DNA from: Desulfobulbus propionicus DSM 2032
GTDB lineage: Bacteria > Desulfobacterota > Desulfobulbia > Desulfobulbales > Desulfobulbaceae
NCBI RefSeq assembly: GCF_000186885.1
Contig: NC_014972.1
Location: 3,660,001 to 3,692,000 of the forward strand
Length of the DNA stretch: 32,000 bases
Direction of reading: 5' to 3'
Shown here: in pieces, positions 1 through 32,000 of the stretch
How the letters are laid out: the number at the start of each line of letters is the position of its first letter
Numbering within the stretch: the stretch's first letter is position 1
Made by a program: the position numbers and the translations under genes
The notes under the pieces: generated by a model
What the model was told of the DNA's origin: nothing
Seen by the model: the letters and a program-made list of their open reading frames with translations, nothing else
Database searches by the model: none

Positions 1-162
1 CGCCCTGCAGCGATTGTGGCGGACCTTTGCCGCCGCCAGGGAATAACCTCATCCGCTCCACCGACAGCGTCCGATCCACTCGAGCCGTGTTGTCCAGAGG
101 CTCTTGTCTCCTCCATCCAGCCGCCTTCCTTGAACAAATTTCCTCCCGACAAGGCGCATATT

Positions 163-191
163 TTGCGCTTTGCCCGCAAATAGGCTATGTT
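163..191 (+). promoter_or_regulatory. candidate sigma-70-type promoter upstream of the cysteine synthase/CysRS-like fusion gene
   Basis: TTGCGC (163-168), 17-nt spacer, TATGTT (186-191), about 45 nt upstream of ATG 239. A 6-bp inverted repeat TTTGCG/CGCAAA (162-167 / 175-180) overlaps the -35. Motif match only. Confidence 0.3.
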
Positions 192-238
192 GTCGGCTGC
201 GTTTATCGTTTTGATTCCTTGAAACACCCGTGGCAAAC

Positions 239-2566
239 ATGAAACTCGTTGAATTAATAGGCAAGACTCCTCTGGTCGAGTTGGCTCGGCTCAATCCCGC
301 CGCTGGCAAGGTCCAACTGCTGGGCAAACTCGAATCCCGCAATCCCGGGGGCTCAATCAAGGACCGGGTTGCCCTGTCCATGGTCGAAGCCGCCGAAAAA
401 AGCGGCGAACTGACCCGCGACAAGATCCTCCTCGAAGCCACCAGCGGCAATACCGGTATCGGCATGGCCATGGTGTGCGCGGCCAAACAGTACCGTTGCC
501 AGCTGATCATGCCGGAATCGGCGTCCATCGAGCGACGGCTGATCATGCAGGCCTACGGCGCGGAGATCATCCTCACTCCGGCCAAGCGGGCCACCGACGG
601 AGCGATCGAGAAGGCCTATGCCCTGGCCCGCGAACATCCTGACCGCTACTTTCTCGCCGACCAATTCAACAACCCCGCCAACTGGCAAGCCCATTACACC
701 TCGACCGCGCCAGAGATCTGGCAACAGACAGAGGGCAAGGTCACCGACATCATCGTCACCTTGGGCACCTCGGGCACGGCCATGGGACTGTCCCGCTGGT
801 TCCGCGACCACCATCCCGAGGTGCGGGTGATTGCCGTGGAACCTCATCCCGGCCACAAGATCCAGGGGCTGAAGAACATGAAGGAGTCCTACAAACCCGG
901 CATCTTCGACAAAACCCTGCCCCATGCCATCGTCAACGTGGCCGATGCGGATGCCTTTGCCACCGTTCGCCGCCTGGCCGCCGAGGAGGGCGTTTTTGCC
1001 GGCATGAGCAGCGGCGCGGCCATGTTTGTCGCCATGGAGCGGGCCCGGGAAATCGACGGGGGATGCATCGTCGTCATCCTGCCCGACGGCGGTGAACGCT
1101 ACCTGAGCACCCCACTGTTCAAACAGCCGGCCAAGAGCAAGGAAGAGGCGTCGCAGCTGCGGTTGTTCAACACCATGACCCGGAAAAAAGAGGTCTTCCA
1201 ACCGATTCGCGACAACCGAGTGACCCTCTATGCCTGTGGGCCGACCGCCGCCGAATCGCCCAACATCGCCCACTGCCGCCGCCTCATCGTTGCCGATCTC
1301 ATCAACCGCTCCCTCCTCGCCCAGGGGTACGCGGTCGAACTGTACATGAACTTCACCGATCTCGACGACAACACCATCACCGGCGCCATTGACGCCGGCG
1401 CTGACCTGCGCGAGTTCACGGGACGATACATCGACGAGTTCAAGCAGGCCATCGAGGCCCTCAACGTGCAGCAGGCCACCGGCTATCCGCTCGCCTCCGA
1501 GCATGTCGGCCACATGATCGAAATCGCCCACGACCTGATCCACAAAGGATATGCTTACGAGAAACTCGGGTCGATCTATTTCGATATTTCCAAATTCAAA
1601 CACTACGGCCGCCTCTCGGGAATCGACTTGAGCAAAATCAAGATCGGCCAGACCGTGGACCTCGACAACTACGAGAAGGACAACCCCCGCGACTTCACCC
1701 TGCTCAAGCGGTCCACCCTGGCGGAGCTGAAAAAGGGCATTTTCTACGAAACCGACTGGGGCAATATCCGCCCCGGCTGGCATATCGAGTGCTCGGCCAT
1801 GTCGACCAACTATCTCGGGGAAACCATCGACATCCACACCGCCAGCCAGGATCTGCTCTTTCCTCATCACGAAAACGAGATCGCCATCGCCGAGGCCCTG
1901 ACCGGCAAACCGCTGGCCAACTACTGGCTCCACTCCGGTCAACTGCTCATGGACGGCCGCAAAATGGCCAAGGAAACCGGCAACGTGGTCACCCTGCGCG
2001 AGGTGCTGGACAGGGGCTACGGCGGCCGGGAACTGCGATTCATGCTCCTGGGCGTCCATTACCGCAAACCGCTGCTCTTCTCCTTCAAGCGGCTGAACGC
2101 GGCACGCACCGCGCTGCGGCGAATCGACGAATATACCCGCAAACTCCTCTGTCTGCCGGCGGGACTGCCCCATCCCGAACTGGCCAGCTATGTCTCCGAG
2201 CTGGAGCAGCGGTTTCATGACGCGATCAACGATGATCTGAACATCTCCGGGGCCATCGGTGCCCTGTTCAACTTCATCAAACAGACCAATCCGGTGGTTC
2301 AAGCCCGGCAGCTGGACCGCGACCAGAAAAACGATGTGCTTGAGGCGTTACGGATGGTGAACACGGTGCTCGGGGTGCTCCGCCTGGAACATTGCCCCCT
2401 GACGCCCGAAATTGATCGGCTCATTCGCCAACGCGAACGCGCCCGGCAGCTCAAGGACTGGACTGCCGCCGATTCAGCCCGTGAAGAGCTGCTGCGCAAA
2501 GGGGTGACCATCGTCGACACCGCGGCAGGCCCCATATGGGAACAGATCACCGAGGAAGTGAAATAG
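239..2566 (+). CDS. fusion protein: PLP-dependent cysteine synthase (CysK/CysM family) N-terminal domain plus full-length cysteinyl-tRNA synthetase-like C-terminal domain
   Basis: One uninterrupted 775-aa frame; ATG 239 preferred over the in-frame GTG 230. The N-terminal ~300 aa carry cysteine synthase motifs: GGSIKDR (PLP lysine), TSGNTG, GTSGT and GERYLST. After a ~12-aa linker the CysRS-like part starts at LRLFNTMTRKKEVF and keeps CGPT, GWHIECSAM and FPHHENEIA (the Zn/cysteine pocket), plus the DDLN...LF anticodon-domain region and a C-terminal KDWxxAD tail. HIGH reads NIAH (1262-1273) and KMSKS reads KMAKE (1961-1975). Confidence 0.9.
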   Translation: MKLVELIGKTPLVELARLNPAAGKVQLLGKLESRNPGGSIKDRVALSMVEAAEKSGELTRDKILLEATSGNTGIGMAMVCAAKQYRCQLIMPESASIERRLIMQAYGAEIILTPAKRATDGAIEKAYALAREHPDRYFLADQFNNPANWQAHYTSTAPEIWQQTEGKVTDIIVTLGTSGTAMGLSRWFRDHHPEVRVIAVEPHPGHKIQGLKNMKESYKPGIFDKTLPHAIVNVADADAFATVRRLAAEEGVFAGMSSGAAMFVAMERAREIDGGCIVVILPDGGERYLSTPLFKQPAKSKEEASQLRLFNTMTRKKEVFQPIRDNRVTLYACGPTAAESPNIAHCRRLIVADLINRSLLAQGYAVELYMNFTDLDDNTITGAIDAGADLREFTGRYIDEFKQAIEALNVQQATGYPLASEHVGHMIEIAHDLIHKGYAYEKLGSIYFDISKFKHYGRLSGIDLSKIKIGQTVDLDNYEKDNPRDFTLLKRSTLAELKKGIFYETDWGNIRPGWHIECSAMSTNYLGETIDIHTASQDLLFPHHENEIAIAEALTGKPLANYWLHSGQLLMDGRKMAKETGNVVTLREVLDRGYGGRELRFMLLGVHYRKPLLFSFKRLNAARTALRRIDEYTRKLLCLPAGLPHPELASYVSELEQRFHDAINDDLNISGAIGALFNFIKQTNPVVQARQLDRDQKNDVLEALRMVNTVLGVLRLEHCPLTPEIDRLIRQRERARQLKDWTAADSAREELLRKGVTIVDTAAGPIWEQITEEVK

Positions 2567-2588
2567 GCCGACTTCTTTTTCGGCAGGG

Positions 2589-3149
2589 TCAGTGGACAAC
2601 CCCTTCTTGCCTGGCCACCTTCACAAAGGTCCTGAAAAGGATGTGCAGGTCGAGCAGGAGGGATCGGTGTTGCAGATAGTATTCGTCATAGCCAACCTTC
2701 ACTGGAATGGGCAGATCATCCCTGCCGTTGATCTGCGCCCATCCAGTGAGACCTGGCGTCAATCGATGGATGCCCTTTCGAGTCCGCAGTTCAATGAGGT
2801 CGTCTTGATTGAACAATGCCGGCCGGGGACCGACAAAGCTCATATCTCCCTTGATAATGCTGAACAACTGCGGCAATTCATCCAAGCTGCTTTTGCGCAG
2901 AAATTTGCCGATCACCGTGAGATAATGATCGGGATTTTCGAGCAAATGCGTGGCCACCACCGGGGTGTTGACCTGCATGGTGCGAAATTTGGGCATTTTG
3001 AAGAGGGCGTTGTCTCTCCCGACCCGATCGGACCAGTACAGGACGGGCCCTTTCGAGGTGAGCTTAATCAACAGGGCCACCACTGCCATCGGCAGGGCCA
3101 ACACCGCGGCCAGGCAAAGGGCCATCACGACATCAATCATTCTTTTCAT
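2589..3149 (-). CDS. small polyprenyl-phosphate sugar phosphotransferase (bacterial sugar transferase family, PglC/WbaP C-terminal-domain type)
   Basis: 186 aa from ATG 3149 (MKRMIDVV). It has one N-terminal hydrophobic helix, then [23 protein letters not shown] and TGWAQ(I)NGR motifs typical of this family. The ORF-track N-terminal extension to 3533 is Cys/Arg-rich and overlaps the upstream epimerase gene, so I trimmed it. Confidence 0.85.
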
Positions 3150-4143
3150 GCAAAAACCCTGCGGCAGCCCGCCGCATTCCTTCGTTGACGCTGATCGGCG
3201 GCAGCCATCCCAGCACTTCGCGCGCCTTGCTGATATCAACCTGCAACGACATGCACAAGCGCCGCCACATATCCGTTTTTCCCAGGAGCGCAGCCCCGCC
3301 CTTGAGGATGGACGGTGGCACGGGCAGCAAGCGTGCCGGCGTGCCCAACGCCTGGCCGACATTGACCAAGAGTTCCGCCGTGGACAGATCGTGGCCATCG
3401 GCAACGAAAAAGACCTGATTGGCGGCGGCGGGATGCCCGAGGCAGGTAACGATAAAATCAACGAGATTGTCGAGGGCGAGCAGACTGCGCCGGTTGTGCA
3501 ACGCTCCCAGAGGCAGAGGCAGCCCCCTGGCAACCCAGTCCATCATCCGGCGAAAATTCGCCTTGACCCCTGGACCGTACACCAAGGGAGGGCGGATGAC
3601 AGTCACAGCCATGCCGCTTTGGGCCGCAATCCGGGACAAGCCAACCTCGGCTTCATATTTGGAAATGCTGTAGGCGTCTTGCGGATTCGGAGCATCTTGC
3701 TCGGTAAACGGTCGACCTGGTGGAGAACATTCACCATTCACCTTGACCGAACTGAGAAAAATGAAGCGCTTGGCCCCGGCCGCCGCAGCCTGACGGGCCA
3801 GGTTGAGCGTTCCCTCTGTATTGACGACCCGGTACTCGGATAAAGCCCTGCTCCCGCTGTCGGCCAGCACGTGCACCTTCGCGGCAGTGTGGATGACTGC
3901 GTCAACGCCGGCAAGGGCATGGCCCCACTCTGTCTGCCCGCATAACGCGCCCACCGTTACCTGCTCCACCCGCCCATCCATGGAGGGGATTCTTTGCCGG
4001 GCAGCGGCTCGAACGAGATAATTTTCTTCTCCTGCCGCTGAACACGATGCAGAAGAACACGGAGCAGCGAGGACGCTCCAAGCCAGCCGTTCCACCACGG
4101 CCCTGCCGAGAAAACCATTCGCCCCGGTGACCAGAACCCTCAC
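3133..4143 (-). CDS. NAD-dependent sugar epimerase/dehydratase (extended SDR family)
   Basis: Contains [11 protein letters not shown] (Rossmann GxxGxxG) and YSISK (the YxxxK catalytic pair), with UDP-sugar 4-epimerase-like length. Preferred start is GTG 4143, forming a GTGA overlap with the stop of the upstream glycosyltransferase and preceded by AAGAGG 7 nt upstream. TTG 4161 is the alternative. The 3' end overlaps the sugar transferase start by 17 nt. Confidence 0.85.
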
Positions 4144-5267
4144 CCTCTTACCTCTTCCCAAACCCGCATGGTTTCCCGCGCGATTCGTTCCTCAGCAAAC
4201 TCTGCGATGACCATCTCCCGCCCAAAGCGTCCCATCCGCATCCTGAGCTCCGGATCATGGAGTAATTTTTCCACTGCCGCGGCCAGAGCCCTGCCATCCT
4301 TCAGTGGAACCAGAAGACCGTTCCGCTCGTGGACCACCACTTCACGGCATCCGGAAACATCATAGGTGACAATTGGTCGCCCGCAGCTCGCGGCTTCGAG
4401 CAACGCCTTGGGAAGCCCCTCGCCATAGGATGGCAGGCAAACGATTGCCGCCTGCCGCAGCACCTCAGGCATGTCATCACAATACCCCCACCATTCGACA
4501 ACGCCTTCCTTTTTCCATGCTTCGAGTTGGCCTCTTGGCACGCATTCGGGATTATGCTCGTCAGGGTCACCCACTAGGGCAAAACGAGCCGCTATCCCCT
4601 TTGCCTTGATGGCGCGAGCACATTCGACAAAATCGCCGATCCCCTTATCCCATAGCATGCGCCCTGGCAGGACCACCAGGGGCAGCCCGACAGCCTCCGG
4701 TTGAGGGGAAAAAATCGATGTGTTGACACCGGCGCCGCGTATCAATCGAATCTGCTCTTCTGCAATGATACGATGCCTTATGATGACGTGTTGATCATCA
4801 ATATTTTGCAATATCAACCGATTTTTTTTGCCACTTAAGGCATAACGAAGCGCAATTATGATAAGGGGACGAATGAATCGGGCATATCTTTTTTGAGAAG
4901 AAAAGATAAAACCAAGTCCCCCTAAAGCAAAAACACATCGTATTGCATCTATTCCCTTGCACGCTATCGAAGAATACAATACTGGCTTCATTGCCACTGC
5001 ATGAACAATCTTCGGTCGAATATCCTTGATCATTTGGCGCAACTTGACAATGGAATACACCTCAAGAATTATATTGATAGAACTTCTATTAATATTCCAA
5101 TTGTAAACATTAATTCCTTTTTTTTCTATAATCTCTTTATATTTATTACCATGGGTTATCAATACAACCCTATATCCATTATCGAGGGCATGTTGAGCCA
5201 AATGAAGACGATGCGACACAAAGTACGAGTCTTCAGCAACCACAAAAAGTATCGTATCCAACAGCAT
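4140..5267 (-). CDS. GT-B fold glycosyltransferase (family 1/GT4-like)
   Basis: 375 aa. The C-terminal domain has PSYGEGLPKALLEAASCGRPIV (E-x7-E type motif) and NGLLVP. The N-terminal domain is encoded by strikingly AT-rich DNA (about 4745-5265). Confidence 0.85.
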   Translation of the reverse strand: MLLDTILFVVAEDSYFVSHRLHLAQHALDNGYRVVLITHGNKYKEIIEKKGINVYNWNINRSSINIILEVYSIVKLRQMIKDIRPKIVHAVAMKPVLYSSIACKGIDAIRCVFALGGLGFIFSSQKRYARFIRPLIIIALRYALSGKKNRLILQNIDDQHVIIRHRIIAEEQIRLIRGAGVNTSIFSPQPEAVGLPLVVLPGRMLWDKGIGDFVECARAIKAKGIAARFALVGDPDEHNPECVPRGQLEAWKKEGVVEWWGYCDDMPEVLRQAAIVCLPSYGEGLPKALLEAASCGRPIVTYDVSGCREVVVHERNGLLVPLKDGRALAAAVEKLLHDPELRMRMGRFGREMVIAEFAEERIARETMRVWEEVRG

Positions 5268-5306
5268 TCCTCTAGTGTATCAGGAGAACGTACAGGCCGT
5301 TTCTCG

Positions 5307-6440
5307 TCAGACGTTGTGCCCCATCCATAAATCCCGATAGGCGCGAACCATTGTCTCGAGAAGAAAACGCCCGACAATACGCTGACGCGCCGCCTGCCTG
5401 CGTTGTTCCCATGCAAACCTATCCTGCATTTCCTGCAATGCTCCGGCCAGAGCCGTCGCCAACTGTTCTGGATTTGCTGGCGGCACCACCCATCCCGTAT
5501 CGCCGACAATCTCAGCCGCGTCTCCCACATCGGTCACCACACAGGGGGTTGCGCACGCCATGGCTTCCGCAACCACGTTGGGAAAGGCCTCGCCGCCAAC
5601 GCTGCTCAACACGTGCAGGTCCAACGCATTCATAACCGCGGGAATATCGTCCCGCTGCCCGAGAAGCATCACCTGATGTTCAATTCCGGCTTCCCGGATG
5701 GCATGCATCAACGCCTCTTGATGTCGATCCATGCCCGTGCCCACCAGCACACAACGGAACGGACACGATCGCTTCGACAAAATCATCAAGGCCTGTAGCA
5801 GGGTACGATGATCCTTCTGCGGATTAAATCGGGCAACCATGCCAATAACAGGAATTGCATGCCCGCCCCCCCAGCAGGCGGTTCGCATGGCGGAGCGGGC
5901 AGCTGAATCGGGCGAAAATTCCGCACAATCGTAGCCATTGGGAATAACCGTCACCTTTTTCCCGTCATATCCGAGTGCTTTGTGTAGTTCAGATGCATTG
6001 ACCGAGCAAAACACAATACCTGCGGGAATCCAGCGCGACAGGATGGCACCGAGGCGGGCGATGACGACGGTACTCCACCGTGTCGTTCCCGGTTGAAAAT
6101 CCGAATGGCGAATCCCCCAGAACACGGCATGATTTCCCGCAAGGCGAGCGATGACACCACCAAGGATGTTGGCGTGATACATCCATGTCTGGACAATGTC
6201 CGGCCGGAGGGTGCGCACAAGGGACCACAACCTCCACAGGGCAGAAAGTCTCAATCGTCCCCGTGGCATTTGCAAACAGTAGACCGAAACACCGGCCCGT
6301 TCCAATCGATCGCCGTATTTCCCCCTATCGGTCAAGGAAATGACGGTGTGGCAATTTTGCCTGTCGTGGACACAGAGCCGAAACAAAACGCCTTCCGCTC
6401 CGCCGTCGGCAAGCCCGGTGATAATATGCAGAATATTCAT
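5307..6440 (-). CDS. GT-B fold glycosyltransferase (family 1/GT4-like)
   Basis: 377 aa. The N-terminus MNILHIITGLADGGAEG is typical of GT4 enzymes. The C-terminal domain has SSVGGEAFPNVVAEAMACATPCVVTDVG and is co-oriented with the neighbouring glycan genes. Confidence 0.85.
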   Translation of the reverse strand: MNILHIITGLADGGAEGVLFRLCVHDRQNCHTVISLTDRGKYGDRLERAGVSVYCLQMPRGRLRLSALWRLWSLVRTLRPDIVQTWMYHANILGGVIARLAGNHAVFWGIRHSDFQPGTTRWSTVVIARLGAILSRWIPAGIVFCSVNASELHKALGYDGKKVTVIPNGYDCAEFSPDSAARSAMRTACWGGGHAIPVIGMVARFNPQKDHRTLLQALMILSKRSCPFRCVLVGTGMDRHQEALMHAIREAGIEHQVMLLGQRDDIPAVMNALDLHVLSSVGGEAFPNVVAEAMACATPCVVTDVGDAAEIVGDTGWVVPPANPEQLATALAGALQEMQDRFAWEQRRQAARQRIVGRFLLETMVRAYRDLWMGHNV

Positions 6441-6471
6441 GCCATCCGTGCTCTACCCAGGAACGATCCCG

Positions 6472-7314
6472 TCAATACAACCGCAGCAATTTGTCCATCT
6501 CTTCCGGTTTCATGGAAAAGCTATGGGCCTCGGTCGGAAAGACGCGGTTTTCCACCTCGGCCTTGTACTGGGCAAGGGCCTCGATGACCGGGCCGTTGAT
6601 TTTGATATACTGCTTGACAAATTTGGGGGTAAACCGGTCGTACATGCCGACCAGGTCATGAATCACCAGGACCTGGCCGTCGCAGCCCGGTCCAGCGCCG
6701 ATACCGATGGTGGGGATGGAAATCTCGCGGGTGATGTGCTCGGCCAGGGGGGCGGGAATGGCCTCAAGGACGATGGAGAAGCATCCAGCCTCTTCAAGGG
6801 CACGGGCATCCTCGAGCAACTGTCGGGCCGCTTGGGCGCTCTTGCCCTGCACTTTGAAACCGCCGAGGCTGGTGGCGGTCTGCGGCGTCAAGCCGATATG
6901 GCCTTGCACCGGAATGCCGGCGTTGACGATGGCCGCCACGGTCGGCGCCATGGTCACGCCGCCCTCGATTTTGACCGCATCGGCCCGGCCCTCCTTGAGA
7001 ATGCGGGTGGCGTTGTTGATGGCCGCCGGAATCGAGCTGTTATAGGAGCCAAAGGGCATGTCGGTGATCACCAGGGCGCGTTCGACACCGCGCACCACCG
7101 CCTTGGTGTGGTGGATCATCTCTTCCATGGTCACCGAGACCGTGTCCGGATAGCCCAGCACCACCATGCCCAAACTGTCCCCCACCAACACGACGTCAAT
7201 CCCGGCTGCGTCCGCCGCCTTGGCCCAAGGATAGTCATAGGCGGTGATTTCGGCAATGGGTGTACCGTTTTTGCGATTTCTGAGGTCAGGGATGGTCAGC
7301 TTTTTCTGGTGCAT
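6472..7314 (-). CDS. panB: 3-methyl-2-oxobutanoate hydroxymethyltransferase (ketopantoate hydroxymethyltransferase)
   Basis: 280 aa from ATG 7314 (MHQKKLTIPDL). Full-length PanB-like sequence with TAYDY, VGDSLGMV.LGY, DMPFGSY, VKIEGG, GHIGLTPQ and IGIGAG. Confidence 0.95.
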   Translation of the reverse strand: MHQKKLTIPDLRNRKNGTPIAEITAYDYPWAKAADAAGIDVVLVGDSLGMVVLGYPDTVSVTMEEMIHHTKAVVRGVERALVITDMPFGSYNSSIPAAINNATRILKEGRADAVKIEGGVTMAPTVAAIVNAGIPVQGHIGLTPQTATSLGGFKVQGKSAQAARQLLEDARALEEAGCFSIVLEAIPAPLAEHITREISIPTIGIGAGPGCDGQVLVIHDLVGMYDRFTPKFVKQYIKINGPVIEALAQYKAEVENRVFPTEAHSFSMKPEEMDKLLRLY

Positions 7315-8291
7315 GAAGTCTCCTTGGCTCGCGAGGGCCGCTGTGAGGATGAACATTCTATTCGCTGGGAGGCGGTTGCTTCCAGGGCTGTGATCAACTG
7401 GGTGAGCAGCAGGTTGACCGGGGTGGGCACGCCGACTTCACGCCCCTTGGCGACTATGGCGCCGTTGATGGCCTCGATCTCGGTGGTCGCGCCCCGGAGG
7501 ATATCCTGGAGCATGGATGCCTGGTTGGCGCCGGTCAACAGGCAGACCTCCCTGACCCGCTCACGCTGCTCCTCGTAATCCATGGGAATCCGCAGCGCCC
7601 TGGCAACGGCCACAGCCTCGTCCACGGCCTGGTTCATGAGCGTCGCGCATGCCGGCATTTGGGCCAGGACGCCATTGGGCACGCGCAACAGGGCAGCCAG
7701 GGCATTGATGCCGACATTGACGATCAGTTTGGACCACACAAGGCTGACGCTGTCCTTGGAGATGCGGGTGTCGATCCCTGCCCGGTTGAACAGTTCGGCA
7801 ATGGCCGCAATTTTTGCTTGCTGCCCCTCTTGCCCCGGGCCGGCGGCAAGCACGGTTGCCCCGCATCCGGCATGGCGGACATGACCAGGGGCCAGCAGGG
7901 TGGCTGCTTGGGCGGTGATGCCGGCGGCGGCCCGCGCTGGGCCGACCACGGCGGCGATCTGCTCCAGATTGCCCAAGCCGTTCTGCAGGGTGAGGACCAG
8001 CCCTTGCTCGGCCAGGAGCATTCGGGCGGTTACCGCAGCCGCATGGGTGGCCTGGGCCTTGGTGCAGAGGAGAACCAGGTCGGCCTGGCGGCCACAGTCG
8101 TCAGGGGCGGCGCACACGCGGATGCGGACGGTGTGTGTTGTCCCGTCCATTTCCGTCAGCATCAAGCCATCCCGATTGATGACCCGGGCATGGGTGCTGT
8201 TGGTGGTGTAGAGGCGCACCGATGCCACCGGAGCGAGCAGCGCCCCGAACAGACCGCCCATGGCGCCGGCACCGATGATCAGTATGTCCAT
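7296..8291 (-). CDS. panE: 2-dehydropantoate 2-reductase (ketopantoate reductase, ApbA/PanE family)
   Basis: Starts MDILIIGAGAMGG (Rossmann). Also has LLCTKA, LQNG, SKLIVNVGINAL, and ASMLQDI..G..TEIE.INGAIV in the C-terminal domain. The 3' tail overlaps the panB start by 19 nt. Confidence 0.9.
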   Translation of the reverse strand: MDILIIGAGAMGGLFGALLAPVASVRLYTTNSTHARVINRDGLMLTEMDGTTHTVRIRVCAAPDDCGRQADLVLLCTKAQATHAAAVTARMLLAEQGLVLTLQNGLGNLEQIAAVVGPARAAAGITAQAATLLAPGHVRHAGCGATVLAAGPGQEGQQAKIAAIAELFNRAGIDTRISKDSVSLVWSKLIVNVGINALAALLRVPNGVLAQMPACATLMNQAVDEAVAVARALRIPMDYEEQRERVREVCLLTGANQASMLQDILRGATTEIEAINGAIVAKGREVGVPTPVNLLLTQLITALEATASQRIECSSSQRPSRAKETSCTRKS

Positions 8292-8302
8292 TCCTCTCCT
8301 TG

Positions 8303-8318
8303 TGGCCAGACTGCTGCC
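8303..8318 (+). promoter_or_regulatory. candidate sigma-54 (-24/-12) promoter element
   Basis: TGGCCAGACTGCTGCC has GG and GC at the canonical 12-nt register of TGGCACG-N4-TTGCW, and lies in the divergent panE / small-ORF intergenic region. It is about 190 nt upstream of ORF 8506 and the sigma-54 activator gene. Motif only. Confidence 0.3.
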
Positions 8319-8505
8319 GAACGAATCCCACTGCCAATTCCTGGAAAATTCTCTGTGCGCAGTTATAAACCATCGTCAAAAAAGATCAACGTCGAACACT
8401 TTCCCCACTCTGGAGGGAAGCTAGGGTTTGCACTGCCGGGCACAAAAGGGTAGACTTCTGCGGCTGCCCTGCCCATTCCACATCGCCCCCATGCGGAGAA
8501 CGAAG

Positions 8506-8751
8506 ATGCACCTGTATATCTGGCGTCACAGCAAGCGTTTTTCCAGCTGGTCCATGCTCGATGAACCGCACATCCACCGAGAGAATTACCTGCAGGCCGA
8601 CGTCACGGTGCTGGCTCGGTCCAGGGACGAAGCCCTGCATCTGTTGGCGAAGAACGGCAACTGGAACATCGAGGAACTGCAACGCATCGAACCAGAAACG
8701 ATCCCCCTGGATGCGCCCCGCATCGTCATCAGCCATGTTGATTGCCAGTAA
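8506..8751 (+). CDS. hypothetical small protein (81 aa)
   Basis: ATG 8506 is preceded by GGAG (8495-8498) 7 nt upstream, and third codon positions are G/C-rich like neighbouring genes. I recognise no motif. It sits 54 nt upstream of the sigma-54 activator. Confidence 0.5.
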   Translation: MHLYIWRHSKRFSSWSMLDEPHIHRENYLQADVTVLARSRDEALHLLAKNGNWNIEELQRIEPETIPLDAPRIVISHVDCQ

Positions 8752-8805
8752 TCTGCTGCCCCCTACACGGCCCGCCGCCTGCGCCATCCTTTGACGACCC
8801 GACCA

Positions 8806-10224
8806 ATGAACGACGAATTTTTCAGCCATTTCCCCGACATTGCGGTCGGCAACCTGCTCGACTCGATCCCCCATGGAATTGCGGTGATCGACCGGGAACT
8901 GAAGATCGTGGTGATCAATGAATTTCTCGAAGCGCTCACCGGTCTTGCCCTGGCTGACGTCAAAGGGGTGTATATCGATTTTGTCCTTCGCTCCAACATT
9001 GCCCATCGCGGTCGGACCTTTCGCGAAGTTCTGGCCAGTGGCGAGCCGCTGGTGATCGAAGGAGACATTGTCAGTCGCGATCGCCGTAAGCTGCCGATGC
9101 AGTTCACCATCTCCCCCCTGCGCGGCAGCGGAGAGGAAACAGTCGGCCTGGTCATCGTGCTCGATGATCTATCAGCGGTGGTCGCCTCCGCCGGATTGGG
9201 CTCGGACCAGGACGTAACTGACTCGATCATCGGTCAGAGCCCCAAAATGCGCGAAGTTTTTGAATTGATCCCCCTCATGGCCCACACCGAGGCCTCGGTG
9301 CTGATCACCGGCGAGACCGGCACCGGCAAGGACAAGGTGGCCGAGGCCATCCACAAGCGCTCCAACCGGGCGGGCAAACCCTTCATCAAAATCAACTGCG
9401 GCGCCCTGCCCGAATCGTTGCTTGAATCCGAACTGTTCGGGTACGTCAAGGGCGCCTTCACCGGCGCGGTCAAAGACAAACCAGGCATGTTCCGCCTCGC
9501 CCAGGGCGGCACCCTGTTTCTCACCGAGATCGGCGACATGCCCCTGCCGCTCCAGGTCAAACTGCTGTCGGTCCTCGATGACCGGGAATTCTTTCCCCTG
9601 GGCGGCGATAAAAAAATCAAGGTCGATGTCCGCATCATCGCCGCGACCCACCGGCCCCTCAAACAGCGGGTGGCGGCCGGTGAGTTCCGCGAGGATCTTT
9701 ATTATCGGCTCAACGTTCTTCACCTCCACCTGCCGCCGCTGCGGGAACGGGAATCGGACACCCGCTTCCTGCTCAATCACTTCCTCCGGCTCTTTGCCGA
9801 GCGTTCTGGCAACAGCGCCAAGACCTTCAGCGACGAGGCCCTCCAACTCCTGATGGATTACCCGTATCCGGGCAATATCCGCGAGCTGCGCAACATCGTC
9901 GAGTACTGCGTCAACATCTGCCAGAATCACCGGATCGAGGTCGAGCATCTGCCCAAATACCTGTTCGCCCGGCTGACCCCGGTCACCCCACCCACACCGG
10001 TGACGCCCAGCCCGCAAGCCGTCGCGTCCCAACCGCAGGCTGTAGGCAAGGACTGGCTGGCCATCGAAAAGGAGCTGATCATCGACACTCTCACCCAGAC
10101 CCGGGGAAACCGTTCCAAGGCGGCGGAGATCCTCGGCTGGGGCCGCACCACGTTGTGGCGCAAACTCAAAACTCACGGCCTGGTGAGCTCCCAGGAGGCT
10201 GTCGCCGGCAAGGCGGAGGACTGA
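8806..10224 (+). CDS. sigma-54-dependent transcriptional activator (PAS sensor, AAA+ domain, Fis-type HTH)
   Basis: N-terminal PAS-like region (LLDSIPHGIAVIDRELKIVVIN...). AAA+ domain has Walker A GETGTGKD, GAFTGA, FREDLYYRLNV and PGNIRELRN. C-terminal HTH is GNRSKAAEILGWGRTTLWRKLK. Walker B reads TLFLTEIG instead of the usual TLFLDEIG. Confidence 0.92.
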   Translation: MNDEFFSHFPDIAVGNLLDSIPHGIAVIDRELKIVVINEFLEALTGLALADVKGVYIDFVLRSNIAHRGRTFREVLASGEPLVIEGDIVSRDRRKLPMQFTISPLRGSGEETVGLVIVLDDLSAVVASAGLGSDQDVTDSIIGQSPKMREVFELIPLMAHTEASVLITGETGTGKDKVAEAIHKRSNRAGKPFIKINCGALPESLLESELFGYVKGAFTGAVKDKPGMFRLAQGGTLFLTEIGDMPLPLQVKLLSVLDDREFFPLGGDKKIKVDVRIIAATHRPLKQRVAAGEFREDLYYRLNVLHLHLPPLRERESDTRFLLNHFLRLFAERSGNSAKTFSDEALQLLMDYPYPGNIRELRNIVEYCVNICQNHRIEVEHLPKYLFARLTPVTPPTPVTPSPQAVASQPQAVGKDWLAIEKELIIDTLTQTRGNRSKAAEILGWGRTTLWRKLKTHGLVSSQEAVAGKAED

Positions 10225-10431
10225 ACGCCCGACGAGAGACGCAATCTCCAGAGGGCCGGCCACAGGGAAGCACAGAACAGCTTTTCTCCTGTGCATCCTG
10301 TTGAAAACACTGTATGATGTTTCAATCATCCGCACAGTGCCGGGTAGCCGATGAGCAAGGTTCCTCACACCTCACCCGCGCCGTCGAGGATGCCCCCCTC
10401 CCAATGGAGCCAATGCCCAGAGGATCATTCC

Positions 10432-10866
10432 ATGGAACAGTCCCGCCAAAACATGATCGCCAAAAAGGTCAGCTGGTACGAGGCCATTGCCATTCTTTTC
10501 ATCATTGCCGTGACCTGGATCGATGAAATCCTCGACATTCCCTTCCTCATTCTCGGAGGCGAGGCCACGCCGATCAACTGGCGGGAATCTTTTTTTGAAA
10601 GCATCATCATCGGCATCATCGGCGCGGTGATCATCCGCCACACCTACAAATTGCTGCTCCGGGTCAGCTACCTGGAAAGCATCCTGCCGGTATGTGCGTC
10701 CTGCGGCAAAATCCGCATGGACTCGGAATTCTGGGAGGACATCAAACATTTCGTGCAAGAACGGGCCAAAACCGAGTTCACTCACGGCATCTGTCCGGAA
10801 TGCATAGAAAAATACTACCCGGAAATGCGACAAAAAAATAAGCATAGCGCCAACGGCAGCGAGTGA
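10432..10866 (+). CDS. small membrane protein with C-terminal four-cysteine (CxxC-x29-CxxC) putative metal-binding module
   Basis: 144 aa from ATG 10432, with AGAGGA 7 nt upstream. Two or three hydrophobic helices (AIAILFIIAVTWI, IIIGIIGAVII), then PVCASCGKIRMDSEFWEDIKHFVQERAKTEFTHGICPECIEKYYPE. The upstream in-frame extension to 10351 is Pro/Ser-rich and lacks an RBS. Confidence 0.7.
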   Translation: MEQSRQNMIAKKVSWYEAIAILFIIAVTWIDEILDIPFLILGGEATPINWRESFFESIIIGIIGAVIIRHTYKLLLRVSYLESILPVCASCGKIRMDSEFWEDIKHFVQERAKTEFTHGICPECIEKYYPEMRQKNKHSANGSE

Positions 10867-10927
10867 TCCCCATCGGCTGCACAAGCCGGCTGAGCCCGGA
10901 CCTTCTGTCTTTTCGCCCCCTGCGCCC

Positions 10928-11701
10928 ATGAACAACATCCGCGCCCTCTGCATCGCCGAACGATTCCAATTTGACGCGCTCTACGAATTCCTTTCCCGCC
11001 AGATGCATGCGTCGCTGATGCGCAACGTCATCGTTCTCAGTCCCGCTGAGGAAGTCTATGCCGTTCTCTTTGACTACGGCGTTTGCGTGCTGTTCCAGTA
11101 CGAGTACGAAGCGGAAAAGCGATTGATCGACCAACTGCTCAAGTTCGCGATCAACCCTTTGGACCCCTTTGTCGAGGAGGAATTGACCTATCAACACGGC
11201 ACCGACGAAGGGATCCGCATCCGCAACGACCTGATCGTGGTCGACGATGTCTCCGAGCTGACCTGCTTGTCTCTCAGCCATGCCTTGGCCCAATCGACCA
11301 AACTGGCCTCGTTCGAGGCCTCGATCGAGGACACGATCACCAAAACCAAATACATCCCCGAAACCCTGGCCCAAAAGGGGGCGATCTCCCTGTCCCGTAC
11401 CCAACTGGCCAGGGAGCGCGGCCGGGTCTATCTGGAAAAATCGCATATCATCCTGCAGTTCAACCTGCTGGATACCCCGGAATTCATTTGGGAGTATCCC
11501 GAGCTGGAACACTATTACCTCGCCCTTTCCCGTTATCTGGAAATCACACCGCGCGCCACGGTGCTGAAAAATCGGCTTGAGGTCATCCAGGAACTGCTGG
11601 AGATGATGGCCGACGAGCAGAAACACAGCCATTCGAGCATGCTGGAATGGATCATCATCATTCTCATCGCCATCGAGATCCTGCTCTTTTTCGTCAAGTA
11701 G
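10928..11701 (+). CDS. RMD1/DUF155 (YagE-like) family protein
   Basis: 257 aa. Has the family-typical N-terminal pattern (VLFDYGVCVLFQYEYEAEKRL), a central coiled region, and a single C-terminal transmembrane helix (WIIIILIAIEILLFFVK). Confidence 0.75.
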   Translation: MNNIRALCIAERFQFDALYEFLSRQMHASLMRNVIVLSPAEEVYAVLFDYGVCVLFQYEYEAEKRLIDQLLKFAINPLDPFVEEELTYQHGTDEGIRIRNDLIVVDDVSELTCLSLSHALAQSTKLASFEASIEDTITKTKYIPETLAQKGAISLSRTQLARERGRVYLEKSHIILQFNLLDTPEFIWEYPELEHYYLALSRYLEITPRATVLKNRLEVIQELLEMMADEQKHSHSSMLEWIIIILIAIEILLFFVK

Positions 11702-11829
11702 GGGAAACAGACGGAGAGCGGTGTGTCCAGAGTCCCTTTCCCTTTGCCTCGGCTCATGCCGATGATTATTCATAGTTCATACAAACAGTTCCCGCGTTGC
11801 CTGCCCTTTTCCTGACAAGGAGGATGCCC

Positions 11830-12732
11830 ATGAAGATACTGATCACCGGAGGAACCGGTTTTGTCGGTGCCGCCGTCAGCCGACGATTGTTGGAACAAGG
11901 ACATGAGGTCACGGTGCTGGGCAGCAGCCGCCATTGCCGGCTTGCCCCCCATCCCCAGCTTGCCTACGTTGCCGCCGACACGACCCGCCCGGGTGACTGG
12001 CAGCGGCGTGTGGCGGAGCAGGACGCGCTGATCAATCTCACCGGCCGCTCGGTCTTCAACCTCTGGACCGAATCCTATAAAAAGGCCATCTACGACAGCC
12101 GGATCCTGACCACCCGCAATCTGGTGGACGCCCTGCCGGCAACGGCCGAAACGGTGTTGCTGAGCACCTCGGCGGCCGGCTATTACGGCGACGGCGGCGA
12201 CGACGAGAAGACCGAAACCAGCGGTCCGGGACAGGACTTTCTCGCCCAGGTCTGCCTCGACTGGGAGACCGAGGCGGGGAAAGCGGCGAACAAGGGGGCA
12301 AGGGTGGTGCTGATGCGCTTCGGCGTGGTCCTGGGCAAGGGCGGTGGTGCCCTCGCCACAATGAAGACGCCGTTTCAGCTGGGGCTGGGTGGACCGATCG
12401 GCAGCGGTCAGCAATGGTTTCCCTGGATCCATCTTGACGATCTGGTCGGGGCCATGTGTTTCCTGCTCACCGCCGAGGAGTGCCGCGGTCCGTTCAACTT
12501 CACGGCCCCGCAGCCGGTGCGGCAGAAAGACTTTGCCCGCCAATTGGGCGCCGCCCTGCACCGTCCGGCCCTGCTGCCTACTCCGGCGTTCGTGATGAAG
12601 CTGGTTCTCGGTGAATTTGGCCGATCACTGCTCCAAGGACAAAAGGTGATCCCCCGGGCACTGACCGAAAACGGTTACCTGTTCACCTATCCCGAACTGC
12701 AGCCGGCCCTGCGGGAGATTGTCGGTGGCTGA
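11830..12732 (+). CDS. YfcH-type epimerase family protein (TIGR01777 / SDR39U1-like, with DUF1731-type C-terminus)
   Basis: ATG 11830 is preceded by AAGGAGG (11817-11823). Has MKILITGGTGFVG, YYG, the GSGQQWFPWIHLDD motif, and the C-terminal LLQGQKVIPRALTENGYLFTYPEL typical of this family. Confidence 0.85.
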   Translation: MKILITGGTGFVGAAVSRRLLEQGHEVTVLGSSRHCRLAPHPQLAYVAADTTRPGDWQRRVAEQDALINLTGRSVFNLWTESYKKAIYDSRILTTRNLVDALPATAETVLLSTSAAGYYGDGGDDEKTETSGPGQDFLAQVCLDWETEAGKAANKGARVVLMRFGVVLGKGGGALATMKTPFQLGLGGPIGSGQQWFPWIHLDDLVGAMCFLLTAEECRGPFNFTAPQPVRQKDFARQLGAALHRPALLPTPAFVMKLVLGEFGRSLLQGQKVIPRALTENGYLFTYPELQPALREIVGG

Positions 12733-14128
12733 GCACCGTTTCACCTACGCCTCGCACTTTCCCTGTACCGCCCGCGAACTGTACGATTGGCATGCCCGGC
12801 CCGGGGCGCTGGAGCGGTTGATCCCACCCTGGGAATCGACCCGGGTTCTGGAACGTACCGGCTCCCTCGATCCGGGTGGCCGGGTGGTGCTGGCCATGCA
12901 CGCCGGGCCGGTGCCCTACCGCTGGCACGCCCGCCACATCAACAATGTCCCGGGCCAGATGTTTCGCGATGTGCAAGAACGCGGTCCCTTTGCCCGTTGG
13001 ACCCACACGCACCGCTTTATCGATACAGCCAATGGCGCCCTGCTCGAGGATCGGATCGACTATGCCCTGCCCGGCCAGGCCCTGCTGCCCGGATTCACGG
13101 CAACAAGGGTCGACCAGACCCTGGAGCGGGTGTTTCGCTACCGTCATGCCACCCTGCGCGATGACCTGCTGCTCCACCAGCGTTGCAGCGCCCGGCCGTT
13201 GCGAGTACTGATCAGCGGTGCCAGCGGTGTGCTCGGTTCGGCCCTGCGGCCCCTGTTGACCACCGGCGGCCACGAGGTGTGGACCCTGGTGCGCCGGAGG
13301 CCTGACCGCAGCCGAGGTGAAATCCACTGGAATCCGGAAGACGGTCAACTCAACCTGACGGGCCTGCCCGCCTTTGACGGGGTCATCCATCTGGCCGGCG
13401 ACAATATCGGCGAGGGCCGCTGGACCACGGACAAAAAAAGGCGCGTGGTCGACAGCCGGGTGCAAGGTACCGGCCTGATCGCCCGCACCATCGCCGCTCT
13501 GCCGGTACGGCCCAAGGTCCTGCTCAGTGCCTCGGCGGTGGGATTCTACGGTAACTGTCTGGACTGTTGCATGCGCGAGGAAGCCCCGGCCGGCGCGGAT
13601 TTCATCTCCGATGTCTGCGCCCTGTGGGAGCAGTCGGCCCGACCGGCGGAAGAGGCCGGCATTCGTACCGTGTTCATGCGCATCGGCGTGGTGCTCAGCC
13701 CCCGGGGCGGAGCGCTCCGCCGACTGCTCGCCACCTCGCCGCTCGGCTTTTGCCGCCGTTTCGGCAGCGGCGAACAATACATCAGCTGGATCGGCATCAA
13801 CGACATGGTCGGCGCCGTCCTCCACGCCCTGAGCTGCGACAGCCTGATCGGTCCGGTCAATATCGCCGCGCCCCGACCGGTGACCAATGCCCTGCTGCTG
13901 CAGACCCTGGCCCGGGTGATGCATCGGCCCTTGCTGCCGCCGCTTCCCGCTGGGCTGCTGCACACCCTCTACGGCCAAATGGCCACCGAGGTCCTTCTCG
14001 GCGGATGCCGGGTATCAACTGACAAACTGCAGCGGTCCGGCTACCTCTTCCGGCATGCTGATCTGGAAACGGCCTTGCGCCATCTGCTCGGCAGGTGCAC
14101 GGACACGGCAAGGAGCGCCAGACCGTGA
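12725..14128 (+). CDS. SRPBCC (START/polyketide-cyclase-like) domain fused to a second YfcH-type SDR39U1-like domain
   Basis: The N-terminal ~150 aa (FPCTARELYDWHARPGALERLIPPWE...FRYRH) look like an SRPBCC ligand-binding domain. Then VLISGASGVLG, GFYG, FGSGEQYISWIGINDMV and LLGGCRVSTDKLQRSGYLFRHADL, paralogous to the upstream gene. The GTG 12725 start (GGGAG 7 nt upstream) overlaps the upstream stop; TTG 12719 is the alternative. Confidence 0.85.
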   Translation: MAEHRFTYASHFPCTARELYDWHARPGALERLIPPWESTRVLERTGSLDPGGRVVLAMHAGPVPYRWHARHINNVPGQMFRDVQERGPFARWTHTHRFIDTANGALLEDRIDYALPGQALLPGFTATRVDQTLERVFRYRHATLRDDLLLHQRCSARPLRVLISGASGVLGSALRPLLTTGGHEVWTLVRRRPDRSRGEIHWNPEDGQLNLTGLPAFDGVIHLAGDNIGEGRWTTDKKRRVVDSRVQGTGLIARTIAALPVRPKVLLSASAVGFYGNCLDCCMREEAPAGADFISDVCALWEQSARPAEEAGIRTVFMRIGVVLSPRGGALRRLLATSPLGFCRRFGSGEQYISWIGINDMVGAVLHALSCDSLIGPVNIAAPRPVTNALLLQTLARVMHRPLLPPLPAGLLHTLYGQMATEVLLGGCRVSTDKLQRSGYLFRHADLETALRHLLGRCTDTARSARP

Positions 14129-15282
14129 GCTGGCAATTAAAAACCATCCTCCTGATCATGATGACCACGGCCCTGGCCTGCGGATTCCTCCATCACCTGG
14201 TGCCGCCCTCGGTTCTCAATTTCGAGCGGCTGCATATCTTTCTCTTCAACCTGTGCAGCGGCGGCACCCTCCTGGTCTACTTTACCGAAGGGAAGCCATC
14301 GCTGTCCCATCGTGGCCAAGCGTTCCTGATCCTGGCCTTGGCCTTTGCCCTCTGTGCCTTTTTCCACTGGTATGTGCCGACCCTGATCATCCCCCTATTG
14401 CTGGCAGCCCTGATCGAACAGGTCCGCGTCGACCACTTCGGCAGCCGCTTTCCCCGAGCCCTTTTTTCCCCCCGCGAGCCGGTACCGCGCAAATTTCATC
14501 AGGCGGCCCTACTCTGCCTTTCCTTGGGGCTGAGCTTCTCCAGCCCGGTGATCCTCAACTCGGTCTACCTGCAGTGGTTTGCCATCGAGAAACTGAAGCT
14601 CGACACCTTTTTCCTTGGCTTCTCCTTTCCGATATCGCTGATTTCCATGTCGGTCATCTTCACCCTGATGAAGCGCGAGGCCGTCCGCCTGACCGCCCTG
14701 CTCAAGGAGGCTGCCTTCTGGATCATCAACCTTGGGGTAATCGTCTTTTTCGGCTTCATCCTTGCTGGCTTGTTCGCCTCCCAAGTGGCCATCGCCACCC
14801 TGCTGTTCTTGACCGTGGGCCTCATCCTGTACCTGTACTGGTACGAGGGCATGCCCTTGCAGCAGAAGGCCTTTCTCACCTCGGGGATTCTGTTTCTCCT
14901 CATCACCTCGATCACCGGCATCGCCTATATCCTGCTTTCCTTTTCCAGCTATTACACCCCGGAACACAGCGTTCCCCTGCTGCGGTTGCACGCCTTCACC
15001 GCCCTCTATGGCTGGAACCTGAGCGGCCTGGCGGTGATCAGCCGACACGGAGATTTCCCCCTCAAGCTGCATTCCCGGCCGGTGATACTCCTCCATTGGC
15101 TCACCGTACTGGTCCTTTGTCCCTTGGGATACTTTTTCCCGTGGGTCGCCATACTGGCGGTCCTTGCCTATGGGGGACTCCTGATCAGACTGTTTTTCAA
15201 CAAGGGGACGGTGGACCGGCAACTGACCGCTGTCCAGCAGGCGGCCCTGGCAACCGATCCCGCCGCAAACCGCACCAATTGA
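14125..15282 (+). CDS. polytopic integral membrane protein, unknown family (about 10 predicted helices)
   Basis: 385 aa from GTG 14125, forming a GTGA overlap with the upstream stop, with AGGAG at 14111-14115. Hydrophobic segments run throughout, and several conserved-looking His/Trp sit near helix ends (FLHHL, FFHWYVP, RLHAF, LLHWL). I recognise no family signature. The overlapping 449-aa ORF in another frame is Pro/Arg-rich and rejected. Confidence 0.75.
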   Translation: MSWQLKTILLIMMTTALACGFLHHLVPPSVLNFERLHIFLFNLCSGGTLLVYFTEGKPSLSHRGQAFLILALAFALCAFFHWYVPTLIIPLLLAALIEQVRVDHFGSRFPRALFSPREPVPRKFHQAALLCLSLGLSFSSPVILNSVYLQWFAIEKLKLDTFFLGFSFPISLISMSVIFTLMKREAVRLTALLKEAAFWIINLGVIVFFGFILAGLFASQVAIATLLFLTVGLILYLYWYEGMPLQQKAFLTSGILFLLITSITGIAYILLSFSSYYTPEHSVPLLRLHAFTALYGWNLSGLAVISRHGDFPLKLHSRPVILLHWLTVLVLCPLGYFFPWVAILAVLAYGGLLIRLFFNKGTVDRQLTAVQQAALATDPAANRTN

Positions 15283-15453
15283 CAGGGAAGCCGTTTTCGT
15301 CGGCGTCGACCGGATTGGGGTTCGCCCTTGCCGCACAATCTCTTCCAGGCGGCAAGGAAATCTGCTTGACAGGAATTTGGCCCGTTCGGTACACAGTTGA
15401 GTAGATACAATCTTCAACCCAAAAGCCTTGCCCGTATGATTCGAGAAGCCTCT

Positions 15454-16332
15454 ATGGTCCATCGTCGTCCCTCCTTGGCCAGCAGAATGCTTGTACTCCT
15501 GTTGCTATGCATCCCCTCACCATTGCCGGCCAAGGACACGGTCACATGGATGGAGGCGGTTTTTCCTCCTTTTTACATTCAAAGCGGCGCCAACCAAGAA
15601 CAGGGCTATGGCGACATAGTGACCGATATTCTCCAGGAACACCTGAGCGATTACGAGCATGAGGAGGTCATTACCAACATCACCCGCCATTTCTACAAAT
15701 TCAAGCAAGGGGAAAAGGTGTGCAGCGCGGGGCTCTACAAGACGGCGGAACGGGACGCATTCATGTATTTCTCCATACCCAGCTTCATCACCCTTCCACC
15801 GGTGCTGATCATCAAAAAGGAAAATATCGCCAACTTCGGCCATCAAACAACGGTCCCCTTGGCAGACGTACTGGCCAACAAAGGGTTGATGATTGGCCTG
15901 GCCAAGGATCGTTCCTACGGCAAAACCTTGGACGCCATTCTCGAGCAGCACAAAGGCCAGGGCAATCTGGTCGAATTCACCGGCCAGGAGCTTTCCTTCA
16001 ATCTCTTTCAAATGCTGTTGCGCAATCGCCTTGACGGCATCATCGGCCTGCCGGAAGAGGCCCTGTACCAAGCCGAGCAAATGGGCATCAGGGGTCAGGT
16101 GCTCACCCTGACCCTGGCGGAAAATTTGCAAAACTACGATGGATGGATGAGTTCGGTCGGATGTTCGAAAAACGCCTGGGGAAAGGAGATGATCGAGAAG
16201 ATCAACGCGATCCTCCTCGAACAGCGGCCCACAGAACGATACCGGGCCGCTTACGAACGGTGGCTCGATGCCGGCAGTATCGAGCAGTATCGCAAGGCGT
16301 ACAGCGAGGTTTTCCTCAAAACGCGCCCCTGA
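15454..16332 (+). CDS. periplasmic substrate-binding protein, family-3 (amino-acid-binding-like) fold, orphan
   Basis: Signal-peptide-like N-terminus MVHRRPSLASRMLVLLLLCIPSPLPAKD, and a type-II periplasmic binding protein-like pattern (PPFYI, FMYFSIP, D.IIG..E). No ABC permease or ATPase gene is adjacent. The start could also be ATG 15436. Confidence 0.7.
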   Translation: MVHRRPSLASRMLVLLLLCIPSPLPAKDTVTWMEAVFPPFYIQSGANQEQGYGDIVTDILQEHLSDYEHEEVITNITRHFYKFKQGEKVCSAGLYKTAERDAFMYFSIPSFITLPPVLIIKKENIANFGHQTTVPLADVLANKGLMIGLAKDRSYGKTLDAILEQHKGQGNLVEFTGQELSFNLFQMLLRNRLDGIIGLPEEALYQAEQMGIRGQVLTLTLAENLQNYDGWMSSVGCSKNAWGKEMIEKINAILLEQRPTERYRAAYERWLDAGSIEQYRKAYSEVFLKTRP

Positions 16333-16444
16333 GAATATTTTACTCTCGCCGCACGGCAAAAGCGTGCATGCACGGCTGCCCACTCATGCTTTTGCGCGAA
16401 CCGAATCACGGTTGATGGTGTTGACTTGGAAGGAGAACCGCTCC

Positions 16445-16909
16445 ATGGACAAGGAAAAACGGCAAAAATATTTCGTCAGCCGGCAGGACTCGGTCACGGT
16501 CAGATGCATTGCCTGTGGACAGATCAATGCCATGTCCGTTGCCGCGCTCCGTGGCAGGAAACATTCGCTCAAGGTCAACTGTCCCTGTGGCGAAGTCTTT
16601 TCCGTGGATCTCGAATTCCGCCAAGATTACCGGCAGGCAACCAATATTGCCGCTACCTTTCGCGCCCTCTCCACCCCTCTGGCCAGGGCGCGGCAATGCG
16701 TGGTCGCCGACCAGTCCAACGGTGGTCTCCTCCTGCTCATCGACGAGGGAGTGCCGATCAGACAGGATGACCGGATCATTGTCCGCTACCGTCCGGTCGC
16801 CGATTCGGATCATGAGGTGGAACGGATCATCAGGGTCCGCCACTATGATTGGGGCAGCCGCATCGGGGGGGCCTTCGTTGACGGTTCGCCGGCCACGGTT
16901 CTCCATTGA
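16445..16909 (+). CDS. PilZ-domain (c-di-GMP receptor) protein with N-terminal CxxC...CxC zinc-ribbon-like segment
   Basis: ATG 16445 has AGGAG 9 nt upstream. N-terminus VRCIACGQIN...KVNCPCGEVF, followed by the PilZ signature pair RQDYR (RxxxR) and DQSNGG (D/NxSxxG). Confidence 0.7.
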   Translation: MDKEKRQKYFVSRQDSVTVRCIACGQINAMSVAALRGRKHSLKVNCPCGEVFSVDLEFRQDYRQATNIAATFRALSTPLARARQCVVADQSNGGLLLLIDEGVPIRQDDRIIVRYRPVADSDHEVERIIRVRHYDWGSRIGGAFVDGSPATVLH

Positions 16910-16958
16910 TCGGCTTCGGTTGTCCTGACACGCCATATCCCGCGGACAGGCCTCTTCC

Positions 16959-17765
16959 ATGAAATCCCTTGCCCCAAAACAGCTTGCGGATCGTTTCGCT
17001 GCCGCCGCCGTTGCCGTGCGGACGGCAAGACATGCCGTGGCCCTGACCGGCGCCGGCATCTCGGTGGGCAGCGGCATCCCTGATTTCCGCAGCCCCGGGG
17101 GCTTATGGACCGTGTTCTCGCCGGAAGAGTATGCCACTCTCGATGTTTTTTACCGCAACCCGGCCAAGGCCTGGGAACTCTTCCGCGCCCTGGGGAAAGT
17201 TCTGATCGGGAAAAAACCCAACGCCGCCCACCTGGCCCTGGCCGAACTGGAACAGCATGGCTGGCTTCAGGGAGTGATTACCCAGAACATCGACAACCTT
17301 CATCAGCAGGCCGGCAGCCGCCGGGTGTTCGAGATCCACGGCGAACACCAGCACTTGCAATGTCTGCATTGCGGCGACCTGCGTCCCATTGAGCCTGAGC
17401 TGTACCAATGTCCCGATGTGCCGCTCTGCCCGCACTGTTCGTTTCCCCTCAAACCGAACGTGGTGCTGTTCGGCGAATCGGTGCGCGAGCTTGAGGCCAT
17501 CCACGAATTCGTCGCCGACTGCGATCTGTTGCTGGTGATCGGCACCTCGACCCAAGTCTATCCGGCAGCCGCTCTTCCCGCCATGGTCCAACAAAACGGC
17601 GGCCGGATCATCGAATGCAACCGGGAACCGGCGCTATCCTCCACCAGTTCCGGCCGCTTCACCGATTTGTTTCTCCAGGGCGATGTCCTCCACACCCTGC
17701 CGGTGCTGGTCGATGCCTGCCGCCACCCGTGCGTGCCCCCCGGCCCTGACCGCCTGGCTGAGTAA
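16959..17765 (+). CDS. cobB: NAD-dependent protein deacylase, Sir2 family (sirtuin)
   Basis: Has GAGISVGSGIPDFRS, QNIDNLH, EIHG and GTS..V.PAA, plus the Zn module CLHCG...CPHC. Confidence 0.9.
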   Translation: MKSLAPKQLADRFAAAAVAVRTARHAVALTGAGISVGSGIPDFRSPGGLWTVFSPEEYATLDVFYRNPAKAWELFRALGKVLIGKKPNAAHLALAELEQHGWLQGVITQNIDNLHQQAGSRRVFEIHGEHQHLQCLHCGDLRPIEPELYQCPDVPLCPHCSFPLKPNVVLFGESVRELEAIHEFVADCDLLLVIGTSTQVYPAAALPAMVQQNGGRIIECNREPALSSTSSGRFTDLFLQGDVLHTLPVLVDACRHPCVPPGPDRLAE

Positions 17766-17852
17766 TGCTTGCCTTTTCACGCAATATGCTGTAGAAAGGC
17801 GTTTTCGTAGCCACGCGTTATTTTTCTTCAACGTTTTGAATAGTCCACGGTT

Positions 17853-17880
17853 GCCTGGCCAAATTGGTCAGGCGTTTTTT
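17853..17880 (+). terminator. rho-independent terminator downstream of cobB
   Basis: The 8-bp stem GCCTGGCC / GGTCAGGC (one G-U pair) has loop AAATT and is followed by TTTTTT (17875-17880). It lies 88 nt after the cobB stop. Confidence 0.7.
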
Positions 17881-18068
17881 GTTGTAGTCGACCGCTCGCC
17901 TTTTTCCCGCTTATTTTTCACAGCATAGAAACTGGAACGGTCAGGTTTGACAGGCAGGCTCTTACTTTCCGGATGGGGCATCTGTTAACGGACAACAGGG
18001 ACAGAGGCCGCAAGGCCGAATCCACCCCAGGATAGCTCAAGACATAGCCGCTCGTGAGGAGTCGCCCG

Positions 18069-19727
18069 ATGACCACCGCAACCTTTGCCCGCTTTGGCCT
18101 GCATCCCGATTTGGTGCAGACCGTAACCGAACTCGGTTTTACCGATCCCACCCCCATTCAACAGGCCGCCATTCCGCTGCTGCTCGAAGGCCGCGACCTG
18201 ATCGGCCAGGCCCAGACCGGCACCGGCAAAACCGCTGCCTTTGGCCTCCCGCTGCTGCAACGGATCACACCCCGCCAACAGGGGGTCCAGGCCCTGGTCC
18301 TGGCGCCCACCCGTGAGTTGGCCATCCAGGTGGCCGAGGCCATCCAGCGATACGGCCAGCAGCGGGGGATTACCGTGCTGGCTGTGTATGGCGGCCAGGC
18401 CTATCAACAGCAGATCCGCAGTCTACGCCAGGGCGTCGAGGTGATCGTCGGCACCCCCGGCCGTCTGCTCGACCTCATGAATCAGGGCACGCTCGATCTG
18501 ACCACGGTGCGGACCGTGGTTCTTGACGAGGCCGACGAGATGCTGAGCATGGGTTTTGTCGAGGATATCGAATTGATCCTCGACCGCATTCCCGCCGAAC
18601 GTCAGACCATGCTCTTTTCCGCCACCATCTCCAAGCGGGTCCTGGGCCTGTCCGCCCGCTACCTGCGCGACCCGGAAACAGTGTCCATCACCCCCAAGCA
18701 GTTGACCGGCGCCACCATCGAACAGCGCTATTACCTGGTCAACCAGCAGGACAAGGTGGCGGCCCTGACCCGACTGTTCGAAATGGAGACCATCGATAGC
18801 GCCCTGATCTTCACCCGCACCCGAATTGGAACCGGCGAATTAGCCAACCAACTGACTTCACGAGGTTTCCCAGCCGAAGCTCTCAACGGTGACCTCAGCC
18901 AGGATGCCCGTATCCAGGTGTTGAACCGGTTTCGCAACGGCCAGGTCAAGGTCCTGGTGGCCACCGACGTGGCCGCACGCGGTCTGGACATCGACGACAT
19001 CTCCCACGTGTTCAACTTCGATCTGCCCGACGACCCCGAGGTCTATGTCCACCGGGTGGGTCGTACCGGTCGGGCTGGCCGGGAAGGGATCGCCATCTCC
19101 CTCCTCACCCCCAAGGACCGGTGGATTCTCCGCCGGATCGAGGACTATGCCCGCTACAAGCTGACCCGGGCCGAACTGCCGACCATCCAGCAGATCGAGA
19201 ACCATCGCCAGGCCCTGCTGATGGAGCAGTTGGAGGTGTGGATTCGCCGGGGCCGTTGCCGCCGGGAACGGGAAGTGGTGGAGATGCTGCTGCAAACCGG
19301 CCACCAGGCCGAGGATATCGCCGCCGCCGCCCTCAAGCTGGCCCGGGGCGAGGAAAAAAAACGGCCCATCGATCCGATCACGCCGATCAAGGAAGAGCAG
19401 TTCAATCCGCGTGAGCGCAAGAATGATCGCTTCCCACGTCGTGGCGGTCAGGCCGGGACAGGACCAGGGGGGCGACGGGGACACGACCGCGACAGGGACA
19501 TGGTGCCGCTCAGGCTCAATGTCGGCCGGGCCGATGGGGTTGGCGTCAACCATGTGGTGGCCTCGCTGGCCCATTATTCCGGGGTCGCTGCCGTTCAATT
19601 GGGCAAGATCCGGTTGGAAGCGGACCATACCTTGGTCGATGTGCCGGAGCCATTGGTCGGTCGCCTGCTTTCAAAAAACGGTGCGTACCGGATCGGCCGG
19701 CGCGCGGTGAACCTGGAGCGGGCCTGA
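18069..19727 (+). CDS. deaD: DEAD-box ATP-dependent RNA helicase with DbpA-type C-terminal RNA-binding domain (DeaD/CsdA-like)
   Basis: ATG 18069 has GAGGAG upstream. Q-motif region plus AQTGTGKT, PTRELA, DEAD, SAT and HRVGRTGRAG. An Arg/Gly-rich linker precedes the C-terminal VPLRLNVGRADGV...LVDVP DbpA-like domain. Confidence 0.93.
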   Translation: MTTATFARFGLHPDLVQTVTELGFTDPTPIQQAAIPLLLEGRDLIGQAQTGTGKTAAFGLPLLQRITPRQQGVQALVLAPTRELAIQVAEAIQRYGQQRGITVLAVYGGQAYQQQIRSLRQGVEVIVGTPGRLLDLMNQGTLDLTTVRTVVLDEADEMLSMGFVEDIELILDRIPAERQTMLFSATISKRVLGLSARYLRDPETVSITPKQLTGATIEQRYYLVNQQDKVAALTRLFEMETIDSALIFTRTRIGTGELANQLTSRGFPAEALNGDLSQDARIQVLNRFRNGQVKVLVATDVAARGLDIDDISHVFNFDLPDDPEVYVHRVGRTGRAGREGIAISLLTPKDRWILRRIEDYARYKLTRAELPTIQQIENHRQALLMEQLEVWIRRGRCRREREVVEMLLQTGHQAEDIAAAALKLARGEEKKRPIDPITPIKEEQFNPRERKNDRFPRRGGQAGTGPGGRRGHDRDRDMVPLRLNVGRADGVGVNHVVASLAHYSGVAAVQLGKIRLEADHTLVDVPEPLVGRLLSKNGAYRIGRRAVNLERA

Positions 19728-19779
19728 ACCGCGCCTCCTTTCGACCATGGGGCCTCGTCGGTTGTCGCCTGGGTGACCA

Positions 19780-19823
19780 AGCATGGTTCCCGAGCGGGAG
19801 AATGACGAGACCATGCTTTTTTT
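19780..19823 (+). terminator. rho-independent terminator downstream of the helicase gene
   Basis: The 8-bp stem AGCATGGT (19780-19787) / ACCATGCT (19810-19817) encloses a structured loop (TCCC-GAGC-GGGA) and runs into a T7 tract (19817-19823). Confidence 0.65.
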
Positions 19824-19897
19824 CTGGTCATCGACCAGTGATCGCGCTATGGTAGTGCCCCAAAATTTCAACCGTCTCCCGCGCCACGAGGTGAACT

Positions 19898-20128
19898 ATG
19901 ACTCTCATGATCGGTATTCATCAGCATCAGGATAAGGTGGAAAAGCTCTACGAGAACATGGGACTGCACGCCGCGGAACTGACTGCGGTCGGTCCCTTTG
20001 CCTCCAAGCAAGAGGCTTTGGCCTGGCAGTTGGACATGCGGAACAAGATCGAGGATTGTCACATCATCGAACCTGCCGGATTGGAGTCTGAAGAAGTTCC
20101 CTGGTATGGCTTCTCCTTTGAAAAATAA
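19898..20128 (+). CDS. hypothetical small protein (76 aa)
   Basis: ATG is preceded by GAGGTG (19888-19893). The sequence is acidic and soluble-looking, with no motif recognised. It is bracketed by terminator-like hairpins on both sides, suggesting its own transcription unit. Confidence 0.5.
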   Translation: MTLMIGIHQHQDKVEKLYENMGLHAAELTAVGPFASKQEALAWQLDMRNKIEDCHIIEPAGLESEEVPWYGFSFEK

Positions 20129-20139
20129 TCCGCGCCAAC

Positions 20140-20175
20140 AAGGGGCCTGCGATGTCGATCGACGATCCCCCTTTT
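20140..20175 (+). terminator. possible terminator hairpin after the 76-aa ORF
   Basis: AAGGGG (20140-20145) pairs with CCCCTT (20068 numbering offset corrected: 20068 not used; pairing partner is 20168-20173), followed by TT. The ~22-nt loop contains the perfect 10-bp palindrome GTCGATCGAC (20154-20163). The large loop and short U tract keep confidence low. Confidence 0.3.
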
Positions 20176-20532
20176 GAACCAAGCAGGTTCACGCCGCTTG
20201 ATGCTCCCTCCATGCCCGCGTCGCCGGGGATGAAGGGGGCGTGGCGCTGTTCAGCTGTTTCTGCATTCTCCTCCCCGCTTTTCCTCGCTCTTCCCTCCTG
20301 GAGAGCGACTTGTTTCCCAGTGCTGCTCTTTCTGGGCACGCCGCCCGGTTTACCGGTTTAATCCCCGTTTCCTGTTCTCATGGGCCTGTTTTTTCCCTTG
20401 TCGGTGACGCATGCTGTCGTGGAGCTTCATGCCCCATGCTCGGCCTGCCTCATTCCTGGGAAAAAACCGTTTCTGTCGGCCGCCCCCGCGATCGACCGAA
20501 CTTTCCTTATCCTCTCTCGCAGGTAACTCCCG

Positions 20533-22488
20533 ATGGATATTCTGCTGCTGACCCTGCCCGTTCTCCTGGCCAGTGGTCTTGCCCCGCTCCTGACCGCCCG
20601 CTGGTTTCGTTGCTGCAAAGCCTTGCACACCACTCTCCTGAGCGCCGGTTGTCTCGGTGGCCTGTACAGCCTGTTCACCTTCTGGCAACACCCCGCGACC
20701 GCCACTTTTTCCTGTTCCTGGCTGCACACCTTTACCCTCTCCTTTGCCCTCGATTCGCTCGGGGCGGTCTTTCTGCTGCCCGTTTTCCTGCTCGTGCCGG
20801 TCATCTCCCTGTACGGCTACCATTACCTTGATCAGGCCACTCATTTCCGGCGAACAGCTCTCAGCCATTTCTTTTTCAGCCTGCTGACAATCGCCATGAT
20901 CCTGGTCACCCTTGCCGACAACATGGTGACCTTTGCCCTGGCGTGGGAATTGATGTCCCTTTCGTCTTTTGCCCTGGTGATGCATGACTGGGAAAAGGAG
21001 CAAACCCAGAGTGCCGGATATCTCTACCTGCTCTTCACCCAAACCGGCGCGCTCTGCATTTTCGCGGCCTTCGGCCTTGTGTTCCAGGCGACCGGTTCGC
21101 TTGCCTTTGCCCAGATGAGCTCCATCCCCCCAGGCATCAAACTCGCGGTCTTTTGCCTCACCTTGGCGGGGTTTGGCTCCAAGGCCGGCCTGTTTCCCCT
21201 CCATGTCTGGCTTCCCCATGCCCATCCGGCCGCTCCCAGCCATGTCTCGGCCCTGATGTCCGGGGTGATGATCAAGATGGGGATTTATGGCCTTGTTCGC
21301 TTCTATTTCCTCCTGGACAGCCCAACGCCGATTTTTGCCCGGACCATTCTCGTGCTCGGCATGATCTCCGGCCTGCTCGGCGTGGTGTACGCCCTCGGCA
21401 AACACGATCTCAAACGGCTCTTGGCCTACCACAGCATCGAAAACATCGGCATCATTCTTATCGGCTGCGGCCTGGGCATGCTGGGACTTGCCTCGGGCAA
21501 CCGGATCATGGCCGCCTTCGGGTTTGCCGGAGGCATACTGCACGTGCTCAATCACGCCCTGTTCAAATCCCTGCTTTTTCTCGGCGCCGGGTCCATTCTC
21601 CAGGCCACCGGTCTCCGCCATCTTGACCAGTTGGGCGGGCTGATGCGCACCATGCCGGTCACCGGCCGCACCTTTCTCACCGGCGCGGTGGCGATTTCCG
21701 GACTGCCTCCTCTGAACGGCTTCATCAGTGAATTTCTCATCTACTACGCCGCGTTTCAGGGGCTGGTATTGGGCGGCACCGACTTTCTCTTCTCCATGGC
21801 CGCGATCATCTCGTTGGCGCTCATCGGCGGCTTGGCCGCGGGCTGCTTCACCAAGGTCGTGGGGATTGTCCTGCTCGGCGAACCGCGCCACACCCACGGC
21901 CGAGAACAAGGCGATGCCGCCTTGTCCATGCGCGCGGCCATGGTCTTCCTCGCCCTCGTCTGCGTTCTCATTGGCCTGTGGCCGGAACCCTTTGTCCGTT
22001 TTGCCTTTGCAGGACTGGCCAGCCTCAAACCCTTTACAGCTATCCCGGGAGAGGTCAGCGGCACCATCGCGCACCATCTTGCCGTGGCCGGCCGTCTCTT
22101 TCTCGGACTGCTGATTGTCCTCATGGGGTGCCGTTGGCTATTGTACCGGAACAAGCCCGTCAGCCAAAGCGGCACCTGGGGCTGCGGCTTTACCCAGGCA
22201 ACCAGCCGCATCCAATACACCGGCACATCCTATGCCCGGAGCCTGGTCGAATTTCATCGCCCTTTGGTCAGGGTGCGGACCACCTACCCAGGCCTTGGCA
22301 AAATCTTCCCCGGCAGCGTCGCCTATGTCAGCAAAGTCGAGGATGTGGCCGAACTCGGTCTCCATTGCCTCCTCATCCGGCCACTGCTCAAGGGTGTGGA
22401 AAAACTGCGCTGGATTCAGCACGGCCACATTCAACTCTACATTGGCTATATTGTCCTCACCATCGCTGTCCTCCTGCTGGTGGTCTAA
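20533..22488 (+). CDS. ehrA: antiporter-like membrane subunit (NuoL / HyfB / HycC-like, proton-conducting transporter family) of an Ehr-type complex
   Basis: 651 aa and highly hydrophobic. Has the family core WELMSLSSF, GFGSKAGLFPLHVWLPHAHPAAPSHVSALMSGVMIKMG, LLAYHSIENIG and HALFKSLLFLGAGS. AGGTAA RBS precedes ATG 20533. The symbol follows my recollection of Geobacter 'Ech-hydrogenase-related' annotation, not a search. Confidence 0.88.
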   Translation: MDILLLTLPVLLASGLAPLLTARWFRCCKALHTTLLSAGCLGGLYSLFTFWQHPATATFSCSWLHTFTLSFALDSLGAVFLLPVFLLVPVISLYGYHYLDQATHFRRTALSHFFFSLLTIAMILVTLADNMVTFALAWELMSLSSFALVMHDWEKEQTQSAGYLYLLFTQTGALCIFAAFGLVFQATGSLAFAQMSSIPPGIKLAVFCLTLAGFGSKAGLFPLHVWLPHAHPAAPSHVSALMSGVMIKMGIYGLVRFYFLLDSPTPIFARTILVLGMISGLLGVVYALGKHDLKRLLAYHSIENIGIILIGCGLGMLGLASGNRIMAAFGFAGGILHVLNHALFKSLLFLGAGSILQATGLRHLDQLGGLMRTMPVTGRTFLTGAVAISGLPPLNGFISEFLIYYAAFQGLVLGGTDFLFSMAAIISLALIGGLAAGCFTKVVGIVLLGEPRHTHGREQGDAALSMRAAMVFLALVCVLIGLWPEPFVRFAFAGLASLKPFTAIPGEVSGTIAHHLAVAGRLFLGLLIVLMGCRWLLYRNKPVSQSGTWGCGFTQATSRIQYTGTSYARSLVEFHRPLVRVRTTYPGLGKIFPGSVAYVSKVEDVAELGLHCLLIRPLLKGVEKLRWIQHGHIQLYIGYIVLTIAVLLLVV

Positions 22489-22508
22489 GCCCATTCAAGG
22501 TCGCTGAT

Positions 22509-23423
22509 ATGGAATCCCTGTTCTCTTTTTTCCTGGCACTGCTGGTGGCGCCCCTGTTTCCCGGCATCATCCTCAAAACCAAGGCCTTGTTCGCCGGCAA
22601 AAAAGGGCCGCCGCTTCTGATCAAATACTACACCTTGGCAAAACTGCTGCGAAAAGGATCGGTCTACAGCACCAGCACCAGTTTTGTCTTTCGCCTCGGC
22701 CCCCCGATTGCCTGCGCCACCTCGCTCATGGCCCTGCTGTTCTTTCCCTTTGCCGGCATTCCGCCGCTGATCGCCTTCCATGGCGACGTGATCGTCCTGT
22801 TTTATCTTCTTGGTCTGGGAAGATTTTTTACCATCGTCGCCGCCCTGGACACGGCCTCGCCCTTTGAAGGCATGGGCGCGGCCCGCGAGGCCTTTTTCTC
22901 CACCCTTGCGGAAGGGACGATCTTTGTCATTCTGATTCTTTTTTTCCGCATGAGCGGCTCGCTCAGCCTGGCCGGATATTTCTCGGGCAGCCCTTCGATC
23001 TCGATTGCCGGCCCCCAGGGCGCCCTGCTGTTGCTGGTCATCGTGGCCTTATTCATGGTTCTGCTGGCCGAGAACTCGCGCGTGCCGGTGGACGATCCGG
23101 CGACCCATCTGGAACTGACCATGATCCACGAGGTGATGATCCTCGATCACAGCGGCCCTGACCTGGCTCTGATCGAACTGGGGGCCTTCTACAAGCTGTT
23201 CTTTTACGCCTCCTTTGTCGCCTGCCTGATCAAGCCGCTGTTCCCGGCCGGGCCGATCGTCAACACCCTGCTGTTTTACGGACTGCTGACCGCGGTCTAC
23301 CTGGCCATCGGCATTACCGAGTCAATCACTGCCCGGTTGAAGATGAACCTGGTTCCCAAGTACATCCTGACTTCCTTTGCCCTGGCCTTTTTCGCCATCA
23401 TCCTCACCATGGAGCTTGTGTGA
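22509..23423 (+). CDS. ehrB: NuoH / HyfC / HycD-like membrane subunit
   Basis: 304 aa from ATG 22509. Has the typical pattern: GPPLLIKYYTLAKLLRKG near the N-terminus, ASPFEGMGAAREA, and LAENSRVPVDDPATHLELTMIHEVMILDHSG (the NuoH/HycD cytoplasmic loop motif). The ORF-track extension back to 21978 overlaps ehrA and is rejected. Confidence 0.88.
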   Translation: MESLFSFFLALLVAPLFPGIILKTKALFAGKKGPPLLIKYYTLAKLLRKGSVYSTSTSFVFRLGPPIACATSLMALLFFPFAGIPPLIAFHGDVIVLFYLLGLGRFFTIVAALDTASPFEGMGAAREAFFSTLAEGTIFVILILFFRMSGSLSLAGYFSGSPSISIAGPQGALLLLVIVALFMVLLAENSRVPVDDPATHLELTMIHEVMILDHSGPDLALIELGAFYKLFFYASFVACLIKPLFPAGPIVNTLLFYGLLTAVYLAIGITESITARLKMNLVPKYILTSFALAFFAIILTMELV

Positions 23424-24076
23424 TGATCAACAGCACGGATGTCATCCTGGTCCTGATTCTCCTCTCGACCCTTCTGTCCCTGGGGTCCAGCCGCATGATG
23501 GCCCTGATCAAGATCATGGCCCTGCAGGGTGCCCTGGTTTCGCTCACCCCCATTTTCATTGAATCCCAGACGAAGTTGAGCAACAGCGGCATCCTCTTCT
23601 TCCAGCTGATGTTCCTGATCAAGGCCGTGCTCATACCCGGCCTGCTCTACATGGCCCTGACCCGAATCGCCATCAAGCGCGAGGTGGAGCCCCTGATCGG
23701 CTACCACGCCTCGCTCGCCGTGGGGCTCGGTCTCATCCTCCTTTCGACCTACATCACCCGCCATCTGGCGATCTCCCTCCAGGGCGATTATTTTCATCTG
23801 CTGATCACGGCGATCACCACTCTTGGCGGCGGCCTTTTTCTCATGATGAGCCGGACCAAGGCCCTCACCCAGGTCATCGGCTATCTGATGCTCGAAAACG
23901 GCATCTATCTGGTCGGCACCGCGCTCACCAAGCACCAGCACAACATCTATCTGGTCGAATTCGGCGTTCTGCTCGATCTGCTGGTCGGAGTGATGATCAT
24001 GGGCATCATCCTTCACAACATCAACCGTGCCTTTGACGACGTCGACACCACCTATCTCGAACAACTCAAGGATTGA
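23423..24076 (+). CDS. ehrC: HyfE-like small membrane subunit (NuoK-related)
   Basis: 217 aa with about 6-7 helices. GYLMLENGIYLVG resembles the NuoK/HyfE Glu-containing helix. ATG 23423 overlaps the ehrB stop codon by 1 nt (TGATG). Confidence 0.8.
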   Translation: MINSTDVILVLILLSTLLSLGSSRMMALIKIMALQGALVSLTPIFIESQTKLSNSGILFFQLMFLIKAVLIPGLLYMALTRIAIKREVEPLIGYHASLAVGLGLILLSTYITRHLAISLQGDYFHLLITAITTLGGGLFLMMSRTKALTQVIGYLMLENGIYLVGTALTKHQHNIYLVEFGVLLDLLVGVMIMGIILHNINRAFDDVDTTYLEQLKD

Positions 24077-24080
24077 TGCC

Positions 24081-25508
24081 ATGCTCGAATCCATTTTCTG
24101 TGTACCGCTGTTCACGGGTCTGATCGCCCTCTTTTTGCCGATCAAGCTGGGCCGAATCGTTCTGGTGGTCAGTGGCCTGCTCCATCTGCAGATGACCCTG
24201 CTCGCCTGGCTGACCTCCTTTACCCCCCTGCTGCCCGGTTATTTCGGCAGCGCCCCCTCCGGCATGCTGGTGCTGGTGGTCACGTCGTTCATCTTCCTGT
24301 GCATCGCTCCATACAGCGTGTTCTACATGCGTGAGCAGGAAATGCAGAGCGAACCGATCTTCATCGGCTGCATGCTGCTCTTTCTCGCGACCATGAGCAT
24401 GGCGGCCCTGGCCGAGCATCCGATCGTCTTCTGGATCGCTGTTGAAGCCACCACCCTGGTCAGCGCACCGCTGATCTTTATCAACCGTTCGAAAAAGGCC
24501 CTGGAGGCCACCTGGAAGTATGTGCTCATCTGTTCGGTGGGCATTGCCTTGGCCCTGCTCGGTTTCTTTTTCATCACCCTGTCCATGGAACAAGCCGATC
24601 TTGACGTGCCGCTAACCTTCTCCTCGCTCAACAGCGCCGCCCGCCAACTCGATCCGAGCTGGCTGAAGACCGGATTCATCTTCGTCCTCATCGGATTTGG
24701 CACCAAAATGGGTTTGGCGCCCATGCACACCTGGCTACCCGATGCCCACAGCGAGGCGCCCAGCCCTGCCTCGGCCCTGCTGTCTGGCGCGCTGCTCAAC
24801 TGTGCCTTCCTGGGCATCTACAAGGTGCACACCCTGATGGTCCTGGCCGGCTTGGGCGACTTCTCCGGATCGCTGCTCATCGGCTTCGGCTTGTTCTCCA
24901 TCCTGGTGGCCGGCATCTTTATCCTCAACCAGTCGGATTACAAACGGATGCTCGCCTATTCGAGCATCGAGAACATGGGCGTGATCGCCTTTGGCGTCGG
25001 CATCGGCGGCCTCGGCCTGTACGGGGCCATGCTCCATCTCATCCATCATTCGCTGCTCAAATCCTCGCTCTTTCTTTCCGCCGGCAATCTGGTGCTTGGC
25101 TTCGGCACCAAACTGGTGGCACGGTGCGGTGGCATGGTCAGCCTGCTGCCTCGAACCTTTGTCTCCTTTTTTGCCGGTTTTGTCGGCATCTCCGGATTGC
25201 CGCCCTTTGGCATCTTTCTCAGCGAATTGATGATCCTGCTCGGGGCCTTTCAAACCGGCCACCCCCTGGCTGCCGGGCTGTTCATCGCCACCCTGGTGCT
25301 GGTGCTCGCCGGTTTTGCCCGGATTGTCACCGCCATGTCCTTTAGCCCCCGCCAGGAAGAAGTTTTGGTCGAGGAGCAGACCCTGCGGATCATCCCGCCC
25401 CTTGCCCTGCTGCTGACTTCGGCCCTGCTCTGCGTCTGGATGCCCGAACCCCTTTTCCGGACCATCGTCAACACCATCGCGGTGATCGGAGGAACCATCC
25501 ATGGATAA
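24081..25508 (+). CDS. ehrD: antiporter-like membrane subunit (NuoN/NuoM / HyfF-like)
   Basis: 475 aa from ATG 24081, with AAGGA 8 nt upstream. Has WIAVEATTLVSA, GFGTKMGLAPMHTWLPDAHSEAPSPASALLSG, MLAYSSIENMG and HSLLKSSLFLSAGN. Confidence 0.88.
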   Translation: MLESIFCVPLFTGLIALFLPIKLGRIVLVVSGLLHLQMTLLAWLTSFTPLLPGYFGSAPSGMLVLVVTSFIFLCIAPYSVFYMREQEMQSEPIFIGCMLLFLATMSMAALAEHPIVFWIAVEATTLVSAPLIFINRSKKALEATWKYVLICSVGIALALLGFFFITLSMEQADLDVPLTFSSLNSAARQLDPSWLKTGFIFVLIGFGTKMGLAPMHTWLPDAHSEAPSPASALLSGALLNCAFLGIYKVHTLMVLAGLGDFSGSLLIGFGLFSILVAGIFILNQSDYKRMLAYSSIENMGVIAFGVGIGGLGLYGAMLHLIHHSLLKSSLFLSAGNLVLGFGTKLVARCGGMVSLLPRTFVSFFAGFVGISGLPPFGIFLSELMILLGAFQTGHPLAAGLFIATLVLVLAGFARIVTAMSFSPRQEEVLVEEQTLRIIPPLALLLTSALLCVWMPEPLFRTIVNTIAVIGGTIHG

Positions 25509-27012
25509 CCTGCTGCGGATCGACAACGGCGAACTGATCGAACGGCAGCGGATACCGCGCGTCGATTTCAGCCATTTCCTGCGCTTGCTGACCGACTTCG
25601 TCCATGCCAACGGCTACGTGGTCCAACTGTTTGCCTACCCGGAGGAAGGGCAGACTCGTCTGCTGGCCGTTGTCCGCAACAGCAACCTGTTTGTGCTCGA
25701 GACAACGGTTGACCGCGAGTTTCCTTCGTTGACCCTTGCCGGCGGCGCCAAATTCAGCATGTTTGAGCGGGAAATCGCCGAACAGTACGGTTTGATGCCG
25801 CTGGGCCACCCTTGGCTGAAAATGGTCCGCTACCACCCCAATTACACGGGACAGCCCGACGTCTTCGGCAACGACTACCAGCAGGACATCCCCGGCAACT
25901 ACCCGTATTTCCGGATCGAGGGCGAAGCCATCCACGAGGTCGGGGTTGGGCCGGTGCACGCCGGAATCATCGAACCGGGCCACTTTCGCTTCCAGTGCGC
26001 CGGCGAAGAGGTTCTCCATCTTGAGATTCAACTGGGCTACCAGCACCGGGGCCTTGAGCCCATGCTGACCACGGTGCCCCGCAAACGATTGCCCATCCTG
26101 TGCGAGGCCATCGCCGGGGATACCACCATCGGTCATACTCTCTGCTGCTGTCAAGCCATCGAGTCCCTGGCCGGCCTTTCGGTCGAACCCGGCGCCCGCA
26201 CGGTTCGCACCATTGCCCTTGAGCTGGAGCGAATCGCCAACCATATCGGCGACCTTGGCGCCCTCAGCGGCGACGTGGCCTTTAACCCGCCCGCAGCCTA
26301 TTTCGGCCGTATCCGCGGCGAATTCCTCAATCTGCTGCTCACCCTGTGCGGCAACCGTTTCGGCAAGAGCCTCATCCGGCCGGGCGGTGTCACCCAGCCG
26401 ATGGCGACGGAGCAACGGCAGATCATCCGCGCTAAAATCAAGGAACTGCGCAAGGAAATCATCCAGGTCTGCGATCTACTGTTCTCGGCCCATACGGTTC
26501 TGGCCCGGTTCGAGGACACCGGCACGGTCATCCGCAAGGTCGCCGATCAACTCGGCCTGGTGGGATATTGCGGCCGTGCCTCCGGCCTGGAATACGATGT
26601 GCGCGAATTTTTCCCCACCGAACGATACGCCGAGCTGCCCGCCAACAGCAACCGGGTGACCAACGGCGATGTGTACAGCCGGGCCATGGTCCGGCGCGAG
26701 GAAATCCTGCACGCGCTTGGCTTGATCGAAACCCTGCTGGCCGAACAGGAAGAGCCGCATCGGCCGGTTTGCTGGCAGGAGGGTGACCTTGCACCGGCGA
26801 GTTTCGTCGTGACCCTCAACGAAGGGTGGCGAGGCGAAGTCTCCCACTGCGTGCTGACCGATGCACACGGCAACATCCTGCGCTACAAGGTCAAGGACCC
26901 ATCCTTCCACAACTGGACAGGACTGGCCATGGCCCTGCGCAACCAGGAAATCTCGGATTTTCCGTTGTGTAACAAGAGCTTCAACCTCAGCTACTGCGGC
27001 TTTGATCTCTAG
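25501..27012 (+). CDS. ehrL: fused NuoC-NuoD / HyfG-HycE-like large subunit lacking the [NiFe] cysteine ligands
   Basis: 503 aa; the start overlaps the ehrD stop by 8 nt. The NuoC-like N-terminus has FEREIAEQYGL.PLGHP. The large-subunit core has VGPVHAGIIEPGHFRF, EIQLGYQHRG and RIANHIGDL. Where group-4 hydrogenases have E-R-x-C-G-x-C-x-x-x-H, this protein reads EAIAGDTTIGH (26104-26136). The C-terminus ends SFNLSYCGFDL with no DPCxxC motif and no cleavable extension. Confidence 0.88.
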   Translation: MDNLLRIDNGELIERQRIPRVDFSHFLRLLTDFVHANGYVVQLFAYPEEGQTRLLAVVRNSNLFVLETTVDREFPSLTLAGGAKFSMFEREIAEQYGLMPLGHPWLKMVRYHPNYTGQPDVFGNDYQQDIPGNYPYFRIEGEAIHEVGVGPVHAGIIEPGHFRFQCAGEEVLHLEIQLGYQHRGLEPMLTTVPRKRLPILCEAIAGDTTIGHTLCCCQAIESLAGLSVEPGARTVRTIALELERIANHIGDLGALSGDVAFNPPAAYFGRIRGEFLNLLLTLCGNRFGKSLIRPGGVTQPMATEQRQIIRAKIKELRKEIIQVCDLLFSAHTVLARFEDTGTVIRKVADQLGLVGYCGRASGLEYDVREFFPTERYAELPANSNRVTNGDVYSRAMVRREEILHALGLIETLLAEQEEPHRPVCWQEGDLAPASFVVTLNEGWRGEVSHCVLTDAHGNILRYKVKDPSFHNWTGLAMALRNQEISDFPLCNKSFNLSYCGFDL

Positions 27013-27031
27013 CCGGACAGGGCCGGACAGG
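27012..27031. repeat. short tandem direct repeat in the ehrL-ehrS spacer
   Basis: GCCGGACAGG occurs twice in tandem (27012-27021 and 27022-27031), followed by the related GACAGACAG (27032-27040). It lies in the only sizeable (66-nt) gap of the six-gene cluster. Confidence 0.6.
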
Positions 27032-27078
27032 GACAGACAGCCAACCTCGACACATCATCACTCAGACAGGAACAGATC

Positions 27079-27825
27079 ATGTTCAAGGTACTCTACAACC
27101 GACTGGAACAGGGATATCGGACCAGCAGCTATCCCACGAAACCAATCGCCCTTTATTCACGATTTCGAGGAATTCCAGAAATCAATGCCGACTGCGATCC
27201 GGCCATTGCCCGCCAATGCGCCGCACTCTGTCCCCAGGAAGCCATCATCGCGGAGGAGAAGAAAATTGATCTGGGTCGCTGCACCTTCTGTGGCGCCTGT
27301 GCCTTGGTGGCGAACGGGGCATTTGTCCGTTTCACCCAGAATTTCGAATTGGGCACGGCCCATCGTGACCATCTGATTACCGGCGGCTCGCTGCCTGACC
27401 TGGCCAGTCACGCCAAGGCCCATTTCAAAAAACTTTTCGGCCGTTCGTTGCAACTCCGCCAGGTTTCAGCCGGCGGGTGCAACGCCTGCGAGGCCGATAC
27501 CAATGTGTTGAACACGCCCTTTTTCGATCTCTCCCGGTTCGGCATCGACTTTGTCGCCTCGCCGCGACATGCGGACGGCATTCATGTCACCGGGCCGATT
27601 ACCCGGAACATGAGAACCGCCCTGCTCGATACTTATGCCGCGGTACCCGCCCCCAAGGTGGTGATCGCCAGCGGCTGTTGTGCGATTTCCGGCGGTCCTT
27701 TTCATGGTTCCCGTGAAATCCTGGGCGACCTCAATGCGCTCATCCCGGTGGACCTCTACATTCCGGGCTGCCCGCCGCATCCCCTCACCACCCTCCACGC
27801 CCTGCTGGCCTTTTTCAAGAAATAA
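27079..27825 (+). CDS. ehrS: fusion of a reduced ferredoxin-like domain (HyfH/HycF/NuoI-related) with a NuoB / HyfI / HycG-like small subunit
   Basis: 248 aa. The N-terminal ~90 aa carry CDPAIARQCAALCP and CTFCGAC, which are 6 of the 8 Cys of a 2x[4Fe-4S] ferredoxin. The C-terminal part has GGCNACE, ASPRHADG, GCCAISGG and PGCPPHP, so all four ligands of the proximal N2-type [4Fe-4S] cluster are present. Confidence 0.88.
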   Translation: MFKVLYNRLEQGYRTSSYPTKPIALYSRFRGIPEINADCDPAIARQCAALCPQEAIIAEEKKIDLGRCTFCGACALVANGAFVRFTQNFELGTAHRDHLITGGSLPDLASHAKAHFKKLFGRSLQLRQVSAGGCNACEADTNVLNTPFFDLSRFGIDFVASPRHADGIHVTGPITRNMRTALLDTYAAVPAPKVVIASGCCAISGGPFHGSREILGDLNALIPVDLYIPGCPPHPLTTLHALLAFFKK

Positions 27826-28056
27826 CCTCTACGGGTCCAGGACCGACCGTACTTTTCGCCCATCATTGCCGGGAAGTCGCTTCATGCAGCGGGCGCAGCA
27901 CAGGATAATTTCTTGCTCGCGAATAAAAGGCCTTCCCCATCCGCCGGTGTTGCGATATTTTGTCATTGAATACGGGGAGATTTCATCGGCAGTCCTCACA
28001 CGCCCGACTATTCCCCGCATACACCTCATCTCCTGGAACGTGATCACAGCGGCTCA

Positions 28057-29280
28057 ATGGAAATTTACATTGCCAGGCAACCCATTTTCGACCGGCACAA
28101 ACGTCTGCATGCCTACGAGGTGTTGTACCGTTCCGGGATGGACAACACCTACCCAGCCAGCGTGGACAGCGACGAGGCAACGCATACCGTTCTGGCCCAT
28201 GTCCTGTTCAATATCGGGTTGGACGCCATCACAGGCAACCGCCTGGCCTTGATCAACTTCACTGAAAATCACCTGTTGCAGGGAACTCCCACCCAACTGC
28301 CGCGGACACGCTGCATTATCGAAATTCTCGAGTCGATCCTGCCCTCAGCGGAGGTCTTCACCGCCTGTCTGGAGTTAAAGCGCAAGGGATATACGCTTGC
28401 CCTGGACGACTTTGATTTCAATCGACGATCCGAGCAACTCATCCCCTATGTCGATATCGTCAAGGTTGATTTCCAGGGTATTGACCGCATGTTGCTGAAT
28501 GAAAACATGGTCCGGATGCGGCAGTATGCCGCAGTACAATGGCTTGCCGAAAAAATTGAAAGCCACGAGGACTTCACCTTGGCCCAATCCCTTGGTTTCA
28601 CCTACTTTCAAGGCTATTTTTTCAACAAGCCGGAGATCCTGAAAAACCGCAAGATCGACACCTCGAAAATCATTCTCCTCAATCTGCTGGCCGAGGTGTG
28701 CCGTCCGGAGATCAATCTGAAGAAAGTCGAACAAATGGTCGCGCCCGACGTGTCGCTCTCCTACAAGCTCCTTCGCTACATCAATTCGGTATATTATTCG
28801 TTGGTGCGTAAAGTCACTTCCATCCGCTATGCCCTGACCTATCTAGGAGAAAGCGGGACGCGGCAATTCGTTTCCCTGGCGGCAGCTTCGGAGATTTCCG
28901 CAGGCAAACCTTCGGAATTGATGCGCTTATCGATGGTCCGGGCGGAACTCTGCCGATTGCTGGCCGCTTCCCGCCCAAGTTCAACCGATGCTTCCCAGCT
29001 CTTTCTGCTTGGTCTTTTTTCGTTGCTGGACGCCATGCTCGACATGCCCATGGACGAGCTCACCGATCAACTGCCTCTCACCGCCGAGGTGAAGGCGGCC
29101 CTCAACGAGCGCAAGGGGCCGTTTGCCCCCTATCTCCAGGCGGTGACCACCTACGAACAAGGCGAATTCGAGGCCTGCACCGAGTTTCTGCGGATGCTCA
29201 ACATTGCCCCTGACATCATGATCAGCGCCTATTTCAGGGCCCTGGCCTGGGCCGATCTCTTTGACGCCAATCTTGCCTGA
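28057..29280 (+). CDS. EAL-domain plus HDOD-domain signalling protein (COG3434-type putative c-di-GMP phosphodiesterase)
   Basis: Has the MEIYIARQPIFD....YEVLYR start typical of this architecture. EAL catalytic-position residues are recognisable (EVL, INFTE, EILE, LDDFD, VKVD, AEKIE, FQGYFF). The C-terminal half has HDOD-like features (LSYKLLRYINS, YALTYLG, LLGLFSLLD). Confidence 0.85.
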   Translation: MEIYIARQPIFDRHKRLHAYEVLYRSGMDNTYPASVDSDEATHTVLAHVLFNIGLDAITGNRLALINFTENHLLQGTPTQLPRTRCIIEILESILPSAEVFTACLELKRKGYTLALDDFDFNRRSEQLIPYVDIVKVDFQGIDRMLLNENMVRMRQYAAVQWLAEKIESHEDFTLAQSLGFTYFQGYFFNKPEILKNRKIDTSKIILLNLLAEVCRPEINLKKVEQMVAPDVSLSYKLLRYINSVYYSLVRKVTSIRYALTYLGESGTRQFVSLAAASEISAGKPSELMRLSMVRAELCRLLAASRPSSTDASQLFLLGLFSLLDAMLDMPMDELTDQLPLTAEVKAALNERKGPFAPYLQAVTTYEQGEFEACTEFLRMLNIAPDIMISAYFRALAWADLFDANLA

Positions 29281-29408
29281 TGGCGGTTGCCATCGTCGTG
29301 CCCCCTCGTTGGTCCGGTTAAAAGTTAGCTCTCGGGCGACAGGCCGCGTCTGTTCGGTGGCGGAAATTCAGGCTTGGATTCAGGGAAAATGCATCCGCTC
29401 CGGATACA

Positions 29409-30248
29409 TCATTCGAACAGACTGGGGGTGGTGCGCAGGAATTGCTGAACATTCTCCAGTTCGGCAGAGGTGAGCTTGAGGGCGACCGCCTCGTGCAGTT
29501 GCAGCAGCGCCAGGGAAGGCGCATGGGCCAGCCCGATGCCCATCTGGTGGCAAATGTGATTGGCCATGCGCACCAGCAGAAGGACGTAGTTTTCAGCATC
29601 AAACTCCGGCAAATCATGATCCCGGGCGACAACGGCAAACATCTCCGGCATGCTGATCTGCCGCAGCAGCAGATATCCCTGTTCCGCATGGAGGAGATCC
29701 ATGGCCCCGAGCAGCAGTTCCTGGGGCACCTGGAGCGCTTGCTTTTTTCTTTTCTTTTCGGCGAACACCTTAAGAATGAGCAACTTGCCGATATCATGAA
29801 ACAGACCGGCGGAAAAAGCCTCGTGCTGCATCACCCCGAAATCAAGGCGATTGGACAGCATGCCGGCGGCAAAGGCGCATCCCAGTGAATGCTGCCAGAG
29901 TTTTTTCATGATCTCGTTCAATTGTCCATCGCGACAGCTGAACATGTTTTTGCTGATGTCCACGAGCACGATGCGGCTGACTTCCGACAACCCCAGCCGG
30001 ACCAGGGCCGACCTGACTGTGGTGACGAGAACAAACCCACGATACATCGACGAGTTGGCCACTTTGAGGAGATTGCTGGAAAGCGCCTGATCACCGCTGA
30101 TCAATTTTTCAACGATGCGGAAATCGGGCTCTTTTTTGATCAGTTCGCGCTGAATCCGCAGTGAAACGGGATTAAAGACCGGCAGGGAAAGCCGTTCCGA
30201 TTCAATGTATTTCTTGAGTAGGGCGACAAAAGTACGTTCGTTGGTCAT
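29409..30248 (-). CDS. HDOD-domain protein
   Basis: 279 aa from ATG 30248 (MTNERTFVALLKKYIESERLSLPVFNP). Has LSSNLLKVANSSMY, ALVRLG, WQHSLGCA, GLFHDIGKLLI and ARDHD. The upstream in-frame extension to 30392 is Pro/Gly/Arg-rich and was trimmed. Confidence 0.85.
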   Translation of the reverse strand: MTNERTFVALLKKYIESERLSLPVFNPVSLRIQRELIKKEPDFRIVEKLISGDQALSSNLLKVANSSMYRGFVLVTTVRSALVRLGLSEVSRIVLVDISKNMFSCRDGQLNEIMKKLWQHSLGCAFAAGMLSNRLDFGVMQHEAFSAGLFHDIGKLLILKVFAEKKRKKQALQVPQELLLGAMDLLHAEQGYLLLRQISMPEMFAVVARDHDLPEFDAENYVLLLVRMANHICHQMGIGLAHAPSLALLQLHEAVALKLTSAELENVQQFLRTTPSLFE

Positions 30249-30364
30249 CCTAAGCCATGGGGTAAGTGGGCCGAAAAGGGCGCGTGGTCCGTCATGCCAA
30301 GCGCGCGGCGCCTGAGAGCCTTGCCCGAAGGGCGTTGCCATCGCGTCGGCTCGGCAGGATAGGT

Positions 30365-30392
30365 AGCATAAAACGCGCGCCAAATGAAGCAA
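30365..30392 (-). promoter_or_regulatory. candidate sigma-70-type promoter for the HDOD gene
   Basis: On the minus strand: TTGCTT (30392-30387), 16-nt spacer, TATGCT (30370-30365), roughly 110 nt upstream of ATG 30248. Motif match only. Confidence 0.3.
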
Positions 30393-30476
30393 AAGCCGAC
30401 ATTCTCGGGTTGTCGCCGCGAAATCGTTCCGGGGAAAGACGGAGAAAAACTGAAAACATCAAGGTGAAAGAGTGCA

Positions 30477-30512
30477 GCAAGCCCGTCTCCGTAAATGACG
30501 GGCCGGGCTTGC
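30477..30512 (-). terminator. possible terminator hairpin after the NfeD-SPFH operon
   Basis: A 9-bp GC-rich stem GCAAGCCCG / CGGGCTTGC (30477-30485 / 30504-30512) lies 11 nt downstream of the SPFH stop, with an alternative inner stem GCCCGTC/GACGGGC. The downstream U tract on the minus strand is poor (TGCACTCTTTCACC). Confidence 0.35.
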
Positions 30513-30522
30513 GCACGGCCGT

Positions 30523-31458
30523 TCAGACAGCCTTTTCTCGTTTTTTGGTGTGCTCCAGAGTGGTCATGACCGTGGCCACCATGGAGGAGACATCGGCCAG
30601 GTTGGCGGGTAGAATCATGGTGTTGTTTTCCTTGGCCAGCTTGCCGAACTGGTCAAGGTACTTCTTGGCCACCTCAAGGTTGGCCGCATCCTGGCCGCCA
30701 GGCTCGCTCAAGGCCTCGGCAACCTGGCGAATTCCTTCGGCGGTGGCCGCCGCTACCTTGAGAATTTCCTGCGCCTGACCTTCCGCCTCGTTGATCCGTC
30801 GCATTTTTTCGCCTTCGGACCGGGCAATGGCCTCGGCCCGCTCGCCCTCGGCCCGGTTGATCATCGCCTGACGCTCCCCTTCGGACTTGGCGATTTCCGC
30901 CCGTTTCTCGCGTTCGGCCTTCATCTGCTTCTCCATGGCTTCAAGCACGCTGCGCGGCGGCTGAATGTCCTTGATCTCGTAACGCAATACCTTGACGCCC
31001 CAGTTCTGCGAGGCCTCGTCCAGTGCCTCGACCACCTGGCGATTCAGATTCTCCCGCGCCTCAAAGGTGTTGTCGAGGCTGATCTTGCCAATGGCCGAGC
31101 GCAGGCTGGTTTGCGCCAGCTGCGCCACGGCGAAATGGTAATTGTCGATGCCATAGGCGGAGAGTCGGGAATTGACCACCTGCAGATAAAGACAGCCGTC
31201 GATCTCCATGGAAACATTGTCGGCGGTGATGCAGGTTTGGGCCGGAATGTCGATCGACTCCTCCTTGAGGCTGCGTTTATAGGCCACCTTATCGAAAAAG
31301 GGGATCAAGATGTGAAAACCGGCCTCGAGAGTGGTGCGGTATTTGCCCAGCCGCTCGATCACATACTCATACTGCTGATCCACGACCACCGCGGTCTTGA
31401 CCAGGATCACGATCGCAAACACAACCAGGGCCACCACGCCGATGAGCACGTTATCCAT
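30523..31458 (-). CDS. SPFH/Band-7 (stomatin/prohibitin-like, QmcA/YbbK-type) membrane protein
   Basis: 311 aa from ATG 31458. An N-terminal membrane anchor is followed by VVVDQQYEYVIERLGKY and ITADNV..EIDG.LY.QV. The Glu/Ala/Arg-rich coiled coil KAEREKRAEIAKSEGERQA is typical of the family. Confidence 0.92.
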   Translation of the reverse strand: MDNVLIGVVALVVFAIVILVKTAVVVDQQYEYVIERLGKYRTTLEAGFHILIPFFDKVAYKRSLKEESIDIPAQTCITADNVSMEIDGCLYLQVVNSRLSAYGIDNYHFAVAQLAQTSLRSAIGKISLDNTFEARENLNRQVVEALDEASQNWGVKVLRYEIKDIQPPRSVLEAMEKQMKAEREKRAEIAKSEGERQAMINRAEGERAEAIARSEGEKMRRINEAEGQAQEILKVAAATAEGIRQVAEALSEPGGQDAANLEVAKKYLDQFGKLAKENNTMILPANLADVSSMVATVMTTLEHTKKREKAV

Positions 31459-31922
31459 CAGTGTTCTCCGTTTGTTTTCAGGGGTGCGACCTTGACGGTC
31501 AGGTTTTTCTTTTCCACAATTCGCACGACCGTTCCTTTGGTCACTGGCTCCTCGGAGGTGGCCTGCCAAAACGAACCGCCGAATTTTACCTTTCCTGCGG
31601 CCGGGGGCAGGATATCCTCGATCACCTCGCCAGTAGCATCCTCGGGCAGGCTATGTTCCATGGCATCGACCTCGAGGGTGCGGCCGAGAAAAATTTTTTT
31701 CACCGTCGATCGCAACAAAAGGAGGGCGAGGAGACTGGCGGCGAGAAAAACCAGCAGTTGGGTGGAAAGAGAGATCGGCAGCAGATAGACGGCCAGAGCC
31801 GCACACCAGGCGCCAATGCCGAAAAAAAACACGATCAGTCCCGGCAGGAGCAATTCGAGGGCAAAGAAGACGATACCGCTAAGAAACCACAGCAGAACCG
31901 GCGACAGGGAAAGCAGAACCAT
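31458..31922 (-). CDS. NfeD-family membrane protein (YbbJ-like partner of SPFH proteins)
   Basis: 154 aa. Three N-terminal hydrophobic helices precede a C-terminal OB-like soluble domain (GKVKFGGSFWQATSEEPVTKGTVVRIVEKKNLTVKV). Its stop overlaps the SPFH start by 1 nt, the classic nfeD-SPFH operon arrangement. Confidence 0.85.
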   Translation of the reverse strand: MVLLSLSPVLLWFLSGIVFFALELLLPGLIVFFFGIGAWCAALAVYLLPISLSTQLLVFLAASLLALLLLRSTVKKIFLGRTLEVDAMEHSLPEDATGEVIEDILPPAAGKVKFGGSFWQATSEEPVTKGTVVRIVEKKNLTVKVAPLKTNGEH

Positions 31923-32000
31923 GCGACACTCCAGAAAGAGTCATTTGCGTAGAGGATAGCATAGTCATACCGCCCGGGCAATGCGGGCGAAGAATTTTCT

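What the first reader, a model, noticed from the sequence alone, without database searches (positions are those of the whole stretch)
239..2566. Cysteine synthase fused in-frame to a CysRS-like enzyme whose HIGH and KMSKS signature motifs are divergent
A complete CysK/CysM-type domain (PLP lysine in SIKDR, TSGNTG loop, GTSGT) is joined by a ~12-residue linker to a complete CysRS-like domain. That domain keeps the cysteine/Zn pocket residues (CGPT, GWHIEC, HHENE) and the anticodon-binding region. The class-I ATP-binding signatures differ: HIGH is NIAH (residues 342-345 from ATG 239), and KMSKS is KMAKE (575-579). The KIIK-equivalent after DxDD reads NTIT. Fusing the enzyme that makes cysteine to one that activates it suggests channelling. 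Alternatively, given the altered ATP-site motifs, this could be a paralogue doing non-canonical cysteine chemistry, by analogy with CysRS paralogues such as the MshC cysteine ligase or reported persulfide-forming side activities; that analogy is inference only. A purine tract GGAAGAGG (1141-1148) lies 8 nt before the CTG and 14 nt before the TTG that align with the usual CysRS N-terminus. Internal initiation of a free CysRS-like protein cannot be excluded.
Basis: partly seen in the sequence, partly recalled or inferred. Interest (0 to 1): 0.7.

Follow-up and report, generated by a model that had tools for sequence, protein, structure and literature searches.

The report
Cysteine synthase fused to ATP-site-decayed CysRS
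A sulfate-reducing bacterium makes one long protein joining a working cysteine-making enzyme to a copy of the cysteine-tRNA charging enzyme that still looks able to hold cysteine and its tRNA but has lost its ATP-using machinery, so it probably senses or handles tRNA-Cys rather than charging it.

Summary
Window 239-2566 (+) is one uninterrupted 775-aa ORF, 100% identical to a Desulfobulbus propionicus DSM 2032 protein. It joins a CysM-type PLP cysteine synthase, a ~12-residue linker and a full-length CysRS homologue. HIGH reads NIAH and KMSKS reads KMAKE.

The CysRS half belongs to a monophyletic subfamily that always partners a CysM-like gene, either as the adjacent gene or fused. Basal members keep a modified but conserved ATP site (HxGL, IHTSGxDL, KMSRS). 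In Desulfobulbales every ATP-contacting element has lost constraint; the catalytic-Lys position is among the most variable sites. The lysine in this protein's KMAKE is therefore not a conserved feature.

The Zn/cysteine pocket, the CP1 insertion and the anticodon-binding module are invariant in 72 species. A related branch (Desulfovibrio ferrophilus) has lost even the cysteine pocket but keeps CP1, the C-terminal motif and the PLP lysine.

Best reading: a pseudo-synthetase module that binds tRNA-Cys and cysteine and couples cysteine synthesis to tRNA-Cys status. Simple channelling into charging is not supported. Internal initiation is not conserved.

Not tested: whether the genome has a second, canonical cysS.

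The parts
239..2566 (+). Complete ORF: 775 aa plus stop; the CysM-type / CysRS-like fusion protein
   Evidence: 100% identical to P0001 of D. propionicus DSM 2032; same gene on 13 contigs
239..1120 (+). CysM-type PLP cysteine synthase half (residues 1-294)
   Evidence: PALP 237.5 bits; cysKM TIGR01136 357 > 344; best solved relatives are CysM 2jc3 and 2bhs
359..361 (+). PLP-binding lysine K41 (SIKDR)
   Evidence: invariant in alignment A5; S[IV]K[DE]R kept in all family members, including those with dead CysRS sites
440..457 (+). TSGNTG substrate (asparagine) loop, residues 68-73
   Evidence: invariant in 103 fusions
1121..1156 (+). Linker, residues 295-306 (KQPAKSKEEASQ); variable and K/E-rich
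   Evidence: sequence varies among close relatives; pLDDT < 50 for residues 289-304
1141..1148 (+). Purine tract GGAAGAGG inside the linker; not a conserved internal ribosome-binding site
   Evidence: SD-like core in 19 of 62 relatives; aligned codons are mostly not start codons
1157..2563 (+). CysRS-like half (residues 307-775), a member of the CysK-coupled 'RR/KMSRS' subfamily
   Evidence: tRNA-synt_1e 303 bits, DALR_2 and CysS_C; subfamily monophyletic 100/100
1235..1246 (+). CGPT: Zn ligand C333 (Ec C28) and cysteine-binding G334
   Evidence: invariant 72/72 in Desulfobulbales
1262..1273 (+). NIAH at the HIGH position; decayed ATP motif
   Evidence: orthologues read NLAH, NLSL, NLLL, SLSL and others; the Gly (Ec G39) is S/A/L/P/I, 82nd percentile of variability
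1277..1282 (+). R347-R348, the 'RR' subfamily signature
   Evidence: invariant in the family, including dead members; canonical enzymes have R followed by T/S/A
1370..1381 (+). NTIT at the KIIK position
   Evidence: Ec K73 is N in 66 of 72; Ec K76 is variable
1499..1774 (+). CP1 insertion (residues 421-512), including DFTLLKR and WGNIRP; the most constrained part of the CysRS-like half
   Evidence: entropy ratio to canonical 0.15-0.26; 25 of 35 core sites invariant; conserved even in dead-site members
1775..1792 (+). GWHIEC: W514 and Zn ligand C518 (Ec W205, C209)
   Evidence: W, H, E and C invariant 72/72
1835..1858 (+). HTASQDLL replacing the canonical HGGGxDL ribose-binding glycine loop
   Evidence: Ec G226 is S/A, G227 is S, and D229 is D 38 / N 31
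1865..1879 (+). HHENE: Zn ligands H543 and E547 (Ec H234, E238)
   Evidence: invariant 72/72
1961..1975 (+). KMAKE at the KMSKS position; decayed
   Evidence: close clade reads KMAGD 95, KMASD 5 ... KMAKE 2; 80 species read KMSAE, MMSAE, NMSSD and others; the Ec K269 site is at the 97th percentile of variability
2210..2380 (+). DALR_2 helical bundle (residues 658-714)
   Evidence: Pfam 37.6 bits
2399..2545 (+). C-terminal alpha/beta anticodon-binding module (residues 721-769)
   Evidence: CysS_C E = 6e-8; Ec R423, R427, K430, W432, D436, R439, D451, G455 and W458 equivalents invariant 72/72

Best explanation
The gene encodes a two-module protein. The N-terminal module is a catalytically competent CysM-type PLP cysteine synthase. 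The C-terminal module descends from a CysRS subfamily that has been genetically coupled to a CysM-like enzyme since before the Desulfobulbales. The coupling takes the form of an adjacent, translationally coupled gene in Polyangia and other 'delta' MAGs, and of a fusion in Thermodesulfobacteriota. In the Desulfobulbales branch, which includes D. propionicus, this module no longer has a selected ATP site. It has probably lost the ability to make cysteinyl-adenylate and is a pseudo-synthetase (shown by conservation patterns). It keeps, under strict selection, the Zn/thiolate cysteine pocket, the CP1 insertion that lies over the acceptor end, and the anticodon-binding module. It therefore most likely still binds tRNA-Cys in the normal orientation, together with cysteine or the cysteinyl end of Cys-tRNA-Cys (inferred). 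The proposed role (inferred, untested) is a built-in sensor that ties cysteine synthase activity to cysteine level and tRNA-Cys charging state. This is the logic of HisZ with HisG and of the HisRS-like domain of GCN2. Housekeeping charging would then be done by a separate canonical CysRS elsewhere in the genome (a prediction, not tested).
For: Architecture and identity.

The lysine in KMAKE is not conserved among orthologues at >=83% identity (KMAGD 95, KMASD 5, KMAKE 2), whereas CGPT and HHENE are 120/120 and GWHIEC 119/120.

In 80 Desulfobulbales species there is no HxGH or HxGN, and no second Lys in KMSKS.

A scan for sites conserved in canonical CysRS but variable in the fusions returns nine sites: Ec H37, G39, G201, G204, G226, D229, K266, K269 and S270. 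The cysteine pocket (C28, G29, T68, D69, W205, H206, E208, C209, H234, H235, E238) and the anticodon module are invariant in 72 of 72.

The domain as a whole is not decaying: its mean entropy is 0.86 against 1.96 in the canonical set, and its distance to canonical enzymes is 1.19 against 1.00 among canonicals.

In related branches the cysteine pocket is also lost, while the PLP lysine, CP1, the RR signature and the C-terminal motif persist.

All four unfused subfamily members that were looked up lie 2-4 nt after, or overlap, a PALP gene.

Basal members keep a conserved variant ATP site (KMSRS in 115 of 118), so the loss is specific to this branch.
Against: No canonical cysS was demonstrated in D. 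propionicus or in any Desulfobulbales genome; none lies within +-10 kb in 80 loci. If there is none, the protein must charge tRNA-Cys.

The protein still exceeds the curated cysS equivalog cut-off.

E. coli CysRS K266A/K269A mutants were reported to still support cell-free translation (PMC5660078). Some active class I synthetases lack the second KMSKS lysine (general knowledge: human TrpRS has KMSAS). Motif loss alone is therefore not proof of inactivity.

The canonical comparison set was chosen with regexes on three motifs, so its invariance at those sites is partly circular.

The regulatory mechanism has no direct evidence. AlphaFold gives no confident inter-domain interface (pTM 0.60), and the gene neighbourhood is uninformative.
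Confidence: 0.45

Rival explanations
1. A still-active bifunctional enzyme. It makes cysteine and charges tRNA-Cys using an unorthodox ATP site, for example with the extra Arg of the RR signature replacing the KMSKS lysine. It would be the housekeeping, possibly only, CysRS of Desulfobulbales.
For: TIGR00435 scores 402.9 bits, above the 340 cut-off. The half is full length with an invariant cysteine pocket, CP1 and anticodon module. It is present in hundreds of Desulfobulbales species in a conserved housekeeping neighbourhood, dciA ... tRNA-Arg. Basal relatives keep a conserved KMSRS/HxGL site that may be active. K-to-A mutants of E. coli CysRS still supported translation. No second cysS was found in any fetched locus.
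Against: All four ATP-contacting elements vary freely among close relatives. The HIGH glycine is replaced by S, A, L, P or I. The K269 site is at the 97th percentile of variability. D229 is half Asn. The RR signature is also kept in members that have lost the Zn ligands, so it is not specifically an ATP-site compensation.
Confidence: 0.13
2. A tRNA-dependent catalyst. The CysRS-like half binds pre-made Cys-tRNA-Cys, much as cyclodipeptide synthases are class I synthetase-like enzymes that lost ATP motifs and use aminoacyl-tRNA. The tethered PLP domain then modifies the tRNA-borne cysteine, or the cysteine is transferred; persulfide or thioether formation are examples.
For: The cysteine pocket, CP1 and anticodon module are retained without an ATP site, which is what a binder of the reaction product (Cys-tRNA-Cys) would need. 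The PLP half is of the CysM type, which has a more open active site and accepts bulky nucleophiles (plus general knowledge of Mycobacterium tuberculosis CysM/CysO). The obligate pairing with the PLP enzyme holds across phyla.
Against: No acceptor or product is suggested by the gene context. The D. ferrophilus branch has lost the cysteine pocket yet keeps the rest. No fixed geometry between the two active sites is predicted.
Confidence: 0.2
3. tRNA-dependent cysteine synthesis in the manner of SepCysS. The PLP half would convert a precursor esterified to tRNA-Cys (O-phosphoseryl or seryl) into Cys-tRNA-Cys while the CysRS-like half holds the tRNA.
For: This would explain coupling of a beta-replacement PLP enzyme to a tRNA-Cys-binding module that lacks an ATP site.
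Against: It needs a mischarging enzyme. A survey found bacterial SepRS only in Parcubacteria and Chloroflexi (PMC5424206). The retained Zn/thiolate pocket lies in the CysRS-like half, not next to the PLP site. No supporting genes are nearby.
Confidence: 0.05
4. An evolutionary relic. The CysRS-like half is a functionless passenger on an ordinary cysteine synthase.
For: The ATP motifs have decayed. One related branch has decayed further.
Against: The half is strongly constrained across an entire order, at 62-91% identity, similar to the CysM half. CP1 has 25 of 35 sites invariant, and the pocket and anticodon module are invariant. There are no truncations in hundreds of species.
Confidence: 0.03

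Closest known systems
Canonical bacterial cysteinyl-tRNA synthetase (E. coli CysRS, PDB 1LI5/1U0B; TIGR00435)
   Same: Same fold and domain order over 460 residues (E = 6e-83). It has the same Zn ligands, the same cysteine-binding residues and the same anticodon-module residues.
   Different: HIGH, the GGGxD loop and KMSKS are not conserved in orthologues. W184 of DFxLWK is fixed as Leu. There is an extra Arg after HIGH. CP1 is unusually constrained. The protein is always coupled to a CysM-like enzyme. It forms a separate clade.
CysM / O-acetylserine sulfhydrylase B (PDB 2JC3, 2BHS)
   Same: The N-terminal half aligns end to end (E = 2e-80) and has the PLP lysine, the asparagine loop and the phosphate loop.
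   Different: It is below the curated CysM equivalog cut-off (342.8 < 394.2), and it carries a 470-residue synthetase-like extension.
HisZ (HisRS paralogue, regulatory subunit of ATP phosphoribosyltransferase HisG)
   Same: It works like this in outline: a synthetase paralogue without aminoacylation activity is physically coupled to an enzyme that makes the cognate amino acid and keeps the amino-acid pocket (general knowledge; the resemblance is inferred).
   Different: HisZ is class II, lacks the anticodon-binding domain, and acts on the first rather than the last pathway step. No regulation has been shown here.
HisRS-like domain of GCN2
   Same: A catalytically inactive synthetase-like domain fused to an effector enzyme, which binds uncharged tRNA as a signal (general knowledge; inferred analogy).
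   Different: It is eukaryotic, its effector is a kinase, and it is not specific for one tRNA. Here a specific anticodon module and the amino-acid pocket are kept.
MshC (mycothiol cysteine ligase, CysRS paralogue)
   Same: It is also a CysRS paralogue with a Zn/cysteine pocket.
   Different: MshC keeps its ATP motifs and lacks the anticodon domain. The TIGR03447 score here is 199 against a cut-off of 485 (PDB 3c8z covers only residues 2-335).
CysRS* of Desulfobacterales (Mukai et al., PMC5389517)
   Same: It is a second CysRS-type gene in 'delta-proteobacteria'.
   Different: CysRS* lacks the anticodon-binding domain and is linked to selC*/selB*. Here the domain is present and no tRNA gene is in the window.
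CARS / cysteine persulfide synthase activity (Akaike et al., PMC5660078)
   Same: It involves CysRS, PLP and cysteine sulfur chemistry.
   Different: That activity maps to K73, K76, K266 and K269. These are N, variable, partly K, and A/S/G in the orthologues. PLP here belongs to a separate CysM domain.
Nanoarchaeota CysK-CysRS fusion (P0123)
   Same: It has the same PALP plus CysRS domain order.
   Different: It has canonical HIGN/KMSKS/DFVLWK and nests among canonical CysRS. It is an independent fusion that probably is a true bifunctional enzyme.

Membership tests
Cysteinyl-tRNA synthetase (class I, EC 6.1.1.16) | HIGH (HxGH/HxGN) ATP-binding signature | tested here: not met
   NIAH in this protein. 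Orthologues read NLAH, NLSL, NLLL and others, and the Gly is never kept in 72 species.
Cysteinyl-tRNA synthetase (class I, EC 6.1.1.16) | KMSKS loop with a conserved second lysine | tested here: not met
   KMAKE here, but orthologues read KMAGD, KMSAE, MMSAE and others. The site is at the 97th percentile of variability.
Cysteinyl-tRNA synthetase (class I, EC 6.1.1.16) | Zn site (Ec C28, C209, H234, E238) and cysteine-binding residues | tested here: met
   Invariant in 72 of 72.
Cysteinyl-tRNA synthetase (class I, EC 6.1.1.16) | Anticodon-binding helical bundle and C-terminal alpha/beta domain | tested here: met
   DALR_2 and CysS_C detected; conserved residues invariant.
Cysteinyl-tRNA synthetase (class I, EC 6.1.1.16) | Curated equivalog score (TIGR00435) | tested here: met
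   402.9 bits against a cut-off of 340. This model does not discriminate the subfamily.
Cysteinyl-tRNA synthetase (class I, EC 6.1.1.16) | Cys-AMP formation and tRNA-Cys aminoacylation | not testable with these tools
   Needs ATP-PPi exchange and charging assays.
Cysteinyl-tRNA synthetase (class I, EC 6.1.1.16) | Being the genome's housekeeping cysS (no other copy) | not tested
CysK/CysM cysteine synthase (fold-type II PLP) | PLP lysine, asparagine loop and glycine-rich phosphate loop | tested here: met
   K41, TSGNTG 68-73 and GTSGT 176-180 are invariant in 103 fusions.
CysK/CysM cysteine synthase (fold-type II PLP) | Curated family score | tested here: met
   cysKM TIGR01136 scores 357 > 344.15. 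The cysM equivalog (342.8 < 394.2) and the cysK equivalog (318.5 < 350.95) are not met.
MshC cysteine ligase | TIGR03447 equivalog score; no anticodon domain | tested here: not met
   199.3 bits against a cut-off of 485.1; an anticodon domain is present.
CysRS* (selC*-dedicated CysRS) | Lacks the anticodon-binding domain; linked to selC*/selB* | tested here: not met
   The domain is present. No tRNA is in the window. The only neighbouring tRNA in relatives is an ordinary tRNA-Arg(UCU).
CARS-type cysteine persulfide synthase | Lysines of KIIK and KMSK (Ec K73, K76, K266, K269) | tested here: not met
   N378 and T381 here. In orthologues these are N in 66 of 72, variable, K in 49 of 72, and A/S/G.
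Pseudo-synthetase regulators (HisZ-like / GCN2-like), in the 'works like' sense only | Loss of catalytic motifs with retained ligand sites, and physical coupling to an effector enzyme | tested here: met
   coupling shown.
Pseudo-synthetase regulators (HisZ-like / GCN2-like), in the 'works like' sense only | Ligand-dependent change of the partner enzyme's activity | not testable with these tools
   Needs enzyme kinetics with and without tRNA-Cys and cysteine.
SepRS/SepCysS-type tRNA-dependent cysteine synthesis | A mischarging synthetase (SepRS) in the same genome | not tested
   Literature only: bacterial SepRS is reported in Parcubacteria and Chloroflexi.

The most novel reading that the evidence does not exclude
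A bacterial metabolic enzyme carries a dedicated, catalytically retired synthetase module that reads one specific tRNA (tRNA-Cys, charged or uncharged). It uses that tRNA either to control cysteine synthesis directly at the protein level or as a substrate for new PLP-dependent sulfur chemistry on Cys-tRNA-Cys. The CysM plus CysRS-like pair, split or fused, would then be a widespread and unrecognised two-component system of Thermodesulfobacteriota and Myxococcota.
Probability: 0.4. Interest if true: 0.85.

Novelty: new variant of a known kind. Interest (0 to 1): 0.68.

Why it matters
If this reading is right, it would be a bacterial case of a single-tRNA-specific pseudo-synthetase wired directly to the enzyme that makes its cognate amino acid. 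That would be a protein-level counterpart of T-box or stringent sensing, and it can be tested with simple enzymology.

It also matters for annotation. The protein exceeds the curated cysS equivalog cut-off and is named 'cysteine--tRNA ligase' by some sources and 'cysteine synthase' by others. Pipelines may therefore count it as the housekeeping CysRS in hundreds of Desulfobulbales genomes, cable bacteria included.

The graded series gives a natural experiment on how a synthetase is retired:
- canonical fusion (Nanoarchaeota);
- conserved variant ATP site (KMSRS);
- ATP site lost (Desulfobulbales);
- cysteine pocket also lost (D. ferrophilus).

Tried and rejected
1. **Second cysS.** I could not determine whether one exists.
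   - tblastn with E. coli CysRS found only the fusion in 80 loci.
   - The chromosome accession is not in the annotated collections.
   - Representative proteins carried no taxonomy.
   - The last protein search, seeded with the canonical representative nearest the subfamily, returned Acidobacteriota, Omnitrophica and Coatesbacteria.
   - Cable-bacteria supplements held no usable annotation, and the one proteome file was truncated.
2. **Gene context as a functional clue.** The upstream genes are amtB-PII-glnD-glnA-dciA and the downstream gene is an ordinary tRNA-Arg(UCU), which is uninformative. The ThiF/MoeB-like and hexapeptide-acyltransferase neighbours of two split pairs are single cases below curated cut-offs.
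3. **Other explanations rejected.** MshC, CysRS* and CARS-persulfide membership each failed a defining feature.
4. **Internal initiation or an internal promoter.** Neither is conserved or found.
5. **Assembly artefact or frameshift.** Rejected.
6. **Structure.** AlphaFold gave good domains but no confident interface, so it neither supports nor excludes a composite site.
7. **Literature.** Searches found no description of this fusion or subfamily.


Full report
**What is there.**
Window 239-2566 (+) is a single open reading frame of 775 codons with no stop or frameshift. Its product is 100% identical to a protein of Desulfobulbus propionicus DSM 2032 that lies on a 3,851,869-bp contig. The same gene was assembled independently on 13 contigs from several projects.

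Pfam places a PALP domain at residues 6-283. A complete CysRS domain set follows: tRNA-synt_1e at 320-622, DALR_2 at 658-714 and CysS_C at 721-761. NCBIfam scores both halves above curated cut-offs: cysKM 357 > 344, and cysS TIGR00435 402.9 > 340.

Alignment to solved E. coli CysRS confirms that NIAH, NTIT and KMAKE occupy the HIGH, KIIK and KMSKS positions.

**The CysRS half belongs to a distinct subfamily coupled to CysM.**
An exhaustive search of 1.84 billion representative proteins found several fusion clusters at 41-58% identity. It also found proteins of about 470 aa that look stand-alone and share family-specific signatures: 'RR' after HIGH, DFTLLKR in place of DFxLWK, and WGNVRP.

All four such 'stand-alone' genes that I looked up sit 2-4 nt after, or overlap, a separate 275-305-aa PALP gene. 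The pairing is therefore conserved whether the genes are split or fused.

A scan of one genome per GTDB species with subfamily-specific peptide patterns hit at least 600 stretches, of which 588 were confirmed. The best 80 are all Desulfobulbales, including cable bacteria, and in all of them the cysK part lies directly upstream of the CysRS-like part. A profile search adds fusions in Thermosulfuriphilus, Ca. Desulfofervidaceae and other Thermodesulfobacteriota. It also adds split pairs in Polyangia and 'Deltaproteobacteria' MAGs.

In a distance tree the subfamily is monophyletic (100/100) and separate from canonical CysRS. The Desulfobulbales fusions form a clade (100/100) next to basal fusions. 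A Nanoarchaeota fusion with canonical motifs nests among canonical enzymes, so it is an independent event.

**The ATP site is no longer under selection in this branch; the other ligand sites are.**
Among 120 clusters at >=83% identity to the window protein, the motif states are as follows.

| Position | States (number of clusters) |
|---|---|
| KMSKS | KMAGD 95, KMASD 5, KMAGE 5, KMADA 3, KMAKE 2, others |
| HIGH | NLAH 99, NIAH 15, HLAH 5, NIGH 1 |
| Cysteine pocket | CGPT and HHENE 120/120; GWHIEC 119/120 |

Over 80 species there is no HxGH or HxGN at all. The KMSKS position reads KMSAE, MMSAE, NMSSD and similar.

I scanned for sites that are conserved in 91 canonical representatives but variable in 72 full-length fusions. 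The scan returned nine sites: Ec H37, G39, G201, G204, G226, D229, K266, K269 and S270. The K269 site is at the 97th percentile of variability in the domain.

One caveat applies. The canonical set was chosen with regexes on HIGH, KMSKS and WHxEC, so its invariance at those sites is partly by construction. G201, G204, G226 and D229 were not in the regexes.

By contrast, the following are invariant in 72 of 72:
- the Zn ligands and cysteine-binding residues (Ec C28, G29, T68, D69, W205, H206, E208, C209, H234, H235, E238);
- the conserved residues of the anticodon module (Ec R423, R427, K430, W432, D436, R439, D451, G455, W458).

CP1 is the most constrained region, with 25 of 35 core sites invariant. 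The half is not globally accelerated: its distance to canonical enzymes is 1.19, against 1.00 among canonical enzymes.

**A graded series.**
- Basal subfamily members keep a different but conserved ATP site: KMSRS in 115 of 118, the HIGH glycine in nearly all, and IHTSGxDL. This is compatible with retained catalysis.
- The Desulfobulbales branch has lost that constraint.
- A further branch, which includes Desulfovibrio ferrophilus (annotated only as 'cysteine synthase'), has also lost the Zn ligands, GWHIEC, HHENE and KMSKS. Its tRNA-synt_1e score falls to 63-88 bits while its PALP score stays at 250-263 bits. It keeps RR, CP1 and the C-terminal motif.
- The PLP lysine is kept everywhere.

**Interpretation.**
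The conservation patterns show that the lysine in this protein's KMAKE is not a conserved feature. They also show that the CysRS-like half is selected for something that needs the cysteine pocket, CP1 and anticodon recognition, but not ATP.

I infer that it is a pseudo-synthetase that still binds tRNA-Cys, together with cysteine or the cysteinyl end of Cys-tRNA-Cys. I consider it most likely a sensor that couples the CysM half to cysteine level and tRNA-Cys status, in the manner of HisZ or the GCN2 HisRS-like domain (general knowledge; analogy only).

A tRNA-dependent catalytic role, with Cys-tRNA-Cys as substrate for the CysM-type PLP domain, is the main alternative (for the CysM type).

AlphaFold folds both halves well (mean pLDDT 88.4). 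The linker at 289-304 is disordered and pTM is 0.60, so no fixed composite site is predicted.

**What weakens the conclusion.**
I could not test whether D. propionicus has another cysS. If it has none, and no SepRS/SepCysS, this protein must charge tRNA-Cys despite its motifs.

Motif loss is not proof of inactivity. E. coli CysRS K266A/K269A mutants were reported to support cell-free translation (PMC5660078). Some active class I enzymes lack the second KMSKS lysine (general knowledge).

- MshC membership fails (199 against 485 bits).
- CysRS* lacks the anticodon domain and is linked to selC*. Here the domain is present and no tRNA gene is in the window.
- The persulfide-synthase lysines are not conserved.
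- The purine tract at 1141-1148, with CTG 1157 and TTG 1163, reflects a variable K/E-rich linker. In relatives the aligned codons are mostly CTC/CTT and TTT/TTC, an SD-like core occurs in 19 of 62, and no promoter-like site lies inside the ORF.

**Novelty.**
No paper in the searchable library describes this fusion or subfamily. The sequences are public, but their annotation is inconsistent: 'cysteine synthase' in some records and 'cysteine--tRNA ligase' in others. I rate it a new variant of a known kind (synthetase-like paralogues and pseudo-synthetases), with moderate to high interest.

Noticed in passing
L017, L019, L022, L031, L074 and others, about 50-250 nt after the fusion's stop; absent from window 2567-2700: Most Desulfobulbales loci have an ordinary tRNA-Arg(UCU) gene directly downstream of the fusion. 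D. propionicus and a few relatives lack it. In D. propionicus a polysaccharide-type cluster follows on the opposite strand (Bac_transf, epimerase, two GT4 glycosyltransferases), which suggests a synteny break or an insertion.
   Followed up: partly
P0123 (Nanoarchaeota MAG, 768 aa): An independent CysK-CysRS fusion with fully canonical HIGN, DFVLWK and KMSKS nests among canonical CysRS in the tree. It may be a genuine bifunctional 'make and charge' enzyme in a DPANN archaeon.
   Followed up: partly
L092 6553-7293 and L095 9442-10011: In one split pair the CysRS-like gene is followed by a MoeB/ThiF-family adenylyltransferase, reminiscent of sulfur-carrier-dependent CysM pathways. In a Polyangia MAG it is followed by a hexapeptide-repeat acyltransferase that matches cysE only weakly. 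Each is a single case and below curated cut-offs.
   Followed up: partly
window 239-2566; proteins P0016, P0029, P0383, P0402: Annotation is inconsistent. The same family is named 'cysteine synthase' in D. propionicus and D. ferrophilus and 'cysteine--tRNA ligase' in MAGs, JGI and UniRef. It passes the TIGR00435 equivalog cut-off, so automated pipelines may count it as the housekeeping cysS.
   Followed up: partly
window 353-2302 (-): A 649-aa antisense ORF spans most of the gene. It looks like a shadow ORF of a G+C-rich coding region rather than a gene.
   Followed up: no
window 20533-27012 (+): A run of membrane-complex genes (two Proton_antipo_M, NADHdh, Complex1_49kDa) suggests an Mrp/Hyf- or complex-I-like module. 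Nearby are a DeaD-type DEAD-box helicase (18054-19727), an EAL-HDOD protein (28057-29280) and an SPFH/Band 7 protein (30523-31569, minus strand).
   Followed up: no
P0140 (995 aa), P0166 (960 aa), P0149 (858 aa), P0182 (711 aa): Other unusual architectures appeared in the representative search. Some have a CysK-like domain at the C-terminus of long proteins, and some are CysRS with N-terminal extensions of 220-390 residues. None was examined.
   Followed up: no
L009-L088, upstream of the fusion: Conserved upstream synteny amtB - PII - glnD - glnA - dciA precedes the fusion in many Desulfobulbales. This is a nitrogen-regulation cluster with no obvious link to cysteine.
   Followed up: partly

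Follow-up and report, generated by a model that had tools for sequence, protein, structure and literature searches.

An Ehr-type complex without a Ni-Fe site in Desulfobulbus propionicus, and the inorganic-carbon genes that adjoin some of its relatives

The Ehr complexes, first identified in Geobacter, are related to complex I and to Ech, are devoid of the CxxC motifs, and their function is not known (PMC3569383, PMC7894505, PMC10284858, PMC10432482). A pairing with formate dehydrogenase has been proposed for Margulisbacteria (PMC6349859) and a link to formate has been suggested for Geobacter. Six co-oriented genes of Desulfobulbus propionicus, located on the + strand at 20533-27825 of the window (the whole 32-kb stretch of DNA that was analysed), are predicted from their sequences to encode such a complex, an ordinary member of this named and uncharacterised family; the assignment to the Ehr class made in an earlier note agrees with the published description. 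The genes and the elements preceding them are as follows.

19898-20128, + strand: small conserved ORF of 76 aa upstream of ehrA, a possible accessory or leader gene
20129-20532, + strand: untranslated, pyrimidine-rich leader of ~400 nt preceding ehrA
20533-22488, + strand: ehrA, 651 aa, HyfB/NuoL-like antiporter-type subunit
22509-23423, + strand: ehrB, 304 aa, HyfC/HycD/NuoH-like subunit
23423-24076, + strand: ehrC, 217 aa, HyfE-like subunit with a NuoK-like C-terminal half
24081-25508, + strand: ehrD, 475 aa, HyfF/MbhH/NuoN-like antiporter-type subunit
25501-27012, + strand: ehrL, 503 aa, HycE/MbhL-like large subunit without the Ni-Fe site
27079-27825, + strand: ehrS, 248 aa, fused small subunit

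All six frames are intact and tightly coupled, a Shine-Dalgarno-like stretch of purines lies ahead of every start codon, and the junctions (in order a 20-nt gap, a 1-nt overlap, a 4-nt gap, an 8-nt overlap and a 66-nt spacer) are exactly those that the earlier note had given. Its hyf-type gene logic holds as well, as Pfam, NCBIfam and solved chains identify HyfB-, HyfC/NuoH-, HyfE- and HyfF-like subunits followed by a HycE-like large and a fused HycF-HycG-like small subunit. The block is flanked in the window by genes for a DEAD-box helicase and an EAL-HDOD protein, and Pfam scans of the window's other large ORFs found, in agreement with the note, no maturation or electron-input genes (hyp, endopeptidase, FdhF, CooS or NuoEFG). 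The 76-aa ORF has no Pfam or NCBIfam match; tblastn placed homologues just 5' of the ehr block in three relatives (L010, L011, L022), and in a fourth (L002) the equivalent position shows a DNA match of 74% identity. The leader at 20129-20532 shows no sigma-54 consensus within 2 mismatches, no Rfam match and no DNA-level conservation in relatives, and no sigma-70-like site was found upstream of ehrA.

The Pfam matches of the ehr products are far beyond chance. In NCBIfam the highest-ranking models are those of hydrogenase-4 subunits B, E and F together with NuoD and NuoB, every score being below the curated cut-off, and all subunits are closer to Hyc/Mbh than to Nuo chains. EhrA matches PF00361 (Proton_antipo_M, 1.5e-53) and scores 555 bits against NF005086 (hydrogenase 4 subunit B; cut-off 667), EhrB matches PF00146 (NADHdh, 1.6e-25), EhrC matches NF008556 (hydrogenase 4 membrane subunit, 1.3e-20) and PF00420 (Oxidored_q2, 1.4e-4), and EhrD matches PF00361 (5e-49) and, below cut-off, NF005044 (hydrogenase 4 subunit F, 7.4e-100). 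The closest solved relative of EhrD is MbhH (6cfw_H, 108 bits), with which its Glu/Lys motifs align. In 56-75 relatives (57-86% identity) the membrane Glu/Lys/Asp residues, the pocket residues and nine Fe-S cysteines are invariant or nearly so. Within the membrane this applies to EhrA E139, K217, K294, H337 and K345 (invariant in 56 relatives), to EhrB E127, E188, D195, D196, E202, E208, D213 and E271 (63 relatives; E120 is E in 62/63), to EhrC E179 and D185 (64 relatives; E158 is E in 62/64) and to EhrD E122, K209, K288 and K327 (69 relatives).

EhrL matches PF00346 (Complex1_49kDa, 1.1e-34) and, among solved chains, HycE (138 bits), MbhL (130), Nqo4 (108) and MbsL (69.5). The NuoC part of the fused large subunit that the earlier note had described shows up only in the HycE alignment and in PF00329 matches on relatives; EhrL itself has no such Pfam match. 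Three segments of EhrL were located by alignment to HycE.

25972-25989, + strand: EPGHFR motif, E158-R163, aligned to the EPGHFR of HycE
26104-26136, + strand: former L1 motif, EAIAGDTTIGH
26977-27009, + strand: former L2 motif and C-terminus, SFNLSYCGFDL

The Ni-Fe cysteines of E. coli HycE (PDB 7z0s_E) correspond to Ala205 and Thr208 in L1 and to Ser497 and Gly500 in L2, so that four of four are replaced and the earlier claim that the catalytic subunit cannot bind Ni-Fe is upheld. In their place the large subunit carries what appears from the alignments to be a family-specific polar/acidic pocket. In 75 relatives the E, P, G, F and R of EPGHFR are invariant (H161 is H in 74/75), as are A205, G206, D207 and T208 (E202 is E in 74/75) and S493, N495, L496, S497, Y498, C499, G500 and D502. 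The L1-site signature [A/S/C]-G-D-[T/S] is present in most representatives of 50%-identity clusters and the L2-site signature S-x-[N/D]-L-S-Y-x-G-D-L is family-wide; altogether ~110/115 full-length cluster representatives have the Ni-Fe-less signature, down to 34% identity, and among 150 cluster representatives only three have all four cysteines and one has three. The C-terminus of EhrL lies at the point of cleavage in hydrogenase precursors.

The loss of the four ligands and the lack of hyp genes in the window could suggest that the operon is a functionless hydrogenase locus, cryptic or in decay. We give this hardly any credence, as the six frames are intact and tightly coupled, hundreds of sequences from many phyla show little or no variation at the replacement residues, the proton-path residues are invariant, and Ehr was detected by proteomics in Geobacter (PMC7894505). 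The conservation pattern effectively refutes decay: the genes encode an entire Hyf/MBH-like membrane machine that selection has kept. It is not a hydrogenase and, judged from these 32 kb, is probably not complex I either. EhrL is built on a hydrogenase-type backbone and, by alignment, has Ile at the position of the quinone-ligand His of complex I; the Tyr of that site sits in a two-residue insertion that EhrL does not have.

EhrS combines a HycF/NuoI-like ferredoxin domain (~residues 1-105) with a HycG/MbhJ/NuoB-like domain (~residues 110-248), matching HycG (116 bits), MbhJ (107 bits), HycF (1.7e-10), PF01058 (Oxidored_q6, 8.5e-26) and NF009053 (6.6e-16). Its cysteines form two groups.

27217-27300, + strand: ferredoxin-domain cysteines C47, C51-P, C68, C71 and C74
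27478-27774, + strand: proximal (NuoB N2-type) [4Fe-4S] ligands C134, C137, C201 and C231

C51, C68, C71 and C74 are C in 70/70 relatives and C47 in 69/70, while C39 is variable. As judged from its cysteines, the ferredoxin-like domain would hold one [4Fe-4S] cluster and not two, the second motif being degenerate, in contrast to the two full CxxCxxCxxxCP motifs of a Ni-Fe-containing sister protein. The four proximal ligands are C in 70/70 relatives and align to the cysteines of HycG and MbhJ. Three distant Ehr clades, on the other hand, have lost all four proximal ligands and retain the EhrL pocket signature, a combination without precedent in the literature that could be searched. What the pocket is conserved for may thus be something other than redox catalysis, and the idea of a redox reaction that the earlier note had placed in the former Ni-Fe pocket is weakened accordingly.

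The Fe-S clusters may nevertheless serve a respiratory pump, in which reduced ferredoxin would pass electrons through two [4Fe-4S] clusters to menaquinone, or to a different acceptor in the membrane or in solution, where EhrL, EhrS and EhrB meet, while H+ or Na+ is pumped; run in reverse, it could yield reduced ferredoxin for CO2 fixation. This would account for the nine cysteines kept in 69-70/70 relatives, for the ancestor-like Ni-Fe sister enzyme with the same six-gene architecture and ferredoxin-NuoB fusion, for the full set of NuoD-, NuoB- and NuoH-like subunits, which in complex I make up the quinone chamber, for a NIL-ferredoxin gene directly upstream of ehr in one locus (L091), and for Ehr subunits being most abundant in formate-grown G. 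sulfurreducens (PMC7894505). Yet the His and Tyr of complex I are missing from the hydrogenase backbone of EhrL, all Nuo cut-offs of NCBIfam are missed by wide margins, the pocket persists in the three clades without a proximal cluster, and acceptor-related genes do not recur among the neighbourhoods examined, leaving this pump on the unlikely side of plausible.

Electrons from ferredoxin might instead be passed straight from the proximal cluster to polysulfide or persulfide, as described for the Pyrococcus MBS, which would make Ehr an MBS/Mbx-like sulfane-sulfur reductase; a Ni-Fe-less relative with Fe-S cluster catalysis sets the precedent (PDB 6u8y). Such an activity would suit the sulfur-disproportionating Desulfobulbales, and the family is abundant in sulfur-cycling Desulfobacterota. 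It is distinctly improbable all the same, as EhrL is far closer to HycE and MbhL (138 and 130 bits) than to MbsL (69.5 bits), Ehr has six subunits versus thirteen in MBS, and the Desulfobacterota loci have no recurring sulfur gene. One Bacteroidota locus does carry beside ehr a divergent CoA-disulfide-reductase/rhodanese/TusA/DsrE fusion and an ArsR regulator, but its small subunit has no proximal cluster.

Neither the 80 genome loci, searched with de novo families, nor the sampled distant loci revealed a recurring gene for an electron-donor or -acceptor enzyme; metagenome loci were screened only with listed query proteins. Genes for formate dehydrogenase, NuoE or NuoF are absent from the window by Pfam scans and are never recurrent neighbours in those same loci. 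That an unlinked formate dehydrogenase docks on Ehr, as proposed for Margulisbacteria (PMC6349859) and in keeping with the abundance of Ehr on formate in G. sulfurreducens (PMC7894505) and with descent of the family from formate-hydrogenlyase-type enzymes, is therefore very improbable, and the final acceptor would still be missing.

What does recur is inorganic carbon. The Ehr operons of at least five deep clades are adjoined by genes for an LCIB-like carbonic anhydrase, a beta-carbonic anhydrase or transporters of the SulP, SbtA and Chr families, an arrangement not described in the literature that could be searched. Of the 80 genome loci, 16 have an LCIB-like gene no more than 10 kb from the ehr block, mostly as the immediate same-strand neighbour (gaps of 37-375 nt, measured in 13 loci), 5 have a beta-carbonic anhydrase gene 174-441 nt behind ehrS in the same orientation, and 4 have SulP+STAS transporters. 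In distant clades, with only 31-42% identity among their EhrL proteins, an SbtA-family gene is directly upstream of ehr (L087/L088; Pfam 1.2e-87), two Chr half-transporters begin 7 nt downstream in a Rikenellaceae locus (L093), and a beta-carbonic anhydrase (L094) or a CBS protein with a CitMHS/ArsB-type permease (L085/L086) follows the block. SbtA, SulP and Chr are known bicarbonate-transporter families (PMC10880623). SulP, Chr and DASS carriers also move sulfate and other anions, and the common theme could be general anion/ion homeostasis. A clear inorganic-carbon gene is found within 10 kb of ehr in only 19/80 genome loci, about a quarter, and the closest Desulfobulbus relatives (L001-L016) have no such neighbours; neither does the present window contain a carbonic anhydrase or bicarbonate-transporter gene.

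The LCIB-like protein matches PF18599 at E = 4.9e-5 (23.2 bits against a gathering score of 25), which is weak at the sequence level, and a profile search gave no PDB match. Precomputed PF18599 matches exist on members of its family, the top 8 Foldseek matches in the PDB are all LCIB/LCIC, and the Cys54/His106/Cys133 triad is near-invariant in the family; the structural model, however, drops to pLDDT <50 in just the stretch where Cys54 lies. The reverse test, likewise without precedent in the literature that could be searched, took the 16 LCIB-like loci that share at least 60% identity with the reference and have 2.5 kb or more of sequence to either side, and ehr genes were present in 12/16; across the full sample of 80 loci, SulP is found in 9.

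If Ehr were a respiratory pump, the carbonic anhydrase and transporter genes would reflect only a common regulon for autotrophy or CO2 assimilation. Alternatively, Ehr might be a Mrp-like cation/proton antiporter for pH/Na+ homeostasis with structural or regulatory Fe-S clusters and no specific tie to CO2, the nearby anion carriers, CBS proteins and PtsN-like regulators reflecting general ion homeostasis. The best matches of the membrane subunits are indeed MbhH, MbsH and Mrp A/D chains, Fe-S-free clades exist, and CBS proteins, ClC channels, DASS/CitMHS permeases and a HTH-EIIA (PtsN-like) protein recur in Desulfobacterales, Hydrogenedentota and a metagenome locus (L108). However, an antiporter of this kind leaves unexplained why a large hydrogenase-derived peripheral arm and an invariant pocket are retained, as well as the tight co-directional LCIB-like and beta-carbonic anhydrase genes and the 12/16 reverse association, and we regard it as rather improbable.

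Our best reading, proposed tentatively and as a real possibility, is that Ehr couples ion translocation to CO2/bicarbonate acquisition and that ferredoxin powers or gates it in the clade of D. propionicus, to which the carbon link would extend by homology only. Considering the observed gene set, motif loss, conservation patterns and gene neighbourhoods of the relatives, we infer the coupling, its direction, the ion used and the role of the Fe-S clusters as follows. H+ or Na+ would pass EhrA, EhrD, EhrC and EhrB via the conserved Glu/Lys chain, and its movement would be coupled to the EhrL pocket at the membrane interface. Such coupling could give CO2 hydration a direction, the partner enzyme being an LCIB-type or beta carbonic anhydrase, or it could uphold an ion gradient for Na+-dependent bicarbonate and anion carriers; either role would parallel the NDH-1/CupA and DabAB systems of other organisms. 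As the two-cluster relay from the ferredoxin-like domain to the NuoB-type cluster is strictly conserved in this clade, reduced ferredoxin probably powers or gates the complex here, whereas the core function need not be redox, since Fe-S-free clades keep the pocket. The strict conservation of the Fe-S ligands and the ferredoxin gene in the L091 operon favour, against a coupler, real electron flow to an acceptor. The recurrence of carbonic anhydrase and bicarbonate-transporter genes beside these operons provides a testable idea of what the Ehr family may do.

The ehr operon of the window contains a group-4-hydrogenase/complex-I-type subunit set, recognised across all six genes by Pfam, NCBIfam and PDB matches.

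Genes of the window's ehr operon, with the Pfam match of each product
20533-22488, + strand: gene 1, ehrA, Proton_antipo_M (1.5e-53)
22509-23423, + strand: gene 2, ehrB, NADHdh (1.6e-25)
23423-24076, + strand: gene 3, ehrC, Oxidored_q2 (weak)
24081-25508, + strand: gene 4, ehrD, Proton_antipo_M (5e-49)
25501-27012, + strand: gene 5, ehrL, Complex1_49kDa (1.1e-34)
27079-27825, + strand: gene 6, ehrS, Oxidored_q6 (8.5e-26)

The successive junctions measure +20, -1, +4, -8 and +66 nt, exactly the arrangement of six co-oriented genes described in the earlier note, and a Shine-Dalgarno-like purine run lies ahead of all six starts. The top NCBIfam names are hydrogenase-4 subunits B, E and F, NuoD, and NuoB plus HycF/HyfH, yet every score falls under its curated cut-off: 555 against 667 bits for the HyfB model, 335 against 610 for HyfF, 74 against 136 for HyfE, 171 against 360 for NuoD, 108.2 against 116 for NuoB and 26.6 against 305 for NuoH. 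Compared with solved chains, the large subunit EhrL scored 138 bits with HycE, 130 with MbhL, 108 with Nqo4 and 69.5 with MbsL; the small subunit EhrS scored 116 bits with HycG and 107 with MbhJ, its N-terminal third matching HycF, and EhrD scored 108 bits with MbhH. Judged by these sequence scores, the window proteins sit closest to hydrogenase chains, nearer than to those of complex I.

Examination of EhrL revealed neither the L1 (RxCGxCxxxH) nor the L2 (DPCxxCxx[H/R]) motif of group 4 [NiFe]-hydrogenases. In the alignment to HycE, 'EAIAGDTTIGH' lies under 'RVCGICGFAH' and 'NLSYCGFDL' under 'DPCYSCTDR', the four ligand positions being Ala205, Thr208, Ser497 and Gly500, and the protein ends at the cleavage point of hydrogenase precursors. 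All four cysteines are thus replaced, which bears out the earlier proposal that the catalytic subunit cannot bind Ni-Fe, and with the subunit matches the assignment of the operon to the Ehr class stands. The NuoL/N, NuoH, NuoK, NuoD and NuoB modules of respiratory complex I are homologous to those of the window; however, the six genes include no NuoA, NuoJ, NuoE, NuoF or NuoG, and all Nuo cut-offs are missed. The His and Tyr of NuoD, which we take to be the quinone ligands of complex I, are not retained either: in the alignment to Thermus thermophilus Nqo4 the position of the His (beta1-beta2 loop) is Ile in EhrL, and the Tyr falls in a two-residue insertion that EhrL lacks.

Pfam scans of the window's large ORFs over the 32 kb detected no hyp, endopeptidase, FDH, CODH or NuoEFG gene, in agreement with the earlier note, which had seen neither maturation nor electron-input genes. 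This bears on the idea of an FDH-Ehr complex. Such a supercomplex was proposed without evidence (PMC6349859), and in Geobacter sulfurreducens every Ehr subunit reaches its highest abundance on formate (PMC7894505), but no FDH or NuoEF gene is present in the window or recurs beside ehr in the loci examined, and we consider it highly improbable that Ehr works in this way.

First identified in Geobacter, Ehr is a relative of Ech and complex I in which the Ni-Fe cysteines are usually missing, and no function is known for it (PMC3569383; PMC10284858; PMC10432482). The G. sulfurreducens EhrA-1/A-2/B/C/D/L/S set (GSU0739-45) has subunit types and naming logic in common with the window, and both have a large subunit without CxxC and antiporter-like subunits (PMC3569383, PMC7894505, PMC10284858), whereas by the published description the window has one EhrA, not two, and an EhrS ferredoxin domain reduced to one cluster. 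The window operon is a typical member of this named, uncharacterised family and not new in itself; its nearest proteins, from Desulfobulbus and Desulfobulbaceae metagenome-assembled genomes, are at most 86% identical.

For nearly every subunit the top solved or curated relatives are those of Escherichia coli hydrogenase 4/FHL-2 (HyfB, C, E, F, G, H, I) and FHL-1 (HycC-G, PDB 7z0s), which resemble the window in how the subunit types are ordered, in the EPGHFR motif and in the cluster ligands of the small subunit. Unlike these systems, the window has no Ni-Fe ligands and no HyfD, carries HyfH and HyfI fused in one protein, and has neither a formate dehydrogenase or HycB-type partner nor hyp or hycI genes close by. 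Chains H, L and J of Pyrococcus MBH (PDB 6cfw) are closely matched by EhrD, EhrL and EhrS, and the Glu/Lys chain of the antiporter-like subunits is common to the window, Pyrococcus MBH and MBS (6cfw, 6u8y) and Mrp antiporters; the window has far fewer subunits than the Pyrococcus complexes and, unlike MBH, no Ni-Fe site. An MBS-like sulfur reductase is an improbable reading: EhrL is much nearer MbhL and HycE than MbsL, and six genes stand against the thirteen-subunit architecture of MBS/Mbx.

Among the Ni-Fe-containing sister enzymes is that of a Planctomycetota 'Ca. Wujingus' locus (L176, 4877-12871), whose genes match the window's A-B-C-D-L-S arrangement except for a small unrelated gene that separates L from S. 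It, too, has ferredoxin and NuoB fused in one protein, and its EhrL is ~34% identical. In contrast to the window, C-G-x-C and C-x-x-C are intact here and both ferredoxin cluster motifs are complete, so that the locus presumably encodes a true ferredoxin-dependent H2-evolving enzyme. As this Ni-Fe sister has the same gene set, we conclude that Ehr descends from a six-subunit, ferredoxin-type H2-evolving enzyme, of whose ancestral form the L176 enzyme is likely a living model.

The six genes form one block in 80 Desulfobulbales and Desulfobacterales genome loci, in the order ABCDLS in 58 of them, the rest being mostly truncated contigs. Among 75 EhrL relatives, A205, T208, S497 and G500 are invariant, and so are G206, D207, E158, P159, G160, F162, R163 and C166 as well as S493, N495, L496, Y498, C499 and D502; E202 and H161 are each kept in 74. 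The canonical Glu(TM5)/Lys(TM7)/Lys(TM8)/Lys(TM12) residues are invariant in both antiporter-like subunits of the relatives, and the acidic positions in the NuoH-like and HyfE-like subunits vary little or not at all. A family-wide search of 1.84 billion cluster representatives, 150 of which were examined for the shared signature, extended the EhrL pattern (E158, H161, E202, [A/S/C]-G-D-[T/S], H212 and S-x-[N/D]-L-S-Y-x-G-D-L) down to 34% identity, in Hydrogenedentota, Bacteroidota, Gemmatimonadota, Acidimicrobiales, Binatia and Nitrospirota; all four Ni-Fe cysteines occur in only 3 of ~115 full-length representatives. Judging from this conservation, the complex is maintained and not decaying; that the loss of the metal site left a dead operon is scarcely credible.

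The NuoB-type cluster ligands C134, C137, C201 and C231 of EhrS are cysteine in all 70 sequences compared. Within its ferredoxin-like domain C51-P, C68, C71 and C74 are equally constant (70/70), C47 is kept in 69 and C39 varies, indicating that of two ancestral ferredoxin clusters one has been lost, which leaves a relay of two clusters. A small-subunit alignment of ten clades gave the full cluster set in the Ni-Fe sister and some Ehr clades, and one ferredoxin cluster plus the proximal cluster in the window's clade. In three clades, namely L082/L083 (Bacteroidota), L093 (Rikenellaceae, Chr-linked) and L085/L086 (CBS/permease-linked), all four proximal-cluster ligands are replaced, and by their sequences these complexes cannot transfer electrons. 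As EhrL of these clades keeps the pocket signature, the conserved pocket is not simply a redox active site, and the core function of the family may have an ion gradient as driver or product and no redox chemistry, as in Mrp and DabAB. We rate an Mrp-like homeostasis antiporter as unlikely, if slightly less so than a sulfur reductase. Two observations argue that the window's clade still draws on ferredoxin-linked electron input: its nine cysteines are strictly kept, and in one clade with no ferredoxin domain in EhrS the operon itself carries a NIL-ferredoxin gene. The same cysteines would suit our main rival explanation, a conventional ferredoxin:acceptor pump that runs forwards or in reverse and shares its regulation with CO2 assimilation. 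The clades devoid of proximal ligands speak against a purely redox role of the pocket, and we regard this explanation as rather unlikely.

The genes beside ehr in the window (DEAD-box helicase, Sir2, EAL-HDOD, HDOD, SPFH) are not conserved in the 80 related loci and are therefore uninformative on function. In Desulfocapsaceae, Desulfurivibrionaceae and cable-bacteria loci, a gene for a 393-aa protein, annotated everywhere as hypothetical, adjoins the ehr block on the same strand, with a gap of 37-375 nt in the 13 loci measured; it lies within 10 kb of ehr in 16 of the 80 loci. Members of the same groups carry a beta-carbonic anhydrase gene after ehrS (5 loci) and a SulP+STAS transporter (4 loci). 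The 393-aa protein scores 23.2 bits with Pfam PF18599 (LCIB_C_CA; E = 4.9e-5) against a gathering score of 25, and PF18599 is precomputed on several members of its family. Its AlphaFold model (pLDDT 74 overall, <50 over residues 48-96) retrieved LCIB/LCIC in all of the top 8 Foldseek matches in the PDB (best E = 6e-4, TM 0.45-0.60), whereas a sequence-profile search against solved LCIB structures gave no PDB match. Cys54, His106 and Cys133 are near-invariant and form a candidate zinc triad, whose Cys-His-Cys spacing presumably resembles that of PtLCIB4. Taking the Pfam matches, the structural matches and the conserved residues together, we consider this LCIB-like protein a probable LCIB-type carbonic anhydrase.

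Eleven further Ehr clades were sampled via their encoding contigs, their EhrL proteins being 31-42% identical to each other and to that of the window. In four of the eleven, anion or inorganic-carbon genes abut the operon in the same orientation. L087/L088 has an SbtA-family gene (Pfam 1.2e-87) directly upstream, L093 two Chr half-transporter genes that follow after 7 nt, L094 a downstream beta-carbonic anhydrase gene, and L085/L086 genes for a CBS protein and a CitMHS/ArsB-type permease. Assuming about five such genes per 4,000-gene genome and a six-gene window, the chance of such a neighbour is <1% per clade, an estimate that is a rough guide, and it is very unlikely that four or five independent inorganic-carbon neighbours arose by chance. 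In the reverse direction, a metagenome scan seeded with the LCIB-like family yielded 80 loci. Among the 16 with at least 60% identity to the reference and at least 2.5 kb on both sides, 12 contain ehr genes, usually beginning right after the LCIB-like gene; below 60% identity ehr was nearby in none of 4, and the neighbours of the ehr-less loci that were annotated (L134, L168) are uninformative. Within the 80 seeded loci SulP occurs in 9 and beta-carbonic anhydrase after ehrS in 2.

Several other genes accompany ehr. In Desulfobacterales, ehr usually neighbours genes for a CBS protein, an SLC13-type permease and a left-handed beta-helix (LbH) protein that belongs to the PDB 3C8V family; the 473-aa LbH protein ('putative acetyltransferase' family) was found in 23-24 loci within L042-L079 (e.g. 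L049 12518-13939, - strand), often with the other two, and beside the LCIB-like gene in 10 metagenome loci (L113, L123, L125, L132, L135, L145, L147-L150). Its H124, H128, H150 and H188 are invariant. We rejected it as a gamma-carbonic anhydrase, its matches being generic only (GlmU, LpxD, complex I gamma-CA2 at E = 6.5e-3) and the candidate His triad unconserved, with H145 a His in 14 of 22 sequences. A PtsN-like regulator gene (HTH_17 + PTS_EIIA_2) sometimes lies near ehr with a CBS-ClC channel in Desulfobacterales (L041, L043, L044, L048, L053), and also adjoins ehr in Hydrogenedentota (L081 4248-4943) and stands between the LCIB-like gene and ehrA in metagenome locus L108. In L085 the ehr-CBS-permease cluster is succeeded, on the same strand, by an F-type ATP synthase operon (12232-18677). 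A HAMP histidine kinase and PAS/sigma-54 activator pair is encoded upstream of ehr in ~18-20 loci (L010, L012, L015, L017, L019, L022, L039 and others), and precedes the LCIB-like gene where that is present. The pair is absent beside ehr in the window, for which sigma-54 control was rejected, as no consensus precedes ehrA and the only sigma-54 activator lies 10 kb off. A riboswitch or leader RNA was likewise rejected, the ehrA leader being without Rfam match and unconserved in relatives.

The other large ORFs of the window encode, by Pfam, a CysM-CysS fusion, sugar transferases, epimerases, ketopantoate reductase, a PAS/sigma-54 activator, Sir2, a DEAD-box helicase, an EAL-HDOD protein, an HDOD protein and an SPFH protein. 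In the fusion (230-2566, +; 778 aa), cysteine synthase (CysM/CysK, residues 4-298) runs on, without an intervening stop codon, into a complete cysteinyl-tRNA synthetase (305-772). Of two adjacent epimerase/DUF1731 genes (11797-14128, +), the second has an N-terminal SRPBCC (polyketide-cyclase-like) domain. A 449-aa ORF in a strongly T-rich stretch (14055-15404, +; AT skew -0.25) has no Pfam or NCBIfam match and is probably an uncharacterised membrane protein. Upstream of ehrA, a 76-aa ORF (19898-20128, +) without family match has homologues at the same position in Desulfobulbaceae loci L002, L010, L011 and L022. Two HDOD proteins are encoded just downstream of the operon (28057-29280, +; 29409-30392, -), a neighbourhood that relatives do not share; in one of them an EAL domain is partly present, its match being confined to the profile's C-terminal half.

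SbtA, SulP and Chr are known bicarbonate-transporter families according to a recent review, in which NDH-1-linked vectorial carbonic anhydrase and DAB are the only known CO2-active complexes and Ehr goes unmentioned (PMC10880623); our literature search yielded nothing that ties Ehr to either carbonic anhydrase or bicarbonate transport. Based on the neighbours, we tentatively propose that Ehr is an ion-translocating coupling machine for the acquisition of CO2/bicarbonate, and possibly of other anions. Protons or Na+ would move along the EhrA/D/C/B chain, coupled to the EhrL pocket at the membrane interface, and the output would be either a partner carbonic anhydrase made directional or a gradient sustained for Na+-dependent carriers; in the window's clade the ferredoxin-fed Fe-S clusters would serve as power or gate. 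We keep the proposal short of an even chance because the window and its Desulfobulbus relatives have no inorganic-carbon neighbour, the LCIB assignment is soft, and the carriers involved move sulfate and other anions too.

A more specific version, which we consider rather doubtful, is that Ehr and the operon-encoded LCIB-type carbonic anhydrase form a third energy-coupled CO2 pump after NDH-1/CupA and DabAB. The hydrogenase scaffold would be repurposed, its gas channel and proton relay now serving CO2 and H+, the Ni-Fe site would be swapped for the conserved Glu/Asp/Ser/Thr pocket, and the membrane arm would remove or supply a proton, making CO2 hydration directional; the ferredoxin-fed clusters would be an optional power or control input, dropped by some clades. 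The likeness of Ehr to cyanobacterial NDH-1MS (NdhD3/F3/CupA) and DabAB/MpsAB (DAC) is proposed as a working analogy only: a complex-I-type proton-translocating module is genetically coupled to a carbonic-anhydrase-like protein, with SbtA and SulP carriers alongside (PMC10880623; bioRxiv 10.64898/2026.03.13.711513). Ehr differs in its LCIB-type or standard beta-class partner, its full hydrogenase-derived peripheral arm and the missing quinone-site signature, and no Pfam family of CupA/ChpXY or DabA was found in the window ORFs or the annotated distant loci.

Ehr is widespread over many phyla, occurring for instance in Geobacter, sulfate reducers, cable bacteria, comammox Nitrospira, ammonia-oxidising archaea and gut Rikenellaceae, and has been labelled 'function unknown' ever since it was named. 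The relatives of the window operon suggest a role in acquiring CO2/bicarbonate, around a core that is not redox-based, which is a concrete hypothesis and cheap to test; the inorganic-carbon neighbours, the Fe-S-free clades that retain the pocket and the Ni-Fe sister are leads that make the function testable. If the CO2-pump version is true, the algal LCIB family would gain a bacterial, pump-associated origin. An inorganic-carbon role, if true, would add a new class to the few energy-coupled inorganic-carbon pumps and would account for the survival of a hydrogenase-like machine that has lost its metal site.

Follow-up and report, generated by a model that had tools for sequence, protein, structure and literature searches.

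The locus raises the question of what a hydrogenase-like large subunit does once every residue expected to hold a Ni-Fe centre has been replaced. The gene concerned, here called ehrL, lies in a 32,000-nt stretch of Desulfobulbus propionicus DSM 2032 (the window; NC_014972.1, positions 3,660,001 to 3,692,000), and the 90%-identity cluster of its product includes D. propionicus DSM 2032 ADW19334.1. The protein, EhrL, probably serves as large subunit in an Ehr (energy-converting-hydrogenase-related) complex, a six-subunit, complex-I-like, membrane-bound assembly that would operate by the mechanism proposed below. The first account of Ehr came from Geobacter sulfurreducens (GSU0739-45; Coppi 2005), a survey followed by Marreiros et al. 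2013, and loss of the Ni-Fe cysteines is the trait that defines the complexes described (Coppi 2005; Marreiros 2013; for the definition of Ehr in the literature see PMC3569383, PMC6349859 and PMC7894505). HydDB leaves Ehr out as a non-H2-metabolising homologue (PMC5037454). A large subunit without these cysteines has been in the literature since 2005-2013 and is not new; no paper linking Ehr to Desulfobulbus was found.

Composition and distribution of the ehr operon

The window holds the full six-gene set ehrA-B-C-D-L-S, contiguous at 20533-27825 (Table 1), with DEAD helicase and SIR2 genes upstream and genes for EAL/HDOD proteins downstream; the stop codon of ehrD overlaps the start of ehrL. 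NuoEFG, NuoA and NuoJ genes are absent from the six-gene cluster, and no hyc or hyp genes are found near ehrL in the window. As in Geobacter Ehr, HyfB-, NuoH/HyfC-, HyfE- and HyfF-like membrane subunits are combined with a small (NuoB-type) subunit and a large subunit devoid of any Ni-Fe cysteine. The cluster recurs in Geobacter sp., Geomonas limicola and other Geobacterales, where EhrL is 45-47% identical (46-47% in Geobacter and Geomonas) and has the same C-terminal motif; orthology to the ehr genes of Geobacter is probable, on the basis of Geobacterales genomes other than G. sulfurreducens GSU0739-45. At several Geobacterales loci ehrA lies ~3 kb from ehrB, unlike the uninterrupted arrangement in the window.

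Table 1 Features of the ehr locus (positions in the window).
Feature	Position	Strand	Description
ehrA	20533..22488	+	651 aa, HyfB/NuoL-type antiporter-like membrane subunit; Pfam Proton_antipo_M 1.5e-53
ehrB	22509..23423	+	NuoH/HyfC-type membrane subunit; Pfam NADHdh 1.6e-25
ehrC	23420..24076	+	HyfE-type (NuoK-like) membrane subunit; NCBIfam hydrogenase 4 membrane subunit 1.6e-20; weak Pfam Oxidored_q2
ehrD	24027..25508	+	HyfF/NuoM/N-type antiporter-like subunit; start codon uncertain; Pfam Proton_antipo_M 5.6e-49
ehrL	25501..27012	+	503 aa; fused NuoC/NuoD-type (HycE-like) large subunit without Ni-Fe ligands
beta1-beta2 loop, EhrL residues 145-165	25933..25995	+	HEVGVGPVHAGIIEPGHFRFQ; most conserved EhrL segment
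Former L1 (N-terminal) Ni-Fe motif, EhrL residues 202-221	26104..26163	+	E202-A-I-A205-G-D207-T208-T-I-G-H212 ... E221
Cys215-Cys216-Cys217 triplet	26143..26151	+	lineage-specific, variable
Former L2 (C-terminal) motif and C-terminus, EhrL residues 484-503	26950..27009	+	ISDFPLC490NKSFNLS497YC499G500FDL
ehrS	27079..27825	+	small subunit: HycF/NuoI-like N-terminal domain fused to HycG/NuoB-like domain; Pfam Oxidored_q6 8.5e-26

Charged residues are retained throughout the membrane subunits. EhrA, which matches the NCBIfam model for hydrogenase 4 subunit B at 2.6e-166, under the curated cutoff, has family-invariant E139, K217, K248, K345 and E400; in EhrB many acidic residues are kept, as is the loop ENsRvPvDDPaTHLELTMiHEVm (71 genomes); R145, E159, E180 and D186 are conserved in EhrC, and E140, K227 and K345 in EhrD. 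The best PDB match of EhrD is MbhH (6cfw_H, 8e-30), followed by MbsH, and its homologue at one comparison locus (L001) is 475 aa long. In EhrS, the NuoI-like domain (residues 2-97 match HycF 7z0s_F, 1.7e-10) has one intact [4Fe-4S] motif and the NuoB-like domain (residues 110-242 match HycG 7z0s_G, 1.6e-32) has the four N2-type cluster cysteines; C134, C137, C201, C231 and C47, C51, C68, C71, C74 are conserved across 76 genomes.

The AlphaFold2 model of EhrL (mean pLDDT 94.8) has HycE as its closest fold (7z0s_E, TM 0.88; Foldseek), and phmmer matches in the PDB are HycE (3.7e-39), MbhL (6cfw; 9.4e-37), Nqo4 (3.7e-30) and MbsL (6u8y_L; 2.4e-18). Pfam Complex1_49kDa is matched at 1.1e-34, with scores far below the NuoD/NuoCD equivalog cutoffs (NF004739, 171 vs 360 bits; TIGR01962, 140 vs 459; NF008728, 93 vs 840). 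Public databases label EhrL and related proteins ‘hydrogenase’, ‘Ni,Fe-hydrogenase III large subunit’ or ‘NADH-quinone oxidoreductase subunit C’, and any metabolic reconstruction in which EhrL is taken for a hydrogenase or for complex I is therefore wrong.

At least 600 species genomes, spread over many phyla, have the six-gene set, and the same genes in the same order were identified at L001, at a second comparison locus (L002) and at about 70 of 80 genome loci (most of 84 loci), L003 and L004 being too short or rearranged to inform the neighbourhood comparison. Clusters were found in Geobacter, Geomonas, Desulfobacterales, Planctomycetota, Verrucomicrobiota, Gemmatimonadota, Acidobacteriota and Omnitrophota.

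Loss of the Ni-Fe ligands within a conserved scaffold

The initial annotation, aligning motifs by eye, had proposed that all four Ni-Fe cysteines are replaced while the surrounding scaffold is conserved, and both parts hold. The N-terminal stretch concerned is E-A-I-A-G-D-T-T-I-G-H-T-L-C-C-C-Q-A-I-E (residues 202-221; Table 1). In phmmer alignments against the PDB, ‘RVCGICGFAH’ of E. coli HycE and ‘ERMCGICSFSH’ of P. furiosus MbhL both fall on EhrL ‘AIAGDTTIGH’, which places Ala205 (26113-26115) and Thr208 (26122-26124) at the ligand cysteines and Ala203 at the arginine of R-x-C-G-x-C. At the other end, HycE ‘DPCYSCTDR’ aligns to ‘NLSYCGFDL’, with Ser497 and Gly500 at the ligand positions. Measured against the group 4 [NiFe]-hydrogenase motifs (L1, R-x-C-G-x-C-x-x-x-H; L2, D-P-C-x-x-C), four cysteines and the arginine are replaced. 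The last residue, Leu503, aligns with the HycE position that we take to be Arg537, the maturation cleavage site (HycE chain numbering in the PDB alignment is offset by an internal tag). EhrL ends at the cleavage position and therefore lacks a C-terminal extension, as had also been suggested.

As ligand loss is a matter of residue identity and not of a statistical pattern, the only chance issue is the alignment register. The possibility of an error in the register drawn by eye was checked, and the homologous EhrL positions carry no cysteine in the alignments with HycE, MbhL and Nqo4 or in an alignment of 118 representatives at 50% identity. Four relatives in the latter bear cysteines in the ligand columns: P0205, P0233 and P0268 have all four, and P0244 has three, the last C-terminal cysteine being shifted by one column (LCYSACDR). 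Their motifs (AERICGVCxxSH and DFPL[IV]NKSFxLCYSCxD[RL]) occupy the same columns, which settles the register, and their C-terminal end is the same residue as in EhrL. An alternative register with Cys201 or Cys215-217 on the ligand positions was rejected: it breaks the E202, G206, H212 and E221 columns, and Cys201 is Ala in most relatives.

Ligand loss runs through the family and is no local oddity, and the fold of HycE is kept. The ligand quartet is [AS][ST]SG in 79 of the 118 representatives vs CCCC in three, and A-T-S-G in 70 of 84 genomes (A205 in 77/84; T208 in 74/84). Across the same 84 genomes, mean column identity reaches 0.957 in the beta1-beta2 loop, nearly identical to HycE ‘GPLHVTSDEPGHFRL’, and 0.946 in residues 484-503, vs 0.63 for the whole of EhrL; G206, D207, N491, K492, S493, L496, Y498, G500 and D502 are present in all 84. 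Within Desulfobulbales (120 representatives) the final 20 residues hardly vary. Most of the conserved C-terminal part is common to the Cys-bearing relatives and is therefore ancestral.

EhrL resembles group 4 HycE in its NuoC-NuoD fusion, the beta1-beta2 loop EPGHFR and the HycG-like CxxC-type N2 cluster motif of the partner small subunit, but differs from HycE and MbhL in lacking the four Ni-Fe cysteines, the motif arginine and the maturation extension. With NuoD/Nqo4 of complex I it shares the fold, the lack of a Ni-Fe site, an adjoining N2-type cluster and homologous membrane subunits, although its beta1-beta2 loop is hydrogenase-like, not complex-I-like.

Variable cysteines and competing readings of the pocket

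It had further been suggested that a CCC triplet at residues 214-216, together with Cys490 and Cys499, lines a functional new site. The two single cysteines were correctly placed; the triplet is in fact Cys215-217, and the conservation of these cysteines does not support such a site. It aligns with A-Y-T in HycE, T-Y-V in MbhL and A-Y-A in Nqo4, and Geobacterales Ehr has A-Y-A or A-Y-C, in contrast to the CCC of the Desulfobulbales version. Within Desulfobulbales (120 closest cluster representatives, >=70% identity) the triplet is CCC in 80, SCC in 15, CMC in 8, CLC in 4 and CGC in 3, with rarer CCA (2), CYA (2), CFC (2), SMC (1) and TMC (1) and two sequences unmatched by the pattern. Among the 84 species-level genomes, Ala stands at the first position in 63, Tyr/His/Phe at the second in 64 and Cys at the third in 52, and CCC occurs in only two; Cys490 (72/84) and Cys499 (73/84) are also not strictly kept, being substituted by Asn, Ile, Ala or Ser. 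In Desulfobulbales, and only there, the triplet takes the place of a conserved Ala-Tyr-(Cys/Ala); it does not mark a new metal site that is conserved. A lineage-specific thiolate-lined metal or cluster site, built by Cys215-217, Cys490 and Cys499 above the N2-type cluster, could still be argued from the majority status of CCC in Desulfobulbales, the near-invariant C-terminus there, the location of Cys499 between the two former C-terminal ligand positions, which must put it at the old site, and a helix (206-224 in the AlphaFold2 model) on which Cys215 and Cys216 share a face with Thr208 and His212 (i+7, i+8). However, each triplet cysteine is replaced within Desulfobulbales by Ser, Met, Leu, Gly, Ala, Tyr or Phe, and outside the order position 215 is Ala and position 216 Tyr/Phe/His. 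Helix geometry would also put Cys215/216 two turns, ~10 Å, from position 208, and co-variation of Cys217, Cys490 and Cys499, sought as a sign of a shared site, was not seen in the 84 genomes, where every combination occurs. Such a site is very improbable.

The sister Hyq ‘endo-hydrogenase’ of rhizobia also lacks the Ni-Fe cysteines (Sprecher 2012). It is encoded by hyqRBCEFGI in Azorhizobium caulinodans and other diazotrophic Alphaproteobacteria, and HyqG (~504 aa, close to the length of EhrL) is without both CxxC motifs (PMC3357923). The same six structural subunits (HyqBCEFGI) are found in the window cluster. Comparison was made via rhizobial and Azospirillum plasmid records, a homologue search from a Stellaceae (alphaproteobacterial) EhrL, aimed at Azorhizobium HyqG, having returned only close Stellaceae-like relatives. 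EhrL and the rhizobial and Azospirillum homologues share VGPVHAGIIEPGHFRF, [IV]SGD[AS]T, DFPLCNKSFNCSY[AS]GHDL and DFPLCNKSFN.SY.G.DL. Of the HyqG cysteines reported as completely conserved (A. caulinodans Cys-258, -491 and -497; PMC3357923), Cys-491 corresponds to Cys490 of the window, while the position of Cys-497 is Leu496, so that EhrL falls outside the conserved-Cys definition of HyqG; conversely, the rhizobial and Azospirillum proteins have Ala or Ser at 499 and Cys at 496 instead. The Hyq small subunit is NuoB-only (177 aa in Rhizobium L086), without the additional HycF/NuoI-like domain of EhrS, and Hyq has its own regulator gene.

If the claim made for Hyq extended to Ehr, EhrL would be a real hydrogenase with a non-canonical site, H2 being oxidised or evolved in the pocket and electrons exchanged with quinone via the N2-type cluster. 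H2 uptake and evolution have been attributed to the six-gene hyq operon on genetic and physiological grounds despite the missing CxxC motifs (PMC2650096, PMC3357923), and the shared motifs, including ISGD[AS]T, the match between Cys-491 and Cys490 and a proton-pathway-like loop (IEPGHFRF) almost identical in HycE are consistent with this. In the words of the Hyq authors, however, the site is ‘speculative’ and the presence of Ni-Fe ‘uncertain, if not unlikely’ (PMC3357923), the H2:quinone activity of Hyq is a claim without purified-enzyme demonstration, and the HydDB class for Ehr is not H2-metabolising (PMC5037454). Cysteines that might hold a metal (217, 490 and 499; 497 in Hyq) are not conserved across subfamilies, and EhrL is just 32-36% identical to Hyq-type proteins. 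To our knowledge, moreover, H2 activation always involves a Ni-Fe, Fe-Fe or Fe-GP cofactor, and we consider H2 turnover by Ehr very unlikely. There is a small chance, somewhat better than that of H2 turnover, that the former Ni-Fe pocket (G206-D207-T208, H212, the IEPGHFRF loop and N-K-S-F-N-L-S-Y-x-G-x-D-L), which is invariant across many phyla, is an undescribed catalytic or cofactor site and not merely a quinone pocket, for example one that holds a metal other than Ni-Fe or that binds a small molecule so far overlooked as a substrate; if so, it would also explain the H2 turnover reported for the Cys-less Hyq complex.

Desulfobulbales are sulfur-cycle organisms, and a sulfane-sulfur/polysulfide reductase of MBS/Mbx type, in which the proximal cluster or its immediate surroundings, and not a Ni-Fe site, are where the substrate is reduced, would be in keeping with sulfur metabolism in Desulfobulbus; MbsL is a detectable homologue of EhrL, as is MbsH of EhrD. 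Yet HycE and MbhL are much closer to EhrL than MbsL is, the family is equally common in Planctomycetota, Verrucomicrobiota, Gemmatimonadota and Geobacterales, and all four N2-type cluster cysteines are conserved, leaving no site-differentiated iron. Moreover, MBS has 13 subunits, unlike the six-gene ehr operon, which has no Mrp-type module, and this function appears highly improbable. Strongly disfavoured, and with hardly any probability left to it, is the view, put forward for Geobacter (PMC13194489), that the complex is the decaying remains of an Ech-type hydrogenase and has no function. All four catalytic ligands are gone, any function of the complex is so far a proposal, and Geobacter kept for long periods in anode cultures built up missense mutations in ehrA-2 and ehrB (PMC13194489). 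Against decay, the Geobacter proteins are expressed and regulated, having been detected by proteomics with highest abundance on formate (PMC7894505), the intact six-gene operon is retained across many phyla in those 600 or more species genomes, pocket residues, Fe-S ligands and membrane Lys/Glu residues are invariant, and dN/dS vs L001 is ~0.11. Strong conservation of the pocket scaffold, the EhrS Fe-S ligands and the charged membrane residues, together with this dN/dS, indicates that the complex is functional, and it is maintained by selection.

Proposed mechanism and significance

The function most likely for Ehr is that of a redox-driven ion pump, with menaquinone as a possible acceptor. 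A soluble donor of low potential, most plausibly ferredoxin, would pass electrons to the one [4Fe-4S] cluster in the NuoI-like domain of EhrS, from where they would reach the N2-type cluster of the same subunit. Reduction of the acceptor would take place in the polar EhrL pocket that corresponds to the former Ni-Fe site (D207, T208, H212, S497, Y498, D502 and the IEPGHFRF loop); by analogy with complex I and with what has been proposed for Hyq, the acceptor is most plausibly a membrane quinone (menaquinone). The conserved loop of EhrB, together with Lys/Glu chains in EhrA, EhrC and EhrD, may couple this reduction to ion translocation, and the reaction could run in reverse. No redox partner (dehydrogenase or ferredoxin gene) lies beside the operon in the window, L001 or L002, and none is consistent across other loci, so both donor and acceptor are guesses. 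None of the complex-I quinone ligands was identified in EhrL, and the automatic phmmer alignment puts Nqo4 Tyr87, a quinone-binding residue, in an insertion without an EhrL counterpart. Also counting against a quinone, some genomes reported to carry ‘Ehr’ are without quinone biosynthesis, although these may represent a different subgroup (PMC6349859).

The conservation map, with an invariant pocket and coupling loop, an electron wire of two clusters and variable cysteines, points mutagenesis to D207, Y498, D502 and the EPGH loop, not to the CCC triplet. Ehr is very widespread and under purifying selection, and the complex has been put forward as linking group 4 hydrogenases with complex I.

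The ehr operon and the former Ni-Fe ligand positions

Six genes lie close together on the + strand, ehrL being the fifth. Its start overlaps the ehrD stop (25501-25508; ATGGATAA) and, if ehrD starts at GTG 24027, the ehrC and ehrD frames overlap by ~50 nt (24027-24076); the ehrD homologue in L001, a homologous locus in another genome, is called 18 residues shorter. These overlaps suggest possible translational coupling, and the start of ehrD is uncertain. Genes upstream (solute-binding protein, SIR2, DeaD helicase) and downstream (EAL-HDOD protein, HDOD/HD protein, SPFH/NfeD pair) are unrelated; downstream of ehr, L001 differs, with a giant kinase/GAF/PAS protein and a GGDEF response regulator. 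The window contains no hyp or hyc genes and none for formate dehydrogenase or ferredoxin. An unusual CysK-like/CysRS fusion combines a PALP domain (PLP-dependent, cysteine-synthase-like; residues 9-286) with a complete class-I cysteinyl-tRNA synthetase (catalytic, DALR and anticodon-binding; residues 323-764).

Features of the window and of one Hyq-type locus.
Feature	Position	Strand	Remarks
CysK-like/CysRS fusion	230-2566	+	778 aa
ehrA	20533-22488	+	HyfB/NuoL-like
ehrB	22509-23423	+	NuoH/HyfC-like
ehrC	23420-24076	+	HyfE-like
ehrD	24027-25508	+	HyfF/NuoM-like
ehrL	25501-27012	+	large subunit, 503 aa
ehrS	27079-27825	+	small subunit
EAL-HDOD protein	28057-29280	+	directly downstream; EAL match to C-terminal half of profile only
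HDOD/HD protein	29409-30392	-	convergent with EAL-HDOD gene
SPFH/NfeD pair	30523-31922	-	after HDOD/HD gene
Hyq-type NuoB-only small subunit, 177 aa	L086 8327-8860		Rhizobium rhizogenes plasmid pC5.7b

EhrL, whose 90%-identity cluster includes Desulfobulbus propionicus DSM 2032 ADW19334.1 and so assigns the window to this species or a near relative, matches Complex1_49kDa (Pfam, 1.1e-34) with a weak N-terminal Complex1_30kDa part, and is thus a NuoC-NuoD fusion of HycE type. Its top match among all PDB chains (phmmer) is E. coli HycE (7z0s_E, 3.7e-39), followed by P. furiosus MbhL (6cfw_L, 9.4e-37) and then Nqo4. HycE is also the closest structure (TM 0.88) to an AlphaFold2 model (mean pLDDT 94.8, pTM 0.95) built from alignment A1, 118 representatives of 50%-identity clusters.

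In the phmmer alignments, EhrL A-I-A-G-D-T-T-I-G-H pairs with R-V-C-G-I-C-G-F-A-H of HycE, and the same stretch with E-R-M-C-G-I-C-S-F-S-H of MbhL, placing the N-terminal ligand positions at Ala205 (nt 26113-26115) and Thr208 (26122-26124); N-L-S-Y-C-G-F-D-L pairs with HycE D-P-C-Y-S-C-T-D-R, placing the C-terminal ones at Ser497 and Gly500. The motif Arg is also lost (Ala203). Leu503, the last residue, aligns with what we take to be HycE Arg537, after which maturation cleavage presumably occurs. Three A1 members (P0205, P0233 and P0268) carry Cys in all four ligand columns and P0244 in three, its last C-terminal Cys being shifted by one column. All four end at the same residue as EhrL, and their motifs are AERICGVCxxSH and DFPL[IV]NKSFxLCYSCxD[RL] (LCYSACDR in P0244). 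The register is thereby independently confirmed, and with it the claim of the initial annotation, aligned by eye, that all four Ni-Fe cysteines are replaced; the N-terminal stretch quoted there indeed lies at nt 26104-26163. These four relatives (~31-32% identity, A1 pairwise) have their Ni-Fe Cys inside a shared DFPLxNKSFxL...D[RL] scaffold and likewise lack a C-terminal extension. They may be true hydrogenases nearest the Ehr branch, as may the Cys-bearing ‘EhrL’ recorded in Desulfotomaculum ruminis (PMC3569383).

Family spread, conserved scaffold and variable cysteines

Close EhrL homologues (70-86% identity) are all from Desulfobulbaceae or Desulfocapsaceae. Scanning one genome per species with the pattern [IV][SPA]DFP[LIV]xNKS gave at least 600 matches, including at least 599 confirmed relatives, the best 80 of which come from Desulfobulbales (including cable bacteria), Desulfobacterales, Geobacterales (Geobacter, Geomonas, Pelobacter), Planctomycetota, Verrucomicrobiota, Gemmatimonadota, Acidobacteriota, Omnitrophota, Riflebacteria, Spirochaetota, Myxococcales, Elusimicrobia and one alphaproteobacterium. 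Most loci carry the same six ehr genes in the same order, including the fused EhrS (tblastn with the six window proteins). At L042, L055, L059, L063, L081 and L083 (Geobacterales and others) the best ehrA match lies at least ~3 kb from ehrB and in some cases on the other strand, an arrangement that would imply intervening genes or an additional ehrA, in keeping with ehrA-1/ehrA-2 naming in Geobacter (PMC13194489).

In 84 EhrL sequences from the best-match loci, the former ligand positions are Ala205 (77/84), Thr208 (74/84), Ser497 (83/84) and Gly500 (84/84), giving ATSG in 70/84; across the A1 representatives the quartet is [AS][ST]SG in 79/118 and CCCC in only 3/118. Cysteine loss is therefore a family character. 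Cys-less EhrL is an already known signature of Ehr/Hyq-type complexes, and HydDB was trained to leave out Ehr (PMC5037454). Conservation in EhrL peaks in two segments, 145-165 (HEVaVGPVHAGxIEPGHFRFqc; mean column identity 0.957) and 484-503 (0.946), against a whole-protein mean of 0.63; G206, D207, E221, N491, K492, S493, L496, Y498, G500 and D502 are invariant (84/84). The C-terminal scaffold (DFPLxNKSFxL.Y...D) is mostly common to the Cys-bearing relatives and thus ancestral; G-D-[ST] replacing G-x-C is confined to Cys-less proteins.

The initial annotation also proposed that a CCC triplet, with Cys490 and Cys499, could line a remodelled pocket. The triplet, placed there at 214-216, is Cys215-217 (nt 26143-26151), and it varies both within the order Desulfobulbales and across the 84 genomes. 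Among the 120 closest cluster representatives it reads CCC (80), SCC (15), CMC (8), CLC (4), CGC (3), CCA, CYA and CFC (2 each), SMC and TMC (1 each), with 2 sequences outside the search pattern. Across the 84 genomes AYC (26) and AYA (11) are most frequent and CCC occurs twice; position 215 is Ala in 63/84, 216 is Tyr, His or Phe in 64/84, and 217 is Cys (52), Ala (24) or Ser (8). HycE, MbhL and Nqo4 have A-Y-T, T-Y-V and A-Y-A here (phmmer), so in one lineage CCC takes the place of a Tyr that is otherwise conserved, and of the residues beside it. Cys490 is present in 72/84 (Asn or Ile elsewhere) and Cys499 in 73/84 (Ala or Ser elsewhere), and every combination of Cys217, Cys490 and Cys499 is found. 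Cys499, between positions 497 and 500, is necessarily at the old site; in the AlphaFold2 model Cys215 and Cys216 share helix 206-224 with Thr208 and His212, and would lie on the same face about two turns off. By the measure of conservation among orthologues chosen in the initial annotation itself, this variability speaks against a new, conserved site built from thiolates, and also against a lineage-specific Cys site; the Cys-lined remodelled pocket is not supported.

EhrS, the membrane subunits and Hyq relatives

EhrS is a fusion of two domains, HycF/NuoI-like at the N terminus and HycG/NuoB-like at the C terminus; in the latter the N2-type cluster Cys (C134, C137, C201, C231) are kept in 73-75 of 76 sequences. 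Across 76 genomes, the NuoI-like domain retains C68-x-x-C71-x-x-C74, C51-P and an orphan conserved Cys, C47. Motif 1 is without its first two Cys, and motif 2 without its Cys-Pro. Judged by how 2x[4Fe-4S] ferredoxins normally ligate their clusters, one [4Fe-4S] cluster is predicted to be kept and the other lost. We take the retained cluster to be N6b, the neighbour of N2 in complex I of T. thermophilus. The electron wire would comprise just two clusters. Conserved charged residues in EhrA (E139, K217, K248, K345, E400), EhrD (E140, K227, K345) and EhrC (E159, E180), and many acidic residues plus the loop ENsRvPvDDPaTHLELTMiHEVm in EhrB, are those that would be expected of a working pump. The HycE-fold subunit without Ni-Fe ligands, two-cluster EhrS and four membrane subunits with their charged networks intact are conserved together.

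The ‘endo-hydrogenase’ hyqRBCEFGI of Azorhizobium and other diazotrophs forms a sister group, with the genera of Azospirillum brasilense and Rhizobium leguminosarum among those listed as carriers. The window is tied to this group by EhrL homologues (32-36% identity) that Rhizobium, Azospirillum and others carry on plasmids or chromids; 181 plasmid records contain one. The Rhizobium rhizogenes locus (L086) encodes a regulator, hyfB, nuoH-like, hyfE-like and hyfF-like genes, a 507-aa ‘NuoC’ and a 177-aa NuoB-family gene. Its large subunit motifs (VGPVHAGIIEPGHFRF, ISGDST, DFPLCNKSFNCSYSGHDL) align the large subunit HyqG Cys-491 with window Cys490 and HyqG Cys-497 with Leu496. Hyq-type operons (L086 and L085, the latter on Azospirillum brasilense p1) differ in having a NuoB-only small subunit in place of the fused EhrS, and an HTH regulator upstream; their large subunits read NCSY[AS]GHDL at the position of window NLSYCGFDL.

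Possible function of the Ehr complex

A soluble low-potential donor, probably ferredoxin, would reduce the outer EhrS cluster, and electrons would pass to the N2-type cluster and reduce an acceptor in a polar pocket (D207, T208, H212, S497, Y498, D502 and the IEPGHFRF loop); the EhrB loop would relay the resulting changes to the antiporter-like subunits, which would move ions. The reverse, membrane potential spent to make reduced ferredoxin, would be equally possible. As acceptor, menaquinone would be the most economical assumption, because the equivalent complex I pocket has that role and by analogy with the Hyq proposal (PMC3357923); no complex-I-type quinone-ligand pattern was recognised in EhrL.

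That Ehr is instead a non-canonical hydrogenase, Hyq-style, is unlikely. Experimental hints within the superfamily are limited to the Hyq claims, which come from genetics and from H2 measured on whole cells; their authors call the catalytic site speculative. Sulfur reduction of the MBS type is argued against by the taxonomic spread of Ehr, its subunit count and its fully ligated proximal cluster. Decay, in line with a description of Ehr as non-functional and drifting (PMC13194489), is contradicted by ehrL, which compared with its L001 counterpart (78% protein identity) has pN 0.134 and pS 0.624 (dN/dS ~0.11; synonymous sites are close to saturation). Purifying selection acts on this very widespread complex, in agreement with the finding of every Ehr subunit in Geobacter, more abundant on formate (PMC7894505).

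Searchable literature yielded no discussion of the Desulfobulbus member, and the role of G. sulfurreducens Ehr (GSU0739-45; EhrA-1, EhrC, EhrL, EhrS) ‘has never been investigated’ (PMC7894505). No NCBIfam model matches EhrL at or above cutoff. EhrL and its relatives are named ‘hydrogenase’, ‘Ni,Fe-hydrogenase III large subunit’, ‘formate hydrogenlyase subunit 5’ or ‘NADH-quinone oxidoreductase subunit C’ in databases, and these public annotations are misleading for metabolic inference.
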